A stretch of 64,000 nt of DNA, taken from the IMG/VR virus record IMGVR_UViG_3300046517_002960, positions 126,217-190,216 of that record. One strand, 5' to 3'. This document shows, one piece after another, positions 1-64,000 of the stretch. Origin of the DNA: a virus. The notes beneath the pieces are model-generated. The model had not been told where the DNA came from. It did no database searches and saw only the letters and a program-made list of their open reading frames with translations. The first letter of the stretch is position 1, and each line of letters starts with the position of its first letter. The position numbers were made by a program, and so were the translations under genes.

Positions 1-300
1 CGATCCCGGCACGGAAAGGTGGCTGCCGCTGCCCGGGTACGCGGGTTTTACGAAGTGAGCGATCAGGGCCGCGTGTACTCCCTGCCCAGGGCGGCGACAC
101 GCGGGGGCCTGCTCAGGCTGTCCGTAAATTCCCGCGGTTACCGGCACGCGGCGCTGTGCAAGTACGGCCGGGTGCGCGTCATCCCGGCCGGGCGCCTGGT
201 CCTGATGACGTTTGACCGCCCGCCGCGGCCCGGCGAGCGGGCGCTGCACGGCCCCGGCGGGCCGGGAGATGACAGCCGGGCCAACCTGCGGTGGGGGTAG
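1..300 (+). pseudogene. NUMOD4-HNH homing endonuclease, 5' truncated by the window, with a -1 frame break at 43-49
   Basis: Frame from nt 2 reads ERWLPLPGYAGF, then the -1 frame reads FYEVSDQGRVYSL (NUMOD4 motif); HNH-like ALHGPGGPGDDSRANLRWG ends early. Confidence 0.6.
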
Positions 301-534
301 TTTGTGGACATGGCGGCCCGCCTGTGGTGAGGTGAGAGCGTGGACAGCGAGGCCGTCAGGTCCGCGGCGCTGATCGCTGCCTCCTCCGTCGTCCCGCGAG
401 GGACCAGCGCGCCAGACCTGACCCAGTACGCAGGACAGCTGATCCCGTGGATTACCGCAGCCCCGACCGCCGGGCTGGACGTGACCGTGCTCCTGGACGG
501 CACGCTCATCCTGCACAGCTCACACGGAGGAGAA

Positions 535-840
535 ATGGCCTTCACCGCCGCCGTCACCGATACCAGCGTCGTCATCACCGGCACCTGCAAGGACGCCGGG
601 GGCAACGCGACCGGCGAGCAGGTCCGCTGGACTACCGACGACCCGAATGGCACCATCCTGGCCCCGTCCGTCTCCGCCAACTCCGGTACCTGGACCGGCA
701 CGGTCACCGGCACTACCGGTACCGTCAACGTCTCCGCGAACGCCGCGCAGACCGCGGGCGTGCCGCCGTTCCTGGCCCAGGTCACGGTCGGCCCCGGCCC
801 TACCGTCACCATCGAGGGCGATGTGGTCATTAACCACTGA
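535..840 (+). CDS. Small Ig-like beta-sandwich protein
   Basis: GGAGGAG SD before ATG 535; T/V/G-rich beta pattern (VRWTTDD, TGTVNVSA). The ORF-track start at 340 is probably too long. Confidence 0.6.
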   Translation: MAFTAAVTDTSVVITGTCKDAGGNATGEQVRWTTDDPNGTILAPSVSANSGTWTGTVTGTTGTVNVSANAAQTAGVPPFLAQVTVGPGPTVTIEGDVVINH

Positions 841-872
841 CCCGGGCCTGATTCTCCGGCCGGCCGGATTTT

Positions 873-1307
873 TCAGGCAGCTTCCGCCTCATCGCAATCG
901 CATCTCCCTGTGCGCGCCTGCGCCAGGCGGCAGTTGGCGCACAGGACCCGCCAGCCGGGCGGCCAGCCCTGCTTGCGAAGCTGGAACGCCCGGGGGAACC
1001 CGCCGCCGCTATCGCTGCCCGGTTTGTCCCGGCCCGTGCTCACCAGCATGAGCACCACGGCCCGGGACGTGCCGCAGCACTCGCACTGGCTGTCGCCGTA
1101 CACGGCCAGGGCCTCGGCGACGACTTTGGACTGGTAGGTGGCGCACCGCTCGGCGTTGCACGTGCTGCACGCCGCCGCCCGGCCGTCCTTCGCCCGCTTG
1201 TTCACCGGGAAGTCGTCTTCGAGATCCTTGACCAGCCCGCAGCCAGAGCAGCGCTTCATCCCCTCCGGCACCGGCCCGGCTGCGGCGGTATCCGTGACAT
1301 CGGGCAT
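873..1307 (-). CDS. Zn-finger / degenerate HNH-like protein
   Basis: KRCSGC..CSTC, CECCG, WPPGWRVLCANC; lacks the usual DH and N catalytic residues. Confidence 0.65.
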   Translation of the reverse strand: MPDVTDTAAAGPVPEGMKRCSGCGLVKDLEDDFPVNKRAKDGRAAACSTCNAERCATYQSKVVAEALAVYGDSQCECCGTSRAVVLMLVSTGRDKPGSDSGGGFPRAFQLRKQGWPPGWRVLCANCRLAQARTGRCDCDEAEAA

Positions 1308-1384
1308 ATTGTTAGCTTAGCTTATCTGCACTGGCAGGGCATACTGTTAGACGCCCGCCTATACGAAAGTGACCCAGGCCTGTC

Positions 1385-1552
1385 ATGAATGACGCTAATT
1401 ACCGCGAGCTGATCAGCCTGCTGGAACGGATTGCGGACGCCCTGGAACGCATAGCCGCCAAGCTGACTGCTGAGGAAGGCTCACACGGTTCCGGCGCACG
1501 CTTGAAGGGCCTGCCCGATTTGCGCGCCCCGAAAGCGTCTGACGGCGAGTAA
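1385..1552 (+). CDS. Hypothetical 55-aa protein (coiled coil LLERIADALERIA)
   Basis: ATG 1385 to TAA 1552, amphipathic helix pattern. Confidence 0.5.
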   Translation: MNDANYRELISLLERIADALERIAAKLTAEEGSHGSGARLKGLPDLRAPKASDGE

Positions 1553-1561
1553 CCTGGCCCC

Positions 1562-2629
1562 TTACAGCTTCTCGATCAAGCCGAGCAGCCGCTTCGCGTT
1601 GTTCTCGAACGTGCGGTCCGCGACCGCTAGCCGGGCCTTCGCCGCCATTTCCTCCCGCTCGGCGTCATGCGACAGCAGCCAGCGCAGCTTCTCCGACGCG
1701 TCGCCGGGGCCGCTGAACGACGGCAGGATCTTCCCGAACAGCTCGTCAGATTCCGGCCGCGGGTCGCGCAGGAACGGCAGGCCTGTCGCCGCCAGCTCGA
1801 TCTCCCGCGGGCCGCACGCCCAGCCCTGGCCGTCCCAGTCCTCGGTGCCCTCGCGCCGGTAGAAGTTCAGCCCGGCCTTCGCGTGCCGGTACAGCTCGGC
1901 CGCCTGCGGGTTGTCGATGCAGTCCGGTTCGCCCAGCGGAGTGCCCACGTACCGGGCGGCGGGCGAGGCAGGATCCAGCTTGCCCCAGTCGTTCCCGGCC
2001 AGCAGCACGTCCAGCCCGGACAGGTCCATCTGCTCGAAGAACGCGATCCTGGAGGCGAACGCGGTGCCGATGAAGCACAGGTCGCTGGCCAGTTCCGGGT
2101 CGCGCGGCCCGCTCCGCGGATAATGCACCGATGGCCGGAAGGCATGCGGCATGTACTCAGCGGCTGTGACATCGCGGAACGCCTCCAGGTTCGCGGGATC
2201 GTTCAGCAGGGCCAGATCCGCGAATGCAGCCCGCGGCAGCTGTTCATTGTCTTGATACGGCGATTCAGTAAAGTGCATCACGGTCCTGAAGTTACGGCTG
2301 CGCATCAGCTGCATGTACGCCGCGGTCATGTAGAACCCGCTGATCATCAGGACCACGTCTGGCCAGAAGGTCAGCAGCGCGTGCGAGATGCCCTGCAGGG
2401 CCGCCATGAAGACCTGCTCCTGGGACATCGCGTTCCGCACGACCGGCAGTCCCGTCTCGTCCTTCTCGCCTGTGTCGATCAGGGCGTTGGAGTAGAAGAT
2501 GAGGCGGTCATTGAGGTTGTAGATCTGCGCGTCGCAGCCGAGTTCACGCAGTCCCTCGCACCAGCCGACCGCCACGTCATGCACGCTGAAATCGGGTAAA
2601 GGCCCGGGGTGAACGATGAGGACACGCAT
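1562..2629 (-). CDS. Glycosyltransferase (CgeB/DUF3880-like GT-B) with in-frame CCT-TTA-CCC at codons 10-12
   Basis: SDLCFIGT.F.SR, LYRHAKAGLNF.R, GPREIELAATG; 355 aa, high GC3. Confidence 0.85.
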   Translation of the reverse strand: MRVLIVHPGPLPDFSVHDVAVGWCEGLRELGCDAQIYNLNDRLIFYSNALIDTGEKDETGLPVVRNAMSQEQVFMAALQGISHALLTFWPDVVLMISGFYMTAAYMQLMRSRNFRTVMHFTESPYQDNEQLPRAAFADLALLNDPANLEAFRDVTAAEYMPHAFRPSVHYPRSGPRDPELASDLCFIGTAFASRIAFFEQMDLSGLDVLLAGNDWGKLDPASPAARYVGTPLGEPDCIDNPQAAELYRHAKAGLNFYRREGTEDWDGQGWACGPREIELAATGLPFLRDPRPESDELFGKILPSFSGPGDASEKLRWLLSHDAEREEMAAKARLAVADRTFENNAKRLLGLIEKL

Positions 2630-2648
2630 GGGCTGTAACCACCCCCTC

Positions 2649-3080
2649 TTAGATCGCTCCGCAGTTCAGGTTCAGCCGGCACCCGAAGTAAATAATGCCG
2701 CTGTACTCCACGCGCCCGTAGCTGTCGGCGCTGACCGGCTCGCACCATTCCACCTGCCCGCCGAGCGAGGTGTCCTTCAGGATCGCGGCCGGGATGGACT
2801 GGCCGGACCCGTCGCCGTGGTCGATGCCGAGGTAAGCGTCCAGCGCCCGCTGGGAGGCGTCGACCGGCGCCGCGTCGGTGATCAGGATCAGCACCATCAG
2901 GTTGAGCGTGAAGGTCTCGTCCATGGTGGAGCCGTACTGCAGGAACGGGCCGGCCCGGCCGGGCAGCACGACGGCGCACGGCGGGGTGACCTGATCCCGG
3001 GCCTGCCCCATCGCGCGCAGCCCGGTGTGCGCGGTGATCTGCGCGGCCAGCGCGTTGGTGACGGCAACCAGGTCCGCGAT
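2649..3080 (-). CDS. Tail terminator / tail-completion-like protein with probable non-canonical ATC start
   Basis: ALAAQI..PPCAVVLP..FTLNLMVLI..ALDAYL..IPAAILKDTSLGG resembles actinophage terminator-like proteins; TAATC overlap with the upstream stop. Confidence 0.6.
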   Translation of the reverse strand: MADLVAVTNALAAQITAHTGLRAMGQARDQVTPPCAVVLPGRAGPFLQYGSTMDETFTLNLMVLILITDAAPVDASQRALDAYLGIDHGDGSGQSIPAAILKDTSLGGQVEWCEPVSADSYGRVEYSGIIYFGCRLNLNCGAI

Positions 3081-3295
3081 TACTCCTCGCCCCCGTCCCA
3101 CTCCCAGCCGCAGCCGCTGAGGCCGGCCCCGGCTCCCGGGACGGGATGCCAGTACAGGTGCACGGCCAGCGCCGTCAGCAGCGCGGGCGCGAGCACCCGG
3201 TGCCGCTGGCAGAGCCGGGTGACGGTCGGCAGCCTCCCGGTGGCGATCGCCGCGACCTCGTACCCGCAGATCGCTGCGGCGGCCCACTTAGCCAC
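3080..3295 (-). CDS. Hypothetical membrane-associated protein
   Basis: GTG start coupled to neighbours; hydrophobic LAPALLTALAVHLYW. Confidence 0.55.
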   Translation of the reverse strand: MAKWAAAAICGYEVAAIATGRLPTVTRLCQRHRVLAPALLTALAVHLYWHPVPGAGAGLSGCGWEWDGGEE

Positions 3296-3557
3296 CAGGG
3301 GCCTCGCAGGCGCAGCCAGGCCCGTGCACCATGACCCCGGTGACCGACCGGTAGCAGGCAGGCGCAGGCACGAAATCGTCCTCCGGGCCGGTCTCCCAGG
3401 TCATGAACCCGGTATGCCGGAAGCCGGCGCGCTTCAGCTCCCGCACGGTCCGCGGCCACGTGATGAACTCGCGTACCTGCCAGCAGGCGTACAGCCACAG
3501 CGGCACGGTACGGTCCGGCGGCGCGGGACATCCGCTGCTGCACGCGCGGTCACCCAT
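3288..3557 (-). CDS. Hypothetical protein
   Basis: Overlapping start/stop coupling, high GC3. Confidence 0.55.
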   Translation of the reverse strand: MGDRACSSGCPAPPDRTVPLWLYACWQVREFITWPRTVRELKRAGFRHTGFMTWETGPEDDFVPAPACYRSVTGVMVHGPGCACEAPGG

Positions 3558-3834
3558 AGCCAGCCACTGCCCCGGGCCTGGCCCAGCCGTCCGGCGGGTC
3601 CGTCACCCAGTCCGCGGGGTCCCGGCCGGCGTTCGGGCAGCCGCCGCCGTGGCCGCCCCCGCCCTGGGCGTAGCAGACGCCGCACTCCGGGATCCCGGTG
3701 AGGCTGCCGGTGCCGCCCGGGCCGACCTGCCCGTGATCCGGGTCGTCGTACGCGTACGGCGCCGGGCTCAGCGGGCCTGCCGCGATCGGCCCCGGATCCG
3801 GCGGGCTGCCCCGGCGCTTGCGCGGCGGGCTCAC
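3550..3834 (-). CDS. Gly/Pro/Asp-rich protein with CxxC..H..C motif
   Basis: IPECGVCYAQGGGGHGGGCPN; GTGA coupling. Confidence 0.6.
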   Translation of the reverse strand: MSPPRKRRGSPPDPGPIAAGPLSPAPYAYDDPDHGQVGPGGTGSLTGIPECGVCYAQGGGGHGGGCPNAGRDPADWVTDPPDGWARPGAVAGYG

Positions 3835-4064
3835 TTACCCGGCTTCCTGCCCGCGGCCTTCTTCTTGCCCGCGGCCACGGGCTTGCCGGCAGCTGCCACG
3901 GGCTTGCCGGCAGCGGGGACGGGCTTGCCAGGCGCGGGCTTGCCGAAGGGCGCCGCCTGCTTGCCGCTGAATGGCAATGCCTTGCCGTCCGGGGGTGCTT
4001 TCGCCGGGGTCTTGTCCCGGGCCTTGCCCTTGGGCTTGGCGGGCGGGGGCTTGCTCGTCGCCAT
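3831..4064 (-). CDS. Lys/Pro/Ala-rich basic (histone-like) protein
   Basis: GKPVPAAGKPVAAAGKPVAAGKKK repeats; GAGGAGG SD. Confidence 0.7.
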   Translation of the reverse strand: MATSKPPPAKPKGKARDKTPAKAPPDGKALPFSGKQAAPFGKPAPGKPVPAAGKPVAAAGKPVAAGKKKAAGRKPGK

Positions 4065-4118
4065 GGATCCTCCTCATCGGTTACTGCGGGGCTCCCTCGC
4101 AGCAGTTATCGCAGCGCA

Positions 4119-4766
4119 CTACTCCCCCTCCCACTCCAGCCACCAGGCCTCCTCCGGGGCGCCGCGCCAGGGCAGCAGCGCGCACCACGGCACCAGCAGG
4201 CCCCAGGAGATCGCCCCGGCTCCGTCCGGGTGCGCGAGGACGGCATGGTAGCCCTGCGGCAGGCTCAGCCCGTAGACCAGGCCGGGGGCCTCGGTGTCCG
4301 GGTCGCACCGCTCGAAGTGGGCTAGTTTCTCCCCGGTCCCGGGAAATCCTTCCGCCCGGACGTACTCGAGCAGGTCAGCCATGGTCGCGGCCTGGACTGA
4401 TTTCCAGAGCTCGAGCACGGAGTCGTCCGCTACCCAGGTTCCGGTGAACGCGGCCAGGTGGGCGGCGACCGCGACGGGGCCGCAGACGGGCAGCGCGTGA
4501 AGATCCAGGGCCTTACCGGGCCTGACGCCGTACCGGGTCCAGGTGTCCGGGGCCGGGGCCTTCGGCTTCTTCGCCGCCTTGTACGCCTTGCCCTGGGCGC
4601 GCAGGTGCGTCGCGGTCCGCGCCTTGGCCAGGTTCCGGCGGGACGCGGCCAGCTGCTTCTCCGTCCGCGGCCGGCCCTTCAGCGCCTTCCGGGCCTTGAC
4701 CAGGTTGCCCCGGTCGGCGGCCAGCTGCTTGCCGGTGATGTGCGATCCCCGTGCCCTGGCTGTCAC
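4119..4766 (-). CDS. Basic-repeat protein with C-terminal C39-like peptidase fold
   Basis: Two KQLAA..RNL.KAR repeats; CGPVAVAAHL and YHAVL (putative Cys-His dyad). Confidence 0.55.
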   Translation of the reverse strand: MTARARGSHITGKQLAADRGNLVKARKALKGRPRTEKQLAASRRNLAKARTATHLRAQGKAYKAAKKPKAPAPDTWTRYGVRPGKALDLHALPVCGPVAVAAHLAAFTGTWVADDSVLELWKSVQAATMADLLEYVRAEGFPGTGEKLAHFERCDPDTEAPGLVYGLSLPQGYHAVLAHPDGAGAISWGLLVPWCALLPWRGAPEEAWWLEWEGE

Positions 4767-4769
4767 GTC

Positions 4770-4940
4770 TCACCACCTGAATTCGAAGCGCCGGTATCCG
4801 AGGGTGATCAGCACGCCGGGCCGCTCGCCGCGATGCAGCGGGTAGATCATCCAGACCGGCCAGGCGTCCGGGTCGGCCCGGTTCACGTGCAGCTTCAGCC
4901 GCCTGCCCAGGGTCCAGGTGCGGTACGGGGTGGCGGCCAT
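4770..4940 (-). CDS. Hypothetical protein
   Basis: TGATG coupling, 56 aa. Confidence 0.5.
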   Translation of the reverse strand: MAATPYRTWTLGRRLKLHVNRADPDAWPVWMIYPLHRGERPGVLITLGYRRFEFRW

Positions 4941-5110
4941 CAGGGCAGCTCCCATCGGCGGTCCCGGCGGCCCTCGGCTATGCGGGCGGCCCGTTCAAAC
5001 GCTCCGTTCCGCCCGCATAGCCAGCAGGATGGCCGGGGAAGCGGCCAGGGATGTTCCGGGCACGGCCGCTGCTGCGCGCGGATGGCAGCCGCGATTTCCC
5101 GGCCGGTCAC
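4940..5110 (-). CDS. Hypothetical Zn-binding protein
   Basis: CPEH..CWLC; GTGA coupling. Confidence 0.5.
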   Translation of the reverse strand: MTGREIAAAIRAQQRPCPEHPWPLPRPSCWLCGRNGAFERAARIAEGRRDRRWELP

Positions 5111-5198
5111 CGGCTCCGCCCCCCGCGGACCGCGCCGCTGGCCTTCGGGATGATCACCGGGACCAGCGCGGAGCAGTTGACGGTGGTCAGGACGAACA

Positions 5199-6143
5199 TC
5201 ACACGCCCACCGCCCTGGCACTGACGTACGGCCGCAGCTGCTCGATGATCCACGGGTTGGCATTCGCGCGGATTACACCGAGGTCGCTGACCCCGGCAAC
5301 GCCAAATGGCGCATCCTTGTACTTGAAGACGTCCGCGGCCAGCATCCGGCAGGCCTCGCTGACCGCCCACGGTATGGCCGGCCAGCCCCACGGGCCGGTG
5401 ATCTGCACCCGGTTCAGGTTCGAGTAGGGCCAGGTCAGCGGCAGCCACTTCCCGCCGCCGATGACCTGCAGCTGCCGGAACGGCCGGGCGATCCCGGTGG
5501 GGCTGCGGTTGAACTGGCCGTCGCCGTAACGCAGCACGTAGTCGGTGCCCCGGGTCCAGGCCTGCTCCCAGGCGCCGTCGCCGTCCTGGTCGACCTTCAC
5601 CGTGATGGACGGGTCATCAGCCAGGTCATCGATCTCGAGCAGCCACATGCCGGACGGCTGGAACGTCCGGGCTTCGGTGACGCGGTTGAAGTGCCGGCCG
5701 CAGACTTCGTTAATCCAGCCGGTGGCCGCGGCGATGGCGTTCTGCAGCGCGTAGTCCTCATCCGGCTCATCGATGCCCAGCCGGTCCTTCATCTCCTCCA
5801 GGCCGCAGTACCACAGCTGGGAACCGCCGGCCGGGAGGACCCGCCAGGTGCCCGGCTGGACGTCGCTGACCACCCCGGTGCCGATCCACTCGTACCCCCA
5901 CAGCCCGTCCACCCCGGCGACCGAGGGCGAGCACGGCACCGACAGGGTGTACTTGCCGGTCATCACCTTGACGATGTCGGCCGGGCTCACGCCGGCGTAG
6001 GTGTGGGTGACCGACAGCCCGGACGCCTCGGTCACGGCGCAGGAGACCGTGGTCGGGTCCGCGGGGGTGCCGCTGGCGCCCGCGAATGACGCCGACAGCA
6101 CGGCGATCTCGTTGACGTTGTCGTAGAAGCAGGTCGCGGTCAC
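5199..6143 (-). CDS. Head-to-tail adaptor (gp15/gp6-like) with N-terminal Ig-like extension
   Basis: YCGLEEMKDRLGIDE..AAATGWINEVCGRHF..WGWPAIPWAVSEACRMLAADVFKYKDAPFGVAG. Confidence 0.85.
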   Translation of the reverse strand: MTATCFYDNVNEIAVLSASFAGASGTPADPTTVSCAVTEASGLSVTHTYAGVSPADIVKVMTGKYTLSVPCSPSVAGVDGLWGYEWIGTGVVSDVQPGTWRVLPAGGSQLWYCGLEEMKDRLGIDEPDEDYALQNAIAAATGWINEVCGRHFNRVTEARTFQPSGMWLLEIDDLADDPSITVKVDQDGDGAWEQAWTRGTDYVLRYGDGQFNRSPTGIARPFRQLQVIGGGKWLPLTWPYSNLNRVQITGPWGWPAIPWAVSEACRMLAADVFKYKDAPFGVAGVSDLGVIRANANPWIIEQLRPYVSARAVGV

Positions 6144-6288
6144 GGCATCGGCGGCGGGCGGTCAATGCGCTGCCCATCACGACGACCTGGCCCTGCGGCC
6201 CGCTGCCACTAGCTTACGGCGGCGCGCTGATCAGGGATAGCTCCGGGAGTTCCGGGACGCATCCTCCGGGCCGCGGCCGGGTGCCAGG

Positions 6289-6504
6289 TCAGGGGTAGCT
6301 GCCCTTCATGACGCCGTCTACCCGCAGGTGCACTGCGGCGGGCAGCGGCCCGTCCCAGCGGACCTGCGCGACCCGGCGGCCGTCCGCGGCCCAGTCCAGG
6401 TAGGCGTCCCTCCAGCCGGCGCCGGGTGTTTCCAGCTCGATCACGGCGAGCTCGGGTCCGTCGTACGGCACCCGGAGCCACCCGTCTTCTACTACCGGCC
6501 TCAT
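6289..6504 (-). CDS. Hypothetical virion-cluster protein
   Basis: GAGGAG SD; WRDAYLDW motif; high GC3. Confidence 0.6.
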   Translation of the reverse strand: MRPVVEDGWLRVPYDGPELAVIELETPGAGWRDAYLDWAADGRRVAQVRWDGPLPAAVHLRVDGVMKGSYP

Positions 6505-6551
6505 CGCGGCTCCTCAAGCACGTGAGAACCCTCAATCCGAAAAGTTGTAAT

Positions 6552-6908
6552 TCAGGTAATCGTGAGCGTATCCACTTTCCTGATGATGTTCTCCGACGCG
6601 GTCCTGACCAGTATCCACACCTGGTAGCTGCCTGCTGCCAGCGACGCCAGGTCCCCGGGCGAGACCCCGGATCCGCCCGGGCCGATCTTGGTCACCACGT
6701 CGACCTGACCGGCGACGGCCAGCGGCGGCTTCGGCGTGATCGTGCCGTCTACCAGCTGCACGGTGGTGAACTGGCTGACAGCGGGAATCGTGTTCGGACT
6801 GGTATTGACGAAGATGCCGACCGAGGTGATGTCGCTGACCGCGCCGCGGCTGATGGTGAGGGTGTTGGCGATGTACTCGGTGGCGGTGCTGTAGAGCGTG
6901 GCGCTCAT
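6552..6908 (-). CDS. Ig-like virion structural protein
   Basis: MSATLYSTATEYI..LAAGSYQVWILVRTASENIIRKVDTLTI. Confidence 0.65.
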   Translation of the reverse strand: MSATLYSTATEYIANTLTISRGAVSDITSVGIFVNTSPNTIPAVSQFTTVQLVDGTITPKPPLAVAGQVDVVTKIGPGGSGVSPGDLASLAAGSYQVWILVRTASENIIRKVDTLTIT

Positions 6909-6909
6909 T

Positions 6910-8406
6910 TCAGGGGCTCCTGTCTGCGGTAACCGGGCCGGCGTGCGTCCCGTCGTCGTCGGTGAGGCCGGCCGCGGGGACTTGCGCCCGCGAAGCTGTC
7001 GGCCCGGCGGTGACGCTGATGTCGACCTGGGTGAACACGGGCGGCCAGGCTGCCGCCGCCGCGGCTGCCGCGGCCGGGTGCGCCAGGGTCGTGCCCGGGG
7101 CAGTGACGGCCGGCGCGGGTGCCAGCCCGGCGGCTGTCGCGGTGGCCGGCTGGGCCTGGCTGGCGGGCGTGACCTCGACATCGACCCAGTAGACCTGCGT
7201 CGATCCGGCCGAGGGGCTGGCTACGGGCGCGAACAGGTACGGGTACCGGTCCGGCGGCCCCTGGGAGAACGTGGGCTGGCCGGCCTGGGTGGTCCCGTTC
7301 TGGAACGGGGGCGTGGCCCCGCCCGCGCTGCCGTCGTAGGTGTAAGCCGTGGACGCGCCCGCCAGGTTCGGCGCGGACAGCGGCCCCCAGGTGATCCCGC
7401 CGCCGCCTTCCCCGCCGCGGAAGTAGTCGGTATTGGCGTCTTTCGGCGACCAGCCGTCCGGGACGGAGGCCGCGTTGTAGACCGACACCTTGTACTTCCC
7501 GGCAGGCAGGACGGTCCCGGAGAACGAGCAGGACACCCAGCCGGACCCGGCCGCGCCGGACCAGGAGGGGGAGGCAGCCTGCGCGGTCAGCGTCCCGGTC
7601 GTCCCCGTCCCGGTGATGTGCCAGACGCTCGCCGCGGTGGCCAGCTGCGCGGTGCCTGGCGGGCTGTAATACCACACCTTGTTCAGCGCGCAGGACTGGG
7701 ACAGGGCGAATTCGGTGGCGACGTCGTAGTTGACCGCGGCGTCCTGCACGGTGGCGGGGTTGGCGTCGTACTTGTTCGGCCAGAGCCGGTAGGGGCCGCC
7801 GTACCCGGCCGGGCCGGTGTCGCTGACCGAGACGTCCATCCAGAAATTCGCGGAGTTGGATCCGCTGGCCGGCATGATCAGCGCCGGGTCATTGCCGGCG
7901 GTGGAGAAGCAGCCCTGCGCGGTGCCGTACGGCTCGGGTTTCGTGCCGCCGCCGCCGACGCCGTCGCTGAACGCCGTCAGCGGCCCGTTCGTGATCCCCG
8001 CGGTGTGCCCGCCCGTGCCGTAGCTGCCGCTTGCCCCGGTGCCGGCTCCGGTCGTGTCGGAATCGGGGAAGCCCGTTGCTGTCCACCCGGTGCACGCGCA
8101 GTAGCCGGTGCCGATGGCCAGCGGGACCGGGGTGCCGAGCGTGACCTGGTTCCAGCTCCCGGCCGTCAGCGTGCCCGAGGTGACGGTGGCCGCGCTGATC
8201 AGCGTGCCGGTCCCGGCGCCGCGGATCGCCCATAGCGCGAACTTGCGGGCGGTCGTGTCACCTCCGGCCGGGACCCAGTGCCAGTACCCGGTGAGCCACA
8301 TGCCGCCGGAGGTGACCTTGAACAGGACCCCGGCCAGGAAATTCCCGGTGTAAGCGACCGGGGCGGACGGCCCGTTCGTGGCGGGGAACAGCCGGTACGT
8401 GGTCAT
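6910..8406 (-). CDS. Virion protein with two DUF4082-like domains and Ala-rich tail
   Basis: YRLFP..GVLFKVT..WNQVTL; VATEFALS..VWYY..WVSCSF; NFWMDVSV and YWVDVEV. Confidence 0.75.
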   Translation of the reverse strand: MTTYRLFPATNGPSAPVAYTGNFLAGVLFKVTSGGMWLTGYWHWVPAGGDTTARKFALWAIRGAGTGTLISAATVTSGTLTAGSWNQVTLGTPVPLAIGTGYCACTGWTATGFPDSDTTGAGTGASGSYGTGGHTAGITNGPLTAFSDGVGGGGTKPEPYGTAQGCFSTAGNDPALIMPASGSNSANFWMDVSVSDTGPAGYGGPYRLWPNKYDANPATVQDAAVNYDVATEFALSQSCALNKVWYYSPPGTAQLATAASVWHITGTGTTGTLTAQAASPSWSGAAGSGWVSCSFSGTVLPAGKYKVSVYNAASVPDGWSPKDANTDYFRGGEGGGGITWGPLSAPNLAGASTAYTYDGSAGGATPPFQNGTTQAGQPTFSQGPPDRYPYLFAPVASPSAGSTQVYWVDVEVTPASQAQPATATAAGLAPAPAVTAPGTTLAHPAAAAAAAAAWPPVFTQVDISVTAGPTASRAQVPAAGLTDDDGTHAGPVTADRSP

Positions 8407-8999
8407 CAGGAGGCTCCTGCCATCATCGACTCCCGGGTGAGCACGCCGCTGGCCCCGGTTCCGTCGCCCTGGGTCGGCCCGGCCCGCGTCCCGTCGCCTG
8501 CCGTGTCCCCCGCGGACAGGACCTGGGCGCGGGAGACGGTCGGGCCGGCGAGCACGGTGATGTCGGCCTGGTTCCGGCCGCGCGGTCCGCTCGCATCCGG
8601 GGCCGTGCCCGCGGCGGTGGCAGCGCCCGCGACCGGGGCCGCGAACGGGATCCCGGACGGCACGTAGGTCACCGACAGCGCGGCGTAGTCCACGGAGACC
8701 GTCGTGCCGGACGGTGCCGATCCCGGGCTGGCGAAGATCTGCAGCTGAAGCCAGTACAGCGCGGCCCAGGACGGCGCCGGGAACGTCACCTGGTCGCTGT
8801 GCGCGGGCGACGTGCTCGCCGTGCCCGTGGTGGTGCCGAGCAGCGCGCCGGTCTTGCCGTCGTGCAGCTCGTAGCCCAGCGGCCCGGCCGTGATGCCGGA
8901 TGCCCAGCAGTTCACGGTCGCGGTAACGGAGTCGACCTGATCGGACGGCCCGGGACCGGTGACCCGGAACCCGGACAATACCAGTGCGGGGGAGGTCAC
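8406..8999 (-). CDS. Virion beta-sandwich protein, paralog of the N-terminus of 8996..10678
   Basis: SPAL.LSGF.VTGP..D..DSVTA.V..FPAPSW..SVDYAAL.V.YVP.GIP shared by both. Confidence 0.7.
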   Translation of the reverse strand: MTSPALVLSGFRVTGPGPSDQVDSVTATVNCWASGITAGPLGYELHDGKTGALLGTTTGTASTSPAHSDQVTFPAPSWAALYWLQLQIFASPGSAPSGTTVSVDYAALSVTYVPSGIPFAAPVAGAATAAGTAPDASGPRGRNQADITVLAGPTVSRAQVLSAGDTAGDGTRAGPTQGDGTGASGVLTRESMMAGAS

Positions 9000-10678
9000 C
9001 GGCTGCTCACCCCGGTTACCAGGGTCCCCGCCCTGCTGACCCCGGTCTTCATTCCCGGCGCCGCGCTGACCCCGGACTCCGCGCCGCCCGGGGGAGCTGC
9101 CGCGCCCGCTGCGGCCCCGCCGCCTGCGCTCACCCCGGCGGAGGCGTACCCCCTGACCACGCGGGCTGGCGGCCCCGGCGCGACCGCGGCGGCCTGGGCG
9201 GCCCCGGCCAGCGCGAGTACCCGCGGCAGCGGCTGCCCCGCGGTTCCCGTGACGGCGGCCAGCCCGGGGAAGATCAGGCGGCCGTAGGCAACCTGCACGA
9301 TGGCAGGCGCGGCGCCCGTCGCGGCGGCCAGCCCGGCCAGCGCGATCTTCCCGCTGCCGGCGCCTGCCTGCGGCGCTGCTGCTGTCGCGGCAGCCAGCCC
9401 GGCGCTGACCGCGATCGCGTACCCGGCCGGGCTGAACGCTGCCCCGGCGGCGGCGGCGGGTCCCGGCTGGGCAGTCGCGAACGCGAACGTGAAGGCGGTC
9501 GCGGCCGGCGCGGCCCCGGCCGAGGCAGCCAGGCCGGCGGTTGCCGCGATCGCGTACCCGGCCGGGCTGAGCGCCGTCCCGGCAGCGGAAGCCGGCCCGG
9601 CGGTGATCGCGTTCGCGGCGGCCGGGGCGGCAGCAGCCCCGGCAGCGGCGGCCGGGCCTGCGCTGGCGGTGACCGCGTTCGCGGCGGCAGGCTGCGGCGC
9701 CGTCGCGGCCGAGCCGGCCGGGCCTGCGCTGGCGGCGACCGCGTTCGCCGCGGCCGGGGCAGGGGCGGTCGCTGCTGCCGCGGCGAGCCCGGCCGCCGCG
9801 GTTGCCTGGGCGGCGGTAGACACAGCCGGGGCCTGCGCGGTGCCCGTAGCGGCAGCGAGCCCGGTCAGCGTGGCGGTACCCGGCTGGGCAGCCGGGGCGG
9901 TAGCGGCGGTCGCGGCGAGCCGGGCAGCTGCCGCGGTCGCGGCCACCGGGAGCCCCGCGGCGCCCGCGGCGGCTGCTGCCCCGGCCGTCGCGGTGACCAC
10001 AGCTGCGGGCGGCGGGCCGGATGCGGCTGCGGCGGCCAGCCCGGCAAGCCCGGCGCCCTGCGCGAAGATCACGGCAGCCGGAGCCGGTGCGGTGCCCGTC
10101 GCGGCTGCTGTCCCGGCGGTCGCGGTGACGGCCGGCCCGGCAGCAGCAGCAGCAGTCCCGCTCACGGCAGCTGCCCCGGGGGCCACGGTGATGACTGCTG
10201 CCGGGGTGACCACTGCCGCGGGCTGCCGGGACGCCAGCGTTAGCAGGCCAGTGAACCGGGACGAGCCCGTCCCGCTCGCGCCCGCCGCGGCAGCAGCAGC
10301 CAGGCCAGCCAGCGCGATTGCGTACGGGATCCCGGTTGGCACGTACGACACTGCCAGCGCGGCGTAATCCACCGAGGCCACCGAGCCCGGCGCGGCCGAT
10401 CCCTGGTCCGCGTAGATCAGCAGCCGGAGCCCGGCTAGCTGGTCCCAGGACGGCGCCGGGAACGCCACCGTGTCATAGTGGCCGGCGCTCGTGCTGGCCT
10501 GCCCGGACGCCGTGCCGATCAGGGTCCCGAACTGGTCGCGGAGCTCGTACCGCAGCGGGCTCATCCCGCCGATCGACATCCGGCAGTGAACCGACGCCGT
10601 TACCGAGTCGATCTCATCAGGCGGCACCGGGCCGGTGACCGTGAACCCGGACAGCTCGAGCGCGGGTGACGTGCTCAC
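8996..10678 (-). CDS. Ala/Thr/Pro-rich virion fibre-like protein with N-terminal beta-sandwich
   Basis: 560 aa; AGLAAA.G.A..P repeats; GTGA coupling at both ends. Confidence 0.7.
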   Translation of the reverse strand: MSTSPALELSGFTVTGPVPPDEIDSVTASVHCRMSIGGMSPLRYELRDQFGTLIGTASGQASTSAGHYDTVAFPAPSWDQLAGLRLLIYADQGSAAPGSVASVDYAALAVSYVPTGIPYAIALAGLAAAAAAGASGTGSSRFTGLLTLASRQPAAVVTPAAVITVAPGAAAVSGTAAAAAGPAVTATAGTAAATGTAPAPAAVIFAQGAGLAGLAAAAASGPPPAAVVTATAGAAAAAGAAGLPVAATAAAARLAATAATAPAAQPGTATLTGLAAATGTAQAPAVSTAAQATAAAGLAAAAATAPAPAAANAVAASAGPAGSAATAPQPAAANAVTASAGPAAAAGAAAAPAAANAITAGPASAAGTALSPAGYAIAATAGLAASAGAAPAATAFTFAFATAQPGPAAAAGAAFSPAGYAIAVSAGLAAATAAAPQAGAGSGKIALAGLAAATGAAPAIVQVAYGRLIFPGLAAVTGTAGQPLPRVLALAGAAQAAAVAPGPPARVVRGYASAGVSAGGGAAAGAAAPPGGAESGVSAAPGMKTGVSRAGTLVTGVSSR

Positions 10679-13600
10679 GGCACGGCCCAGGTCGCGACGT
10701 TGCCGTCATCGGCGAGGGCGTTGCCGGGGTTGACCCAGGTCCCGGTGCCGCCCGGCAGCACAGCTGCGGCGCCGGGCGGGAACGGCCCGGACGTGACCGC
10801 GGCGCGGATCGCCGGGGCGGGCGCGGCAGCCGTGGCCGCGGCCAGCCTGGCGGAACCCGTCCCGGCCGCGGCCGTCGTGATGACCGGCGCGGGCGCGGTT
10901 CCTGCCGCTGCGGCCAGGCCGGGCCGTGCGATGACGGCCAGCGCCGGAGCCAGGGCCGTGCCCGCCGCTGCAGCCAGCCCGGCCAGCGCGGCTGGCGATG
11001 CGGTGCCCTGCGCGGCTGTGCCCGCCGCGGCAGCCAGCCCGGCCAGCGCGGTGGCCGCTGCCGCGGGTGCCAGCCCGGTGCCTGTCGCGGCGGCTAGCCC
11101 GGCCAGGGCTGTCGCCTGGGTGACCGTGCTCACACCCGGAGCCGGGGCCGTGCCTGTCGCGGCAGCCAGCCCGGCCGGGGCTGTCGCCTGGGTGACCGTG
11201 CTCACGGCCGGAGCCAGCGCGATGCCCGCTGCCGCGGCCAGCCCGGCCAGGCCGGTAACTGCCGGCCCCGGAGCCGGCCCGGTGCCCGCCGCAGCTGCCA
11301 GCCCGGTCAGCACGGTAATAGCACGGGCCGGACCCGGGGCGGTGCCCGCTGCGGTAGCCGGCCCGGCCAGCGCATCCGGCACTGCTGTCAGGGCCGGGGC
11401 CGTACCCGTGGCGGCGGCCAGCCCGGCGGCTGCGGTGACAGCGGCAGCCGGGGCCGGGGCAGTGCCGGATGCGCTGGCCAGCCCGGCCGGCGCAACCACG
11501 TTGGAGGAAGTCGATATGACCGGGGCCGGGGCCGTGGCAGCTGCGCTGGCCAGGCCGGGCCGCCCGGCAGCGCCCGGCGCGGGAGCGGTCGCAGCTGCCT
11601 GGGCCAGGCCCGCGCTGGCGGTGACGCCAGGAACCGGCCCGGCAGCCGTGCCCGCGGCAACGGCCAGCCCGGCCAGCGAGATGGCAGCCGCAGCCGGAGC
11701 GGGAGCCGTGCCCGCCGCCACAGCCAGGCCGGCCAGTGCGGTGACCACTGCGGCCGGGGCAGGCGCGGTCGCGGCGGCCAGCCCGGCAGCGGGGGCGGCC
11801 GTGACCGCTGCGACGGGCTGCGACGCGATGCCGGCCGCGGAAGCGAGCCCGGCCGGAGCTGTCGTCTGGGTGATCGTGCTCACGCCCGGCGCGGGAGCTG
11901 TGCCCGCCGCCAGGGCCGGGCCGGCCAGCGCGGTGACGCCCGCCGCGGGAGCCGGGGCGGTACTCGTCGCCAGGGCCGGCCCGGGCAGGGCGGTAACGGT
12001 CCGGGCCGGCCCTGGCGCTGTTCCCGTCGCGGCTGCCAGCCCGGCGGGCGCAGTGACCGCTGCTGCCGGCGCGGGCGCGGAGCCCGCCGCCGCAGCCAGC
12101 CCGGCGGGCGCAGTGATAATCGCTGCCGGCGCGGACGCGGTGCCTGTCGCGGCGGCGAGCCCGGGGAATACGGTAACTGCGCTCGTTGCCGCGATGGCTG
12201 GGACAGGCGCGGTAGCAGTTGCGGTGGCCAGCCCGGCCAGGCCCGTGACGACGGACTGCGCGGCGGGCGCGGTAGCAGTTGCGGTGGCCAGCCCGGGGAG
12301 CGCGGTGACGACGGCAGCCGGGGCGGGCGCGGTGCCTGCTGCGGTGGCCAGCCCGGGGAGCGCGGTGACCTTTGCCGCCGGCGCAGGTGCGGTAGCAGTT
12401 GCGGTGGCCAGCCCGGGGAGCGCGGTGACCTTTGCCGCCGGCGCAGGTGCGGTAGCAGTGGCGGTGGCCAGTCCGGGGAACACCGTAACTGCGCTCGTTG
12501 CCGCGATGGCCGGGGCAGGCGCAGCGGCTGATGCGGTGGCTGCGCCGGGGGCCACGGTGATGGCTGCTGCCGGGGTGACCACTGCCGCGGGCTGCCGGGA
12601 CGCCAGCGCCAGCAGGCCGGTGAAACGGGACGTGCCCGTACCGCTCGCGCCCGCCGCGCTGGCAGCTGCCAGGCCGGCCTGCGCGGTCACCCCGGTGACA
12701 AACGTCTCGGTCCGGGTGACCTGCGCCACTCCGGCCGCGGCGTCCCAGCCGCTGAACGTGAGCGAGATCGCGCTGCCGGTATCGGTAACGGCAACCCGGC
12801 CGTACAGCCGGCACTCCCCGCCGCTGTTGTTGTAGAACGCGGTGAACGTGCCGGTGTAGAGGCCGCCGCCCGTGTTCAGCATCGGCGCCGCGCACCAGAC
12901 CGGGAACCCGCCCCAGGTGTTAGCCGCCGCGGTGGCGTACCCGACCAGGTGCGTGTCGCCGTGCCAGAGCATGACGTTGCCCACCTGAGCCGCGTTGGCC
13001 GCGATGTAGGCGAGGATCGCCTGCCGCTCAGTGTCGTAGGACCACCACTTGTCCGGGCCGTTGGAGGTGGTCGCCGTTCCCATCCAGCCCGGGTCGGAGA
13101 TGATGATCTTCAGCGGCTCGCTCTGGATGAGCTGGGTTTTCAGCCAGGCCAGCTGAGCCGCGCCCAGCATGGTCTTGGAGCTGTCGTCGGTGGCCGCACC
13201 GGGGGACCGGTCCAGGTTCCGGACGTCGGTCATGATGTACCGGATCCGGCCCGCGACCCAGGACTGGTACAGCCCGCGCGGCGGGACGCCCGCGTCACCG
13301 AGGGTGCCGAACGGGAAGACCTGCTGGGCAGCAGCTATGTTCGTAGCGGTGTACGTGTTATTCGAGTCGCCGTTGTCCGGGCCGGCCTCATGATCGGATC
13401 TACAGTAGAAGCCCCAGCGGGTGGACACCATCGACCCCAGCGACGGCACCCCGGCGATCTGCGACTCGAAGACTCCCACCTGTGTGGGAGTGTCCGTGCT
13501 GGTCGTACCGGAGTAGTCGAAGTCCCCGGTGAAGACGTTCAGGTCAGCGTCGTAGGACACCCAGTCGGTGATGGCCGCGTCCGTGGCCGGCGGGGTGGTC

Positions 13601-15486
13601 GTGTCGTTCCCGGCGATGCAGCTCGCGAACGCGACGGTGTAGCTCTGCGGTGTCCCCGTCGCGGGCAGGGTCTTAGCCTGCCCGACCGGGCCGATCGGCG
13701 TCTCGGCGCCGCCTGCCGGGGTGTCGGCGAGCTGGAGGTAGTACCGGGTCCTCGCGGCCAGCCCGGTGACCGAGTAGCGGACGTAGCCCAGGGAGTCCGG
13801 GGCCTGCGCCGCCACGTACGACGGCGAGGTCATGGACGGGCTGAGCGAGTAAGCCAGACGGCAGGACGTGGCGCCGGACGTCTTGGCCACGGCTTGCACG
13901 CTGGACGCGGACGCCGCGCCCGCGACTACCTGCCGGACCACGCCGGGCAGCGGGACGACCGGGGCCGCCTTGATGGCGAGCAGCAGCCCGGCACTGGTCC
14001 GCGCGTTCGTCGTTGACCCGGCCTGGCTGCCGGTCGCACCCGCGGCGGGCTGGGTCACGGTGGCGATCAGCACGCCCGTGTTAGTGGTGCCGCTGCCGGA
14101 GCTGGTGGCCTGGCTGACCCCGGACGGGACGGAGTACCCGGACGGCGGCGTGATCGTGTCGGGCACGCTGCCCTGCGCGCTGGTTGCGGTCGTCGCGCCC
14201 AGCCAGGCCAGGGCGTCCCCGGAGACGGCGGTGGTGACCGACGCGGCCGTGACGGCGGTGACGGTGAGGTTGACCTGGCCGGACCCGGGGGTGTCGGACG
14301 GGTCGAAGGGGTGGGCCGTGCTGGTGACGGGAACCACGCCGACAACCGCGCTCCAGGCGTGCGACGTGCTGATCGTCAGCGTGTAGGAGCCGCTGGCGGC
14401 GGCCTTGGCCACGTCCGTGCTGTCGGCGATCTTGGAGAACAGCTGGGCTGACATACCGGTTCCGGACACCGCGGTCTGCGCGGTAAGGCTGTCCCCGGCC
14501 TGGCTGGTCCAGGTCATCGTCGGGAACCCGCACGCCGCCCAGATGAAGATCAGGTCCCCGGCCGCGCACTGCAGCGCGGGCACCGCCAGGGTGGCGGACC
14601 CGGCGCCGGTCGTGACGCACTGCGCGGCCCGCAGCGGCGGCGGCACGACCGGTGCCGCTGCGGGCGCGGTGGCAGCGGCAGCAGCCGTCGCGGGGGCCAC
14701 GGACATCGCGAACCCGGGCCGCTGGGGCAGGGTCGGCGCCCAGGGCAGGCGCTGGAAGTTCATCGGGGAGCGCAGGCCGGGCGGGATCGCCGGCGCTCCG
14801 CCCGGGTACAGCACGGGAACGGCTCCTACGACCGCGCCGGGAATGGCGACCAGCAGCGCGCCGCCGTTCTGGGCGGTGGACAGGATGCCGGCGGGCGCGC
14901 CCGGGTCGCCGGGGCTGGCCTGGACCAGGGTGCCGACCTGGGTGCCGACGCCGGCGCCAGCGCCACCCGTGCTGACCTGGGAGCCCTGCGCGGCATAGCC
15001 CGCCGGTACGGTGATCGCGGGATAGGGCGGGGCGCCGGAGCGGTGCGCGCCGATCCAGACCAGCAGGTCCCCGGTGCCGGTGGTGGTGCCGGGGTCGTTC
15101 GACGGGATCGACGTGCCGGTGGTAGCCAGCATCGCGCCCGAGGCCGCGGGCACGGACGGGTCGAACAGCGCGGGGTCCACGCCGGACAGGGCGATCGCGG
15201 TCAGCACGACGAACCGGTTGGTGCCGCCGGTCACGCTGACGGTCAGGGTGGCGCCCTCAGTGCCGTCCGCGGCCTTCCAGAACAGCCGGGATTCGATGTT
15301 GTTCCCGATGCTGGCCGCCGCCGCGCTGAACCCGGCGGGGCCGGTGAAGGACGCCGGGGTCTGCTGTGCCACGGCCCACAGCAAGATGAGCTGCCCGTTC
15401 GCCGTGGCCGGGTTGTTTACCGCCTGACTGGCGACGGTGGCCGCGGAGGCCGCCTGGGTGATGGCGACGAGTCCCGGGGTCGGCAC
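10675..15486 (-). CDS. Giant virion protein (1603 aa): lectin-like N-domains, PhoD-type alkaline phosphatase domain, Ala/Thr repeats
   Basis: VAFASC, VFTGDFDY, RSDHEAG, MTDVRNLDR, MLGAAQLAWLK, WHGDTH are PhoD motifs. Confidence 0.8.
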   Translation of the reverse strand: MPTPGLVAITQAASAATVASQAVNNPATANGQLILLWAVAQQTPASFTGPAGFSAAAASIGNNIESRLFWKAADGTEGATLTVSVTGGTNRFVVLTAIALSGVDPALFDPSVPAASGAMLATTGTSIPSNDPGTTTGTGDLLVWIGAHRSGAPPYPAITVPAGYAAQGSQVSTGGAGAGVGTQVGTLVQASPGDPGAPAGILSTAQNGGALLVAIPGAVVGAVPVLYPGGAPAIPPGLRSPMNFQRLPWAPTLPQRPGFAMSVAPATAAAAATAPAAAPVVPPPLRAAQCVTTGAGSATLAVPALQCAAGDLIFIWAACGFPTMTWTSQAGDSLTAQTAVSGTGMSAQLFSKIADSTDVAKAAASGSYTLTISTSHAWSAVVGVVPVTSTAHPFDPSDTPGSGQVNLTVTAVTAASVTTAVSGDALAWLGATTATSAQGSVPDTITPPSGYSVPSGVSQATSSGSGTTNTGVLIATVTQPAAGATGSQAGSTTNARTSAGLLLAIKAAPVVPLPGVVRQVVAGAASASSVQAVAKTSGATSCRLAYSLSPSMTSPSYVAAQAPDSLGYVRYSVTGLAARTRYYLQLADTPAGGAETPIGPVGQAKTLPATGTPQSYTVAFASCIAGNDTTTPPATDAAITDWVSYDADLNVFTGDFDYSGTTSTDTPTQVGVFESQIAGVPSLGSMVSTRWGFYCRSDHEAGPDNGDSNNTYTATNIAAAQQVFPFGTLGDAGVPPRGLYQSWVAGRIRYIMTDVRNLDRSPGAATDDSSKTMLGAAQLAWLKTQLIQSEPLKIIISDPGWMGTATTSNGPDKWWSYDTERQAILAYIAANAAQVGNVMLWHGDTHLVGYATAAANTWGGFPVWCAAPMLNTGGGLYTGTFTAFYNNSGGECRLYGRVAVTDTGSAISLTFSGWDAAAGVAQVTRTETFVTGVTAQAGLAAASAAGASGTGTSRFTGLLALASRQPAAVVTPAAAITVAPGAATASAAAPAPAIAATSAVTVFPGLATATATAPAPAAKVTALPGLATATATAPAPAAKVTALPGLATAAGTAPAPAAVVTALPGLATATATAPAAQSVVTGLAGLATATATAPVPAIAATSAVTVFPGLAAATGTASAPAAIITAPAGLAAAAGSAPAPAAAVTAPAGLAAATGTAPGPARTVTALPGPALATSTAPAPAAGVTALAGPALAAGTAPAPGVSTITQTTAPAGLASAAGIASQPVAAVTAAPAAGLAAATAPAPAAVVTALAGLAVAAGTAPAPAAAAISLAGLAVAAGTAAGPVPGVTASAGLAQAAATAPAPGAAGRPGLASAAATAPAPVISTSSNVVAPAGLASASGTAPAPAAAVTAAAGLAAATGTAPALTAVPDALAGPATAAGTAPGPARAITVLTGLAAAAGTGPAPGPAVTGLAGLAAAAGIALAPAVSTVTQATAPAGLAAATGTAPAPGVSTVTQATALAGLAAATGTGLAPAAAATALAGLAAAAGTAAQGTASPAALAGLAAAAGTALAPALAVIARPGLAAAAGTAPAPVITTAAAGTGSARLAAATAAAPAPAIRAAVTSGPFPPGAAAVLPGGTGTWVNPGNALADDGNVATWAVP
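12181..12480 (-). repeat. About five tandem 60-nt coding repeats (PGLATATATAPAPAAKVTAL-like)
   Basis: Near-identical gcggtagcagttgcggtggccagcccggggag units at 60-nt period. Confidence 0.85.
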
Positions 15487-15505
15487 CGTGCCTCACCCCC
15501 TGGTA

Positions 15506-16111
15506 TCAGCAGAGCATTTCGACGGCCCACTGCGTGAGCTGCACGGTCGCGTTCGCCCCGGCCAGCGTGCCGCGCAGGCTGAGGCCCTGCTGCTGGGTGG
15601 TGTCGACTGCCGCGTTCGTCTCGCCGGACACGCTCGGCGCGGGCAGGAAGGTCGCGTTGGCGGTGCCGATGGCGGGCGCGGTGACGTTGGACTGGAAGGT
15701 GAACTCGCCCTGGGTGGCCACCGTGTTACCGGCGGTGGCCACGTTGGTACAGCGGATCAGGGCCTCGAATCGCCACTGGATGCCGGTCAGCGCGCCCGTG
15801 CCGGTGGTCAGCCCCGGCGTCGTGGCCAGCGTGATGTAGGTGGCGCCGGCGTTGCCGACCCGGGCGGCCAGCAGCCCGGTGAATGTGGTGGAGGTGGCCG
15901 TGGTGGTGATGAACCCGCGGGCCGTGACCCGGATCTGGACGCCGTTCTCCCAGCCCTGGTAGAAACCTTCCGCGTTGACCTGGGCGACGTCGGCGCTGCC
16001 CCCGGTGACCGGGGACAGCGTGGCGGTGGCCGCGGTGCTCAGCGCGGCGCCGGCGCCGGAGCCGTGCGGGGTGGCCGGGGAGAGCAGCGACACCCAGTTC
16101 TGTGACGTCAT
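15506..16111 (-). CDS. Virion structural protein (beta-rich)
   Basis: 201 aa, Thr/Ala/Gly-rich, WRFEALIRC; in operon. Confidence 0.7.
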   Translation of the reverse strand: MTSQNWVSLLSPATPHGSGAGAALSTAATATLSPVTGGSADVAQVNAEGFYQGWENGVQIRVTARGFITTTATSTTFTGLLAARVGNAGATYITLATTPGLTTGTGALTGIQWRFEALIRCTNVATAGNTVATQGEFTFQSNVTAPAIGTANATFLPAPSVSGETNAAVDTTQQQGLSLRGTLAGANATVQLTQWAVEMLC

Positions 16112-16174
16112 CGCGGCCTCACGTTCGCTGTCTGGTTCGCCGGGTACCCGGGCATGGCTCCTCCTGGAAAACCG

Positions 16175-17953
16175 CTAGTTGATCTTGAACCCGATGCACG
16201 GGCAGGATCCGGCGGCGGTCCCGGCGGTGGCCGCCGCGCCGGCCGGGAAGGTGCCGGGCAGCACGCCGGCCGACTGGCCGGTGAGCTGCCAGGCCATCGC
16301 CTTGCCGGGGGTGCCGGCCACCCAGGCGGCGGCGGGCAGGTAGGGGGACGGGCCGTTGATGGCGCGGAGCTGGGAGGCGGTGGTGCCGAGCGCGTCGATC
16401 TTGGCCACCAGCCAGTACAAGCCGGGGTCCAGCGGCTGGTTCAGCGAGCCGCCGCCGGAGGCCGGGGACTGCTTCATCCCGGTGGTGGTGCCGAGCGCGA
16501 GCGCCCCGCCGCCAGTGAGCTCGGTGATCAGGCAGCAGGGGTACCCGGACCACAGCACGTCGTCGTAGACGGCCCACCGGATCGAGGACCCGGAGGTGGC
16601 CGGCGCGTTGATCTGCTCTACCTGCAGCCCGATCCACCGCTCGCGGCCTTCGGTGACCACGACCGGGATAGCGAACATGTGCCCGGCCACGGCGGTGTAG
16701 GCGGTGGCGTCCCACGCGCCGATCTCGGGGATGCACCACTGCCCGGACTGGCGGGGCAGCCGCATCCCGGCGGCCAGCGGCGCATCCGTATTGAGGTAGG
16801 CGGCGTCGCCCAGCGGCCCCTCGGGGTACAGGGTCCGCACCGCGGCGATCACCGCGTCGGCGCAGCGGGCCGCGCCGTACTCGTTAGGGTGCACGCCGTC
16901 CGGGCAGATCGTGGTGGTGACCCCGGCCGGGGCTCCCGCGGGAGGGACGCCCTTGGCCAGGGCGGTGTCCAGGTCAGCTATCTGCACCATGGACCCGAAC
17001 TCGGCCACCACGGCCAGCAGGTCGGCGTTGAAGTTGTTCACGTCGGCGTCCGCGCCGGCCTGGCTGCCGGACCAGGTGGGGTACCCGGCGTAGCCGGCGG
17101 TGGTCAGCCTGGCGACGTTGCACACAATGACCGGGCCGGGGTTGTCCGCTTCCAGCCACCAGGCGTCGAACCCGACGCCGCCGCTGGCGTCCACGCTGGC
17201 AACGGTCATGATGATGGTCTTGTTAACATCGGCGGCGGTGCCCCGGACCCGGACGGTGACCGGGCAGTGCGTCCCGGCCGTCATGATGTTGCTCACGGAC
17301 AGCGGCTGGATGGCCTGCAGGGCCGGGACGACCGAGGCGGTCCCGGTGAAGGTGACGGTGCCGCCGAACACGCCGCCCGCGCCGACGAAGGACAGCGCGA
17401 TCATCTCGCCGGCGTAGTCCGCGGGCAGCGTGATGGTGCCGTTGGCGTTAGTGGTGGCGGTGGCGTTGCGGATGGTGGTCCCGCTCGCGAAGTCCTGGGT
17501 GCCGCCCGCGCTGGTCCAGCCGGCCCCCCAGGCGATGGAGGCGTCCGAGTCTTCCTTAACCGAGGTAGCCCGCCACCGGGAAATGCAGGTGCGCAGAGCG
17601 TACTTCCAGGCCGTGCGGATCTGCGTGGTGTTGCCGGAGAACCCGATGTCGTTGATGCCCCAGCACAGCATGACACCACCGCCCTGAGCCGCGTACGGCG
17701 CGGTGCGCTGAGACTTGAGAACCTCCTGCAGCACCCGCGCGTAGCCGCCCTGAGAGCGGCCCTGCTGGACTAGCTGGGAGCCGGTCACGCAGTGGTTGCG
17801 CCAGCTGACGTGCTCGATGTCCAGCGCAGTCCGCAGCACCGCGTCCATCCGCCCCGTCTGGTACAGCGTCCCCACTGTCGTCATCAGGTAACTGTGGCCG
17901 AACGCCTCCCAGTAGCCGGGGAGCTGGCGGACGGGAGCCGGGGTCAGCGGCAC
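16175..17953 (-). CDS. SGNH/GDSL hydrolase-domain virion protein
   Basis: WEAFGHSY (block I), WGINDI (block III), PDGVHPN (block V). Confidence 0.8.
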   Translation of the reverse strand: MPLTPAPVRQLPGYWEAFGHSYLMTTVGTLYQTGRMDAVLRTALDIEHVSWRNHCVTGSQLVQQGRSQGGYARVLQEVLKSQRTAPYAAQGGGVMLCWGINDIGFSGNTTQIRTAWKYALRTCISRWRATSVKEDSDASIAWGAGWTSAGGTQDFASGTTIRNATATTNANGTITLPADYAGEMIALSFVGAGGVFGGTVTFTGTASVVPALQAIQPLSVSNIMTAGTHCPVTVRVRGTAADVNKTIIMTVASVDASGGVGFDAWWLEADNPGPVIVCNVARLTTAGYAGYPTWSGSQAGADADVNNFNADLLAVVAEFGSMVQIADLDTALAKGVPPAGAPAGVTTTICPDGVHPNEYGAARCADAVIAAVRTLYPEGPLGDAAYLNTDAPLAAGMRLPRQSGQWCIPEIGAWDATAYTAVAGHMFAIPVVVTEGRERWIGLQVEQINAPATSGSSIRWAVYDDVLWSGYPCCLITELTGGGALALGTTTGMKQSPASGGGSLNQPLDPGLYWLVAKIDALGTTASQLRAINGPSPYLPAAAWVAGTPGKAMAWQLTGQSAGVLPGTFPAGAAATAGTAAGSCPCIGFKIN

Positions 17954-17963
17954 GGCGGCCTCC

Positions 17964-18356
17964 TCACGCGCATGTCGCCGCCGCGCCCAGCATCAGCCCG
18001 CCGGCGCTCATCCCGGCCCAGGACTGGGCGAGCTGGGTGAACTGGACCGGGACCTCCCACCGGTCCCCGGGGTTGAGCAGCCAGTCGTACGTGGTGCTGA
18101 TGGGTATGGTGGCGTCGAACCGGATCCACACCGCGGCGGACGCCGCGCAGGACAGGATGAGCCCGACCCGGGTCACGTCCGCCGGGATCACGCCGGACAG
18201 CCCGGCTGTGGTGACCGTCCACGGCAGGTTGGACAGCGTGCCCTTGGCCGTGCCGCGCACCTCCCGCACGTACTGGTCGTAATCACCGCTGACCTTCTGG
18301 AACGCGCGGACGAGCGTGCCGGAGCCCGCGGTGACCGGGATATCGACATCAGGCAC
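17964..18356 (-). CDS. Virion structural protein
   Basis: 130 aa, beta-rich, operon context. Confidence 0.65.
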   Translation of the reverse strand: MPDVDIPVTAGSGTLVRAFQKVSGDYDQYVREVRGTAKGTLSNLPWTVTTAGLSGVIPADVTRVGLILSCAASAAVWIRFDATIPISTTYDWLLNPGDRWEVPVQFTQLAQSWAGMSAGGLMLGAAATCA

Positions 18357-18389
18357 GGGAACCCCGTCAGGTTGTCACAGTATTGACGC

Positions 18390-18893
18390 CTATACCGCTA
18401 CTTGCATCAGGCCCGCAGCGTTCCACTGGATCGTGAAGGTCCCGGCCGTGACCTGCTGCACACCGCCGAAGCTGTGGAACGCGCAGCCCTGCTTGGCGAC
18501 CGGGGTGGCCAGGGTGAAGTCGTAGAGCAGGTCGCCGTACACGTTCGCCAGCGTGACGTTGCCGGCGCCGCTCGTGTCGGCCCCGTCGAAGGTGATCTGG
18601 TTGGTCGCGGAGATGCCGGTTCCGGAGGTGTAGCCGCCGCCGGAGCCGGTGCCGGTCACGGTCACCCCGCCGGCCGGCCAGTTCGTGTCGGTGATCTCGT
18701 TCGCCGTGATCCACACGCCCGTGTTGTACGCCGAGGCCGCGGCGGCGACCGTCTTGTCCGGCGTCGTGGTGTTGTTGAACAGCGCCGCCTTGAACACGTC
18801 GGTGCTGTTCCACTTGCCGACGAAGCTGCCGGTCGGTGCGAGGGAGTCGGCGATCCACTGCCGGAAGATGTTGCTGTTGGCCCCGAATGCCAT
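18390..18893 (-). CDS. Conserved phage virion protein (baseplate/tail-associated type)
   Basis: DVFKAALF..NEI..WPAGG..TFDGAD..LLYD..FGG..TAGTFTIQW. Confidence 0.7.
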   Translation of the reverse strand: MAFGANSNIFRQWIADSLAPTGSFVGKWNSTDVFKAALFNNTTTPDKTVAAAASAYNTGVWITANEITDTNWPAGGVTVTGTGSGGGYTSGTGISATNQITFDGADTSGAGNVTLANVYGDLLYDFTLATPVAKQGCAFHSFGGVQQVTAGTFTIQWNAAGLMQVAV

Positions 18894-18895
18894 GG

Positions 18896-19168
18896 CTAGG
18901 CCTCCTTCTCCAGCTTGTCCTCAGCAGCCAGGGCGGCGGCCTTGTCGGTCGCGGCCTGCTCCTCGATCGCGTCCGCGGAGACGTTGAGCGAGTGCGCGTG
19001 CTCGCGGGTCGCCTGCGCGGAGGCCATGGCCCCGTCGTAGTCGGCCTGGACCTGATCGCGGCGGGCCTTCGCGGCAGCCGCTGCGTCATCAGCGGGCGGG
19101 CCTTCCCCGTTGCCGAGGTGGACGTCAGGCGGCGGGGCGGCTCCGCCGGCTCCTGGGAGTTCGGGCAT
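18896..19168 (-). CDS. Hypothetical coiled-coil protein
   Basis: Ala-rich helical 90 aa; SD present. Confidence 0.6.
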   Translation of the reverse strand: MPELPGAGGAAPPPDVHLGNGEGPPADDAAAAAKARRDQVQADYDGAMASAQATREHAHSLNVSADAIEEQAATDKAAALAAEDKLEKEA

Positions 19169-19180
19169 GGGGCAGCCCCT

Positions 19181-19501
19181 TCAGTCGGTGGAGAGGATGG
19201 CGCGGGCGACCGGCGCGTTGACGACGCAGTCGTTGCGGCCGTCCGCGTAGACGGTGTAGACGGACATGTACGGACGGCCGTCATCCCCGGTGGCCTGGAT
19301 CTCCCGGCCCAGGTACTCCTGGCGCTCGTTGGCGACCAGCTTGCAGTCGCTGCCGGCCCGGACCAGGGGCGCGCTCAGGTCATGCAGGGAGGGGCAGGGA
19401 TGAAACCGGGCGGAATTCGGCGGCACGGGCCGCGTCCGGTCCTCTTTCCCGCAGGCAGGGCAGAACCAGTCGGTGTACGCGTCAAGCAGCACGGCCGGCA
19501 T
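19181..19501 (-). CDS. Zn-ribbon protein of actinophage structural clusters
   Basis: WFCPACG..RFHPCP..APLVRAG..GRNDCVVNAP. Confidence 0.7.
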   Translation of the reverse strand: MPAVLLDAYTDWFCPACGKEDRTRPVPPNSARFHPCPSLHDLSAPLVRAGSDCKLVANERQEYLGREIQATGDDGRPYMSVYTVYADGRNDCVVNAPVARAILSTD

Positions 19502-19781
19502 CGGCGGGGACTTTCGGGGGAGTAATCCGCCCGGCTCACCCGCTCGCGCTCAGCGCCAGGATGCCTCGGCTGATCTAAGATTACGCTGCGCAGGGGCAGC
19601 GCGCCATGGGCCGCCAGGCGCGGACGGTCCGCAGGCCAGCGACCAGATCTCCTGGGCAGTGGACAGGGGACCACCCGGCTCCGTCCGCGCCCGGCCCATC
19701 ACAGGGCAAACCGGCGGCCTCGATCTGGTACGGCCACGCTACCAGCCGGTTACCCCGCCGTCATCGCCCGCGCTGGATGAA

Positions 19782-20039
19782 TTAAGCCCGGCCGTCGTCT
19801 TCGGCTAGGTACTCCAGGCAGCGCGGGCAGCCGACCTCAGCGCGGTCGCCGGGAATCCGCAGCGCCCGCGCGCCGCAGTAGGTGCGTGCCTGGAACGCGT
19901 TGTCGCCCGGGTGCAGGGAACTGATGCCGAACAGGCGGTGATCCCAGAGCTGGTCAGCCGCGCGGCAGGTAACCAGGGGTGTAATCTCGAACGGCGGCGT
20001 CCACTCGCCCTGGTGATCAAGCAGCCGTGCGGCCGGCAT
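19782..20039 (-). CDS. Hypothetical Cys-rich protein
   Basis: TYCG..CPRC; TAATG coupling. Confidence 0.55.
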   Translation of the reverse strand: MPAARLLDHQGEWTPPFEITPLVTCRAADQLWDHRLFGISSLHPGDNAFQARTYCGARALRIPGDRAEVGCPRCLEYLAEDDGRA

Positions 20040-20353
20040 TAGTCTTCACGCGATAGCGGCAGGAGGCCGGAGCTCCTGACCCCGAAGTCATCCGGCACGG
20101 TGAGCAGGCCGGTCTCCACCAGGTGCAGCACGCCGGCCGAGACCACCCGCCTGACGAACTCCTGCGGCGTCTCGGGCTGCTGCTCGCCGCGCGGCCCGCG
20201 GATGCTAATCGGCGGGCCGCCGCGCAGCGCCTCCATGTCGGCCGCCATTGACGCGAAGTAGATCAGCGCCTGCGCTACGTCGTCCGGTACCTGGCCGCGC
20301 TGGAACTCCGCGGGATCGTGCACCACCCGGGACGGATCCCTGCCCCGCCGCAT
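20039..20353 (-). CDS. Hypothetical protein
   Basis: TGATG coupling, high GC3. Confidence 0.55.
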   Translation of the reverse strand: MRRGRDPSRVVHDPAEFQRGQVPDDVAQALIYFASMAADMEALRGGPPISIRGPRGEQQPETPQEFVRRVVSAGVLHLVETGLLTVPDDFGVRSSGLLPLSRED

Positions 20354-20919
20354 CAGTTCCCGTCCCCGCCGTACGGCTTGATCCAGGACCCGCGGTGCAG
20401 CGAGTCCCAGCTGTCGTTGATGATGATCCAGTCATCCGGCGGTTTCAGCTCCAGGTTCGCGCACATGAACACCGTTCCGGGCGCCATGGCGCCGAGCACC
20501 TTGCGCTCCAGGTCCGCCTCGGCCTGGCGGTCGCGCCGCGGGCGGTTCATCCAGATTGCGGCGTACTTGCCGTAGCCCTCCCAGGCGGCGGCGTCGGCTG
20601 TCTCGATGGGCACCCCATGCCGCGCGCCTATTCGGGCTAGCGCGTCGCTGATCTCGATGCCGTACACATTCAGGCCCAGCGCCCGGGCTAGGATCAGGTT
20701 CCCCCCGGCACCCGCGCCGACCTCGAGCAGCGTGCCCTCATCCGGGATCAGCGCCCATGACTCCAGCAGCAGCGCGCCGAAGTCGAACAGGTTGAACGGC
20801 ATGAACCCGGTGTCCTGCGCGGTCCCCCGGCCCTGCCCGGCCCGGCTCGCCTCCCGGATCACCCCCTGGGCCTGCTCGATCGCCAGCGCGAGCTCGCGGA
20901 AGCGGGTCAGGTCAGTCAA
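20353..20919 (-). CDS. SAM-dependent methyltransferase
   Basis: LLEVGAGAG motif I, YGIEI, ADAA..IWMNRP. Confidence 0.8.
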   Translation of the reverse strand: MTDLTRFRELALAIEQAQGVIREASRAGQGRGTAQDTGFMPFNLFDFGALLLESWALIPDEGTLLEVGAGAGGNLILARALGLNVYGIEISDALARIGARHGVPIETADAAAWEGYGKYAAIWMNRPRRDRQAEADLERKVLGAMAPGTVFMCANLELKPPDDWIIINDSWDSLHRGSWIKPYGGDGN

Positions 20920-20952
20920 CGAAGATCACCTCGCGTGTCTCGCCGTTAGCTG

Positions 20953-21096
20953 TCAGTTGACGCGGGGGTCGCCCGGCGGGTCCCACAGCTCCGGGTCCGG
21001 GCTGTCCGGCAGCTCCTCGCCGGGCCGGGCGCGGTCCCAGTCCGGGTCCGCGCCGCCGCGGGCCTCGGTGGCCGGCCGGCCGGGTACCTCGGTCAC
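20953..21096 (-). CDS. Hypothetical 47-aa acidic Pro-rich peptide
   Basis: GTGA coupling; DPDWD..DPELWDPP. Confidence 0.45.
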   Translation of the reverse strand: MTEVPGRPATEARGGADPDWDRARPGEELPDSPDPELWDPPGDPRVN

Positions 21097-21299
21097 GGGC
21101 GCTCCTGCGGCCCGACGCTGTACTGGTCAGCCAGCTGCCGGCTGTCCGTGCGGACGGAGAAGCCCGGGTCGTCGCCCGGGTACACCGCGGCCATCACCGG
21201 CCCGCGATTCCCGGCGTCCATGCGCAGCTCGTCAGCGGCTTCGGTCATCCGCACGTCCCAGCCGGTCTCGAGCCCGTCGTCCTGGCTGCGCTGTCCCAT
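21093..21299 (-). CDS. Hypothetical protein
   Basis: AGGAG SD before ATG 21299. Confidence 0.5.
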   Translation of the reverse strand: MGQRSQDDGLETGWDVRMTEAADELRMDAGNRGPVMAAVYPGDDPGFSVRTDSRQLADQYSVGPQERP

Positions 21300-21333
21300 A
21301 ATGTCTCTCCTGCCGTATCCTGCCTGGTCTCTC

Positions 21334-21639
21334 CTAGTCAGGTACCCTAGCGACATAATACGGCCGTCCGGCGTTCGCGGCCGAAAACCGCCGGGCCACG
21401 ATCATGTAGATGATGCAGCCCGCGGCCGGGGCCTGCGGGACCTTGCCGAACCGCAGCAGCGCTCCGATCCACGGGCCGCCGCCGTTCCCGGCCAGCACGG
21501 ACTGCACCAGCTCCGGGTTCTTCCCGCCGTATTCCTCCAGCGTCGCGGCGTCGATCCACACCTCGGGGTCGCCGATGCCGCCCGGCGACTCAGCCGGGAT
21601 CCACCACGGCTCGCGCCATCCTCCGGTCACAGGATCCAT
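21334..21639 (-). CDS. Hypothetical protein
   Basis: MDPVTGGWREPWW.. 101 aa, high GC3. Confidence 0.6.
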   Translation of the reverse strand: MDPVTGGWREPWWIPAESPGGIGDPEVWIDAATLEEYGGKNPELVQSVLAGNGGGPWIGALLRFGKVPQAPAAGCIIYMIVARRFSAANAGRPYYVARVPD

Positions 21640-21684
21640 TATCGGGGCTGCGCGGTGCGGCGGCCAGGTCGGACGCGCCGGGTA

Positions 21685-21800
21685 CAGTATGCTGACCGGG
21701 TCCAGTCCGTTACTTACTGTAGCTAGGCGGTAAGCACGTGTATTGCTTCGGTAACTCCAAGGCCTGCTCCACCGGGTTCCCCGGCGAGACCGACATACTG
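21685..21800 (+). ncRNA. Candidate structured RNA
   Basis: Terminal CAGTATG/CATACTG stem; CTTACTG/CGGTAAG hairpin; cUUCGg tetraloop; intergenic and AT-richer. Confidence 0.4.
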
Positions 21801-21872
21801 CCCCAGCCCGGCCCGGCATGGCTGCTGACCGCCGCGGGCGTCCAGGACCGGCCGCCGGGCATGTAACCCGGC

Positions 21873-22919
21873 CTAGCCCATCAGCCAGGACGGGTGCGCC
21901 ATCGTCCAGGCGACCGTGCGGCGCAGCGATTCCTCGAAGGCGACCGGCGGCTTCCAGCCGAGGCCGAGGATCCTGGCCGGGTCCAGCCCGTAGTGCGCGT
22001 CGTGGCCCGGCCTGGTCAGGTGGAAATCCTCCCACCGCCAGCGCAGGTCGCGGCCCGCGAAATGCGCGATCATCGCGGCCAGCTCCAGGTTGTCCACCCG
22101 GTCCGGGGACGCGATGTTGTACCGGTCCGGCCGGTCCGTGTCCGGGTCGTGCGCGGCGTACATCGCCGGCCGGGTGTTCCGCAGCAGCCAGATCACCGCG
22201 TCCGCCAGGTTCCTGGCGTGCAGGTAGTGCCGGGACCCGGCGTGCCCGGGGCTGCCGTGGATGACGGCTTCGGTCCCGGCCAGCACCGCGCGCAGCGTCT
22301 TCGGCACGAACTTGGAGACGTCCTGGCGCTCGCCGATCATGTTCATCGTATTCGTGAGGATGACCGGGACGCTGTACGTTCTCCAGTACGCTATCGAAAT
22401 AGCCTCCTGAGCTGCCTTGGAAGCACTGTACGGGTTCGACGGGAGGACGGGCGCCCACTCGGCGTGCGCCTGGCCGGGCTCCACCGGGCCGTACACCTCG
22501 TCGGTGGAGATGATCACCACGGCCCGCGGCTTCAGCACCCGGGCCAGCTCCAGGGTGTTCAGGATCACCGCGACGTTGTTCTCGGTGAACACGACCGGGG
22601 ACTCGATCGAGTCATCGACGTGGCTCATCGACGCCATCGCCACGATGTAGTCGCACCCGTCCGGCCCGGCGACCAGGTGCTGCTCGGCCGGGCTGAACGG
22701 CGCGGTCAGGTCATGAGTGAGCACCCGCACCCGGTCCCGCCACGGGGGGTCCGAGCTCCAGGCCGGGCCGCCCTTCAGCACCTCGGCGATCCGGTCGCAG
22801 GTGCCGCGGTGCCGGAACGAGCCGGTCGCGACGACATCCCAGCCGGTGGTGATCAGGGCGTGCTCGAGAAAGTGATGACCGACAAAACCAGAGGCCCCTG
22901 TCAGGAGCAGGCGTTTCAT
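21873..22919 (-). CDS. rmlB: dTDP-glucose 4,6-dehydratase (extended SDR)
   Basis: TGASGFVG, SMSHVD, STDEVYG, YSASK, RPGHD..Y. Confidence 0.85.
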   Translation of the reverse strand: MKRLLLTGASGFVGHHFLEHALITTGWDVVATGSFRHRGTCDRIAEVLKGGPAWSSDPPWRDRVRVLTHDLTAPFSPAEQHLVAGPDGCDYIVAMASMSHVDDSIESPVVFTENNVAVILNTLELARVLKPRAVVIISTDEVYGPVEPGQAHAEWAPVLPSNPYSASKAAQEAISIAYWRTYSVPVILTNTMNMIGERQDVSKFVPKTLRAVLAGTEAVIHGSPGHAGSRHYLHARNLADAVIWLLRNTRPAMYAAHDPDTDRPDRYNIASPDRVDNLELAAMIAHFAGRDLRWRWEDFHLTRPGHDAHYGLDPARILGLGWKPPVAFEESLRRTVAWTMAHPSWLMG

Positions 22920-23009
22920 GCTGCACGGCCTCCGCGGCCCGTCAGAGCTGTGCAGCTCCTCCGGCTCGAGACGCCGCGGAGGCCGTGCCTGAGCCTTCAG
23001 GATAACCGG

Positions 23010-23037
23010 TTGACAGCTACGTGCCCAGCTGTAACAT
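23010..23037 (+). promoter_or_regulatory. Housekeeping-sigma promoter driving the RNA island
   Basis: TTGACA-N16-TAACAT, divergent from rmlB. Confidence 0.7.
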
Positions 23038-23043
23038 AGGTGT

Positions 23044-23340
23044 CCGTGCAGGTCAGTAAGCTGAAAAAGCTGATTTGCATACAGCGGAAGACAGTGCTAA
23101 GGTGGGACCATGATGTTCTGGGCAGCGATCAGCAAGCGAGACGGGTTCCGTACCCCGTCCTCGCAGCCCTGCGCTGCCGGGAGGAACCTAGAGGCGGCAG
23201 ACCTGGAGTAGCCAGACCAAGGCACCAGAAGGCCGGCCGCCCAGGGAAACCCCCAGGAGCGGCCTTTCTCATGTGCCCAGGACAATTCCACATAGGGATC
23301 AGCCAGCGGATAGGCAAGTGGTGTTCAAAGCAGGTAAGCT
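23044..23340 (+). ncRNA. Candidate long structured leader RNA
   Basis: Nested helices GCAGGTCAG/CTGATTTGC, GGCAGCG/CGCTGCC, GCGAG-ACGGG/CCCGT-CTCGC, AGGCCG/CGGCCT; no credible ORF. Confidence 0.4.
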
Positions 23341-23346
23341 GAGAAC

Positions 23347-23745
23347 ATGCCGACAAGAGACTGGTGGGCGACCGAGTGGGATCGTTCAGCTTACGACCGG
23401 CAGCGGTACGAAGCAGCGAAACAGCAGCTCATCGCCCTGCTAGGCGGTAAATGTGCTAGATGCGGAACAACTGAAAACCTCCAGTTCGACCACGTAAATC
23501 GTGAACTCAAGGACTTTGCGATTACGGGCCGGTGGAACCGCAGCCAGGCTGAACTGGAAGCGGAACTAGCGAAGTGCCAGCTACTTTGCCAGCCTCACCA
23601 TCTGGAGAAGACCCGGCAAGAGATCGGTAACGAACACGGAGGCGGTAAAACAGGGATCAGGAAGTGCAAATGCGAACTCTGTCGGAACCGCAGAAGCGAA
23701 CACATGATCGAATATCGGCGTGAGCGTAAGAAGCAAACTACATAG
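23347..23745 (+). CDS. HNH homing endonuclease
   Basis: LGGKCARCG..LQFDHV..KCQLLC..HH; lower GC than its surroundings. Confidence 0.9.
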   Translation: MPTRDWWATEWDRSAYDRQRYEAAKQQLIALLGGKCARCGTTENLQFDHVNRELKDFAITGRWNRSQAELEAELAKCQLLCQPHHLEKTRQEIGNEHGGGKTGIRKCKCELCRNRRSEHMIEYRRERKKQTT

Positions 23746-23815
23746 GAGTGACCCACCGGTTCGGGAACCGCTCTCCAAAAGCGGTAAAAACAGCGTTCGA
23801 CTCGCTGCACTCCTG
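23744..23815 (+). tRNA. tRNA-Trp(CCA)
   Basis: AGGAGTG/CACTCCT; CCGCT-CTCCAAA-AGCGG; T-loop TTCGACT; overlaps the HNH stop. Confidence 0.8.
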
Positions 23816-23985
23816 CGACCGTCAGCCAAGGCGAGAGCCGCGGCAGGCGAATGTCACCGACATTTGAGAACTCCATAGCGTGAGCACCACGACGGGGGCG
23901 CCATCCCCCGTCACCTGGTGCGGTCCCCAGGCGCGATCAGCGGGCGAGTCGCCCCCGTGCCATGGCACCGCACCAATCCGTGCTG

Positions 23986-24025
23986 ACCTGGCCGGGCCGG
24001 TTGTTGCTAGACGGCCCGGCCAGGT
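23986..24025. repeat. 14-bp perfect inverted repeat (hairpin)
   Basis: ACCTGGCCGGGCCG..CGGCCCGGCCAGGT. Confidence 0.6.
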
Positions 24026-24040
24026 ACGGCACGATCCGAT

Positions 24041-24113
24041 GGGGCTGTAGCTCAGCTGGGAGAGCGTCTGCGTGGCACGCAGAAGGCCAGGGGTTCAAGT
24101 CCCCTTAGCTCCA
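24041..24113 (+). tRNA. tRNA-Ala(GGC)
   Basis: GGGGCTG/TAGCTCC; canonical arms. Confidence 0.95.
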
Positions 24114-24207
24114 CGCGGAGAGATCAGGGTGCAAGGTAGCGCGCCGTCGATGGAGGGCGGCGATGCTCCTGGGCAGCGGCCTGGCCGCGGACCACCCTTG
24201 CAGGCAC

Positions 24208-24280
24208 GGGGCTAGGGCGCGGCTGGTAGCGCAACTCGTTCGCACTGAGAAGGTGAGGGGTTCGAATCCCCTTAGCTCCA
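24208..24280 (+). tRNA. tRNA-Ala(CGC)
   Basis: GGGGCTA/TAGCTCC; loop TTCGCAC. Confidence 0.85.
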
Positions 24281-24284
24281 CAAT

Positions 24285-24362
24285 CCAGGGAGATCCGGGG
24301 ATCGCGTCCCGGCAGGGGTCCTGGTGCCCCTGTAGCTCAAGTGCAGAGCGCCTGGAGTACAA
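24285..24362 (+). ncRNA. Circularly permuted tRNA-like element 1
   Basis: CCAGG - variable - T-like arm - CAGGGGT - 6-nt linker - GCCCCTG - D arm - CCTGG. Confidence 0.65.
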
Positions 24363-24434
24363 CGGGACCGAGGAAGGCGGAAATCCGCCTCGTTCGGGGC
24401 GAGGAGAAGCCGGGTTCAACTCCCGGGGTCCCGA
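24363..24434 (+). tRNA. tRNA-Pro(CGG)
   Basis: CGGGACC/GGTCCCG; CCTCG-TTCGGGG-CGAGG. Confidence 0.8.
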
Positions 24435-24450
24435 CTATGCTTTCGATTTA

Positions 24451-24525
24451 CGGGCTGTAGCTCAGTTTGGTCAGAGCATCCGGCTGGGGGCCGGGAGGCC
24501 GCCGTTTCAAATACGGCCAGCCCGA
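24451..24525 (+). tRNA. tRNA-Pro(GGG)
   Basis: CGGGCTG/CAGCCCG; loop CTGGGGG. Confidence 0.9.
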
Positions 24526-24526
24526 C

Positions 24527-24599
24527 GAGGAGGAAGACGCGGTTCGAATCCGCCTGGCGGCTGAGAATGCCAACGGTAGCTCAATGGTAGAGCACCCTC
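24527..24599 (+). ncRNA. Circularly permuted tRNA-like element 2
   Basis: T arm GCGG-TTCGAAT-CCGC precedes D arm GCTC-AATGGTA-GAGC; closed by GAGG/CCTC. Confidence 0.55.
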
Positions 24600-24603
24600 C
24601 GTA

Positions 24604-24676
24604 CGGGGCGTAGCGCAGTTGGCCGCGCGCCTGATTTGGGATCAGGAGGACGTCAGTTCGAGCCTGGCCGCCCCGA
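24604..24676 (+). tRNA. tRNA-Pro(TGG)
   Basis: CGGGGCG/CGCCCCG; CCTGA-TTTGGGA-TCAGG. Confidence 0.9.
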
Positions 24677-24684
24677 CTGCACGA

Positions 24685-24759
24685 GGTCACCTAGCTGAGA
24701 CGGATTAGCGGCTGCCTGAAAAGCAGCAGAGGCAGGGTCGCTACCTGCGGTGACCACCA
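24685..24759 (+). tRNA. tRNA-Phe(GAA), atypical T-loop
   Basis: GGTCACC/GGTGACC-A-CCA; GCTGC-CTGAAAA-GCAGC. Confidence 0.85.
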
Positions 24760-24957
24760 TGGCATGACGGCGGATGGGCGCACGGGCAAACCGGGTCAGC
24801 CATCTTCCGCCTGGCCAGGCGAGTAGCGCTCCGCCTGGTAAGCCAGGCTGCTGCAGCGGCCCGGTCTCATGCCGCCCGGAGACGGGCCTGGTCACACCTG
24901 CGGTCAGCCTCGCAAGGGCGCCTGCCGGTCCCTGCTATCAGGTGGTCTCCGGGACTC

Positions 24958-25030
24958 GCGGATGAGTCCCAAACGGAAGGGTGCCGGCCCTCCAAGCCGG
25001 CTGCTGCGGGTTCGAGTCCCGTCATCCGCT
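24958..25030 (+). tRNA. tRNA-Gly(TCC)
   Basis: GCGGATG/CATCCGC; loop CCTCCAA. Confidence 0.85.
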
Positions 25031-25129
25031 CACGTGGGCTGCCACCGCCTCCCTACTAGGCAGCAGCTGGCCCGGCATACGCGGAGTGACCCCAGCCGGG
25101 GAATAACTGGTCACCAGGGGAGGCACCTC

Positions 25130-25201
25130 AGTCCGGTAGCTCAGCGGCAGAGCGGCGGGCTCTTAACCCGCGCGGCCTCGGTTCGATCCCGAGTCGGACT
25201 A
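25130..25201 (+). tRNA. tRNA-Lys(CTT)
   Basis: AGTCCGG/TCGGACT; GCGGG-CTCTTAA-CCCGC. Confidence 0.9.
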
Positions 25202-25389
25202 CGCAATGGGGGGCTTGTACTGCGGTACTGGCCTTAAACGGTGTCCCGGCTCGGCAATACGCGCGTGTTGCCCTGCACCTGGAGCGCCCCGCCGTGCCCT
25301 GTGCAGGGGCACGAGAACCCGCAGGGACCGTGCGTCAGCTGCGGGCGCCAACGGCTGGCTCGCACGGCCGGCCGGCGGCACTGCACGAC

Positions 25390-25477
25390 GGGCGGGTGGC
25401 GCAGCAGGATGACGCACCGGATTCAAGTCCCGGCGTCCGTAAGGACATTGAGGGTTCAACTCCCTCCTCGCCCACCA
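25390..25477 (+). tRNA. tRNA-Leu(CAA)
   Basis: Long variable arm; loop TTCAAGT; encoded CCA. Confidence 0.85.
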
Positions 25478-25502
25478 TTCTCCGGTCAGCCGGAGAATTC
25501 CA

Positions 25503-25577
25503 TGCGGTATGGGGGAACTGGCAGACCCGCCGGGCTCTGAACCCGGAGTTTTCCTGGTTCGAAGCCAGGTACCGCAG
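25503..25577 (+). tRNA. tRNA-Gln(CTG)
   Basis: TGCGGTA/TACCGCA; CCGGG-CTCTGAA-CCCGG. Confidence 0.9.
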
Positions 25578-25579
25578 CT

Positions 25580-25655
25580 GGAGTTGCTGGATAGCGCATG
25601 GGCAAGGCGCTTAGAGCTGGCCAGCTACCCGTTCGATTCGGGAACGGCAACTCCG
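25580..25655 (+). ncRNA. tRNA-like element without a recognisable anticodon loop
   Basis: GGAGTTG/CAACTCC acceptor; CCCG-TTCGATT-CGGG T arm. Confidence 0.45.
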
Positions 25656-25724
25656 CACAAGGTGTCCGGCGATTTCGCGTAGGAGCCGTCCAGCCTTTAA
25701 CTGGATCGGGGCAACGCGAGCAGT

Positions 25725-25799
25725 GCCCCGGTAGCTCAGGTCGGCCAGAGCGACGGCTTCGTAACCCGTGGGTCCCCAGTTCGATTCTGGGTCGGGGCT
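25725..25799 (+). tRNA. tRNA-Thr(CGT)
   Basis: GCCCCGG/TCGGGGC; loop TTCGTAA. Confidence 0.9.
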
Positions 25800-25872
25800 C
25801 TGTGCCGGTGCTGGCCTCAATAAGCCGGGCCTTCGGGTCACGCGCCCAACCGGGCTGGTACCGGCACTTCAC

Positions 25873-25958
25873 GTCCGGGTGATGGAATCGGAAGACGTGC
25901 TAGCTTGAGGAGCTGGTGCCCCGGAAGGGGCGTGCGGGTTCAAGTCCCGCCTCGGACA
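25873..25958 (+). tRNA. tRNA-Leu(GAG)
   Basis: Long variable arm; CTAGC-TTGAGGA-GCTGG. Confidence 0.9.
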
Positions 25959-25960
25959 CA

Positions 25961-26037
25961 GGGGAAGCAGTAGCTTAACGGACAGAGCACGGCTGATCAC
26001 CGACTGGTGAGGGGTTCGAGTCCCTTCCTGCTCCCCC
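25961..26037 (+). tRNA. Atypical tRNA-Ile(GAT): long acceptor, short anticodon stem
   Basis: GGGGAAGCAG/CTGCTCCCC; CGG-CTGATCA-CCG. Confidence 0.6.
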
Positions 26038-26041
26038 GTTC

Positions 26042-26116
26042 GCCGGCCTAGCTCATCGCAGGCAGAGCGTCCGCCTTGTAAGCGGAGGGTGGCCGGTTTG
26101 AGCCCGGCGGCCGGCT
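26042..26116 (+). tRNA. tRNA-Thr(TGT)
   Basis: GCCGGCC/GGCCGGC; TCCGC-CTTGTAA-GCGGA. Confidence 0.9.
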
Positions 26117-26120
26117 CCGG

Positions 26121-26193
26121 TGGGGACTGGGGTAACTGGCAGCCCGCCGGCCTTTGAAGCCGCGTAGTGCCCGTCCGAATCGGGCGTCCCCAG
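26121..26193 (+). tRNA. tRNA-Gln(TTG)
   Basis: TGGGGAC/GTCCCCA; loop CTTTGAA. Confidence 0.85.
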
Positions 26194-26202
26194 CAATAAC
26201 AC

Positions 26203-26276
26203 GCCCCGGTAGCTCAGCCGGTAGATGCGTCGGCATGGTAAGCCGAAGGTCCGCGGTTCAAATCCGCGTCGGGGCT
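26203..26276 (+). tRNA. tRNA-Thr(GGT)
   Basis: GCCCCGG/TCGGGGC; TCGGC-ATGGTAA-GCCGA. Confidence 0.9.
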
Positions 26277-26277
26277 C

Positions 26278-26623
26278 GAGCCGGCCGGACGGCCGCGGTA
26301 CCTGCACGTCAGGTACTGAGGAAAGTCCGGGCTCCAACGGGCAGGACGGTTGTTAACGGCAACCCGGGGCAACCCGCGGGAAAGCGTCACAGAAAGCAGA
26401 CCGCCCCGGCGACGGGGTAAGGGTGAAACGGCGGTGTAAGAGACCACCAGCGGACCGGGTGACCGGCCCGGCTCGGCAAGCCCCGTCCGGAGCAAGATCG
26501 CAAGGCCGAGGGCGGCCCGCCCGCTGACGCCTGGTGGATCGCACGAGCTCGCCGGCGACGGCAGGCCTAGATGGATGGCCGTCCCCCTGCGGCGGGGACA
26601 GAACCCGGCTTACAGGCCGGCTC
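26278..26623 (+). ncRNA. rnpB: RNase P RNA, bacterial type A
   Basis: GAGGAAAGTCCGGGCTCC (CR-I), ACAGAAA, GGGTGAAACGGCGGTGTAAGAGACCACC, ACAGAACCCGGCTTA (CR-V); P1 GAGCCGGCC/GGCCGGCTC. Confidence 0.97.
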
Positions 26624-26689
26624 AATGCCCGCTCCCCGGAGCGGATGTGCGGCGTAAGACCCGGCCGGCCGCGCGGCCCGGGCAGTCAT

Positions 26690-26762
26690 GCGGACGTGGC
26701 GCAGCTGGTAGCGCACGTGCTTGCCAAGCATGAGGTCGCGGGTTCAAATCCCGTCGTCCGCT
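26690..26762 (+). tRNA. tRNA-Gly(GCC)
   Basis: GCGGACG/CGTCCGC; canonical. Confidence 0.95.
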
Positions 26763-26834
26763 CTGAGATCACGCGGGATACTGGAGTGGCCCTGTCTGAA
26801 CCGCATCCGCGAACAGCGATCGCCGTGATCTCGC

Positions 26835-26918
26835 GCCCCGCTGGCGAAGCTGGAAGACGCGCACGGTTCAGGACCGTGTGTCCGTGAGGACGGGAGGGTT
26901 CAAATCCCTCGTGGGGCA
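26835..26918 (+). tRNA. tRNA-Leu(CAG)
   Basis: CACGG-TTCAGGA-CCGTG; long variable arm. Confidence 0.9.
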
Positions 26919-26923
26919 CTTCA

Positions 26924-27014
26924 GGAGGGTTGGCCCGGAGCTGGCGTACTGGGACCGCACTGCTAATGCGGCAGTCTGGAGACAGGCTCGCGAGTTCGAT
27001 TCTCGCACCTTCCG
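26924..27014 (+). tRNA. tRNA-Ser(GCT)
   Basis: CCGCA-CTGCTAA-TGCGG; long variable arm. Confidence 0.9.
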
Positions 27015-27170
27015 CGAGCAGGACAGGCTCTCCCCGCTGGCGGGCAGGTTACCCGCAGGGAGAGCCGGCCGGCGGCGGTAATCGGCCACCCCACCTGCCC
27101 TAGACGCTCTCCGGAATCCGCACCGGGAAGCGCCAAGCCCGGCGTCCCGGGCACTGCAGATTCTACCCCT

Positions 27171-27261
27171 GGAGGGTTCGCCTAGTGGCCTATGGCGCCG
27201 GCCCGGAAAGCCGGTTGGGACGAAAGTACCCTCGCGAGTTCGACTCTCGCACCCTCCGCCA
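27171..27261 (+). tRNA. tRNA-Ser(GGA)
   Basis: CCGGC-CCGGAAA-GCCGG; encoded CCA. Confidence 0.9.
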
Positions 27262-27296
27262 GCCTGGCCGTCCGGAGAATGGCGGCTGGGCCTGCT

Positions 27297-27383
27297 GGAG
27301 GATTCGCCTAGCGGCCAGGGCAGCCGATTTGAAACCGGCCAGGGGTCTTGCAGCCCTCGCGAGTTCGAGTCTCGCATCCTCCG
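27297..27383 (+). tRNA. tRNA-Ser(TGA)
   Basis: Loop TTTGAAA; long variable arm. Confidence 0.85.
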
Positions 27384-27387
27384 CCCG

Positions 27388-27475
27388 GGAGGGTTCGCCT
27401 AGTGGCCTATGGCGCCGGCTTCGAAACCCGGTTGGGACGAAAGTACCCTCGCGAGTTCGACTCTCGCACCCTCCG
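27388..27475 (+). tRNA. tRNA-Ser(CGA), near copy of Ser(GGA)
   Basis: Identical to 27171 except in the anticodon arm and the 3' tail. Confidence 0.85.
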
Positions 27476-27497
27476 CTTCACACCGTGCTTCACACAT

Positions 27498-27575
27498 GGG
27501 CCGGCAGCGTAGCCCGGTTCTCGCAGCTGGCTGATAACCAGTTTGGCGGAGGTTCAAATCCTCCCCGGCCCACCA
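27498..27575 (+). tRNA. tRNA-Ile(GAT)
   Basis: GCTGG-CTGATAA-CCAGT; encoded CCA. Confidence 0.9.
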
Positions 27576-27576
27576 T

Positions 27577-27653
27577 GGCGAGATAGCTCAGGCTGGCAGA
27601 GCGCCGGACTCATACCCCGGAGGTCGGGATCTCGGTATTCCCTCTCGCTACCA
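27577..27653 (+). tRNA. tRNA-Met(CAT) elongator (or Ile2)
   Basis: GGCGAGA/TCTCGCT-A-CCA; loop CTCATAC; atypical T-loop. Confidence 0.75.
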
Positions 27654-27732
27654 CGGCCCGTAGTTCAGCCTGGCTTAGAACGGCACCCTTATGAAGTGTG
27701 CGTCAGGGGTTCAAATCCCCTCGGGCCCACCA
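27654..27732 (+). tRNA. tRNA-Ile(TAT), C1:C72 mismatch
   Basis: Loop CTTATGA; encoded CCA. Confidence 0.75.
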
Positions 27733-27733
27733 T

Positions 27734-28309
27734 TCAGGAAGCACCGGCTAGCGGCACCTGCCGGGCGTTCCAGGCGCTGACGGCGGACAGCGTGAACCCG
27801 TCCGTGATCTCCCCGGCAGCGATCATCGCGGTGAGCCCGGAAAAGGTCAGCCACCGGATCTCGGTGATCTCCTCGGTGTCGGCCGGCACGGCCTGCATGG
27901 CCGCGGCACCTACCCGGGCCGCGTACATGTGCACCGCGGTCCCGAGGTGCGCGGAGTCCGGATGGACGCAGCCCAGGAATACCAGGTCCAGGGCCGCGGC
28001 GCCGATCTCCTCGATCAGCTCGGCGCGGGCGGTGGTCTCAGGGCAGGGGCCGTGCGCGTAGCCGCGGGGGAAGCCCCATTCCCATTCCTGGGTGGCGTAA
28101 CGCCAGGTCCGGACCAGGGCGGTATGCTCGCCGGTCACCGGCATGACGACCACGCCGGGATGGCCGCTCCCGGAGATGATGCGGTAGTAGCGGCCCTGCC
28201 GTCCGGAGGAGAACCGGACGTGATCATCAAATACGGTGACGAACCGGTTCCGGTAGACGATCTCCTCGGCGATTCTCTCGATCGGCGGCGCGCTGGCAGG
28301 TGCAGTCAT
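27734..28309 (-). CDS. NUDIX hydrolase (ADP-ribose pyrophosphatase-like)
   Basis: GFPRGY..ETTARAELIEEIG Nudix box; RTWRYA. Confidence 0.9.
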   Translation of the reverse strand: MTAPASAPPIERIAEEIVYRNRFVTVFDDHVRFSSGRQGRYYRIISGSGHPGVVVMPVTGEHTALVRTWRYATQEWEWGFPRGYAHGPCPETTARAELIEEIGAAALDLVFLGCVHPDSAHLGTAVHMYAARVGAAAMQAVPADTEEITEIRWLTFSGLTAMIAAGEITDGFTLSAVSAWNARQVPLAGAS

Positions 28310-28387
28310 GATCTTCCGTTCCCGCTCCCTGCCCCTGACAACGTGTCACAGCGAAGATACGTTCAGTGAGTAGCCTTATGTAAGCAG

Positions 28388-28459
28388 GGTCCGCTAGCTC
28401 AACGGCAGAGCATCCGACTTTTAATCGGCTGGTTCAGGGTTCGAGCCCCTGGTGGACCA
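28388..28459 (+). tRNA. tRNA-Lys(TTT)
   Basis: GGTCCGC/GTGGACC; loop CTTTTAA. Confidence 0.9.
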
Positions 28460-28460
28460 C

Positions 28461-28664
28461 TCAGCCCCAGGACACCATCTGCGGGGCCGGGTGCTTGGTC
28501 CAGGTGTCGGCGAGCGCCGGGTGCGCGTGCTTGGTCCAGGTGTCGGCGACGGTCGCGTGATGCGGAGCGGGCGGGGTGCCCCAGGACACCATCGCGGCAC
28601 CGGAGCCCGTGGCAACGGCGGCTGCGAGGACGAGAGCGGCGATCCTGGCCTTGGCGGATTTCAT
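28461..28664 (-). CDS. Secreted 67-aa peptide with repeated ADTWTKH and MVSWG motifs
   Basis: GAAGG SD; Sec-type signal MKSAKARIAALVLAAAVA; internal DNA repeats. Confidence 0.7.
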   Translation of the reverse strand: MKSAKARIAALVLAAAVATGSGAAMVSWGTPPAPHHATVADTWTKHAHPALADTWTKHPAPQMVSWG

Positions 28665-28702
28665 AGCGTTACCTTCCCCGTTACTAGGTGTTCTCATAAC
28701 TG

Positions 28703-28730
28703 AGCGTACAGACCGGTCACAGCGTGTCAA
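28703..28730 (-). promoter_or_regulatory. Promoter for the peptide gene
   Basis: TTGACA-N16-TACGCT on the minus strand. Confidence 0.6.
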
Positions 28731-28734
28731 TAGC

Positions 28735-28763
28735 TTGCGCGGCACTTTCCGTAGCCGTAAGGT
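28735..28763 (+). promoter_or_regulatory. Promoter for the second tRNA block
   Basis: TTGCGC-N17-TAAGGT ending 9 nt before tRNA-Arg. Confidence 0.5.
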
Positions 28764-28771
28764 GACAGGAT

Positions 28772-28844
28772 GCGCCTGTAGCTCAAGGGGATAGAGTCTC
28801 GCCTTCTAAGCGAGGGGATGGGGGTTCGATGCCTCCCGGGCGCG
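28772..28844 (+). tRNA. tRNA-Arg(TCT)
   Basis: GCGCCTG/CGGGCGC; loop CTTCTAA. Confidence 0.9.
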
Positions 28845-28975
28845 CTGGGGACCCCGGCCTGCGAGGCGGCCCGTGAGCCGTCGCCGGCAGATCCGGCACC
28901 GGGGTCCTCAACTAGTCTCAGCTGAGATATCGCGTAGTAGCCTCTTGAGACATCGGTCATTGCTATACTGAAAAC

Positions 28976-29470
28976 ATGACCATGCCCACGCCGCACTTCT
29001 GCGACTGTGGATGTGGTGAGAAAACAGCTGTTGCCCCGAGGAATAATACGAAGCGGGGATACGTCAAGGGCTTGTCGTTCCGGTTCGTCGGACGGCATCA
29101 TGCCTGGAAAGGCGACGAGGCCAGCTATCGTGTCTTGCACACAGCTCTGAACCTGCACTACCCGAAGTCAGGCGTGTGCGAGGAGTGCGGCGCGGAAGCA
29201 GAGACCGAGTACTCACTGATTCATGGCCGTCAAGTGTCTCGGCGGCGCGAGGATTACAGGGAGCTCTGCAAACCCTGTCACCATGGTTACGACACGGGCG
29301 GGGAGCGCAGCCTGAACGCTAAGCTGACGGAAGCGAACGTGCGTGATCTCAGAGTGCGCTTCGATGACGGGCAAGGCGAGCCTATTGAAGTTCTTGCTCG
29401 CGAGTACGGCGTTTCTCCCGCGGCGGCTTACCGGGCTGCGACGCGCAAGTCCTGGCGTCACGTCGCTTGA
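28976..29470 (+). CDS. HNH-type endonuclease with C-terminal HTH, probably leaderless
   Basis: CDCGCG..WKGD..Y..LH..CEECG..DYRELCKPCH; TGcTATACT extended -10 just upstream. Confidence 0.85.
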   Translation: MTMPTPHFCDCGCGEKTAVAPRNNTKRGYVKGLSFRFVGRHHAWKGDEASYRVLHTALNLHYPKSGVCEECGAEAETEYSLIHGRQVSRRREDYRELCKPCHHGYDTGGERSLNAKLTEANVRDLRVRFDDGQGEPIEVLAREYGVSPAAAYRAATRKSWRHVA

Positions 29471-29506
29471 CGGATGTACCTGAAGATTGCTTCTGAACGC
29501 TTACAT

Positions 29507-29584
29507 GGTCCTGCAGGCCAGCCAGGAGTGGCCGTCTGCCCCTCAAGCAGGAGATCGCGGGTTCGAATCCCGCCAGGACTACCA
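29507..29584 (+). tRNA. tRNA-Glu(CTC)
   Basis: Loop CCCTCAA; encoded CCA. Confidence 0.9.
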
Positions 29585-29585
29585 T

Positions 29586-29660
29586 GGCCCCATAGTGCTA
29601 GCGGTCCAGGCCGCCTGCCTTTCAAGCAGGAGATCACGGGTTCGAATCCCGTTGGGGCTA
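29586..29660 (+). tRNA. tRNA-Glu(TTC)
   Basis: CCTGC-CTTTCAA-GCAGG. Confidence 0.9.
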
Positions 29661-29674
29661 CGGTGTAAATGCGA

Positions 29675-29746
29675 CGCGGAGGGTGCTAGGTCAACCAGCC
29701 AGGCTCATAACCTCGGCAAACGCGGGTTCAAATCCCGCCTCCGCTA
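29675..29746 (+). tRNA. Initiator-like tRNA-fMet(CAT)
   Basis: CGCGGAG/CTCCGCT with C1 mismatch; loop CTCATAA; lacks the full 3 G-C anticodon pairs. Confidence 0.7.
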
Positions 29747-29750
29747 CTAA

Positions 29751-29821
29751 GGTGCCCTGGAGCGTTTCCGGCTGACTACCGGTCGTCGCCCCGGGTTCGT
29801 CGCCGGGATCAGGGCACCCCA
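29751..29821 (+). ncRNA. D-armless tRNA-like element (GAC loop) ending in CCA
   Basis: GGTGCCCTG/CAGGGCACC; CCGG-CTGACTA-CCGG; CCCGG-GTTCGTCG-CCGGG. Confidence 0.5.
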
Positions 29822-29822
29822 G

Positions 29823-29894
29823 TCCCCCATAGCTCAATGGCAGTAGCGCCCGGCCGTTAACCGGTGGATCTTGGTTCGAGTCCAGGTGGGGGAG
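29823..29894 (+). tRNA. tRNA-Asn(GTT)
   Basis: TCCCCCA/TGGGGGA; loop CCGTTAA. Confidence 0.9.
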
Positions 29895-29907
29895 CGCAGA
29901 AACACAA

Positions 29908-29981
29908 GGTGGCGTAACTCAGCAGGTCAGAGTGCTGGACTGTCTATCCGGAAGTCGCGGGTTCGAATCCCGTCGTCACCG
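29908..29981 (+). tRNA. tRNA-Asp(GTC)
   Basis: GGTGGCG/CGTCACC; loop CTGTCTA. Confidence 0.9.
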
Positions 29982-30094
29982 CTAGCACCCAGTCCCTGGT
30001 GCTTGCCCGGAAGGTCTTCCGCACACTGCGCGCGGCAGCGGAAGCGCCTGGCCGGGGAACCCGCGACAGCGTAACAGCGGCGGATGGGACACAC

Positions 30095-30168
30095 GGTCGC
30101 TTAGCTCAGTTCGGGAGAGCGTCGTCCTGACGCGACGAAGGCCACTGGTTCAATCCCAGTAGCGACCA
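30095..30168 (+). tRNA. tRNA-Val(GAC)
   Basis: TCGTC-CTGACGC-GACGA. Confidence 0.9.
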
Positions 30169-30182
30169 CGCAGTACCAGCAA

Positions 30183-30255
30183 GTCCCCGTAGCTCAACGG
30201 ATAGAGCTGCTGCCTACGGAGCAGTGCGTTGCAGGTTCGAGTCCTGCCGGGGATG
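30183..30255 (+). tRNA. tRNA-Arg(ACG)
   Basis: GCTGC-CTACGGA-GCAGT. Confidence 0.9.
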
Positions 30256-30324
30256 CCAGCGGAGAGGTATCGGCAGTACCGTAAAGCCAGGTCACGTGCC
30301 CGAGGACCTGCGCCTCTCCGTCAA

Positions 30325-30400
30325 GGGCGGTTAGCTCAGCGGGAGAGCGCTGGGTCCACACCCCGGGACATTTGCGCCGGTTCGATCCCGGCACCGCCTA
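30325..30400 (+). tRNA. tRNA-Val(CAC)
   Basis: GGGCGGT/ACCGCCT; loop TCCACAC. Confidence 0.85.
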
Positions 30401-30402
30401 CT

Positions 30403-30474
30403 GTGGCCGTAGCTCAATGGTCAGAGCAACGGGCCGTGAACCCGAATATGCGCGTTCAATTCGCGTCGGCCACC
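30403..30474 (+). tRNA. tRNA-His(GTG), no encoded G-1
   Basis: GTGGCCG/CGGCCAC-C; loop CCGTGAA. Confidence 0.85.
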
Positions 30475-30476
30475 CC

Positions 30477-30560
30477 GGCAGGTTACCCAAGCGGACAAAG
30501 GGAGCTGTCTGTAAAACAGTCGGCATTACGCCTGCGCTGGTTCGAACCCAGCACCTGCCA
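30477..30560 (+). tRNA. tRNA-Tyr(GTA)
   Basis: GCTGT-CTGTAAA-ACAGT; long variable arm. Confidence 0.9.
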
Positions 30561-30561
30561 C

Positions 30562-30981
30562 ATGAACACGAAAACGAGAATCGGCCTGGACTACTGGCAG
30601 GTCTGCAGCCACTGGCCGTACTTCGGCGAGCTGGCGGCGGCCCTGCGGGCGGCAGGCCATGAGGTGCACGTCATCTCGGCGGTCGGCCGGAAATCCGCCG
30701 GCACCGTCGCGCCCGGGCTAGCTGAGCTCGGTATCGCCGTTGACGGCGTGCACGAGCGGCTGTTCCGCCATCCGCGGGAGTCGCCGCAGCTGAAGCTGGC
30801 CGCGTGCCGGGAACTGGGCATCGGGGTCTTCTACGACGACCGGCAGGACGTGACCGACCTGCTGAACGCGAACGGGATCCTGGCCCTGCGGGTGCCGCGG
30901 CGCCAGGCCGGGCTGTCGGACACTGAGGGAGAACGGCGGGGCTCGCCGCCGCGGGGTGATCGTGACCCGGCAGCCGTCTAA
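30562..30981 (+). CDS. HAD-superfamily-like protein (degenerate DxD)
   Basis: RIGLDYW..GHEVHVISA..KLAACRELGIGVFYDDR. Confidence 0.65.
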   Translation: MNTKTRIGLDYWQVCSHWPYFGELAAALRAAGHEVHVISAVGRKSAGTVAPGLAELGIAVDGVHERLFRHPRESPQLKLAACRELGIGVFYDDRQDVTDLLNANGILALRVPRRQAGLSDTEGERRGSPPRGDRDPAAV

Positions 30982-31046
30982 GGTCGTGACCCGGCTGAAC
31001 GAGAAAGACCCGCCAGCCTCAGGGCACAGCGGGCCGCAGTAAGCAG

Positions 31047-31120
31047 GACCCCATAGCTCAGCGGATAGAGCACCGCCCTCCGGAGGCGGGTTGTCGCAGG
31101 TTCGAATCCTGCTGGGGCCA
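31047..31120 (+). tRNA. tRNA-Arg(CCG)
   Basis: CCGCC-CTCCGGA-GGCGG. Confidence 0.9.
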
Positions 31121-31179
31121 CTGGCTGGCAGGTGAGCAGGCTGACACCGCCTTCGGGCTCAGCCCCCTGCCGGCCGTAC

Positions 31180-31255
31180 CGCCGAGTGACCGAGCTGGCT
31201 AGGTGAACGCCTGCAAAGCGTTTTGACACGGGTTCAAGTCCCGTCTCGGCGTCCA
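31180..31255 (+). tRNA. tRNA-Cys(GCA)
   Basis: AACGC-CTGCAAA-GCGTT; U73; encoded CCA. Confidence 0.9.
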
Positions 31256-31256
31256 C

Positions 31257-31330
31257 GACCCTGTAGCTCAGCCGGATAGAGCAGGCGCCCCCTAAGCGCT
31301 ATGTCGCGGGTTCGAATCCCCCCAGGGCCA
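31257..31330 (+). tRNA. tRNA-Arg(CCT)
   Basis: GGCGC-CCCCTAA-GCGCT. Confidence 0.85.
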
Positions 31331-31344
31331 CGTATGATGAGGAC

Positions 31345-31413
31345 GGCACGGGCCGGAGGCAGTCGGTTATCTTCGAACAAGTCAAGCCGGTTACCGCACA
31401 CATGCCCGCTGCC
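31345..31413 (+). ncRNA. Y-RNA-like unit 1 (minimal)
   Basis: CGGGCCGGA..CGGTTATC..CCGGT..ACATGCCCG; bulged C in the closing stem. Confidence 0.75.
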
Positions 31414-31445
31414 CTTCCCCTGGTGCTCACGCTATGAAAGAACGC

Positions 31446-31558
31446 GAGACGGGCCGGAAGGAAATCGGTTACCGGAAAACGGGACTCACACTCCTGCAGA
31501 GGGATTCGAAGCCCTCACCCCCGCAAGGGGAACCGGTTCCCGGCAACACGCCCGTCTC
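31446..31558 (+). ncRNA. Y-RNA-like unit 2
   Basis: Same conserved core; T-arm-like GAGGG-ATTCGAAG-CCCTC. Confidence 0.75.
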
Positions 31559-31560
31559 TC

Positions 31561-31710
31561 AGCTTGAGCCCGGCGGGCCGGACGTGATGCCGGTTATCGA
31601 AGGTTCGACTCCTCCAGGCCCCACTCTCACGGGGCCTCCCGTTCGGCGGGATCCCTCCCTGACACGGAGGGAAGCCCGGTGTCCACTCACATGCCCGCCG
31701 GCCTCAAGCT
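31561..31710 (+). ncRNA. Y-RNA-like unit 3
   Basis: Same core; T-loop-like TTCGACT plus three hairpins. Confidence 0.75.
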
Positions 31711-31718
31711 GCAAGCCC

Positions 31719-31801
31719 CTGGCGGGCCGGATGAGGGTCGGTTATCACCAGACTCCTAATCTGGCGCGATAGCGCTCCGGTCCCCGTAACACGCCCGCCA
31801 G
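31719..31801 (+). ncRNA. Y-RNA-like unit 4
   Basis: Same core; short variable domain. Confidence 0.75.
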
Positions 31802-31817
31802 CCACAATTTCATAGAC

Positions 31818-31957
31818 CTGACGGGCCGGACGAGAATCGGTTACCGCCTTGGGAGCGCGTGGTTGCAGGTTCGAGTCCTGTCAGCCCTCCGGAAGGGGGG
31901 CTGTAGCTCAATTGGCAGAGCGCGTAAACGGCCGGTTCACAAGCACACGCCCGTCAG
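31818..31957 (+). ncRNA. yrlA: Y-RNA unit 5, YrlA-type with permuted tRNA domain
   Basis: T arm GCAGG-TTCGAGT-CCTGT, acceptor closed by GGAA loop, D arm GCTC-AATTGGCA-GAGC inside the Ro-binding core. Confidence 0.85.
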
Positions 31958-31963
31958 CTAACT

Positions 31964-32078
31964 GAAGACAAGCCCCCGCGGGCCGGAAGCGGAGCCGGTT
32001 ATCGCCAACCATCCAACACTGGTACCGCGGCCACGTGCCGCACCGGTTCCCGTCAACATGCCCGCGGGGCTTGCCTTC
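31964..32078 (+). ncRNA. Y-RNA-like unit 6
   Basis: Same core with extended closing stem; ends just before the rsr SD. Confidence 0.75.
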
Positions 32079-32103
32079 ACAGATCAGGAGGAGGAACACG
32101 ATC

Positions 32104-33756
32104 ATGACCAACGACGCGCTGACGCAGATCCGGACCCGGGGCCGGGCCACGCCGCAGTCCGAGCAGGCCCACCCGGCGCAGATCCGGAACGACGCAGGCG
32201 GCTGGGCGTTCCAGGCTTCCGACGAGACCCGGGTGCACCGGTTCCTGACCATCGGCACCACGGGCGGCACCTTCTACACCGACGAGCGCAAGGCGACGCG
32301 GGACAACGGCGAGCTGATCATCGAGTTCGCCCGGGCCAACGCGTCCCGGCTGGTCCAGATGGCCACTGAGGTGTCCGTCGCGGGCCGCGCGCCGCGCAAC
32401 CAGCAGGCGATCCTGGCCCTGATGGCCGCCATGGCCCTGGGGGACACTGAGGGCCGGCAGGCCGCGGAGCGTGCCTTCACCGACGTCGTGCGGACCGGCA
32501 CGCACCTGTTCACGGCGGCCAGGTACGCCGAGCAGTTCCGCGGCTGGGGCCGTATCGCCCGGCGCGCGTTCGCCCGGTGGTACCTGGACAAGGACGCCGA
32601 GCCGCTGTCCTACCAGCTGGTCAAGTACCGGCAGCGGGACGGCTGGACGCACCGTGACGTGCTCCGTTCCGCGCACTCCACCAGCGGCTGCGACGCCGCC
32701 CACGCGCAGCTGTTCGACTGGCTGTGCGGCCGGGAGGCGGACGGCGAGCGGCCGAAGTGGATCGCCGCGTACGAGCGCGCCCGGGAGATCGAGCGCGGCT
32801 CCGAGCCGGCCGGCGCCAGGACGGCTGCCTACGTGCGCCTCATCGAGGAGTACCCGGGCATCCCGTGGGAGGCGCTGCCGGACGAGGCCACCTCGCAGGC
32901 AGACGTCATGCGGGCGCTGATCGAGGCCGGCATGCCGGTCACGGCGCTGATCCGGAACCTGCCGAAGCTGACCCGGCTCGGCGTGATCGCCCCGATGAGC
33001 ACGCACCTGCGGCTCGTCACGGAGCGGCTGACCAACGCTGAGCTGCTGCGCAAGGGCCGGGTCCACCCGGTTTCCCTGATGGTCGCAGCCAAGGTGTACG
33101 CCTCCGGCCGGTCCGAGCCGCGCCCGAACAGGCCGGTAGTCACGTGGACCCCGGTGCCGCAGGTCTCCGACGCGCTGACCGGCGCGTTCTACGCCGCCTT
33201 CCCGGCGGTGGAGCCGGCCGGCAAGAGGACCATGGTCAACCTGGACATCTCGGGTTCCATGACCAGCTCGGCCGCGGGCTACTGCGTCTCGGCGCGGGAG
33301 GTCGTGGCGGGCATGGCCCTGGTGACCATGAACACCGAGCCGGCCTGGGGCGTGTACGGCTTCAGCACCCAGTTCATGCCGCTGCAGCTGTCCCCGGGCA
33401 TGCGGCTGGATGAGGCGATGCGGTACATGTCGCGACTGCCGTACGGCGGCACCGACGCCTCGCTGCCGATGCAGTGGGCGGCCCAGACCCGTACCGAGGT
33501 GGATGTCTTCCAGATCTCCACCGACTACGAGACCTGGGCGGGCTCCATGCACCCGCACGAGGCGCTGGAGAACTACCGCCAGAAGATGGGCATCAACGCC
33601 CGGATGCAGATGATCGCGGTCGCCCCGAACGAGTACTCGTTCTGGCCGCACTCCGCTCCGGGGTCCATCGCTGCCGACCTGGGCGTCCTGGACGTCAGCG
33701 GTTTCGACACCGACGTCCCGGTGCTCCTGGCCAACCACGCCCGGGGCGACATCTGA
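32104..33756 (+). CDS. rsr: Ro60 / TROVE-domain RNA-binding protein with vWA domain
   Basis: RNDAGGWAF..RFLTIGTTGGTFY; KYRQRDGWTHRDVLR; NLDISGSM (MIDAS); TDASLPM; TDYETWAG. Confidence 0.95.
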   Translation: MTNDALTQIRTRGRATPQSEQAHPAQIRNDAGGWAFQASDETRVHRFLTIGTTGGTFYTDERKATRDNGELIIEFARANASRLVQMATEVSVAGRAPRNQQAILALMAAMALGDTEGRQAAERAFTDVVRTGTHLFTAARYAEQFRGWGRIARRAFARWYLDKDAEPLSYQLVKYRQRDGWTHRDVLRSAHSTSGCDAAHAQLFDWLCGREADGERPKWIAAYERAREIERGSEPAGARTAAYVRLIEEYPGIPWEALPDEATSQADVMRALIEAGMPVTALIRNLPKLTRLGVIAPMSTHLRLVTERLTNAELLRKGRVHPVSLMVAAKVYASGRSEPRPNRPVVTWTPVPQVSDALTGAFYAAFPAVEPAGKRTMVNLDISGSMTSSAAGYCVSAREVVAGMALVTMNTEPAWGVYGFSTQFMPLQLSPGMRLDEAMRYMSRLPYGGTDASLPMQWAAQTRTEVDVFQISTDYETWAGSMHPHEALENYRQKMGINARMQMIAVAPNEYSFWPHSAPGSIAADLGVLDVSGFDTDVPVLLANHARGDI

Positions 33757-33777
33757 CCCGGGTACCCCTCATCCGCC

Positions 33778-33820
33778 GCCCGGCCGCTATCCTGATCGCG
33801 GGATAGCGGCCGGGCCTTTC
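33778..33820 (+). terminator. Intrinsic terminator after rsr
   Basis: 15-bp stem GCCCGGCCGCTATCC/GGATAGCGGCCGGGC followed by CTTTC. Confidence 0.7.
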
Positions 33821-33837
33821 ACGTTCAGGAGACCGAT

Positions 33838-34263
33838 ATGACCGAATGGCCCTGGCACCCGGACCGCGAGCCTGCCCCGCGGCGGCGCACCCGCAGGGAC
33901 CCTGCCCCGCAGCCCGGTCGCTGCCCTGGCCCGCCGCACGCCGGGCATGCCAGCTCGGACTGGACCTGCCCGCTGGACCGGCAGCCGGGCGACCCGCTGA
34001 GCGCCGAGCAGGTCCGGTACCTTCCGGGCACGCCGGAGACCGCCTCCGAGCGAGACCGGCGGCTGCAGCGGCCCGGCCTGCGCGGCGCGAACGTGGACTA
34101 CCCGGACGTCTACCGGCAGGCGTGCGACGCGGCCGTCTACGCCGGCATCGCGGAGGAGGCGCTGAACCTGCTCGGGGAGCTGGACCGGCATCCCGGCAAC
34201 CGGGTGCTCGTCATGCAGCGGGCCGCTGAGCTGCGCCGGGCGCTGGACAGCATGGAAGCCTGA
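33838..34263 (+). CDS. Hypothetical protein
   Basis: AGGAG SD; 141 aa. Confidence 0.65.
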   Translation: MTEWPWHPDREPAPRRRTRRDPAPQPGRCPGPPHAGHASSDWTCPLDRQPGDPLSAEQVRYLPGTPETASERDRRLQRPGLRGANVDYPDVYRQACDAAVYAGIAEEALNLLGELDRHPGNRVLVMQRAAELRRALDSMEA

Positions 34264-34349
34264 GCAAAGGCCCGGCCCCCGTACCATGCCTGCCGTATCC
34301 AGGCACGGGCCGGGGGCCTGACGGAACCTCTCACTAAGGTGTTCCCAGG

Positions 34350-34655
34350 TTAGGTCATCTCGGTGCCGTGCGCGATGCCCAGCCGCTCGTCGGCCAGCCC
34401 GGCCTCCCGCCACGCGAAGCAGGCCGCGCACAGCGGCAGCGCCGCGGCGTGCTCGTATTCCGCCTGGCTGCCGGTGCCGAGCCAGCCGTCGTAGTCCCGG
34501 AACCGGAGGGCAGTCCGGCAGGTCGCCTCGCGCAGGTGCGCCTCCCGCCCGCGGAACCGGTAGATTCGCGTGTAGGCGGGCGGCGTGACGTGCGTGCGGG
34601 CCGGGCTGCTGTACGCGTCAGCGCTCAGGGTGAGCTCGTCGTAGGTGAGCGACAT
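34350..34655 (-). CDS. Hypothetical Cys/His protein
   Basis: AGGAGG SD; AHLREATC..LPLCAAC. Confidence 0.65.
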   Translation of the reverse strand: MSLTYDELTLSADAYSSPARTHVTPPAYTRIYRFRGREAHLREATCRTALRFRDYDGWLGTGSQAEYEHAAALPLCAACFAWREAGLADERLGIAHGTEMT

Positions 34656-35521
34656 GATGGCCTCCTGCCGTCTGGTCTCCTGTACCTGAGTCGTGCGGGG
34701 GCGGCAGCGTGCACCCCCCTGGAACCTGAGTCCCGTATAAGAGGTCCCTGACACGGCCGGATCGTGACCTCACCGGGCGGGAATTCTCCGGCCGGCCGGA
34801 GGATCCCGGAGGATCCCGGACGGCACGCTGCCCCGTCCTGGCTGGAGCGGAGGCCGCGTGCCGCCGGCTGAAACGGAGGGTGAAAGGAGCAAAGCCCTCC
34901 TGGCCGCCGGGCAGAGCGGCCCTCACCCTGATAGACGACGGGAGGGGTACAGGATTCACGACCGGGCCGGAAATTCCTGGCCGGATGTTAAGCGGCCCCG
35001 CGCCGCTCCGACCCGGCTGCGGGGCCTCAGCCCGGACACCGCGAGGCCCGGCCGCATCCCGCAGGCCGGGCCTCGGTGGAGGTGGTCACTGGTACACGCA
35101 CAGGACACCTGGCTGCTCTGGCAGGAACAGCACCGCCAGCGAGTCTACCCGTGCAGCCCCGCACCGCCAGCGGCGGGCGCAGCACGGCCCCGGACCGATG
35201 GCGAACCGGGGCCGTGTGCGTCGCGCTATTTCGACGTCCCCAGCATACCAGGTAATCAGTTGCGTATACCGCGTAGGACTGCGTATGATGGATGCATAAG
35301 CCCCCGGTCCGGCTCTCCGCCGCCAGGCGCCTGGTGACGTGATTCCTGCCGGGGGCACCGCACCCCCGCTCGCTTCGGTGAGCGGGTGCAGGCCCCCGTC
35401 TCGAGCGGGGGCTTTGCGCTGTCGGCAGGCAATCCAGGCTCAGAGGAGGAAAGAGTGCGCGTTCTGCGCGATCTCCTGACGGACCCGTAGGTCTCGTCAG
35501 GAGAGGGGGTGAAACCACCCC

Positions 35522-35707
35522 ATGCCCAAGCGCAAGGAAGGCAAGAAGAACCGCAAGCACAACCGGAACCGTGCCAAGTGCGCCCGGTACGCCGCCCAGC
35601 ACAGGCGGACGAAGAACAACCCGGCGCGCACCCAGCGGAACCCGGAGCGCACCCCGGGCCGCACGCGGAAGATCAGCAACGCGCCGCGTCCCCAGCGGGG
35701 AAGGTGA
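35522..35707 (+). CDS. Extremely basic 61-aa protein
   Basis: MPKRKEGKKNRKHNRNRAKC..; strong GC3; SD upstream. Confidence 0.7.
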   Translation: MPKRKEGKKNRKHNRNRAKCARYAAQHRRTKNNPARTQRNPERTPGRTRKISNAPRPQRGR

Positions 35708-35961
35708 TTCCCGTGAGTACCGCCGTCATCCAGGAGCAGGCCCGGCCGCCGCACCGGGCCTGCTCGCTGTCTAGGCTGAGCTCGTGGTCACGTTCACGTG
35801 CACCGGCCAGGGAGGCGCCGGCACCGCGGTAACCTGGCCCTGGCCACAGAGCGCGTAAGCGAGTCGGACAGCCTCCTCCCGCGGGTGAAACAGGGGCGCG
35901 GCGAGGCGAACCGGGAACCGCCCGGCATCCGCCAGCAGATCACTGGCAGGAGATCCGGGGA

Positions 35962-36021
35962 AGCTCGCAGTAGCTGACCCTGGGAGCCGTTCAGCCCGCA
36001 GTAGCTGCCCCTGGGAGCCGT
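35962..36021. repeat. Two 29-nt direct repeats at 31-nt period
   Basis: agc(t/c)cgcagtagctg(a/c)ccctgggagccgt twice. Confidence 0.85.
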
Positions 36022-36425
36022 GCGCATTCACGGGGCGCGACTGGTCACTGCTGGACACCGCAAGGTCGCTCGCTGTACGGTACTGGTGAGGCCAGCTGCC
36101 AAGAAGGCCCGGTCACCTCCCGGAGCGGCGCAGGTACACGACAGCTGGCTTCGCAAGACATCCGGGGTCATTCAGGTAGAGCACTAGAGGCGATGGCGAT
36201 CGAGCCCCGGTGAAGTCCCGGTGCGGCACAGGCAAGGATGCCGCGGGAACCGGGCACGGGGAGCCTGGAGGGCTTGCACCCCCGAGGGCACCAGACTGGG
36301 AGGCTAACTCCCGTCGCGGCGAGCCGCGGGTCCCGCCCGGGCTCGGCTCGCCCGGCCGGGACACTGGCCCCGGACCACGCTACGGTTACGAGGTGCGTAA
36401 TCCCCGGCGGGGCTCAGGTCGTCGC

Positions 36426-37094
36426 CTAGCGCTCTGATTCCGGGTCCGGCGGGTACTCCCGGGTCATCGCGCCGAGCACCCGGTACAGCGTCGCCTGCGG
36501 GTACAGCGCGGCGATGCGGGCCTCGGCCGCAGCGTGCCAGTCCGGGGACAGGCCGCACTCCGGCAGGTGCAGCGCCCGGATCCGCACCTGCGCGCAGCGG
36601 AACCCGGTCTCGCCGATCAGCGTCTTGCCGGACCCCTCGATTACCCCGGTTACGGGCAGCATCGCGCCCATCGAGTGCCGGGGCGGCATGTCCCAGTACC
36701 CCCAGAACCCGCAGCTGCAGCCGTCGAAGGGCGTGTCAGCCGGGGCATGCTCCGGAGCGCCGCCGGTCAGGTCGCCGATGCAGCGCGCGGTGAGCAGCCC
36801 GGGTCCCCAGGTACCGTGCATGCCGCGCAGCTCCCCGGACTCCCAGTTCCCGCCCGCCGGGCCACCTGGCCGCGGCAGCGCCCACCAGCGGTAGCCGGTG
36901 ACCGAGCCCATCGCGAAGCCCGGCTCCGGTGCCTGACCCCGCCCGGCGAAGCCCGGCTCGCCCTGCCAGGAGCGAGGCAGCGCCTGCGCGCTCTTGCGCT
37001 TCTCGAGCTCCGGCGGCAGCCGGGTCACCGACACGGACAGCATCGGCTGGCCCTCCGCCATCCGCAGGCTCTCCCGGAGCCACCCGCTGCTCAT
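36426..37094 (-). CDS. Conserved actinophage hypothetical protein
   Basis: GYRWW..ARC..H..CSCGFWGY..GVIEGSG..GFRC. Confidence 0.75.
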   Translation of the reverse strand: MSSGWLRESLRMAEGQPMLSVSVTRLPPELEKRKSAQALPRSWQGEPGFAGRGQAPEPGFAMGSVTGYRWWALPRPGGPAGGNWESGELRGMHGTWGPGLLTARCIGDLTGGAPEHAPADTPFDGCSCGFWGYWDMPPRHSMGAMLPVTGVIEGSGKTLIGETGFRCAQVRIRALHLPECGLSPDWHAAAEARIAALYPQATLYRVLGAMTREYPPDPESER

Positions 37095-37213
37095 GCGGGG
37101 ACAGCCTCCCGGTCCGGCGCCGTCACCGGCTCGGGGGACGGCTCCGCGAGCGGGATGTCATCCGGCATCGGCTCGAAAATAATGGTGCGCTTGGTCTCTC
37201 CGATTTTCCCCAC
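37091..37213 (-). CDS. Small acidic Pro-rich peptide (MGKIGETKRTIIFEP..)
   Basis: GAAGGG SD; ATGA coupling to 36426..37094. Confidence 0.55.
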   Translation of the reverse strand: MGKIGETKRTIIFEPMPDDIPLAEPSPEPVTAPDREAVPA

Positions 37214-37570
37214 GATAAATCCCTTCTGACCTGTGGTTTAATCTTACCCGTATAGCTGGCGCTAATCATCTCCGGCGCATTTTTCCCGGTGTCCGCAAAC
37301 TATTCCGCGGGGTAATTGCCGCCGGTATGCCCGGGTAATCCGGGTCAGGCTGACTGGCTGCGGTGCCCGCGGATGCTACGATACGGGCAGTAGCGAAAGG
37401 GGAACACCATGTATGCACACGGAAACAGCTTCGGGTCCAGCGCGGCCTCGGTCCGCGAGCCCGGCGTTGAACGTCCCGGCAACACCTGGCTGTTCACGGC
37501 CAGCCCGGTGCCGGGCAAGCACGCGGTCAGTGACATCTGACCATCGCGCCGGCCGCGTGATAATGGGCGG

Positions 37571-37804
37571 GTGAGCTCCCCGCCTGCCCCGCTGGTCCCG
37601 GCCTGGCTGGATGAGATGCCGCTGGACACCGCGGATCACGTCCGGCACGCCTGGCACATGATCGGCCACCCGGTGATCCGCGGCAGGCTGCGCCAGTTCG
37701 ACGGGCTGTCCCCGGACGAGGCTGCCGCGGTGATCGAGGTGATGCGCCGCCGGATCCGCCGGGCGGCCTGGGAGCACGGCGTGACGCTGTTCGGCGGCGC
37801 CTGA
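37571..37804 (+). CDS. Small helical protein with MPLDTADHVRHAW motif
   Basis: Paralog of 63591..63842. Confidence 0.65.
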   Translation: MSSPPAPLVPAWLDEMPLDTADHVRHAWHMIGHPVIRGRLRQFDGLSPDEAAAVIEVMRRRIRRAAWEHGVTLFGGA

Positions 37805-38093
37805 CCTGGCTCCGGCGTGCCGTTACCGTATCGTGACCTGAAATGGCACGGGGTGACCGCGGGTCGGCGACCTATAGACAGCTAGGAGGCCGGGTACAGG
37901 CGGGTATAACCCGGGAGACAGCAAGTCCCCGGACGCGCGGAAGCCTCAGAACCTCGCGTCCGGGGACCCGGCTGGTCGGCGGGGATGGCGCCGGAGCTAG
38001 CCCCGCCTGGTTGTGAGGGGCCTGCCCGGTGATCGTGAGCAGGCGCCCGGTGTGTGTACCGGTTGCGACCATATCACTGCGCCCCGTGACCTG

Positions 38094-39195
38094 TCACCCC
38101 CCGGGCACGCTGGGTGACTGGCTGCCGGCCTGCCGCGCGAACAGCCCGGCGTAGGCGGCTTCCCACTGCTGCCAGTGGTCCTCGATCAGGTGCCGGCGGG
38201 CCATCTCCCGGGCCGCCTCGCCCATCTTGGCGCGCAGCGCGTCGTCGCCGGCCAGCTCGGACAGGTACTTCAGCCATTCGTGGTCGCGCTTCACCAGGAA
38301 GCCGTCGACCCCGTGGGTGATCACGGCCCGGTACGGCTCGATGTCGCTGGCGACGGTCGGGATCCCGCGGGCGCCGTACTCGATCGCCTTAATTGCCGAT
38401 TTACTTTTCGAAAACGAGGTGGGCCACAGCGGGGCCAGGCCGATGTCGAAGTTGATCCCGGCGAAGTACTTCTCCGGGTGCTTGTAAACCGGCACCCAGC
38501 CGATGTAGGACATCCGGTCGTACGGCACGCCCTCGTCCCCGAAGGTCTCCCGGTAATCCGAGCCGTTCAGCTGCAGGTCCCAGCCCGGAAACCGCTTGAG
38601 GAACCGGTGGACCGGCGATGCCACCTGGCCGATGTCGACGCCATGGCTCGCGCCGCCCTGCCAGCCGACCCGCGGCCGTTTCCGGCCGGGCCGCGGCAGC
38701 CGGGTAGCCCAGCCCGGGACGCAGTTAGGCAGCACGGCAACCCGGTCGTGCCCGGCTACCTCGCGCATTACCCGCGCCAGCGGCTCGGTGGTGACGGTAA
38801 CCAGGTCGGCGGTCTCGGCGGCGTGCTGGGTCGCATCCCGGATCTCCGGGCGGCCGTACAGGTGGTAGGCGTTCCAGTTCTCGGCCGTCACGTTCCACAG
38901 GTCGTCATCGAGCTCGTAGACCAAGCGGCTGAACGGGCCGCGGGCGCGCCGCCACACATGCAGCCCGTCGTGCTTGTTCCACCGCTGCGCCACGATCACG
39001 TCATAGCCCGCCAGGTCGCCCAGGGTGACCGAGACCGGGTGACCGTCATCGCCGGCGTCGGTGAAATGCACCTCGTGCCCGCCGTACCGGGCCAGCGCGT
39101 CCAGGGGTGCTTTCATGCGATACCAAGCCTAAAGCGCACCCCGAGCCGCCATCGTGCCCGGCGAAAATCTTCAAGGGTGCAGGGTTCACCGGCAT
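38094..39195 (-). CDS. GT-B (GT4-like) glycosyltransferase interrupted by a 7-nt TTA-containing gap (39132-39126); about 364 aa when joined
   Basis: GAAGGAG SD; MPVNPAPLKIFAGHDGGSGCA + WYRMKAPL..; DIGLAPL..KSAIKAIEYGARGIP.VASD. Confidence 0.85.
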
Positions 39196-39308
39196 GTTAC
39201 CGCTCCTTCCGCTCTACACATCAACTTGGCATCCCGGATGCCGTGCATCTGCAGCCAGCTGTAGGCACACCCTGAACCGCCATCATGTCCAGCGAAGATT
39301 CTAATCAG
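39186..39308 (-). other. 40-codon ORF beginning with a synonymously recoded copy of the GT N-terminus
   Basis: IRIFAGHDGGSGCAY versus LKIFAGHDGGSGCA; GAGGGAG upstream; start codon CTG or ATT uncertain. Confidence 0.55.
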
Positions 39309-39333
39309 GGGACTCCCTCGCTAAGCTGGCGCC

Positions 39334-39576
39334 ATGAGTGCCATGCCAGGTGATAACAGGGCCAGGGACGCCTACGGCGACTGGTGCGCGCAGATGGGCG
39401 GCGTTGATGCCGATGGCCGGGTACTGCGCCGCTGGGAGCAGCTGAACGGCCAGGAGCGGGCCGCGTGGGAGACCGTGATCGAGAACGCCGGGCTGGCCGC
39501 CGCCCGGGCCGCCGACCGGGTGAACCAGGCGGCGGCCGGGGCGCCGGGCTGGCCGCCGCCCGCGGAACTGCGCTAG
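39334..39576 (+). CDS. Hypothetical protein
   Basis: ARDAYGDW..WEQL..ERAAWE; high GC3. Confidence 0.6.
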   Translation: MSAMPGDNRARDAYGDWCAQMGGVDADGRVLRRWEQLNGQERAAWETVIENAGLAAARAADRVNQAAAGAPGWPPPAELR

Positions 39577-39579
39577 CCC

Positions 39580-39903
39580 TCACGGCCGCTCCCGGTCGGC
39601 CAGCGCGGCCAGCCGCGCCCGCTCGCGCTGCAGGTACCAGATGGCCTTGGCCAGGTCGGTGTCCGCGTCCGCGCCGGGCTTGAGCCCGTGCCGCCAGGCG
39701 TACTTGACGGCGCTGCCGACATTGAACGACATCGCCTCGGTGACGTCGATGCACTCGATCTGCTCGCCGCAGCCGTGGCACTGCGCGCCGAGGCTGCCAT
39801 AGTGCGCCGGGTGGCTGACCTGCTCGCCCTGCCCGGGCTGGCCCGTGTCGTCCGTGACGGACGTGACGGGCTGCAGCATCGTCGCGGGCCGCGGATCGTT
39901 CAT
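39580..39903 (-). CDS. DUF3310-family protein
   Basis: VSHPAHY..IECID..FNVGSAVKY.WR..DLAKAIWYL. Confidence 0.85.
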   Translation of the reverse strand: MNDPRPATMLQPVTSVTDDTGQPGQGEQVSHPAHYGSLGAQCHGCGEQIECIDVTEAMSFNVGSAVKYAWRHGLKPGADADTDLAKAIWYLQRERARLAALADRERP

Positions 39904-40169
39904 GGCCGCAGCAGCGCGTTCGCCGGGGTGGCGACCAGCAGGCCGGACCCGCCGAGGGAGTCGCCCAGCTCACGGATCAGCCCGGCCCAGGCCAGGATGT
40001 CGGCCTTGGGCAGCTGGAGGGTCAGCGTGGTGGTCGGGGTCCGGACGGTGAGCACCCCGAGCGCGCCGCTGACCCCGGTGAACAGCTGGGCCGGGCCGGG
40101 AGCCAGCAGCGTGTTGGCCTCATCGACTACCGGCGGCAGCCCGGCGTCCGGGGCGGCGGGCATGGACAT
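39900..40169 (-). CDS. Hypothetical protein
   Basis: GGAGG SD; LTVRTPTTTLTL. Confidence 0.6.
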   Translation of the reverse strand: MSMPAAPDAGLPPVVDEANTLLAPGPAQLFTGVSGALGVLTVRTPTTTLTLQLPKADILAWAGLIRELGDSLGGSGLLVATPANALLRP

Positions 40170-40182
40170 GATCAGCCTCCGT

Positions 40183-40875
40183 TCACGTAACGGGCCGGGC
40201 AGTAACAGGAGCGCGCCCGGCGCCGGGCTGGCCTTCTGGCACGGGGTCCCAGCCGGGGCCGCGCCAGACCGAGGGCCACGCGTCGCAGGTGTCAGCCTCC
40301 ACCCGGACGTAGCCGATCCCGGCGCGGAGCCAGGCCCAGACCAGCTCCCAGTCCTCGTACGCCCCGCCCGCCCACGCCGCGACCTCCGTGAGCCCCGCCC
40401 GGTGCATGATCATCGGCGTGCCGACGTTACCCAGCGCCAGCTCGCCGTGCCCGACCGACTGGTCGCCGTGCGGGGCGTGCTGGAGCATCCGCGACACAGC
40501 GAACCCCGCCTCCGGGTGAGCGTCCAGCGCGGCGGCCAGCCGGTAGCAGTGATCCGGGCGCAGCGAGTCGTCGTCATCGCAGTAGGTGACGTACTGCCCG
40601 GCCACCAGTCCGAGCCCGGCGTTGCGGACCGCGCCGCCCCAGTGCGGTTCCTCGTCGTGCGCCGGCAGCGCGTGGAACCACAGGTCCTTCCAGCCGTGCA
40701 GCCACGGCATCGACAGGTCCGCGGCCAGCTGCGGGTCCGGGCCGTCGCTGACCACGATGTGCTCCACCCGGGGGTAGCCCTGAGCCTGGACGCTCGGGAT
40801 GCACCGGGCCAGCAGCAGCTGGCGGCGCTGCCAGGTCGGCGTGATCACCGATACCAGCGGCATCTCATCCGTCAC
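40183..40875 (-). CDS. GT2 glycosyltransferase
   Basis: LVSVITPTWQR, HIVVSDG, RNAGL, YCDDDD, EDWELV. Confidence 0.9.
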   Translation of the reverse strand: MTDEMPLVSVITPTWQRRQLLLARCIPSVQAQGYPRVEHIVVSDGPDPQLAADLSMPWLHGWKDLWFHALPAHDEEPHWGGAVRNAGLGLVAGQYVTYCDDDDSLRPDHCYRLAAALDAHPEAGFAVSRMLQHAPHGDQSVGHGELALGNVGTPMIMHRAGLTEVAAWAGGAYEDWELVWAWLRAGIGYVRVEADTCDAWPSVWRGPGWDPVPEGQPGAGRAPVTARPVT

Positions 40876-41029
40876 GGGACCGCCTCCGGGCCGGCTTGAA
40901 GATGCGGACCCGGACCCGCCAGGCCGCGATGTAGAGCGCGTCGTGCCCGCGGAACAGCAGCCGCCACCGGGACCGGTCCGACAGCCAGACCCGGTGCCGC
41001 TGCTTCCCCCAGCTCGCGAGGGTGGTCAT
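40865..41029 (-). CDS. Hypothetical Arg/Trp-rich protein
   Basis: 54 aa, coupled to neighbours. Confidence 0.5.
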   Translation of the reverse strand: MTTLASWGKQRHRVWLSDRSRWRLLFRGHDALYIAAWRVRVRIFKPARRRSRDG

Positions 41030-41289
41030 CCCGTCACCCGCCGCCCGGTGATGACGGGCCGCGCGCCCTCTTGCGCCGGCAGGGCCAGGACCAGCTCCAC
41101 CCGGCGGCCGTCCAGCTCCGGCGGCGCGCCGGCGTCGGTGAACCGGTGCCAGTGCGCCACGGATTCCGTGCCCAGGTAACCCGGCTCCGGGCAGATGCCC
41201 TCGTTCAGCACCAGCCCCTCCGGCAGCAGGTCAGGGTCGAGGTCCGCGGCCAGCGCGTCGGAGACCAGCACCCAGTACGTCGTGGTCAC
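41026..41289 (-). CDS. Hypothetical protein
   Basis: GTGA coupling; YWVLVSD..WHRFTDAGAP. Confidence 0.6.
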   Translation of the reverse strand: MTTTYWVLVSDALAADLDPDLLPEGLVLNEGICPEPGYLGTESVAHWHRFTDAGAPPELDGRRVELVLALPAQEGARPVITGRRVTG

Positions 41290-41603
41290 AGCAGGTCCTC
41301 CGGGGGCAGCGCGTCCAGCCAGACAACCCGCGGCGGCTCGCGGGCGACGTCGCACTGATCATGGTCGTGCGCCCCCCGGCGGTGGCTGCCCGACCAGTGC
41401 GGCCGGCCTGACGCGTCCAGGGCATAGCAGAAGACCCGCGCCACGGGCATGTCGCCGTCGCGGGCGTAGAACTCGGCCCGGTACATCCTGTGCACGGGCA
41501 GGGCGTGCGCCTTCAGCCAGGCGGACCGCTGCCGGGACGGCCCGCGGAACCAGTCAGCATCCGTGGCGTCCCAGACGGCTACCGGGATCACGGTCTCAGC
41601 CAT
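41286..41603 (-). CDS. Hypothetical protein
   Basis: 105 aa, high GC3. Confidence 0.6.
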   Translation of the reverse strand: MAETVIPVAVWDATDADWFRGPSRQRSAWLKAHALPVHRMYRAEFYARDGDMPVARVFCYALDASGRPHWSGSHRRGAHDHDQCDVAREPPRVVWLDALPPEDLL

Positions 41604-41625
41604 GACGGCCCCCAGTACGTGACGC

Positions 41626-41805
41626 TCACGGTGGCTCCCAGGGCCACTCGTCGCACGGCCCGTCGTGGCCGTAGGGCTGCTCGCAGATCGCGGCGTGCCG
41701 CTGCGTCAGGCAGTGCTCGCACCACCGGATGTCCGGGCCGGCCAGGGCGCGCTGCCCGCAGTCCGCGCACCGGATCTCGATCTTCCAGCCGTACGGCACG
41801 CTCAT
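41626..41805 (-). CDS. Zn-finger protein
   Basis: CADC..CEHC..CEQPYGHDGPC. Confidence 0.55.
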   Translation of the reverse strand: MSVPYGWKIEIRCADCGQRALAGPDIRWCEHCLTQRHAAICEQPYGHDGPCDEWPWEPP

Positions 41806-42176
41806 TCCCATAGCCGCCCCGGGCGCTTCGGCTTGACCGGCGGGTGCCAGTTCCCGGTCGCCGGGTCGTGATCCAGCATCCAGCCGACGTCCCCGGTATC
41901 CGGGTCGTACCACCAGTACCGGCCGCACGGCGAGCAGTGCCCGGCGACCGGCGCGTCCTCCATGTCCACGTGCCGCATCGCGTCGCGGTGCACCGGGCAG
42001 AACCCCTCGGCGACCGCGGCGACCTCATGGGCGTACTGCGCCCGGTACGCGGCCAGCCGCTGCTCCACGCCGTCCCCGGCGAGCACGTGCACCGAGCCGG
42101 GCGCCAGCGGCGGCCTGCCGCGGGTGACGCTCTCCGCGCACTGCGGGACCCGCTCAGGCGGGCCGGCGCAGCTCAT
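41802..42176 (-). CDS. Zn-ribbon protein (CPxH..CGRYWW)
   Basis: Paralog of 42173..42409. Confidence 0.6.
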   Translation of the reverse strand: MSCAGPPERVPQCAESVTRGRPPLAPGSVHVLAGDGVEQRLAAYRAQYAHEVAAVAEGFCPVHRDAMRHVDMEDAPVAGHCSPCGRYWWYDPDTGDVGWMLDHDPATGNWHPPVKPKRPGRLWE

Positions 42177-42409
42177 GATGACTCCCCTCGCGACGGCATC
42201 GGCGTCCCGGCGAACGGGGACCGGGCGCTGAACGAGCCGGCCTGGCTGGTGCCGGGGTCGTGCCACCAGTACCGGCCGCAGGCGGCGCAGAGCCCGCCCG
42301 TGCTGTCGTCGCCGGTCCCGGCCCGGCTCAGCGGCGTGCCGTGCGCCGGGCAGGTCCCGGCGGCGAGCGCGGCAGCGATGTCGTCCGCGGGCGGGCGCGC
42401 GGTCACCAT
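42173..42409 (-). CDS. Zn-ribbon protein (CPxH..CGRYWW)
   Basis: Paralog of 41802..42176. Confidence 0.6.
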   Translation of the reverse strand: MVTARPPADDIAAALAAGTCPAHGTPLSRAGTGDDSTGGLCAACGRYWWHDPGTSQAGSFSARSPFAGTPMPSRGESS

Positions 42410-43149
42410 GGCTGCCACCCGGGGATGGCCAGCCCGTTGTTGAAGGCGTCCAGCCGCTCCGCGGTGAACGGGTGCCCGCCCAGCTTGGCGATGTCGGCGT
42501 TGAGGCCGCCGGGCGCGCCGTCGTCCAGGCCCCGGCGCGAGTAGGCGTGCCAGGCGGCCAGGCCGGACCCGGTGAGCGCGAGGCTGCGCGCGTAGGTCTC
42601 GTCGTGCGGCGCCCCGGTGGTGTAATGGTGATGCGGCAGCAGCACGCTGGCCAGGAACTCGTGCCCGCAGGCCAGGCACCAGGCGTACCAGGCGACGTCC
42701 ACGAACATGTGGGCCAGTTCCGGCGGCCCCATGTAGCCCAGGGTCTCGATGACCTCGGTGCGCATGAAGATGTGGCAGGACAGCGAGCCCGGCGCGCGGA
42801 ACGGGTACAGGTCGTTGCCGAACGCGAACGGCTGCCGCTCCAGCGCGGCCAGGATGGCGGTGTCCCAGCCGTCGCTGGAGCAGGTGTTGTCATCGCCCAC
42901 GGTGCCCACCGCGGCGTAGGCGCCCAGGGTCAGCAGGGCCAGGTGGTTGACCCAGGCGGTGACGTAGCGCAGGCCGTCCCGGATGACGTAGCCCGGCCCG
43001 GCGGGATAGCTGTCCCGGCTCGGGTCGTCGGCGTCCAGGCCGATCAGCAGCTGGGTGGGCGCGGTGCAGGTGCGGCGCATGGACTCCCACAGCCGCGCCG
43101 CGCCGGCCGGGCGGCCCCGGGACGGCACCAGCAGCCCGAGCTCGCTCAC
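42403..43149 (-). CDS. GT-A fold glycosyltransferase
   Basis: LLVPSRGRP, LDADD, GDDN, LAHMFVD.AW. Confidence 0.85.
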   Translation of the reverse strand: MSELGLLVPSRGRPAGAARLWESMRRTCTAPTQLLIGLDADDPSRDSYPAGPGYVIRDGLRYVTAWVNHLALLTLGAYAAVGTVGDDNTCSSDGWDTAILAALERQPFAFGNDLYPFRAPGSLSCHIFMRTEVIETLGYMGPPELAHMFVDVAWYAWCLACGHEFLASVLLPHHHYTTGAPHDETYARSLALTGSGLAAWHAYSRRGLDDGAPGGLNADIAKLGGHPFTAERLDAFNNGLAIPGWQPW

Positions 43150-43814
43150 GGCAGGCTCCGGTCATGCCAGCGGAACGCCGGGCTGCCCACCGCGGGGCGC
43201 GGGCAGGCGGGTACCGGGCGGGCTCCCGGCGCGGACCACTGCCGGTGGCCGTCCGCGGTGCTGGAGTAGTACAGGTACAGCACCCGCGGGATGTACTCGT
43301 CGGCGTGCAGCAGGTGGGCGATCTGCCCGCGGAAGTCGTAGTCCTCGCCGAGCTCGCGGCACGCGCGGAAGTCCCCCTTGCGGGCGATCGCGGCCCGGAC
43401 CGGGTTGAGCAGGGTCCAGTCCCGGTAGGCGCCGCCGCTGTCCGCGGCCCACTGGCGGGTGAAGCGCAGGCTGTGGAACGCCAGCTGGACCGGCTCGCCG
43501 TCCTCGAAGACGCGGACCTGGAAGCCGACCGCCTCAGTGGCGGGGTCGCCCATGGCCATGATCACCGTGTAGACGAAGTCCGGGACGACCAGGTCGTCGT
43601 CATCGATGAAGCTGATGAACTCGCCGCGGGCGTCGTCCAGCAGTGCCTGGCGGATCTCGGTCAGCGGCGCGCTGCCGTCATTCAGCAGGGCCACCACTTC
43701 CACCCCGGGCACCGCCTCGGCCTGCGGCAGCAGCACCGCGAGCAGCCGCAGCAGCGCCGCCTGGCGGGTGGCCAGGGTAGGGATCAGGATGGACCACTGC
43801 AGCGCCGCGCTCAT
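43146..43814 (-). CDS. GT2 glycosyltransferase
   Basis: WSILIPTL, ARGEFISFIDDDD, GEDYDF. Confidence 0.85.
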   Translation of the reverse strand: MSAALQWSILIPTLATRQAALLRLLAVLLPQAEAVPGVEVVALLNDGSAPLTEIRQALLDDARGEFISFIDDDDLVVPDFVYTVIMAMGDPATEAVGFQVRVFEDGEPVQLAFHSLRFTRQWAADSGGAYRDWTLLNPVRAAIARKGDFRACRELGEDYDFRGQIAHLLHADEYIPRVLYLYYSSTADGHRQWSAPGARPVPACPRPAVGSPAFRWHDRSLP

Positions 43815-44164
43815 GTCAGGATCGGCACCGCCAGCCGCTGCGTGTCGCTCTCGTAGGCCGCCGCCGAGCGCGGCCCGCGGGTGAACACCAGCACGACGGT
43901 GTCCTCCAGGGCCTTCCAGGCGTGCGGGATGCCGGCCTGCTCGGTGACCAGCTCACCCGGCCCGCGGACCTGCATGTGCACGCCGTCGTCCTCGGTCCAG
44001 GCCACCTGCATCAGCCCGGATACGATGTAGGTCCACTGGGTGGTCTGCAGGTGGACGTGGTTCCCGCGCACGCTCCCGCGCCGGGTCCGGATCTCGGTGA
44101 TCGCGTCGATGTTCTCCAGCAGGTCCTGGATGACGCCGCGGTCGTCTTCGTGCCTGCTAGCCAT
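43811..44164 (-). CDS. Cupin-fold sugar isomerase/epimerase (FdtA/WxcM-like)
   Basis: EDDRG, RGNHVH, PHAWKALED. Confidence 0.75.
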   Translation of the reverse strand: MASRHEDDRGVIQDLLENIDAITEIRTRRGSVRGNHVHLQTTQWTYIVSGLMQVAWTEDDGVHMQVRGPGELVTEQAGIPHAWKALEDTVVLVFTRGPRSAAAYESDTQRLAVPILT

Positions 44165-45284
44165 TCCAGAGCCTCGCACGGGGGAGGGGGACGATGAACT
44201 TGCCGTCGTAGCCGGACGCGCGCAGCTTCGGCACGATGTCGGCGGCGACGTGCCAGGCCAGCAGCAGCGCGTGCGGCGGCTGGTTCTCGGCCAGCTCGCG
44301 CTCATCCACCACCGCGATGCTCGTGCCGGGCAGCAGGGTGCCGATCTTGTCCGAGCCGCGGACCTCGCAGATCCGGTCGATGTAGGACTCGATGCCGGCC
44401 CAGTGCAGCAGCGGGGTGGCCCGGGTGGACGCGGAGATCCCGTAGATCGCCCCGGCCCCGGCCGCGGCCTCCATGGCCCGGCACAGGTACCCGCGGGCGG
44501 CGTCGGCGCGGACCTGCAGCCCGGGCCGCTGCTGCACGGCGACGGCGCGGAACGAGCCGCCGTGCACCGGGATGCGGTCCAGCGCCCTGATCAGGAACCC
44601 GTGCATGGACAGCACGTAGCCGAGCGAGGCGGGGGAGTAGTAGCGCAGGTGCTCGTGGTAGACGGTGTCGACCTGCAGCTCGTCCACCACCGAGGCCCAG
44701 TCGTGGTTCTCGGTGATGAACAGGCCGCCCTCGTCCAGCGCCTCGGCCACCCCGGACAGGAAGTCGTGCTGGTCGCCGGCGTGCGCGAGCACGTTGCACG
44801 CGACGATCACCCTGGCCCGGCCGAGGTAGCGCGCGATGTCGCGGGCCAGCTTCCGGGACCAGAACGCCCGCTCCACCGGGATGCCCCGGCCGCTGGCCCT
44901 GGCGGCCTGCCCGGTCGGCTCCACCGCCAGCACCCGGGCGTGCGGCGCGTGGCGGCGGACCGCCTCGAGGAACGTGCCGTCGTTGGCGCCGATGTCGATC
45001 ACCAGGTCGCCAGGGCGCAGCTCGGCCGCGACCAGGGCAGCCAGGTCATCGAAGTGCCTGCGCAGCGCGGCGGTGTTGCCGGTGGTGTACGGGTGCCCGG
45101 GCGGGAACACCACGTCCCGGTCCACCGCGTAGGTGAGCTGGGCCAGCCCGCACTGGGCGCACTCGGCGACCTGCAGCGGGTAGCGGCCCCCGTCGTCCCG
45201 CTCGGCCAGCGGCTGCTCCCCCATGTCCAGCACGGCCTTCAGCCGGGGGTCCCCGCAGGTCGCGCAGGCGGTTACCTTACTCAC
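44157..45284 (-). CDS. NDP-hexose C-methyltransferase
   Basis: C..CG..LDMG.QPLA, DIGANDG, YHEHLRYY, HGGSFR, YG.S.RA, GKFIVPLP. Confidence 0.9.
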   Translation of the reverse strand: MSKVTACATCGDPRLKAVLDMGEQPLAERDDGGRYPLQVAECAQCGLAQLTYAVDRDVVFPPGHPYTTGNTAALRRHFDDLAALVAAELRPGDLVIDIGANDGTFLEAVRRHAPHARVLAVEPTGQAARASGRGIPVERAFWSRKLARDIARYLGRARVIVACNVLAHAGDQHDFLSGVAEALDEGGLFITENHDWASVVDELQVDTVYHEHLRYYSPASLGYVLSMHGFLIRALDRIPVHGGSFRAVAVQQRPGLQVRADAARGYLCRAMEAAAGAGAIYGISASTRATPLLHWAGIESYIDRICEVRGSDKIGTLLPGTSIAVVDERELAENQPPHALLLAWHVAADIVPKLRASGYDGKFIVPLPRARLWNG

Positions 45285-46242
45285 CGTCGTGCTCCCGGTA
45301 CCAGGCAGCGGTATGCGCCAGCCCGTCCGCGAACGGCGTCACCGGCAGGCTGCCCCCGGCCAGGGCGGCGATCTTGGCGGTATCCGGGAGCCGCCGCGGC
45401 GGGCTGCCCGGCGGCAGCGAGCCGGGCTCGACCTTGATCTCCCGGCCCCAGCAGGCCGCGACCGCGTGCGCGACCTCGGTGATCGTCTTCTCGTCTCCGG
45501 TGCCGACGTGGTAGATGCCGCCGGGGGCATCCGGCCGGGCCAGCAGCATCAGCTGGTCGGCGCAGTCCCCGATCCAGCAGAACGAGCGGGTCTCGGCCCC
45601 GCTGCCCTGGATCGGGAACGGCAGGACGCCGTGCGGCTGGGCCGCGGCCAGCCGGGCCATCCGCAGGCAGAACTCCGGGATCACGTGCTCGCGGCCCATG
45701 TCCGGGCCGTAGATGTTGTGCGGCCGGGCGATCACCGCGCGGTCCAGCACGCCGGCCCGCTGCCAGGCCAGCACCGCGAGCTCGCACGCGATCTTGCCGC
45801 CGCCGTAGGAGTACCGCGGGTTCAGCGGGTCCGGCACGGTGAGCGGCACCGTCTCCGGCGTCGGCACCGCGGGCGCCACCTGGTAGGCCTCGGAGGAGGA
45901 CACCAGCACCAGGTCGCCGCACCCGGTCGCCGCGCACGCGTCCAGCACGGCCAGGATCCCGCGCAGCGCGGTGTCCAGCACGGCCCGCGGCTCGGCGTAG
46001 AACGTCTGGGTGCCCTGCACGTACGCCAGGTGCCAGGCCTGGTCGCAGCCCTGCATGGCGCGGATCACGTCATCGCGGTCGCGGACGTCGCCGCTGACGA
46101 TCTCGATCCCGGCGGACCGCAGCCGGTCACGCCGCCCGCGGCTGAAGTCGTCCAGTACCCGGACCTGGTGCCCGGACTGCGTCATCTGCCGGGCCAGCGC
46201 GGATCCGATGAACCCGGCGCCGCCCGTGACCAGGGTCTTCAA
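45277..46242 (-). CDS. NAD-dependent sugar epimerase/dehydratase
   Basis: TGGAGFIG, SSSEAY, YGGGK, RPHNIYG; GGAGG SD before TTG. Confidence 0.9.
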   Translation of the reverse strand: MKTLVTGGAGFIGSALARQMTQSGHQVRVLDDFSRGRRDRLRSAGIEIVSGDVRDRDDVIRAMQGCDQAWHLAYVQGTQTFYAEPRAVLDTALRGILAVLDACAATGCGDLVLVSSSEAYQVAPAVPTPETVPLTVPDPLNPRYSYGGGKIACELAVLAWQRAGVLDRAVIARPHNIYGPDMGREHVIPEFCLRMARLAAAQPHGVLPFPIQGSGAETRSFCWIGDCADQLMLLARPDAPGGIYHVGTGDEKTITEVAHAVAACWGREIKVEPGSLPPGSPPRRLPDTAKIAALAGGSLPVTPFADGLAHTAAWYREHDGE

Positions 46243-46409
46243 CCGGGACCTCCAAGCAGGGAAGATCCCGGCTCCGGCGGTGGACCGGCCGCGGGTGCTG
46301 TGCTAAGCGTACTCCGCTGCCGCGTCCTGTCATCACCCCGGCTTCTTCCGGCCGGCCGGAGAATCCGCGGCGGGCACGGCCGGGCCGCCCGGCCACGGCC
46401 GGCGGGGGG

Positions 46410-46592
46410 TCAGTGCCAGAGCTGGGCGAGCATGAACAGCGCCAGCCCGGCGGCCACGAAGGTCGCCCAGACCGCCCGCGGCGCGATCACCCAGGCGACG
46501 ACGGCGGCCACCAGGAACAGCAGGAACGCGAGCAGGATGAGCACGCCGTGCGCGCCGGAGACGGTGAACGAGGCGGCCAGGTACGGGGTCAT
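46410..46592 (-). CDS. Small two-TM membrane protein (holin-like size)
   Basis: Two hydrophobic segments in 60 aa. Confidence 0.6.
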   Translation of the reverse strand: MTPYLAASFTVSGAHGVLILLAFLLFLVAAVVAWVIAPRAVWATFVAAGLALFMLAQLWH

Positions 46593-47011
46593 ATCGTGAG
46601 CTCCTGAGTGCTGTCGCCGGTCTGCAGGGCTGAGTCGGTGACGGTCAGCGTGACCGGGAACGTGCCGGCCTTGTTAGGCAGCTTCCACGTCACGACCATG
46701 CCGGAGCCGGTGTCCTTGTTATCGAACAGCCAGGCCCAGTTAGTGATGACCAGCTCCGGGTCGCCGGGCGCCGAGGCGGACCCGTCGAACGTCACGGTGA
46801 TGTTCTTAGTCGGGATCGGCGGGGTGTAGGTGAACGCCGCGACGGGCGGCCCGCCCGGCAGCGGCCCCGGGTCGATCGCGGGGGGCGCGTCCGGCATCCC
46901 GGGGAACCGGTCGGCCCAGTCCCGGGCGGCCTCCGCGCCGTGGATCTCCATGATCCCCAGGTCGGCTTCCGGGATTTCCGGCTCGGTGCCGGGCGGCCAT
47001 TGCTGTGCCAC
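46589..47011 (-). CDS. PKD-domain protein
   Basis: PVAAFTY..VTFDGSAS..WAWLFD..GTFPVTLTVTD. Confidence 0.8.
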   Translation of the reverse strand: MAQQWPPGTEPEIPEADLGIMEIHGAEAARDWADRFPGMPDAPPAIDPGPLPGGPPVAAFTYTPPIPTKNITVTFDGSASAPGDPELVITNWAWLFDNKDTGSGMVVTWKLPNKAGTFPVTLTVTDSALQTGDSTQELTI

Positions 47012-47017
47012 GGCACC

Positions 47018-47161
47018 TCACCAGACCAGGTTCGCGTAGCTGGCGTTGGCCAGGTCGCCGTTCTTGACCGTGGCCAGCTCCTGCCCGGCCGGCTTGGAGG
47101 ACGGGCTCGGGTTGCCGGCGTTGGCCTTGCCGGAGTTGCCGGCGTGGGAGACGTTGGACAT
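47018..47161 (-). CDS. Hypothetical 47-aa peptide
   Basis: MSNVSHAGNSGKANAG..YANLVW; high GC3. Confidence 0.55.
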   Translation of the reverse strand: MSNVSHAGNSGKANAGNPSPSSKPAGQELATVKNGDLANASYANLVW

Positions 47162-47167
47162 CGCTGG

Positions 47168-47380
47168 TCAGGTCTGCTTCCACGGCGCGGGGCCGTCCTC
47201 GAAGCCGCCTTCGGCCTCCCCGCTGTCCGGGCTGGCCGGGCCGGCGTCCTCCTCGCACGCGGACCAGCCCCGGCCGGGCCACCGCGGCGAGCTGGTCGGC
47301 TGCTTGCTGGTCGCGTCCCAGGGCTGGTCCGGCATCACCGGGCCGCCCGGGGCGATCCCGCGTCCGGGCTTGATGGTCAT
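47168..47380 (-). CDS. Gly/Pro/Asp-rich protein ending in PWKQT
   Basis: Paralog of 47382..47633. Confidence 0.65.
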   Translation of the reverse strand: MTIKPGRGIAPGGPVMPDQPWDATSKQPTSSPRWPGRGWSACEEDAGPASPDSGEAEGGFEDGPAPWKQT

Positions 47381-47381
47381 C

Positions 47382-47633
47382 TCAGGTCTGCTTCCACGGG
47401 CCGGCGCTGCTGGACCCGTCGTCCGGCCAGTTGCCGGGCTGGGACGCGCCGGAGCTCATGTCGATCTGGCCGCCGTCGCGGATCTTGACCCACGGGTCGG
47501 CCCCGGAGCCGCCCTTGGCGTCGTAGACCGTGCCGGCCTGGGTCTGCGGGTCCCCGCTGCCGGACTCGGTGGCGTCCCACGGCTGCCACGGCTGCGACGG
47601 GGTGGAGGTGATCGGGTTCGGGGCGTCAGGCAT
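47382..47633 (-). CDS. Gly/Pro/Asp-rich protein ending in PWKQT
   Basis: QPWDAT and PWKQT shared with 47168..47380. Confidence 0.65.
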   Translation of the reverse strand: MPDAPNPITSTPSQPWQPWDATESGSGDPQTQAGTVYDAKGGSGADPWVKIRDGGQIDMSSGASQPGNWPDDGSSSAGPWKQT

Positions 47634-47642
47634 GGTCTTCTC

Positions 47643-47927
47643 CTATCGGGGCTGGTCCTTGCCGGCGGCCGGGGTGCTGGCCCAGGAGTGGCTGCCGCCG
47701 GGCAGCGGACCGGGCCGGGGGGCGGGCTTGCCGGTGTCGCCGGGCTCGCGCCGGCCGCCGGGGGAGAACTCCACCTTCGGGTCGCCCTGCTTGGCGGAAG
47801 GCGGCAGCGGGTCGACGGGCGGGCTGCCCGGCGCGGACATCGCCTTGTCCCGGCCGCTGGTCATGTTGCCCGCGGCCTGGCTGGTCGGCCACATGGCGTC
47901 CTCGGCGAGGCTGCTCAGGTCCTGCAC
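47643..47927 (-). CDS. Gly/Pro-rich capsid-adjacent protein
   Basis: 94 aa, in operon. Confidence 0.6.
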   Translation of the reverse strand: MQDLSSLAEDAMWPTSQAAGNMTSGRDKAMSAPGSPPVDPLPPSAKQGDPKVEFSPGGRREPGDTGKPAPRPGPLPGGSHSWASTPAAGKDQPR

Positions 47928-47929
47928 GG

Positions 47930-48469
47930 CTATCCGTGGTACCGGCCGCCGCGCATGACCGAGCCGCCGCCCGGCTGGAACCGGCCCTCGCCGGCCTGCG
48001 GCTCGTTGCCCTTGATGCCGGGCAGCTGCGGCCCGCCCGTGGCGTAGCCGTGGTCGTTGGCCTGAGTCCAGTCCCCCGGGCCGTCGATCTCGTCGCTGAC
48101 CGTGGTCGTGCCGTAGGTGCCGCCCAGGAAGCTGCCCGGGTCGGTGAAGCTGACCTGGGTCCCGCCGCCGCCGAGATCAGGCGAGATGCCGGTGCTGCCC
48201 GGCGCCCCGGTGTCGGTGATCTCGGAGGTGGTCAGCCCGGCGAAGTCACCGGTCAGCTGGCCGGCCTCCACGGTCGGGTCGGCGTTCGCGCCGGCCCCGC
48301 CGGACGTGCCGGGGGCGCCGGTCCCGGAGGGCAGCGGCCCGCCGAAGATGCCGTGGTCGGTGCCGGGCGGGTACTGGCCCGGCTGGGTGGTGTCGTCGCC
48401 GCTGCCGGCCCGGCCGGCCCGGCCGGACTCATCGGCCCGGCGTGCGCCCGAATAGCTCGGATGCGTCAT
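47930..48469 (-). CDS. Gly/Thr/Asp-rich capsid-adjacent protein
   Basis: AGGAG SD; 179 aa. Confidence 0.65.
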   Translation of the reverse strand: MTHPSYSGARRADESGRAGRAGSGDDTTQPGQYPPGTDHGIFGGPLPSGTGAPGTSGGAGANADPTVEAGQLTGDFAGLTTSEITDTGAPGSTGISPDLGGGGTQVSFTDPGSFLGGTYGTTTVSDEIDGPGDWTQANDHGYATGGPQLPGIKGNEPQAGEGRFQPGGGSVMRGGRYHG

Positions 48470-48539
48470 CAGGAGCTCCTATTCTCGAGCCCGGCTCCTG
48501 ACGAGGCCGCGGGCGCATCGTGTCTTCCAGGATAGGCCG

Positions 48540-49097
48540 TTACAGCCTGCCGCCGTACTTGCTCATCAGGTCCGCCTTGGTCATGTCCCGGGCGGTGTCC
48601 GGGTTCTCGCCGCACAGCACCGCGTAGTCGATCCACTTCTGCTTGATGTCGTGCGGGGCGGGGGGCTCGGCCAGGCCGCGCTCGTCCGTCTCCAGCTCCA
48701 TGTCCATTTCCGCGGCCAGGTCCATCTCCGTGACCGGCTCCGGTTCCGGTTCCGGCGTGACGCGGGGTTCCGGGGCTGCCGCCGTCTCCGGCGCCCCGGC
48801 GAGGGGCGAGACCTCGGCGACCGGCGATACCTCGGGCGGCGGGACCGGGGCGGGCGGGCGCCCGGGCAGGGACGTGGCGGAGGCCCCGGCCCCGGGCTCG
48901 GGAGGAGCCGGGATCTCCGCCTGCGGGGCGGCAGCGGCGGAACTGCCGGTCCCGCTCCCCACCGGGACGGCGAGGTGCCCCGCGATGAGGTCCCTCGCTT
49001 CCCAGTCGGGAACCTCGATCTCGCCGTAGGCCGGGGGCCATTCCCGGCCGTCCCAGCGCCCGCCGGAGATGTGGTCTTGCATGCGGACCACGGGCAT
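48540..49097 (-). CDS. Post-capsid protein with C-terminal small helical domain
   Basis: GGAGG SD; KQKWIDYAV..MTKADLM. Confidence 0.7.
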   Translation of the reverse strand: MPVVRMQDHISGGRWDGREWPPAYGEIEVPDWEARDLIAGHLAVPVGSGTGSSAAAAPQAEIPAPPEPGAGASATSLPGRPPAPVPPPEVSPVAEVSPLAGAPETAAAPEPRVTPEPEPEPVTEMDLAAEMDMELETDERGLAEPPAPHDIKQKWIDYAVLCGENPDTARDMTKADLMSKYGGRL

Positions 49098-49227
49098 GGC
49101 TTCCTCCTGTTCCCTGAGCTGTCACCGGGCGGCTGGTTCCCCGCCCGTCTGGTGGTCACTCACCGGGCGGGCGGGGCCACTGCCGCCTGCTGTACTCGAA
49201 TACGTGTACTGAGTACTCGAACAGTTG

Positions 49228-50493
49228 TTAGGTAGCCGCTCCTACATAGAGCTTGATGGCGCCCGTGCGATCGACAAGGGTGCCGTCACCTCGAAGAATG
49301 GCCCGGAAGGTCACCAGGTCGGACCCGAAGGCGAAGTCGTCACTGCGTTCGAATCGTACCCCGCCAACTAGGCGGACGAAGAACTGGCTGAAGTCGCCGA
49401 AGGCGATCGACTTCGCGGTGGTGGCCTGGGCGGGCATGAACGGGTCCGCCACCAGCGGCTTCCCGAGCAGCAGGTCCGGAGAACCCAAGACAGCGGACGG
49501 TTCCCAGATAGGACGTCCGACTGTATCGGTAATTTTCCGGAAGCCTCCGATAGTTTTATCGGCTGCCAGCCAGTAGCAGGAACGACTCTGCCTGTAGGGC
49601 GCGATGACGCTGTACTCGAGGTCCACGAGGTTGGCGTAGCTGGGCGCGCCCGACACGCCGGTCACCGAGCCGGTGACACCCGTGGTCGCGGTGCCGATGA
49701 TGCCGGCTGGCTGCCCGGTTCCGGTCCCGTTCACGAGGTCGTTTCCGAACGCGTTGCCGAGAGCGCGGCCAGCCTGCATGGCCAAATAGCCCAGCAGGTC
49801 TACTGCTGTATCATCGATGAGCTCCCGTGCCACCTGCAACAGGATCCCGTACTTGAATGCGGAGAGTGGCTGCATGCTGAACGCAGGGTCACTGGTCGGC
49901 AGGGATCCGGCCTGAGCGGCCGACGCGGCACTCGAATGTGCTGTCGTTTTCGGCACCTGGAGGGTCTCGCCGCCACCAGTGTTAAGCACGGTAGGCCCGC
50001 ACTGCATGACACCGGAGACCTCAATGAGGTGCGCGATGAGCATGTCGTAGAAGTCAGTGGGGATGATCGATGAGGCGGATGTGGTTGCGCCGCCACCCGC
50101 GGTGGTGAGGACGCGGTAGTTGATCGGCCCGAGCGCGGGGTCGCGCCGGACCTCGAGCACCCGGCCGGCGCCGTCGTCGCCGCGTGCCCAGGCGCGGATC
50201 TCCTGGAGCATCTTCGGGCCGCCCGCGGTAGCCTGCGCCTGGCCCCGGGCAGGCACTTTGCCACTGAGCGCGTCGTAGGCGTCGTCGGCCTCCTTCGCGC
50301 GCTTCTCGGTGTCCAGGACCGCGCGGATCCTCACATCGAGCTTCTGCATCTCCTCCTGCAGAGCGTCCCAGCGGCCCTGTTCCTCCTCGGACAGCGCCCT
50401 GTTCTCCTCTGCTGCCTTCTCGGCAATTCCCTTCGCTTCTTCCCACACATTGAGCCTGCGGTCCCTCAACCGCTTGGCGACCTCAGAAGGCAT
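49228..50493 (-). CDS. Major capsid protein (HK97 fold with delta/scaffold domain)
   Basis: N-terminal coiled coil; KYGILLQVARELIDD, LLGKPL, FGDFS, SDDFAF. Confidence 0.95.
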   Translation of the reverse strand: MPSEVAKRLRDRRLNVWEEAKGIAEKAAEENRALSEEEQGRWDALQEEMQKLDVRIRAVLDTEKRAKEADDAYDALSGKVPARGQAQATAGGPKMLQEIRAWARGDDGAGRVLEVRRDPALGPINYRVLTTAGGGATTSASSIIPTDFYDMLIAHLIEVSGVMQCGPTVLNTGGGETLQVPKTTAHSSAASAAQAGSLPTSDPAFSMQPLSAFKYGILLQVARELIDDTAVDLLGYLAMQAGRALGNAFGNDLVNGTGTGQPAGIIGTATTGVTGSVTGVSGAPSYANLVDLEYSVIAPYRQSRSCYWLAADKTIGGFRKITDTVGRPIWEPSAVLGSPDLLLGKPLVADPFMPAQATTAKSIAFGDFSQFFVRLVGGVRFERSDDFAFGSDLVTFRAILRGDGTLVDRTGAIKLYVGAAT

Positions 50494-50606
50494 GTGTTTT
50501 CCTTTCGTTGTGTGCCTTCTGCACCTGCGCTGGCTCCGTCCGTGGGTTAGCTACGGCCCTTCAGCGCGCTTGCGAGCTGTATTCGGTTACTGCTTCCCTG
50601 CTGCTG

Positions 50607-51635
50607 CTACTCCTCGTCGGCCCAGGGGTCGTCCATGTTGGCCTGCAGGGCCAGCAGGGCCTGGGCACCGGTCATGACCGGCTTCTTCGGCGGCTTGAGC
50701 CGCTCGGCCGGCCGCGGGCGCCATCCGTCGACATCGCGGTAGCGCTTGAAGAACTCCATCGCCCGGCCCTCGGTCAGCCGGGAGCGGACCTCCTCCACGT
50801 CGGTCTGCACCCAGTCCGCGAGTGACTGCACGGCACCGTTGAGCGCCCGTGCGCCTGCCGTGGCGTCCGGGTACGCCGGGTCCAGGACGGGCGCGACATC
50901 CACGAGCTGGACGGACAGCAGCGTCCTCATGGGATAGTTGAACTCCGACACGCCCCACTCGTCCCCGCCGGGGAAGACCCGGAAGGCGAACGAGCTGTGC
51001 CGCACGTCGCCGCGGGACACGTACTCGAGCACGTCGGCCCGGGCGTGCGGCGGCTCCACCTCGTACGCCAGGCCGGTGGTGTCCGTCGCCAGCCGCAGCG
51101 TGCGGGCGTGCGTGGTGCCGAGCAGGGCGTCGTCGCGGTGGTTGTACCGGCAGACCACGTCCGGCCAGCCCAGCGTCTTGCACTCGTTGAACGCGGTCGT
51201 GTCCACCTGCTCAACGAAGCCCCCCAGCTTCCTGCTCAGCTTGCCGAACGCCGCGGCGTAGCCGTAGATGAACGACGGGCCGGCATCGCCGTTCGCGGCG
51301 CGGATCTCCGGGGGGAACCGGGTGAACCGGCGCTCCGGGATGCCGTCCGGCTCCACGATCCCGAACGCCGCGCGGTTATCGCCCGTCACGGTGATCCCGA
51401 AGCGCTTCGCGGCGGCGAGGATCTTGCCCATCGCGTTCTTGCCGAAGGGCGATTGCGGAGCGCGGGCCAGCGCATTCCTGGCGTGAGCCTCGTCATGCAC
51501 AGGAAAGTGGCGCTTGCTCCTGGGAACCGTCTTTCCCGACTGGTCCTTGCTGCCACCGGGCTCGATATAAGCAAAAGCAGAATCAGGAAGATCATTGATA
51601 GCCTGATTGCTCATAGCTGCACGTGACTGGTTCAT
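50607..51635 (-). CDS. Prohead protease (HK97 U35) with N-terminal DUF6582-like domain
   Basis: GYAAAF, GGFVEQV, YNH, GDVRHSSFAF, DVAPVLDPAY; HFPVHDEAHARNALAR. Confidence 0.95.
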   Translation of the reverse strand: MNQSRAAMSNQAINDLPDSAFAYIEPGGSKDQSGKTVPRSKRHFPVHDEAHARNALARAPQSPFGKNAMGKILAAAKRFGITVTGDNRAAFGIVEPDGIPERRFTRFPPEIRAANGDAGPSFIYGYAAAFGKLSRKLGGFVEQVDTTAFNECKTLGWPDVVCRYNHRDDALLGTTHARTLRLATDTTGLAYEVEPPHARADVLEYVSRGDVRHSSFAFRVFPGGDEWGVSEFNYPMRTLLSVQLVDVAPVLDPAYPDATAGARALNGAVQSLADWVQTDVEEVRSRLTEGRAMEFFKRYRDVDGWRPRPAERLKPPKKPVMTGAQALLALQANMDDPWADEE

Positions 51636-51659
51636 GTCACATCCTTCTCATGCGGCACG

Positions 51660-53215
51660 TCAATGCCTCCCATTGCTGCCATGGCCGTTGAGCACCAGGT
51701 CCTGCCGCGACGGGATCCACGCCCCGACGAACTCCGGCGGGCTGGCCTGGACGTGCGCCCGAGCCCTCCGGCGCGTCTCCAGGAAATCGAGGATGAGCTG
51801 GGCATCCTCGCGTTCTTCGCGGGTCGCGCCGTAGTGGCGCTGGGACGCGATGATCTGGCCGAGCTCCTGCTCAGCGGACGGCACCTGGGGGACCGCACCC
51901 GGCGTCGGCTCGGCCAGCCCCTGCTTGGCCAGCTGCTGCAGCTTGTCCGCGGCCAGGTCCATCTCCAGGTCGATCGACGGCTCCATCGACTTGGGGATGC
52001 CGCGGATCGACCGGGCCATCGCGACCATGACTTCCAGCGGGATGAACTCGTTGCCGGCCCCGCCGGGCAGCGGCTCGAGGTCTTCCAGGTCACGGATCTC
52101 ATCGACGCTGCGCAGGCCCATCTCCCGCTGCGCGTGGTAGATCTCTGTCCGCGTCTTCAGGTCCGTCTTCAGCAGGGCATCGGAGTTGAAGCGGCAGTAC
52201 CGGTTCTGCGGCAGCAGCTGGAAGAAGGCCGTTTCCAGTCTCACCAGCCACGGACGCAGCGCCTCGATCACCTGCAGGGTGCTCTGCTCCACTGTGTTGT
52301 AGGTGAGGCTGTCGCCGCGGGTGCCACCGATGCGGTCCGGGGGGAGGTTGAGGATGGAGGCGATCTGCGTGGCGTTCATGCGCAGCGCCTCGATGAACTG
52401 GCTCTCGCTCGGCGGCACGACCACCGGGGAGTACTTCCAGTCGCGGCCGTAGACCAGCGGCTCGCGGCGCCGGATGGTGGCGGTGAGCATGGACCGGATC
52501 TCCTCGGCCTGCTCGCGCGTGATCTCGATCTCGGTATTCTCGAACGTCCCGGGCGGGAAGCCCCCGGCGAGATACCAGTCCGTGCCGTAGCGCTCGGCTT
52601 CCAGGCCGGACAAGATGGTCAGCGCGAACGCGCGCAGCGGGGAGATGCCCTCCATCCGGCCCGGCAGGCTGAACGCCCTGATGTGGAACAGCTCGGAACG
52701 GTCCATCAGGCGGCCGTAGCAGTAGATCCGGGTGCGCAGCGGATTGAACGGCTGCGCCTGGTCCGGCACGACGTCAACGTCCTCGGGCGGCATCCACTCG
52801 ATCGACCGCGGCAGCCCGTAGCCGTCCCGGGAGGTGATCAGGCCCCAGGCATTGCCCTGCAGGAGCAGGCTGGACATGCACTGGAACAGCCAGTCGAACA
52901 GGGTGCCGTCGATGCTGGGCTGGTCGAAGATGGACGGGCCGTCGTACCGGCGGGTGCGCTGGTCGCCGCTGCCGGGCTTGAGGTAGATCTTCAGCGGCAG
53001 CGCGGCGGTGGAGTTGGCCAGCAGCGACACGCCGGAGTACAGCGCGGGCAGCGCGAGCGCCCGGTCAGTGCCGAAGAACGCCCGGGAGGGATGCACCGGG
53101 CCGCCCGTATCGAACTTCCGGGTAACCAGTAGGGATTATCCCAGGGCCTCCACGGCACCCCGCCGATCGCCCGGGCCTCTGTACGGCTCGCGCGTATCTT
53201 CTCGATCAATCCCAT
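51660..53215 (-). CDS. Portal protein interrupted by an 8-nt TTA-containing gap (53125-53118); about 515 aa when joined
   Basis: MGLIEKIR..WDNPYW + KFDTGGPVHPSR..; LLLQGNAW, HIRAF, QIASILNLPP, LTYNTVEQ, LRPWLVRLE. Confidence 0.9.
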
Positions 53216-53418
53216 AACTGCTGTATCACCCCCTCCCATCACAAGGGGGCGCAGAAGGGAACCGCTGACGCGGCAGGACTGGCTCGGACCTCAACAGTCC
53301 CACGGACCTGGGACTCCCCTGCGGACGGAACGGCGGACCCGGCTCCGTTCGGCCGCGGGCTAAGGACTAGCTCACAGCGTACGCCCTGACAGCCGTATTG
53401 TGTTAGGGCCGGGCATTC

Positions 53419-53613
53419 TCATGTCTGGCCGCACGTCACCCGCATGCCGGAAAGCCCGCTCGAGGCCCGCTCGGTGAGCATGTTCACGATCGCCTCGGCG
53501 AACGCCTTCCGGTCAGCGCCCAGCAGGTCCCGGTCCGGGTTGCACGCAGCCGTGTAGGCGATGGCGAACTCGATCTCGCCGGCCAGCGCCTCGCGCGGGA
53601 TGACGATCCTCAT
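53419..53613 (-). CDS. Hypothetical protein
   Basis: TGATG coupling; 64 aa. Confidence 0.55.
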   Translation of the reverse strand: MRIVIPREALAGEIEFAIAYTAACNPDRDLLGADRKAFAEAIVNMLTERASSGLSGMRVTCGQT

Positions 53614-53840
53614 CACGCCTGCGCGGTAGCACCGCCTATCTGCACGTTGACGGTGTTGCCTTCCACGCTCGTGAACTGCAGGCTGCCGGCCTCGCGGATC
53701 GCGGCGGCTATCTCGGCTGCCTGCTCGTCGCTGATCTCCAGCAGGTCCAGCGTGATCGTGGCCATGCCGTCTGCTCCTTCCTGTACCCGGGTTGCCTCGC
53801 GCTCCGCCCGGACCGCGCGCTTGAGATCGCGGTTCGTCAT
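53613..53840 (-). CDS. Hypothetical protein
   Basis: GGAGG SD; 75 aa. Confidence 0.55.
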   Translation of the reverse strand: MTNRDLKRAVRAEREATRVQEGADGMATITLDLLEISDEQAAEIAAAIREAGSLQFTSVEGNTVNVQIGGATAQA

Positions 53841-54274
53841 CAGCCCTCCGTGATCTCGCACGGCGGCAGGTACCACCGCGCATCCGCGGCGAACCAGGTC
53901 CCGTCCGCCGTGCGGAACACTGCCTCATCATCGCTCACCGGGTCCTCGCGCGCCAGGTCATCGAGATCAGCCTGGTGCCAGCGCGGAGATTCTCCGGCCG
54001 GCCGGAGATTAGCGGCCCCGGCAGGCGGGCCGGACAGCTCGCGCAGCCGGGCGCACTCGGCCCTGTACCGGCAGCTCTCAGCGCGTACCCGGCGGCGGTG
54101 CTCCAGCAGGGCCAGGTGCCAGGCCTCCTCAGCTTCCTGCCCGTGGACGACGGGGCCGTCAGCTACGGGCAGGACCGCGCCGCGGACGTACGGGCGGAAC
54201 GCCGCCAGCGCGTCCAGGATCGCGGCCAGCTGGTCCCGGCCGGTGGCGTCGTCCAGCTCAACGATCAGCTTCAC
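53840..54274 (-). CDS. Hypothetical protein
   Basis: GTGA coupling; 144 aa. Confidence 0.6.
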   Translation of the reverse strand: MKLIVELDDATGRDQLAAILDALAAFRPYVRGAVLPVADGPVVHGQEAEEAWHLALLEHRRRVRAESCRYRAECARLRELSGPPAGAANLRPAGESPRWHQADLDDLAREDPVSDDEAVFRTADGTWFAADARWYLPPCEITEG

Positions 54275-54447
54275 TTGCCCAGGTTAGACTTCCTGCCGTC
54301 CGGCTTGCCGCCGTGCTCCACCATCTCGAGCAGCCGGAACTGCTTGACGGCCGTCGCGTGATCCAGCGGGCGGGTGCTGGCGGCCTTCCCGGTCTCGGTG
54401 TTGAAGACCTTCTCCCCGCCGTCGACCTTCCTGATCTCGTACGGCAT
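54271..54447 (-). CDS. Hypothetical protein (MPYEIRK..)
   Basis: GAGGAGG SD. Confidence 0.65.
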   Translation of the reverse strand: MPYEIRKVDGGEKVFNTETGKAASTRPLDHATAVKQFRLLEMVEHGGKPDGRKSNLGK

Positions 54448-54457
54448 GGCGCCTCCT

Positions 54458-54754
54458 CTAGGCCCGGGCAGGGGCAGGGACCGGGCCGGGCGGGGTGCTG
54501 GCGGCCTGGTGCGCGGCGAGCCCGGCGGCGATCTCCTCATCGCTGCGGCCCAGGCCCTTCCAGTAGCCGTACCGGGCCGAGACCGCGCAGAACGCCAGGC
54601 CGCGCCACAGGCCGCCGGCGACGAAGCCGATGCCGAAGAACAGCCCGGCGACCACGGTGGCGGCCACCCGGCCGGGCGAGGGGGCGGCCCGTGCCTGGGC
54701 GCCCAGCTCCTCCACCGGCAGGGTGTCGCGCCGGGACCTGAGCGTGGTGGCCAT
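54458..54754 (-). CDS. Membrane protein
   Basis: VAATVVAGLFFGIGFVAGGLW. Confidence 0.65.
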   Translation of the reverse strand: MATTLRSRRDTLPVEELGAQARAAPSPGRVAATVVAGLFFGIGFVAGGLWRGLAFCAVSARYGYWKGLGRSDEEIAAGLAAHQAASTPPGPVPAPARA

Positions 54755-55110
54755 CAGGCCTTCTCCCGCTTGCGGTCCCGCTCGGCCTCGGCGGATTCGG
54801 GCTGTGCTTCGCCGGCTTTGTTCCCGGACGCGGGCACCGTCTCGGACCCGGCTTCCGGCGCGGCAGCCGAGGCGGCAGCTGCCTCGGCGGCGTCCTGCGG
54901 CGGGCCGCCTGGCGCCCGCGCGATCTCCTGCTCGGCGAGCGGGTCCGCGGCGATCGCGGTGTTCTCCGGCATCCGGGACTCTATCTCGCGTTCCTGCTGC
55001 GCCAGGACCTCGGCCGGCGGGTGCTCGGCCTCCCACTGGCTATCTGGCACGCCGTGATGCTCCTGCGCGGCGGCCTGGTCCTTCTCGTCCTTCTTGGCCT
55101 TGTCAGCCAT
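54754..55110 (-). CDS. Acidic low-complexity protein
   Basis: GGAAGG SD; 118 aa. Confidence 0.6.
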   Translation of the reverse strand: MADKAKKDEKDQAAAQEHHGVPDSQWEAEHPPAEVLAQQEREIESRMPENTAIAADPLAEQEIARAPGGPPQDAAEAAAASAAAPEAGSETVPASGNKAGEAQPESAEAERDRKREKA

Positions 55111-55324
55111 CTGCCTTCCCTTCGCTCTCATCCTCATCCTGCTTCGCCCGCTTGCCCCGGGCGGGGGGCTCGTCCTGCTGCGGGGGCTGGCTTACCGGCG
55201 CCGCCGCCCCGGACTCCGGTGCCCGCAGGTCAGCCCACACCCGGGGATCCATGGCGGCCTGGTCATGCGCGGCCCGGGCCGCTTCCTCGTCGTGCGCCCG
55301 GTCCCTGGCCTTCTTCGCGGTCAT
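55103..55324 (-). CDS. Hypothetical protein
   Basis: GAGGAGG SD. Confidence 0.6.
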   Translation of the reverse strand: MTAKKARDRAHDEEAARAAHDQAAMDPRVWADLRAPESGAAAPVSQPPQQDEPPARGKRAKQDEDESEGKADG

Positions 55325-55351
55325 CGTCCTCCTCTATCCCGCAGATTCGGG

Positions 55352-57048
55352 TCAACCCACTGATTTCAGGGGGTCGTAGCTGTACCGCTTCCTGTTCAGC
55401 CCCCACAGCGCGTCGGTGCCGGAGCTGACCGGGGTGATGTCCGATTCGCTGTCGCGGCGGGACCAGGCCCGGCCGCCGTCGCCGACGTCGCGGGTCTCCG
55501 CGCTGGCCACCGCGCTGTGCAGCCCGGGAGCCTGCTCGCGGCCCAGGTGGATGAGCCGCTGGTGCGGGTCCGGGTGCCGGGCGGTCGTGACGAACAGCGC
55601 GAACGCGGCGGCCTCGTCGGCGGAGCTCATCGCGGTCACCTCGATGCCGGCCTTCTCCAGGTCCGGGATCAGCGCGGCGGCCGGGCCGTTCTTCGGCACC
55701 ACGACGGCGGCCGGCTTCCAGGCCCGCTTCAGCCGCAGCAGCTCCGGCACGACCCACCTGGCGCCCTCCCGGTGGCAGCCGCGCGGGATCTCGATGACCG
55801 GCCGCTGCCTGCCGTCCGGGCCGGGCCGGTACCAGCAGGCGGAGATCGCGGCCGAGAGCATGTCCGGGTCGATGTCGACGGCGAACACCACCGGCCGGGT
55901 GGCGCCGCCGGGGTCAGCCATGGCGCAGGCCTGCCAGGACTCCTCGCTGATCACCGCCCAGGCCTCGTCGCCGGCCGGCCAGTCTCCCACTCCCAGCCGC
56001 TCGCGGTCGAACGTGTTCCCCAGGGTCATCGCGGCCAGCTCGTGCGCGACGTGGTCCGCGGAGATCCGCACGCCGAGCGCGGGGTTGGCCTTAGCCCAGG
56101 CCCGCGGGTCGTCCCGGTCATCGTGCAGCGCGCAGGTGATGTACCGGTTGGTTTTCCGGCCGCGGATCTCGTCGCGGGAGCAGGTATCGAGGTGCGGGTT
56201 GATGCTCCACTCGGCGCCCATCAGCCGCGGGTCGCGCTGCAGCACCCGGCGGCGCACCGAGGCGAGCTGGACGCTGTCCTTGTAGCCGGCGCTGGCCGTG
56301 TAGATGACCTGCGGGTTCGGCACCGCGGACAGGGTGGGCAGGGACGCGCCGACCACCTCGTCGGACAAGATCATCGCCTCGTCGTAGACCACCGTGTCCG
56401 CGGTGAAGGCCCGGCCGGAGCCGCGGGAGCGGGCCAGGAACCGCAGCCGCCCCGCGACGTTGCGGCGGATGCGCCGCCCGCCGGGGCCGAAGATCAGCGT
56501 CGACTTGGGCTTGAGCTCGATCGCCTCGTCGCCGTGGGACGTGGTGACCGCCTTGACCCGGCGGCGGAGCTCGTCGTAGGCGGTCACCACGTCCCGGACC
56601 CGGCGGAAGTGCTCGGCAGCGGCCTTGAACTCAGTAATTCGTGGGCTGTATGGATAATCATCGATTCTCCGAACAAAAACAGCCCAGCGAGTTCCCTCAC
56701 CTCCAGACATGTGTTCTTGCCGTTCTGCCGGCTGAGGACCAGGTAGTTCTCGAACGACGCCCAGCGCCCGTCCGGGCGGGTGCCGCACAGCTCGGTCAGG
56801 AACCAGCCCTGCCACGGGTCCAGCTCGTAGCCGAAGTTCGGCGCCCACCCGAGCATGTCGGCGGAGGTGCGCTCGCCGCACCCGGCCCGGTAACCGGGAT
56901 CGGCGCAGGCCGGGCAGTCCGCGGCCTTGTCCCGGTGCCGCGCCGGCGCGGTCCAGAACCGGGGCGCCTGGCCGCCGAGCGCGTCGGCGCCGCGCAGCAC
57001 GGAGCCGTCTGGCAGCCAGACATCGCCGATAACGGACAGCGCGGACAT
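55352..57048 (-). CDS. terL: Terminase large subunit interrupted by an 8-nt TTA-containing gap (56637-56630); about 562 aa when joined
   Basis: Walker A LSRQNGKNT and IIHTAHE in one frame; FKAAAEHF, Walker B VVYDEAM, ANPALG and nuclease AVDIDPD in the -1 frame. Confidence 0.92.
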
Positions 57049-57279
57049 AACCGGGGCCGGGGCCTCCTGACGGGACGAGGGAGGTCCCCGGCTCCGCGTG
57101 CGGCCTCGGGGGGCATCGCTGCTGCTAAGAGTAACGCTAACCCCGGTACGCGGACAGGCCCCGCGCGGCTAGGGGGGGAAGCCGGCACGGGGCCTGCGGC
57201 GAACGTCTTCTATGCCGCGGTCCGCCGGCGCGGCGCTCCTTGCGGGATTGCCGGTCCAGCGTACCGCAAGAAACGGGAC

Positions 57280-57372
57280 TCAGGCAGCGGGCGAGGTGGG
57301 GACCGCCAGGTAGGCGATGTCCTCGGCCGCCTCACCGGTCGTCGGCTCGCTGCGGTCGATGCTGAATTTCAT
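57280..57372 (-). CDS. 30-aa peptide MKFSIDRSEPTTGEAAEDIAYLAVPTSPAA
   Basis: AAGGGAG SD; high GC3. Confidence 0.55.
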   Translation of the reverse strand: MKFSIDRSEPTTGEAAEDIAYLAVPTSPAA

Positions 57373-57385
57373 GCTTCTCCCTTAT

Positions 57386-57550
57386 TCAGCTACGGCCGCT
57401 CCTGGCGTGAAAGGAGTACGCCTTCCGGGCTATCCGCTCGGCCTCGTCCAGCTCGGCCCGCTGGGCGGGGGTCCAGTACCAGCCGAGCAGGAACCGCGCG
57501 CTCCGGGCCAGCCAGAGCACGCTCAGGTCCTTAACCTGCTTCCGGTTCAT
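57386..57550 (-). CDS. Hypothetical 54-aa protein
   Basis: ATGA coupling; GAGGA SD. Confidence 0.55.
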   Translation of the reverse strand: MNRKQVKDLSVLWLARSARFLLGWYWTPAQRAELDEAERIARKAYSFHARSGRS

Positions 57551-57686
57551 GACGTCCTCACCTGGTCTATCTCGGCGAGGATGCCCTGGACCTTGCTGAT
57601 CACGGTCCGGCGGCGCTCATTCTCGGCCGTGAGCACGGCTTCCAGCTGCGTCCCGAACGGGCGCCCGCGCCGCTAACCCGGGTCAC
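57547..57686 (-). CDS. Small protein, possibly with an 8-nt gap after codon 3
   Basis: GTG ACC CGG [GTTAGCGG] CGC GGG..; the downstream frame has strong GC3. Confidence 0.35.
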
Positions 57687-57907
57687 CGCGGGCTCCTGGC
57701 GCGCTCCACGGCCCGGCGGCGGCGCTCGGCGGCCTGGCCCAGCTTGCGCACCGCGGCGCGCAGGTCGGCGTCCCGGTGCCGTCCGGTGAACCAGCCGCGG
57801 TTGCTGCGGCGGTCGCTCTCCAGCTCAGCCAGCAGAGCGCTGAGCTGGTACAGGTTCAGGTACACGCCGGCCGGCCAGCGCGCGGCCCGCTCCTCCCGGG
57901 CGGTCAC
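57683..57907 (-). CDS. Hypothetical basic protein
   Basis: GTGA coupling; 74 aa. Confidence 0.55.
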   Translation of the reverse strand: MTAREERAARWPAGVYLNLYQLSALLAELESDRRSNRGWFTGRHRDADLRAAVRKLGQAAERRRRAVERARSPR

Positions 57908-58143
57908 AGGATCTCCGGCGCGGGCTCGTGGACGATATAGTCCGGGACCGTGCCCTGGCCGATCTTGCTCAGCGGGGCCTTGACGCAGACCTCCAGGCCG
58001 TTCTCGTCCTCCCAGGTGCCCCGGGAGGTCCAGTGGATCTTATGATCGCCGTGCCTGCAGCGCGCGGTCCCGGCCCGCAGGCCTGCCTCGATCCCCGCCA
58101 GAGCGTCTTCCCAGTCGCGCTCGTCTCCCGCCGTGGCGGCCAT
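57904..58143 (-). CDS. Hypothetical protein
   Basis: AGGAG SD; CRHGDH..C..H. Confidence 0.55.
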   Translation of the reverse strand: MAATAGDERDWEDALAGIEAGLRAGTARCRHGDHKIHWTSRGTWEDENGLEVCVKAPLSKIGQGTVPDYIVHEPAPEIL

Positions 58144-58230
58144 AGGCTGTCTCCTGTCCGGTGGCATCTCACTGTCAGGATACCGCGTGATACAGGCAGC
58201 CGCACCTCATCCCGTGCTGCGCGATACGGG

Positions 58231-58671
58231 TCAGGTGTCCCCGGTAGCCGCCAGGCGGCGCTCCCGGCGGTCCCGCACCTCATCGGTGACGTCGCCCGCC
58301 GACCCGCCCGGCGCGGAGTCGAACAGCTGGGTCATGTGCATGCGCAGCTCGCGGGCGTGCCCGGCCAGGTCCCGGGCGGTCAGCGCCCCGGTGTCGATCT
58401 CCCGGGCCAGCCGCAGCGCGGTCGCGGCCAGCGCCCCGGCGCGCATCGACGGCGGCAGGGCCTTCAGGTCCCGGGCAGCGGCGGCCTCCACCGGGCCTTT
58501 GCGGTGGGCAGGCTGGCGCGGCGGGCGGGGCTCCGCGGGCGGCTCGGCGCGGGCCGTGCTGTAGGCGGCGTCCGGGCCGAGCGCAAGCCGGTCCAACTCG
58601 CTCGCCTGCTCCAGGTCGCCCGGATCGTCCAGCACGGCGTTGATCCGGTCCGTGATATCCGGCTCGGGCAT
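58231..58671 (-). CDS. Probable terminase small subunit
   Basis: ATALRLAREIDTG..ARELR..DEVRDRRERR, typical of actinophage TerS; upstream of terL. Confidence 0.7.
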   Translation of the reverse strand: MPEPDITDRINAVLDDPGDLEQASELDRLALGPDAAYSTARAEPPAEPRPPRQPAHRKGPVEAAAARDLKALPPSMRAGALAATALRLAREIDTGALTARDLAGHARELRMHMTQLFDSAPGGSAGDVTDEVRDRRERRLAATGDT

Positions 58672-58729
58672 CAGGTCCTCATCTCGAAGACCCGGCTCCG
58701 TATGGCCGCGGGGCAGTTACAGGGCAATT

Positions 58730-59221
58730 CTAGGCCTGCTGCTCCCGCCAGGCCTGCAGGAGCGCGGCAGCCTCACTGTCGCCGGGATAGGTGACGCGGG
58801 TCACGCGCACCCCGCCGGAGCCGGATTCGATGCTCACCCAGTCACCGGCTTCCACAGCGGCCCGGGCTACGTCCCCGGTGAGGGTCTCGGTCAGCTCCCA
58901 CTCCCGGAGCCCGGGAACCATTACCGTTCCAGGGCCTGTCGTCCCGGGGGTAATGACCTCACCGCAGAGCGGGCATTCGTAGTGATCGAGCGGCTGGTAA
59001 TCCCCGTCGCACTGGCTGCACCAGTGATTCTCGTCGTAGACGGCGCGCAGGGTGGGGTAGTAGTCACCAGCTTCGTAGTCGCACCAGTGATCATGGCCGG
59101 CCCGGTCGGTCCAGCGCCAGTTCCGGTCCAGGTCGCTCAGGTAGGCGACCTCGGTGAGCGCCTGGCGGAAAGTGAGCACCTGCCCGGCCGGGCCTGTGCA
59201 GCTGAAGCTGGCCTGCGCCAT
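58730..59221 (-). CDS. Hypothetical Zn-ribbon protein
   Basis: WCSQC..CPLCG. Confidence 0.6.
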   Translation of the reverse strand: MAQASFSCTGPAGQVLTFRQALTEVAYLSDLDRNWRWTDRAGHDHWCDYEAGDYYPTLRAVYDENHWCSQCDGDYQPLDHYECPLCGEVITPGTTGPGTVMVPGLREWELTETLTGDVARAAVEAGDWVSIESGSGGVRVTRVTYPGDSEAAALLQAWREQQA

Positions 59222-59424
59222 GCCGTCAGCTTATGCCGATACCGAAAACAGGCAGGTTATCGCCTTCAACGGGAATCGGGTACAGGTACAATCCCCGCGA
59301 TGTCAGCCACTCCCGGAACGGCCCCTGGATTTCCGGTATCATGACCACCTGGATCAGCAGCGGCTCCGCAGCGCGACTGCCCCCGGCCCGCGATTCCCGG
59401 GCTTGCTCACGCGCGTCCTCCATG

Positions 59425-59724
59425 TCACTCGCCCAGGGTAAACGGGGCCAGCTCGATCTCGAAGACCTGCCACACCGGGATGCCGTCCTCGCCAGGCGGT
59501 CCCCACTGCGCGTGCACGGGCCGCCAGGACTGGCGGATCAGCGGCTGCGGGCAGTGCCATTCCCGCCAGTAGGTGCCGGGCGGCTCGCCTTCGACCAGCT
59601 CGCGCCACTGCACGGCCCGGTCATCCTTGCGGGCGCGCAGGGTCGCGGCAAAGTCCCGCATCACCGCGGCGTCTTCCGGGCTCAGCGGCCGACCGTCGAA
59701 ATTGCACCGTGCCCACCCGGTCAT
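59425..59724 (-). CDS. Hypothetical protein
   Basis: 99 aa; ATGA coupling. Confidence 0.55.
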   Translation of the reverse strand: MTGWARCNFDGRPLSPEDAAVMRDFAATLRARKDDRAVQWRELVEGEPPGTYWREWHCPQPLIRQSWRPVHAQWGPPGEDGIPVWQVFEIELAPFTLGE

Positions 59725-60134
59725 GTTCCCGGCCCGTCCTGAATCTCCGCCCTGGGCCTGGTCCTGCGCTCGGCCTTCTCCAGCGCGCGGATCTCGTTGT
59801 AATCAGCCGGGGGACGACGGGCGATCTGGCGCAGGGCCTTCTCATGCAGCCCGTAGATGATCACGAGCTCCCCCACAGCGCCGCGCCGATCCGGACCCGC
59901 CTGCCAAGCCGGTACTTGCGGATGACAGCGACCTCCGCCGGCGTCCTGTCCTTGTCAGCCATTGCTCACGCTCACTTTCACTCCAGGCTACCGAGCCCTG
60001 GCCCTGCGGGCACTCGTATCCGAGGAACTGGTGCAGCGCCTGGTCACTGCCGCATTCCGGGCAGCCGCGGCGGCGCTTCATCGGGCCGTGCACCTCGCAC
60101 TCGAGCGGGACGGCCAGCAGGTCCTCGCGCAGGC

Positions 60135-60476
60135 TCACAGCGTGTCCCGCAGGCCGAGCAGGGCCTTGACCGCCTCAGCCCCGGCGATGGCGGTGAACCG
60201 GACCCCGGCGACGGCCAGCCGGTCCAGCCGGGCCGCATCGGCGGCGTTGCACAGCCAGTGCGCCGCGCGCAGGTTCCGCAGGGTGTTGGTGCCGCCGTCG
60301 CAGCGCCGGATCTTGTGATCGACAGACGGCCGCCAGTCATCGGCGGAGCCGGCCAGCGCTTTGTCGATGACCCGGCCGCCCAGCTCATCCGGATGCAGGC
60401 ACCGGGGCATCATGCACTGCCAGTGGTAGTACTCCAGCACCTTGAGTTTCTTGTCCCGCTTCAGCTTGGCTGCCAT
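60135..60476 (-). CDS. HNH endonuclease (packaging-associated type)
   Basis: WQCMMPRC..PSVDHKI..GGTN..NLRAAHWLCN; near the terminase genes. Confidence 0.85.
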   Translation of the reverse strand: MAAKLKRDKKLKVLEYYHWQCMMPRCLHPDELGGRVIDKALAGSADDWRPSVDHKIRRCDGGTNTLRNLRAAHWLCNAADAARLDRLAVAGVRFTAIAGAEAVKALLGLRDTL

Positions 60477-60798
60477 GGCCCGTCCCGGGTGCTCTTGCCC
60501 ATGTGCGTCTCCTGATCGTGTCTTGCGTCATATCGTATTACCGGACCGTCTCAGCCTGGGTGTGCACGACCACGCGGACCGGTCTCCCGGCCAGGACCGA
60601 AAGCCGCGCCCGCCACGGCATGTGCCCGGGCAGGACCGATGCGAACGGAGGTTCCGCGCAGGCACCCTGGCACTCGTCCTGCCAGTCCCGGGTGTACCCG
60701 CGGCACCCGGGGCAGTGCGTGACACCGGAGCCAGGGAAATGATCGCCGCTCTCCATGCGTTCAGTATACTGCGTAAGACAGCGAGATCAGGAGACCAG

Positions 60799-60957
60799 AT
60801 GCCAGGCTACGCAGACGAAAATCCCGGCTCCGGGCAGGCCCCTGCCCCCGATGAGGACACCGCGGGCGAACCGGCGGGGCAGGAAGCGGAACTCCCGGCT
60901 GACCAGCCTGAGCCCGCCGTGCTCAACCCGGAGCTGATCATCCGGGGCACATGGTGA
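60799..60957 (+). CDS. Acidic 52-aa protein
   Basis: AGGAG SD. Confidence 0.55.
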   Translation: MPGYADENPGSGQAPAPDEDTAGEPAGQEAELPADQPEPAVLNPELIIRGTW

Positions 60958-61370
60958 GCGACGGGTACGTGCTGACCGTCAAGGTGCCCAGCGAGCTGAT
61001 GGACCTGCTGCTGCAGACGGCGCGGCGCGACCTGCGCACTCCCGAGGACCAGGCGCTGTGGCTGATCCGCGACGGGCTGTTCCGGGCTGATCCCGGCCCG
61101 CTGGCACGCACCTCCCGGAAAGACCGGCTCCGCGCCGCCGGGCCGCTGACCGCCCAGCTGCGCGCCGCGTTCCGGCAGGCGGGGCAGCCCTCGCACCGCG
61201 CGGTCGCCCGGCAGGCGATCGCCCGGCAGCACCAGATCAGCCACACGACGCTCAGCGAGGTCATGCGGGGCACGCACTTCCCGTCCTGGCAGCTGGTGGA
61301 GGCGATCGCCGCCGGGCTGGGCACGGACCCGGACCGGTTCAGGTCCGCGTGGGAGCAGGCGCTGACATGA
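60954..61370 (+). CDS. DNA-binding regulator (RHH-like N-terminus plus XRE-like HTH)
   Basis: LTVKVPSELMDLL..; AGQPSHRAVAR..ISHTTLSEVMRG..PSW. Confidence 0.75.
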   Translation: MSDGYVLTVKVPSELMDLLLQTARRDLRTPEDQALWLIRDGLFRADPGPLARTSRKDRLRAAGPLTAQLRAAFRQAGQPSHRAVARQAIARQHQISHTTLSEVMRGTHFPSWQLVEAIAAGLGTDPDRFRSAWEQALT

Positions 61371-61939
61371 CGGCGCCCAGCTCGCTGCACCGCCAGCTGT
61401 CCGGTGCGATCACGGCGACGCAACTGGATGCGCCGTGGCTGGCGCTGCCGCCCGTCGATGCCGTCGCGTTCACCGCTGGGCGGGAGCTCGATCACGCCGG
61501 GGCGCAGCTGATCATGAGCACCTGCGACCGGATCGTGCCGCACGCCGGCCGGTACGTCACCGGGGGCGCCCGCGGCGGCGACGCGCTGATCGGCCACTAC
61601 CTGGCGGTCACCCGGCGGCAGGCCGAGCATGTCATCGTGCTGCCCGCCAACCGGTCCCAGGTCGACCCGTGGTGGGAGGGTTTCCTGGCCGTGCAGGGCG
61701 CTTGCGCCTTCCAGCCGCAGATCACCCTCATCGAGATGCCGGCCGGCACGGATTACGCGGACCGCAACGCCGAGCTGGTGAAACGAGGCGCCGTCCTGCA
61801 CGGGTTCCCGGCGTACACCGAGGACGACAGGCGGTCCCGCCGATCCGGGACCTGGCAGGCGATCCGGATGGCACGCCGGGCGCAGAAGATGGGCGAGTGG
61901 CACTGCACGGCGCTGCCCGGCCGGTGGGGGCGGGGATAA
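61367..61939 (+). CDS. SLOG-family (DprA/YspA-like) protein
   Basis: YVTGGARGGD, YADRNAELV, SGTWQAIRMA. Confidence 0.8.
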   Translation: MTAPSSLHRQLSGAITATQLDAPWLALPPVDAVAFTAGRELDHAGAQLIMSTCDRIVPHAGRYVTGGARGGDALIGHYLAVTRRQAEHVIVLPANRSQVDPWWEGFLAVQGACAFQPQITLIEMPAGTDYADRNAELVKRGAVLHGFPAYTEDDRRSRRSGTWQAIRMARRAQKMGEWHCTALPGRWGRG

Positions 61940-62136
61940 TGCACCGCTGCACGCTGTGCGGCTGGTACACCGAAGACCCCGCGGAGCCGGTAGCGCAGGC
62001 CCGCGCGGTCTGGCACACCTACCGCGACCACCCGCAGACCTGGCTGGAGCTGGCCGGCCCGAGGCCCCCGCTGGACCCGGACCCGGGCACGGTGCAGGGA
62101 TACACGCTGCTGGCCGCGCTGACGCCGACGAACTAG
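61939..62136 (+). CDS. C2H2-like Zn-finger protein
   Basis: CTLCG..H..DHP; TAATG coupling. Confidence 0.6.
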   Translation: MHRCTLCGWYTEDPAEPVAQARAVWHTYRDHPQTWLELAGPRPPLDPDPGTVQGYTLLAALTPTN

Positions 62137-62145
62137 GAGCAGCAC

Positions 62146-62307
62146 ATGCCGTACGACTCCCCGGAATGGCAGGCGGGCTGGCTGACCGGGTTCGCGCACG
62201 AGCGGGACGGCACGGTGACGCCGCGGCCGGCCGGGAAATCCTGCGCGTGGGTACGCGGCTACCTGGCCGGCCGCGAGCACTGCCGGAGGTCCCGTGAGAC
62301 GTCATGA
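62146..62307 (+). CDS. 53-aa protein with RMF-like WxxGW / WxxGY motifs
   Basis: AGGAG SD; PEWQAGWLTG..AWVRGYLAG. Confidence 0.6.
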   Translation: MPYDSPEWQAGWLTGFAHERDGTVTPRPAGKSCAWVRGYLAGREHCRRSRETS

Positions 62308-62486
62308 CCGCGAGGACACCGAGTACCGCACAGCTGCACCGGATCCGCTGGTGCGCGCTGCACGGGCACACCTGGCCGCCGCTGCGCGAAACCGCGCCGG
62401 GCGACGAGCACTGGTGCGGCTTCTGCGGCAGCCGCCGGGTGATCCGGGCAGACGGGACCGCCTGCTACGAAAGGGAATGGGACTGA
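62304..62486 (+). CDS. Small Zn-binding protein
   Basis: WCALHGH..WCGFC. Confidence 0.6.
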   Translation: MTARTPSTAQLHRIRWCALHGHTWPPLRETAPGDEHWCGFCGSRRVIRADGTACYEREWD

Positions 62487-62487
62487 C

Positions 62488-63489
62488 ATGGACGAGCTGA
62501 CCTGCCTGGAGCTGTGCACGGGCGGCGGCGGCCAGGCGCTGGGCCTGGAGCGGGCCGGGTTCACCCCGCTGTTCCTGGCGGAGATCGACCCGGACTGCTG
62601 TGCCACGCTGCGCGCCAACCGGCCGCACTGGCCGGTGGCCCAGGACGACATCACCCGGCTCGCCGCCGAGGCCGCGAAAGACCTGGCGCACGCGTATCCC
62701 GCGGACCTGGTAGCCGGGGGGCTGCCGTGCACCCCGCACAGCCGGGGCGGCCGTCAGCTCGGCATTGCGGATGAGCGGCACCTGTGGGACGCGGCACTGG
62801 CGATCATCGGCGAGGTGCTGCCCCGGGCGGTCATGCTCGAGACCTCGAACGCGATCCTGGCCACCCGGTTCGACAGCGAGCGCTGGCAGACGCTGACCCG
62901 GCTGCGCGCCCTGGGTTACCGGGAAACCTGGGAGGTCATCGACTGCAGCGAGTACGGCGTGCCGCAACGCCGCCGGCGGGCCGTGCTGATCGCGTTCTCC
63001 GAGCCCCCGGCTTTCCGGAACTTCATCTGGCCGCAGCCGGACCCGGGGGCGCCGCCCGCCGTGGGAGACACGCTGCTCCCGCTGGCCGCCGCGAACGGGT
63101 GGGCCGGCGCGGAAACCTGGGCGGCCCAGGCGCAGGGGCTCGCGCCCACCGTCGTCGGGGGCAGCACGAAGCACGGCGGCGCGGACCTCGGCGCGTCCCA
63201 GGGCAAAGCCGCGTGGCGGAAACTGGGCATCGACCCGATGGGGGTAGCGGACGGCGCTCCCGGCCCGGACGGCAAGTACCCGCGCGGGCGGGGCCTGACC
63301 GGGGACGCCGGGGAGACCGGGCTGATGCTGACGGCGGAGATGGCGGCGGCGCTGCAGGGGTTCCCGGCGGAGTGGGAGTTCGCCGGCGGCAAGACGAGTC
63401 AGTACAGGCAGATCGGCAACGCTTTCTGCCCGCCTGCCGCGGCTACGATCGGAACTGCGGTACGCGCCGCGCTGACCGGCGGAGAGTAA
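62488..63489 (+). CDS. C5-cytosine DNA methyltransferase
   Basis: ELCTGGGG (I), GGLPC (IV), VPQRRRR (VIII), QGFP (IX), YRQIGNA (X); motif VI reads ETS rather than ENV. Confidence 0.9.
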   Translation: MDELTCLELCTGGGGQALGLERAGFTPLFLAEIDPDCCATLRANRPHWPVAQDDITRLAAEAAKDLAHAYPADLVAGGLPCTPHSRGGRQLGIADERHLWDAALAIIGEVLPRAVMLETSNAILATRFDSERWQTLTRLRALGYRETWEVIDCSEYGVPQRRRRAVLIAFSEPPAFRNFIWPQPDPGAPPAVGDTLLPLAAANGWAGAETWAAQAQGLAPTVVGGSTKHGGADLGASQGKAAWRKLGIDPMGVADGAPGPDGKYPRGRGLTGDAGETGLMLTAEMAAALQGFPAEWEFAGGKTSQYRQIGNAFCPPAAATIGTAVRAALTGGE

Positions 63490-63590
63490 CGAGTACAGGA
63501 GACAGGCATGGGCTTCGGCAGGAAACGGCAGCAGGCCCCGGCACGGCAGCCGCACCCCAACCCGCTGACCGAGCTGCAGCAGGACCCATC

Positions 63591-63842
63591 ATGAACCTGA
63601 ACGAGATGCCGCTGGACAGCCCTGAGCACATCCGGCTGGCCTGGCACATGGTGACCGGCATGGACTGGCGGCGGCACAAGGCGGCAGCCGCGGGGGACCC
63701 GCCGGACCCGTTCCTGCCGGGAGAGCACGAGCTGGGCCAGGCGATCGAGCGCATCCAGGCCGCCGCGGCGCAGCACAACGTGGAACCGGCCAGCGCGTTC
63801 ACGACACCGAAGTGGCGAACAGGACAGGAACCGTTGTCATGA
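63591..63842 (+). CDS. Small helical protein with MPLDSPEHIRLAW motif
   Basis: Paralog of 37571..37804. Confidence 0.65.
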   Translation: MNLNEMPLDSPEHIRLAWHMVTGMDWRRHKAAAAGDPPDPFLPGEHELGQAIERIQAAAAQHNVEPASAFTTPKWRTGQEPLS

Positions 63843-64000
63843 CCAGCGGATACGAGGACCCGAGGGCGCACTACGCCGTCCAGGTGACAGACCTGCCGCC
63901 ATCCGAGATCCGCTGCAAGTGCGGTCAGTGGTTCCGCGAGGATGACGTCCTGGCTGCCATGAAGGCTCACATGGATGAGCTGAACGGGGAGGCGCCGTGA
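63839..64000 (+). CDS. Small Zn-finger protein
   Basis: IRCKCG..H; ATGA coupling. Confidence 0.55.
   Translation: MTSGYEDPRAHYAVQVTDLPPSEIRCKCGQWFREDDVLAAMKAHMDELNGEAP

What the first reader, a model, noticed from the sequence alone, without database searches (positions are those of the whole stretch)
53118..53128. Portal bypass site TGG-TTA-CC-CGG with an imperfect landing codon
A good SD and ATG 53215 give MGLIEKIR..WDNPYW. The portal body is in the -1 frame from AAG 53117. The gap is 8 nt like terL, but the landing codon CGG matches TGG only at positions 2-3, so tRNA-Trp would re-pair with a first-position mismatch. UUA decoding gives a 74-aa product. The ORF caller's GTG 53096 start has no obvious SD.
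Basis: partly seen in the sequence, partly recalled or inferred. Interest (0 to 1): 0.8.

Follow-up and report, generated by a model that had tools for sequence, protein, structure and literature searches.

The report
Ribosome hop in phage portal gene
The portal gene of a 190-kb soil phage is split by 8 extra bases that begin with the almost unused codon TTA, and comparison with 80 related genes indicates that the ribosome skips them; this decoding trick is published only for a few phage terminase genes.

Summary
On the minus strand, ATG 53215 opens 30 codons (MGLIEK..DNPYW) that end in TGG 53128-53126. Then come TTA, CC and CGG. The HK97-type portal body resumes at AAG 53117 in the -1 frame.

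Removing the 8 bases TTACCCGG gives W-KF, the junction found in contiguous homologs. The insert is real:
- Contigs from three further runs carry it unchanged.
- A relative at 93% nucleotide identity has the same 8 bases, with mostly synonymous changes upstream.

In 80 related metagenome loci I found 32 distinct rare-codon-led inserts of 2-13 nt, 31 of them led by TTA, all within portal codons 19-34.
- The triplet before the resume codon is cognate to the take-off codon in 21 and shares two adjacent bases in 8. The background rate is 5.6%.
- TTA is otherwise absent from about 2,065 Leu codons.
- The N-terminal peptide is as conserved in interrupted genes as in intact ones.

A short ribosome hop (UGG to CGG, first-position mismatch) is the best explanation, at about 0.8. 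No experiment supports it yet.

The kind is published for the phiHau3 terminase. Earlier notes of this scan reported similar hops in other genes of the same phage. This site is a new member of a known kind.

The parts
53225..53237 (-). Shine-Dalgarno-like GGGAGGGGGTGAT, 9 nt before the start codon
   Evidence: Read. The same motif precedes ATGGG in homologous loci.
53213..53215 (-). Start codon ATG of the portal (M of MGLIEK..)
   Evidence: Homologs start MGLIER.. at the same place.
53126..53215 (-). First coding segment: 30 codons, MGLIEKIRASRTEARAIGGVPWRPWDNPYW
   Evidence: It is 83% identical to residues 1-30 of contiguous homolog P0012, against 74% for the core. Compared with L087 it shows 6 synonymous and 4 non-synonymous changes.
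53126..53128 (-). Take-off codon TGG (Trp30)
   Evidence: This position is a hot spot: 8 distinct inserts follow this Trp codon in related loci.
53123..53125 (-). TTA (UUA) codon that would sit in the A site at take-off
   Evidence: TTA is effectively absent from about 2,065 Leu codons of 72 portal genes. None of the phage's 39 tRNA genes reads UUA.
53118..53125 (-). 8-nt coding gap TTACCCGG
   Evidence: Removing it gives the W-KF junction of contiguous homologs. It is identical in L087 and in contigs of three further runs.
53118..53120 (-). Landing triplet CGG, matching TGG at positions 2-3 only
   Evidence: It is the first triplet after take-off with two adjacent matches. There is no TGG within 30 nt.
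53115..53117 (-). Resume codon AAG (Lys31 of the joined protein)
   Evidence: It aligns with the K of W-KF in homologs.
51660..53117 (-). Second coding segment: portal body of 485 codons plus stop. The joined product would be 515 aa.
   Evidence: PF04860 covers profile positions 1-321 of 321. Homologs are 512-520 aa.
52991..53125 (-). Frame-0 continuation if UUA is decoded: LPGSSIRAAR.. to the stop, a 74-aa dead-end product
53094..53096 (-). GTG taken as the start by the ORF list. It is an internal Val codon of GGPVHPSR in homologs.

Best explanation
The portal is made as one 515-aa protein by a short translational bypass (a ribosome hop).
1. Ribosomes start at ATG 53215 and read 30 codons to UGG (Trp30).
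2. The next codon, UUA, is read very slowly or not at all. The phage supplies no tRNA for it, and the host's capacity is inferred to be limiting.
3. With the A site empty, peptidyl-tRNA-Trp lets go of UGG and the mRNA slides 8 nt.
4. The anticodon CCA re-pairs with CGG through codon positions 2 and 3. Position 1 is an A-C mismatch.
5. AAG 53117 enters the A site and the portal body is read in what was the -1 frame.

The junction ..DNPYW-KFDTGG.. is the one found in uninterrupted homologs. If UUA is decoded instead, a 74-aa dead-end peptide results.

Shown here: the sequence anatomy, that the insert is real, the homolog junction, the family-wide grammar of such inserts, and purifying selection on the upstream segment.

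Inferred: slow UUA decoding, the re-pairing on CGG, and any regulatory use, such as limiting portal yield or sensing the host's UUA-decoding state.
For: 1. Removing TTACCCGG gives the W-KF junction of contiguous homologs.
2. The insert is identical in L087, which is 93% nt identical. Of the 10 changes in the 30 upstream codons, 6 are synonymous. Independent contigs agree with the window.
3. Related portal genes carry 32 distinct inserts of 2-13 nt, 31 led by TTA. All lie in codons 19-34 and about 8 of the 32 are multiples of 3.
4. The homology-defined landing triplet is cognate in 21 events and shares two adjacent bases in 8. The rate at other offsets is 5.6%. In 27 of 32 events it is the first such triplet downstream, the window's CGG included.
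5. There are effectively no ordinary TTA codons among about 2,065 Leu codons of 72 portal genes.
6. The N-terminal peptide is as conserved in interrupted genes as in contiguous ones: the ratio to core identity is 1.14 against 1.09, p = 0.31.
7. Take-off codons other than Trp and Met end in A or T in 21 of 23 events (CGA 12 times). The same region of uninterrupted genes shows 16%. This fits weak P-site pairing.
8. There is precedent. UUA-led gaps of 10 and 7 nt occur in the terminase of phiHau3 and two prophages. The full-length product was seen in Streptomyces, and a junction peptide was found by mass spectrometry in E. coli with UAA in place of UUA (PMC10732093).
Against: - There is no protein or ribosome-profiling evidence for this gene.
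- The landing triplet has a first-position mismatch, whose cost is unknown.
- No stimulatory RNA structure stands out (z = -0.12 for 81 nt). No well-placed internal SD was seen.
- The host, and so its tRNA-Leu(UAA) supply, is unknown. The phage also lacks several other U34 tRNAs, so the missing UUA reader is not special.
- In-frame relatives (TTACCCCGG in L053, TTACCACGG in L090) could simply be translated as W-LPR-KF.
- One locus, L015, lacks the N-terminal 28 codons altogether, so the segment may not be indispensable.
- Matching take-off and landing triplets could partly reflect how the inserts arise, for example by a short duplication, rather than selection for re-pairing.
Confidence: 0.8

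Rival explanations
1. A -1 ribosomal frameshift after UUA and CCC are decoded. The ribosome re-reads the last C, giving ..PYW-LPR-KFDTGG.., the protein that the in-frame relatives would encode.
For: L053 (TGG TTA CCC CGG AAG) and L090 (TGG TTA CCA CGG AAG) are in frame and would give W-LPR-KF if translated. The window's insert differs from L053's by one C.
Against: There is no slippery X XXY YYZ heptamer: tRNA-Pro would slip from CCC to ACC and tRNA-Leu from UUA to GUU. No downstream structure was found. Sister inserts of 4, 7, 10 and 13 nt need a net +1 shift, and those of 2, 5, 8 and 11 nt a net -1, so no single slip direction explains the family. Skipping the whole insert always restores the conserved junction.
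Confidence: 0.08
2. The gene is really split. The portal starts internally (GTG 53096 or nearby) without the first 40 or so residues. The upstream 74-aa ORF is either a separate small protein or a remnant.
For: The ORF list starts the body at GTG 53096. The Pfam domain starts only at residue 54 of a contiguous homolog, so the N-terminal segment lies outside the profile. L015 lacks the N-terminal codons.
Against: GTG 53096 is the Val of the conserved GGPVHPSR, and the residues before it (KFDTGGP) are conserved in the body frame. The upstream segment is under the same constraint as in contiguous genes (6 of the 10 changes against L087 are synonymous). About 21 of 56 distinct genes would have to be split in this way, each at a different point.
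Confidence: 0.05
3. The insert is an inactivating indel in a decaying or defective genome, or a sequencing error.
For: An 8-nt insert that breaks the frame is what a disabling mutation looks like.
Against: It is identical in three further runs' contigs and in a relative diverged by 7% at the nucleotide level. The N-terminal ORF shows no decay. Neighbouring protease and capsid genes are intact ORFs. The same grammar recurs in 32 distinct events.
Confidence: 0.03
4. The 8 nt are removed or corrected at the RNA level, by editing, transcriptional slippage or a mini-splice, before translation.
For: Nothing direct. It would also restore the junction.
Against: No mechanism is known for excising 2-13 nt. 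There is no homopolymer run for transcriptional slippage. A match between the codon before the insert and the insert's last triplet is what tRNA re-pairing predicts, and RNA excision does not predict it.
Confidence: 0.03

Closest known systems
UUA-led coding gaps in the large terminase of Streptomyces phage phiHau3 (two of 10 nt) and of prophages StrepC.1 and S. catenulae (7 nt); Smith et al. 2013 and Antonov et al. 2023 (PMC10732093)
   Same: An in-frame UUA sits directly after the take-off codon. A short gap breaks the frame. The conserved protein junction is restored only if the gap is skipped. The setting is a high-GC actinomycete phage and a virion-assembly gene. A Trp/Gly-rich nascent peptide precedes the site (KGWG there, per PMC5009743; GGVPWRPWDNPYW here).
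   Different: The gene is portal, not terminase. The gap is 8 nt. The landing triplet is only near-cognate (CGG for a UGG take-off). The stem-loop and internal SD reported for phiHau3 were not detected here. That paper found 3 interrupted genes among 100 terminases. Here about 26 of 56 distinct portal genes carry at least one insert.
Phage T4 gene 60 bypass (50-nt gap, GGA to GGA)
   Same: Peptidyl-tRNA leaves a take-off codon while a slow-to-decode codon sits in the A site. It re-pairs downstream, and one protein is made from two ORFs.
   Different: T4 uses a stop codon, a take-off hairpin, a defined nascent-peptide signal and a 50-nt gap with exactly matching codons. Here the A-site codon is a sense codon, the gap is 8 nt, no hairpin signal was found and the landing is mismatched.
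Hungry-codon and stop hops in E. coli reporters and over-expressed genes (reviewed in PMC5009743)
   Same: These are short hops of a few nucleotides from a codon to a matching one nearby when the A-site codon is starved. This is the closest match in mechanism and in distance.
   Different: Those are low-level errors or synthetic constructs. Here the hop is needed to express an essential virion gene, and it is conserved in nature.
Byp elements in Magnusiomyces capitatus mitochondria (81 inserts of 27-55 nt)
   Same: Many inserts per gene family are tolerated because translation skips them. Their distribution is patchy, as for mobile elements.
   Different: Byps are longer GC-rich elements in a eukaryotic organelle. 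The inserts here are 2-13 nt and are defined by a leading rare codon.
Mycobacteriophage Bxb1 primase gp50/gp51 overlap with a rare UUA (PMC12646305)
   Same: In an actinophage gene split into two ORFs, a rare UUA has been suggested to trigger a bypass.
   Different: The mechanism there is unresolved, and the gene and anatomy differ.

Membership tests
UUA-triggered translational bypass (phiHau3 terminase type) | An in-frame UUA immediately 3' of the last codon of the upstream coding segment | tested here: met
   TGG 53128-53126 is followed by TTA 53125-53123 in the frame set by ATG 53215.
UUA-triggered translational bypass (phiHau3 terminase type) | A short non-coding gap whose removal restores a conserved protein junction | tested here: met
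   Removing the 8 nt gives W-KF as in contiguous homologs.
UUA-triggered translational bypass (phiHau3 terminase type) | A landing triplet cognate to the take-off codon | tested here: not met
   CGG matches TGG at positions 2-3 only. It is the first such triplet, and there is no TGG within 30 nt. Of the 32 family events, 21 are cognate and 8 near-cognate.
UUA-triggered translational bypass (phiHau3 terminase type) | UUA is rare and its tRNA is limiting in the host | tested here: inconclusive
   There are no ordinary TTA codons among about 2,065 Leu codons of the portal family. The genome is 70.9% GC, TTA is its rarest trinucleotide, and it has no tRNA-Leu(UAA). The host is unknown.
UUA-triggered translational bypass (phiHau3 terminase type) | Flanking mRNA stem-loop or internal SD stimulators | tested here: not met
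   Folding z-scores range from -0.97 to +1.71 in the window and in five other interrupted loci. The nearest GGAGG lies 18 nt upstream of take-off.
UUA-triggered translational bypass (phiHau3 terminase type) | A full-length trans-frame protein with the junction peptide | not testable with these tools
   This needs mass spectrometry or a reporter assay. No RNA run was listed.
HK97-family phage portal (PF04860) | A Pfam Phage_portal match above the gathering score over the whole profile | tested here: met
   E 1.4e-51, 176 bits against a cut-off of 39.1, profile positions 1-321 of 321. Protease S78 and capsid genes follow in the relative L087.
Programmed -1 ribosomal frameshift | A slippery heptamer X XXY YYZ with a downstream structure | tested here: not met
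   No heptamer lies in the overlap near the junction, and there is no structure signal.
T4 gene 60-type bypass | A 50-nt gap, a stop codon in the A site, a take-off hairpin and matched GGA codons | tested here: not met
   The gap is 8 nt, the A-site codon is a sense codon, and the CUGG-UUAC-CCGG hairpin folds no better than shuffles (-4.8 kcal/mol, z = +0.78).

The most novel reading that the evidence does not exclude
The first 35 codons of this portal family are a natural hot spot. Rare-codon-led mini-inserts are gained and lost quickly (32 kinds; sister genes differ; about 45% of genes carry one). They are read by hops that need only two adjacent base pairs at landing and that favour weakly paired take-off codons (CGA, NNU). 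Together with the hops in terL and other genes of this phage, they could act as a phage-wide throttle or sensor that ties virion assembly to the host's UUA-decoding state. Alternatively they could be scars that protect a conserved DNA target from a site-specific nuclease.
Probability: 0.3. Interest if true: 0.8.

Novelty: new member of a known kind. Interest (0 to 1): 0.6.

Why it matters
Required translational bypassing is known from very few natural cases. The UUA-led kind is published for three terminase genes only.

This site extends it to a second essential virion gene. It also shows natural, conserved landings on near-cognate triplets.

The related loci form a ready-made mutational series: 32 gaps of 2-13 nt, with several take-off codons and one AAA-led gap. 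From this series, rules for short hops can be read off and tested. Two candidate rules are that landing occurs on the first triplet with two adjacent matches, and that take-off codons are weakly paired.

There is also a practical point. Gene callers truncate these portals or start them in the wrong frame, as seen in many database entries.

Tried and rejected
- **RNA structure.** I folded 81-nt and 36-nt stretches around the site in the window and in seven related loci. None folded better than shuffles.
- **Rfam.** Positions 52950-53450 gave no match.
- **AlphaFold2.** A model of contiguous homolog P0012 from a 34-sequence alignment had mean pLDDT 48 and residues 1-56 below 50. It cannot say whether the N-terminal segment is part of the fold.
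- **Phage collection.** There is no DNA match. The best protein matches are cluster J mycobacteriophage portals at 34% identity, so no annotated close relative exists.
- **GTDB genome contigs.** Only six distant relatives at 24-30% identity were found, so there is no host clue.
- **Sequencing runs.** No RNA holder was listed, so expression could not be examined. All four runs laid were contigs, so rare variants cannot be excluded.
- **Genome-wide TTA census.** Two crude censuses of in-frame TTA by GC3 heuristics were too noisy to use.
- **Pfam on terL.** Pfam did not recognise the two terL ORFs. I checked only the sequence of that site.
- **One missing locus.** No DNA was held for P0084.
- **Alignment artefacts.** The frameshift-aware alignment is unreliable beyond reference residue 420 or so and in two variable loops (residues 74-85 and 143-169). 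Events there were ignored. L054 was dropped as an artefact.

Full report
**What is there**

The window is the last 64 kb of a single 190,216-bp contig with 70.9% GC and 39 tRNA genes. On the minus strand, an extended Shine-Dalgarno sequence (GGGAGGGGGTGAT, 53237-53225) precedes ATG 53215. The ORF it opens reads MGLIEKIRASRTEARAIGGVPWRPWDNPYW, ending in TGG 53128-53126.

The next codon is TTA (53125-53123). Read on in that frame, the product ends after 74 residues at 52993-52991.

The -1 frame is closed by TAA 53138-53136. It then reads ..RKFDTGGPVHPSRAFFGTDRALALPALY.. to a stop at 51662-51660. This body is an HK97-family portal: PF04860, E 1.4e-51, whole profile covered. The ORF list starts it at GTG 53096. 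In relatives that GTG is simply the Val of the conserved GGPVHPSR.

**The insert is real**

Contigs from three further public runs (X3, X5, X6; different samples and studies) span 53118-53128 without a difference or a gap.

The nearest relative for which I could fetch DNA is L087. Its portal is 94% identical in protein and 93% in DNA, and it has the identical TGG-TTACCCGG-AAG. The 30 codons upstream differ at 10 places, 6 of them synonymous. The flanks of the junction also differ. The broken arrangement has therefore persisted while the upstream segment stayed under protein-level constraint.

**What the homologs say**

A protein search gave hundreds of close portal relatives. Those called from an intact ORF begin MGLIERIQASRxEQRVIGGVPWRPWDSPYW-KF-xxGGPVHPSR. 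The window's two segments are therefore the two halves of one conserved N-terminus. Removing exactly TTACCCGG (53125-53118) gives W-KF. The joined protein would be 515 aa, and homologs are 512-520 aa.

Many database entries start in odd ways, for example MAPLGQSLLVRRFDTGG. These turn out to be the wrong-frame reading of the same region.

**A family-wide grammar**

I fetched 80 metagenome loci and aligned a contiguous homolog to each with a frameshift-tolerant aligner. I read the junctions directly and found 32 distinct inserts of 2-13 nt.

All lie in portal codons 19-34. None lies in the conserved core, codons 35-330. Thirty-one begin with TTA directly after an in-frame codon. One begins with AAA, another rare codon (L061, CGA[AAACCGC]CCC). 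About 8 of the 32 are multiples of three.

Examples:
- L018: TGG[TTAAGCGTGG]AAG
- L070: GTT[TTAACGGGTT]GGT
- L017: GTT[TTAGAGTT]CCC and TAT[TTAC]TGG
- L049: CGA[TTAACGA]CCA
- L081: TCT[TTAGGTAGTCC]CCG
- L008 group: TGG[TTAGG]CGT

The resume codon was fixed by protein homology alone. On that basis, the triplet just before it is readable by the same tRNA as the take-off codon in 21 events. It shares two adjacent bases with the take-off codon in 8, and neither in 3. At other offsets in the same sequences, such triplets occur at 5.6% (32 of 576). In 10,000 permutations of take-off codons the count of matches averaged 8.2 and never exceeded 17, against 29 observed.

In 27 of 32 events the landing triplet is the first such triplet downstream. 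The window fits this rule: CGG at +8 is the first NGG or TGN after TGG, and there is no TGG within 30 nt.

All eight Trp take-offs behave this way. They land on TGG (L018, L088), TGT (L069), TGC (L016), AGG (L008 group, the most abundant lineage) and CGG (window with L087, L053, L090). A landing mismatched only at the first position is also seen with Arg (L086, CGA to AGC).

**TTA is not an ordinary codon here**

In 72 distinct portal genes (22,399 aligned codons, about 2,065 of them Leu), three TTA codons were aligned as matches. One is itself an insert head. The other two lie in badly aligned stretches. In this family TTA appears in frame only at the head of an insert.

The phage's 39 tRNA genes include Leu(CAA), Leu(GAG) and Leu(CAG) but no Leu(UAA). 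It also lacks several other U34 tRNAs, so I give this little weight.

**The interrupted genes are not decaying**

Of 56 distinct genes with the N-terminus covered, about 21 are frame-broken by such inserts. About 26 carry at least one insert when in-frame ones are counted.

The N-terminal peptide upstream of the break is as conserved, relative to the core, as in contiguous genes. The mean ratio is 1.14 against 1.09 (Mann-Whitney p = 0.31). This argues against both a pseudogene and an internally started portal.

**Take-off codons are weakly paired**

Leaving out Trp and Met, 21 of 23 take-off codons end in A or T: CGA 12 times, plus GTT, TCT, GAT, TAT and TTT. In the same region of uninterrupted genes, 16% of codons end in A or T, and the Arg-22 codon is CGA in 2 of 28 genes.

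From established tRNA knowledge, CGA is read through an I-A pair and NNU codons through G-U. Landings are often the C-ending synonym. This fits easy dissociation at take-off. It could also partly reflect how the inserts arise.

**Turnover**

On a tree of the portal core, inserts are scattered through all major clades and sister genes differ. The window has the 8-nt insert after W30, while its sister L007 has a 6-nt insert after R22. L047 has none, while its sister L070 has two. L045 has none, unlike L086. The window's well-supported nine-member clade holds seven kinds of insert.

The TTACC..GG group (window, L087, L053, L090, L088) occurs in 8-nt and 9-nt forms across portals that are only 63-74% identical. 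This is expected if the insert's length is not read as codons.

**Mechanism**

The most likely course is a short hop. Peptidyl-tRNA-Trp sits on UGG with an unfilled UUA in the A site. It unpairs, the mRNA slides 8 nt, the anticodon re-pairs on CGG through positions 2-3, and AAG is decoded next.

I found no stimulatory RNA structure (z = -0.12) and no well-placed internal SD. A Trp/Pro/Gly-rich nascent peptide (GGVPWRPWDNPYW) precedes the site. The review PMC5009743 notes a KGWG peptide before the phiHau3 UUA and suggests a nascent-peptide effect. That parallel is only a lead.

**Known relatives**

UUA-led bypass was proposed in 2013 for the phiHau3 terminase and supported in 2023. The full-length product was seen in Streptomyces. 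A junction peptide was found by mass spectrometry in E. coli with UAA in place of UUA. Only 3 of 100 terminase genes surveyed carried such gaps (PMC10732093). A 2025 paper suggests something similar for the Bxb1 primase (PMC12646305).

I found no paper that describes a portal case. The library does not hold most subscription-journal papers, so an earlier report cannot be excluded.

Earlier notes of this scan, on other windows of the same genome, report TTA-led hops in other genes. Of these I checked only the sequence of the terL site: GAA-TTA-CT-GAG then TTC, at 56640-56630.

**Verdict**

The site is a new member of a published kind. The added value is the near-cognate landing rule, the take-off bias and a large natural series of variants. 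No experiment yet shows the protein.

Noticed in passing
L061:1552-1700: One related portal has CGA[AAACCGC]CCC. It has the same architecture as CGA[TTACCGC]CCC in L042, but the rare Lys codon AAA replaces TTA at the head of the gap.
   Followed up: partly
L015:1290-1345: This locus keeps the SD and TGG-TTAGCCTGC-AAA but lacks the 28 N-terminal codons. The only nearby ATG is in another frame and reads ATG CCT GGT TAG. How, or whether, this portal starts is unexplained.
   Followed up: partly
L066, L071, L073, L075, after portal residue 328: The alignment to the portal breaks down at the same residue in all four, and the DNA continues with ..TGC CTG ACG CT.. (Cys-Leu-Thr). This looks like the start of an intein or another inserted element.
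   Followed up: no
window 23744-31331 (+): A cluster of 38 tRNA genes includes tRNA-Trp(CCA) at 23744-23816 and an odd tRNA-His call with anticodon ATG at 27654-27732. No tRNA-Leu(UAA), tRNA-Leu(UAG) or tRNA-Met was called.
   Followed up: partly
window 56630-56640 (-): The terL site has the same grammar: GAA-TTA-CT-GAG then TTC, an 8-nt gap with Glu to Glu. It lies between overlapping ORFs 57048-56584 and 56881-55352. Pfam did not recognise either ORF.
   Followed up: partly
window 53216-53400 (-) and L087:1120-1316: By eye, the roughly 200-nt untranslated stretch upstream of the portal start is nearly identical between the window and L087 and seems more conserved than the coding sequence (identity not computed). 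It is partly shared with L015 and holds hairpin-like repeats. There is no Rfam match.
   Followed up: partly
L007, L070, L075, L066, L016, L053, L088, L090 (portal codons 22 and 30): In-frame versions of the inserts (6 or 9 nt, for example CGA[TTACGC]CCC and TGG[TTACCCTGG]AAA) would give the same protein as their neighbours if hopped. If read, they add 2-3 residues (LR, LQ, LPR, LPW), so two isoforms are possible.
   Followed up: partly
database proteins P0005-P0007, P0010, P0028, P0039, P0070, P0071, P0081, P0084, P0107: Gene callers start many related portals in the wrong frame or read through two compensating gaps. This produces spurious N-termini such as MAPLGQSLLVRRFDTGG and VLEFPGNPGTHLIYWKF.
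   Followed up: partly

Follow-up and report, generated by a model that had tools for sequence, protein, structure and literature searches.

A TTA-led 8-nucleotide insert in the terminase gene of an uncultured soil actinophage, probably read by translational bypassing

How does a phage make its large terminase subunit from a single gene whose two halves lie in different reading frames? The question is raised by the terL gene of one IMG/VR entry (IMGVR_UViG_3300046517_002960), a single virus record of 190,216 bp and 71% GC. We studied it in a window, the whole stretch of 64,000 nucleotides at positions 126,217 to 190,216 of that record, and all coordinates below are those of the window unless stated otherwise. 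The source is an uncultured soil actinophage of ~190 kb; CheckV estimates the completeness of the record at 90%, and IMG/VR classes it as a provirus. Only one terL copy is present, followed by genes for the portal, head protease/capsid, a connector protein and a glycosylation cassette. An earlier note had proposed that ribosomes bypass a short stretch inside this gene, hopping from one Glu codon to another. The elements of the gene are as follows.

56638..57048, minus strand: terL segment 1, from ATG 57048 to the take-off GAA (137 codons), with the Walker A motif SRQNGKN and ending ...IIHTAHE
56638..56640, minus strand: putative take-off codon GAA (Glu), which would be in the P site as UUA arrives in the A site
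56635..56637, minus strand: TTA (UUA), a rare "hungry" codon
56633..56637, minus strand: the putatively skipped bases TTACT (n=5), which with the landing codon make up the 8 nt absent from uninterrupted homologues
56630..56632, minus strand: putative landing codon GAG (Glu), synonymous with GAA
56627..56629, minus strand: resume codon TTC
55352..56629, minus strand: terL segment 2, from TTC 56629 to TGA 55354-55352 (425 codons), the remaining ATPase and the nuclease
56584..56586, minus strand: 0-frame stop TGA, met if UUA is decoded

The ATG at 57048 sits 14 nt 3' of a GGAGG. Frame A carries Walker A and later ...GESMIIHTAHE, and the minus-strand junction reads CAC GAA TTA CT GAG TTC (56640-56627 from GAA on). 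If UUA is decoded, frame A adds ELLSSRPLPSTSAGSGTW and meets its TGA 17 codons past TTA, giving a protein of 154 aa (P0001). Frame B (-1) is open from upstream of the site to TGA 55354-55352; its junction reads EFKAAAEHFRRVRD..., followed by 425 open codons (EFKAAAEHFRR...; P0002). The layout drawn by the earlier note is exact on the minus strand: a Walker A frame from 57048 to IIHTAHE, continuation of the ATPase and nuclease in the -1 frame from TTC 56629, and a dead-end ORF of 154 aa at 56584..57048 that closes at TGA 56586-56584. Both halves match PHROG 9 (terminase large subunit; 5.7e-17 and 1.3e-42), and a Pfam search of each half returned no match. A Walker A ATPase N-domain, a nuclease C-domain and adjoining portal and head genes place the product in the TerL family (PHROG 9; actinophage Terminase_1-like clade). 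The only in-frame TTA in terL, as read by eye, is the one at 56637. TTA occurs at ~0.5 per 1000 codons in the high-GC3 ORFs of the record, a rough ORF set that possibly includes false ORFs; a crude record-wide scan for frame changes at TTA was confounded by high-GC3 antisense frames and missed the terL site.

A database search yielded more than 1,200 terL relatives, the closest of which are 85-89% identical and 556-600 aa long; the closest TerL of a cultured phage is <40% identical. IMG/VR contigs bearing relatives of this terL reach 210 kb, and at least 10 of them exceed 100 kb. In 15 full-length homologues aligned with the joined product, ...IIHTAHE abuts FKAAAEHF with zero residues missing or added, so that the joined protein is collinear with its family and none of the homologues needs a residue encoded in the gap; such a need is what the earlier note had named as fatal to its proposal. 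Insert-free homologues at 85-89% identity read HTAH-EFK with nothing in between, and HTAHEFK is strictly kept in 108 of the 110 readable homologues. At the DNA level, a canonical relative has CAC GAG TTC where the window has CAC GAATTACT GAG TTC, that is, 8 nt extra. The terL gene thus carries an 8-nt frame-breaking insert relative to its uninterrupted homologues.

The insert is present in nature. Contigs from four soil or rhizosphere metagenome runs (four studies, 2020 and 2023) span 56579-56950 with 0 gaps and 0-2 substitutions, and 4 recorded contigs encode the exact 154-aa dead-end protein; the 8 nt are therefore no sequencing error. The Logan contigs of all four runs break within a stretch of 50 nt (56538-56587), 45-90 nt downstream of the gap, which suggests co-occurring variants or related phages in the samples.

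We consider it probable that terL is expressed by UUA-triggered translational bypassing, with a peptidyl-tRNA-Glu hop from GAA to GAG. The ribosome would read 137 codons to GAA and then meet UUA, a codon that this 71%-GC phage hardly uses and that its actinomycete host presumably decodes slowly or not at all, leaving an empty A site. Peptidyl-tRNA-Glu(UUC) would unpair from GAA, the mRNA would slide by 8 nt, and the tRNA would re-pair on GAG. Decoding would restart at UUC and give a TerL of 562 aa with the canonical junction ...IIHTAHE-FKAAAEHF... and the junction peptide ...IIHTAHEFKAAAEHFR, and decoding of UUA would lead to the 154-aa dead-end product. A hairpin 5' of the take-off codon and a small hairpin over the gap may assist the hop. 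At terL the grammar is codon X-TTA-N-synonym of X, here GAA-TTA-N2-GAG. What the sequences show is the insert and its reality, the collinearity of the joined protein, the grammar, its recurrence and persisting purifying selection; the hop, its efficiency and any use of the site as a sensor of host tRNA-Leu(UAA) are inferred from them. The site may be regulatory, as proposed for the terminase gene of Streptomyces phage phiHau3, or merely tolerated.

The record also holds the following genes:

23744-31331, plus strand: array of 38 tRNA genes
29586..29661, plus strand: phage tRNA-Glu(UUC), which can read GAA and GAG
32035-33756, plus strand: 573-aa ORF matching PHROG 850 "RNA-binding protein" (7e-79)
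38094-46242, minus strand: sugar cassette amid the virion genes, with four glycosyltransferases, a nucleotide-sugar epimerase and an NDP-hexose C-methyltransferase (Methyltransf_13/14)
G000:C1:50084-50599 (outside the window), plus strand: SpoU-family (SPOUT) methyltransferase ORF of 171 aa (Pfam PF00588, 49 bits)

The take-off (56640-56638) and landing (56632-56630) codons both specify Glu, and the single tRNA-Glu(UUC) that the earlier note had invoked for both is encoded by the phage itself. The Leu species of the array are CAA, GAG and CAG, without Leu(UAA) and Leu(UAG). The array also holds an odd tRNA-His with anticodon ATG beside a normal one with GTG. Two candidate tRNA enzymes did not hold up: the 375-aa methyltransferase at 44157-45284 is a sugar C-methyltransferase, and assignment of the SpoU-family ORF as TrmL is unsupported, with no NCBIfam model matched. 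A search of the record for a tyrosine or large serine recombinase found none, and no integrase. Ten small ORFs flanking terL were searched and show neither a homing endonuclease nor any recognisable family; a T4 mobA-like cassette at terL is accordingly unsupported.

Breaks at the same codon boundary occur in other lineages. They were found by searching with the N-terminal fragment and then fetching the contigs. GAA TTACT GAG recurs identically on five contigs, assembled from separate samples, of a 60% GC phage (L024/25/26) whose N-terminal part is only ~52% identical at the aa level. Locus L031 reads GAG TTACC GGG TTC, with the geometry of the window, and L023 has a 7-nt insert, CAT TTAGTAC GAA TTC. 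L027-30 (18 contigs) and L112 carry a 2-nt insert in a run of five T, GAG TTT TT AAG or AAA. An in-frame 9-nt form, GAA TTA CCT GAG, encodes HTAH-ELP-EFK in two genes that are mutually 83% identical (L001, which is P0016, and P0025) and differs from the window form by one C. Off-frame tails as expected of the insert types end four further proteins (P0127, P0177, P0130 and P0167), P0127 and P0167 being known from protein alone; P0014 and P0025 are likewise known from protein rather than DNA, and P0115 was left out, being cut by a contig end.

All frame-breaking forms read in DNA (the window, L024-26, L031, L023, L027-30 and L112) place TTA directly after the putative take-off codon in the 0 frame and offer a landing codon, cognate or near-cognate, from which the canonical protein would continue: GAA to GAG, GAG to GGG, CAU to UAC and UUU to UUU. 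Inserts of 2, 7, 8 and 9 nt thus lie at one His/Glu-Phe boundary, and all start with or create TTA. The insert-bearing genes are a small minority: 64 of 64 IMG/VR relatives with a readable junction are canonical, as are the window's nearest relatives, so that there is no clade-wide conservation, and a mutational hot spot could fit the distribution too. An identical 8 nt in lineages 52% apart, absent from close relatives, may reflect lateral spread or repeated precise loss elsewhere. Loss of one nucleotide could have turned the in-frame 9-nt form into that of the window, or the change may have run in the opposite direction. Genome, viral and metagenome collections were scanned for the exact pattern GAATTAC(N)TGAGTTCAAGGC; apart from L001, the only matches were chance ones in unrelated low-GC organisms.

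Several further features were observed at or near this boundary. Locus L105 reads GAG TTT AAA GAC ~435 nt into its locus ORF, with one extra A after EFK and without TTA; a +1 slip site (AAA G), a pseudogene and an assembly error are each conceivable. At several gap sites (L023, the L024 portal gene, window 39126-39135, L027 and L112), G or A commonly comes after TTA, which creates an overlapping stop codon (UAG/UAA) in the +1 frame. An intein at the Walker A lysine (GKN/C) is apparent in P0047, L040, L050, L062, L063, L075, L077, L079, L083, L087 and L106; that of P0047 is confirmed by LAGLIDADG/Hom_end Pfam domains, and those of the L-numbered loci are deduced only from tblastn matches that are over-long or begin at residue 112. 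Inteins were rejected as the cause of the site studied here, as those of the relatives lie at GKN/C, ~25 codons upstream of the hop site. P0177 has an HN/C intein end upstream of an ELLSSR tail, which suggests an intein and an 8-nt gap in one gene.

TTA-led breaks were also found in other genes of the window phage and of the 60% GC phage:

53118-53128, minus strand: portal break TGG TTA CC CGG, an 8-nt TTA-led insert (DNA read from 53128 to 53115, including AAG)
39126-39135, minus strand: glycosyltransferase break GCT TTA G GCT, TGG next, a 7-nt insert (read from 39135 to 39123)
L024:5044-5055: portal break of the L024 phage, CAA TTA G CAG, CCG next

The window portal gene runs from ATG 53215 to ...NPYW and continues as KFDTGGP... 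from AAG 53117. Joined, its parts are collinear with the intact L001 portal (NPYW/KFDTGGP, upstream ...WDNPYW, against NPFV/KFSIGGP), and its landing codon CGG agrees with TGG at positions 2-3 only. The broken glycosyltransferase gene consists of ORF 38094-39116 and a start farther upstream, at ATG ~39195; immediately before it (39300-39250), a paralogous stretch without an insert reads GHDGGSGCA-Y. The L024 portal joins as VPWQ/PWNSPSF against VPWR/PWDNPF in L001, and a 9-bp hairpin (fold z = -2.7) has its gap in the loop. Across the 5.5 kb of L024, called genes contain in-frame TTA only twice, as the two gap leaders, one in terL and one in the portal gene. Two essential virion genes with the same grammar in two unrelated phages are hard to square with decay.

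The split genes appear to be under selection. In two split lineages, variants differ at 8 terL positions, in the frames that a hop predicts; 6 of these differences are synonymous and 2 conservative (V/I and F/L). Since only ~1/4 of random changes are expected to be synonymous, this small sample points to purifying selection that persisted after the insert arose.

An inactivating mutation would account for the same locus in another way: terL, the portal gene and others would be pseudogenes in a decaying provirus, and the boundary would be a hot spot for small AT-rich insertions. The provirus class given by IMG/VR and the rarity of split forms among relatives agree with this, and loss of one C from the CC of the in-frame 9-nt variant could make the window form. 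Decay does not, however, lead one to expect identical 8 nt in a lineage only ~52% identical, or four insert lengths that each come with TTA and a matching landing codon. Both halves of the gene are open, with a polymorphism after the insert that is mostly synonymous, and the grammar is shared by the portal gene, the glycosyltransferase gene and a second phage. The phage is moreover present in four runs over years, in a record without another terL. We therefore regard decay as unlikely. The earlier note had argued that TerL is essential and that a simple pseudogene is thus improbable; the provirus class weakens this argument a little, and recurrence and the broken portal gene strengthen it.

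Other recoding or RNA repair, namely, a -1 or +2 frameshift with added residues (e.g., HTAHEL-EFK), transcriptional slippage or an mRNA from which the 8 nt have been removed, is in our judgment quite improbable. The net shift is -1, and the 2-nt type, GAG UUU UUA AGG, is similar to an HIV-like slip site (U UUU UUA). The window site itself, however, is missing the slippery heptamer X XXY YYZ: in C GAA UUA, a -1 shift would set GAA on CGA and UUA on AUU. Transcriptional slippage would find no homopolymer there. In the +1 frame, UAC is followed by UGA within the gap, so that a +1 slip would be unproductive. Added residues are disfavored by HTAHEFK in 108/110 homologues, although the ELP variant shows some tolerance. 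Assembly of an active enzyme from the 154-aa Walker A fragment and a C-terminal fragment begun at the frame B ATG at 56710-56708 is very improbable, for although frame B is open upstream of the junction, that ATG has no convincing ribosome-binding site before it, the cut would fall inside the ATPase core, and in L023 and L027 frame B is shut by TAG/TGA at the junction, with the first start at least 12 codons into conserved sequence. The collinearity of the joined protein, the lack of a slippery -1 motif, the UGA of the +1 frame in the gap and the match to the phiHau3 grammar together support the bypass reading first put forward in the earlier note.

If terL is read by bypassing, RNA structure may contribute to it. 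Two structures are predicted:

56642..56686, minus strand: predicted 5' hairpin with an 8-bp stem, arms UGGGCUGU (56686-56679) and ACAGCCCA (56649-56642)
56627..56640, minus strand: predicted mini-hairpin GAAUU(ACUG)AGUUC, which joins the take-off and resume codons

The 5' stem is predicted to finish 1 nt before the take-off codon, and the rare synonymous codons GGG and ACA complete it. Stem cells are paired in 87.5% of cases in seven insert-bearing lineages versus 58.5% in 22 canonical genes, the latter being the level of the slid control. The difference stems from synonymous choices, with the rare Thr codon ACA in 4/7 insert-bearing lineages and 0/22 canonical genes. Two-sided covariation of the 5' stem was looked for and none was seen; the register of L023 is shifted. 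The fold z-score of the window structure is only -1.6, and as a hop signal the 5' hairpin is suggestive only. The mini-hairpin across the gap is a weak candidate. The phiHau3 g6/g7 sites are also predicted to fold into hairpins around the gap. An SD-like GGAGGUGA was rejected as a specific signal, as it lies ~65 nt upstream and is present in canonical genes too.

It is tempting, though we lean against assuming it, to take a wider view of these sites. TTA-led gaps may form a recurrent, perhaps laterally spreading class of mini-inserts in soil actinophages of 60-71% GC, with at least 4 forms (2, 7, 8 and 9 nt) at one TerL boundary and with synonymous changes that build a hairpin behind the ribosome. 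Occurring in several essential genes of one phage, they could make virion production a readout of UUA decoding by the host. Annotators of high-GC phage metagenomes should bear in mind that terL and portal genes that look "frameshifted" may be intact. The 8-nt and 2-nt forms could serve as compact cassettes to test how a hop is driven when the A site is empty at UUA.

To our knowledge, natural translational bypassing has been described in only a handful of systems, namely, T4 gene 60 with its relatives, Magnusiomyces mitochondria and terminases of the phiHau3 type. In T4 gene 60, a 50-nt gap is bypassed from GGA to GGA, with a stop codon in the A site. The window site resembles it in having matched take-off and landing codons and a slow A-site codon (a stop in T4), and differs in that its gap is 5 nt rather than 47 and its A-site codon is a sense codon. 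Here, there is also no known nascent-peptide signal and no homing endonuclease adjoining terL, whereas the T4 insert has been linked to a mobile element (bioRxiv 10.1101/2022.08.31.505936). In T4, mRNA structure plays a part both at the take-off site and 5' of it, and refolding of a hairpin behind the ribosome has been discussed as a driver of forward movement (bioRxiv 10.1101/2024.12.09.627546). Low-level hopping at hungry or unassigned codons has been described in E. coli (works cited as refs 47-52 in PMC10732093). These hops are likewise short, use matched codons and are provoked by an empty A site; they are adventitious and inefficient, in contrast to a site on which an essential gene would depend and whose sequence recurs in nature.

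The closest likeness is to the phiHau3 type. Bypass of two UUA-led 10-nt inserts in the phiHau3 terminase gene, with UUA in the A site, was proposed by Smith et al. 2013 (J Bacteriol 195:4924) and received experimental support from Antonov et al. 2023 (PMC10732093), by immunoblots in Streptomyces and by mass spectrometry in E. coli on a UAA variant. The prophages StrepC.1 and S. catenulae were each reported to have one UUA-led gap, and such gaps were present in 3 out of 100 ter genes in a survey (PMC10732093). Our literature search for further UUA-led gaps in phages found no other paper. The phiHau3 gaps, which we re-read from NC_018836, are GGC-TTA-CTCC-GGT-AAG and TCT-TTA-ACGG-TCC-ACG, that is, codon X-TTA-N4-synonym of X. 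In both systems, a TTA-led frame-breaking insert that is rare among relatives separates two stretches of an actinophage terL that uninterrupted homologues have side by side. Both also have synonymous codons for take-off and landing (GGC/GGT and TCT/TCC there, GAA/GAG here), an early 0-frame stop and predicted local hairpins. They differ in TerL clade and in position, the window site lying at HTAHE/FK after the strand that follows Walker A and the first phiHau3 site in the P-loop at GWG/KD. The shift is 8 nt here and 10 or 7 nt there, and the uncultured phage of ~190 kb with 38 tRNA genes contrasts with a temperate siphovirus of 50 kb. Several insert lengths occur here at one site across lineages, where bypassing is predicted from sequence. 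The phiHau3 type has so far rested on three genes, to which this site would add an independent TerL clade, another position and a shorter gap. Relative to the published cases, the comparative evidence is new in its inserts in diverged lineages, its synonymous-biased polymorphism, its predicted 5' hairpin and its portal gaps.
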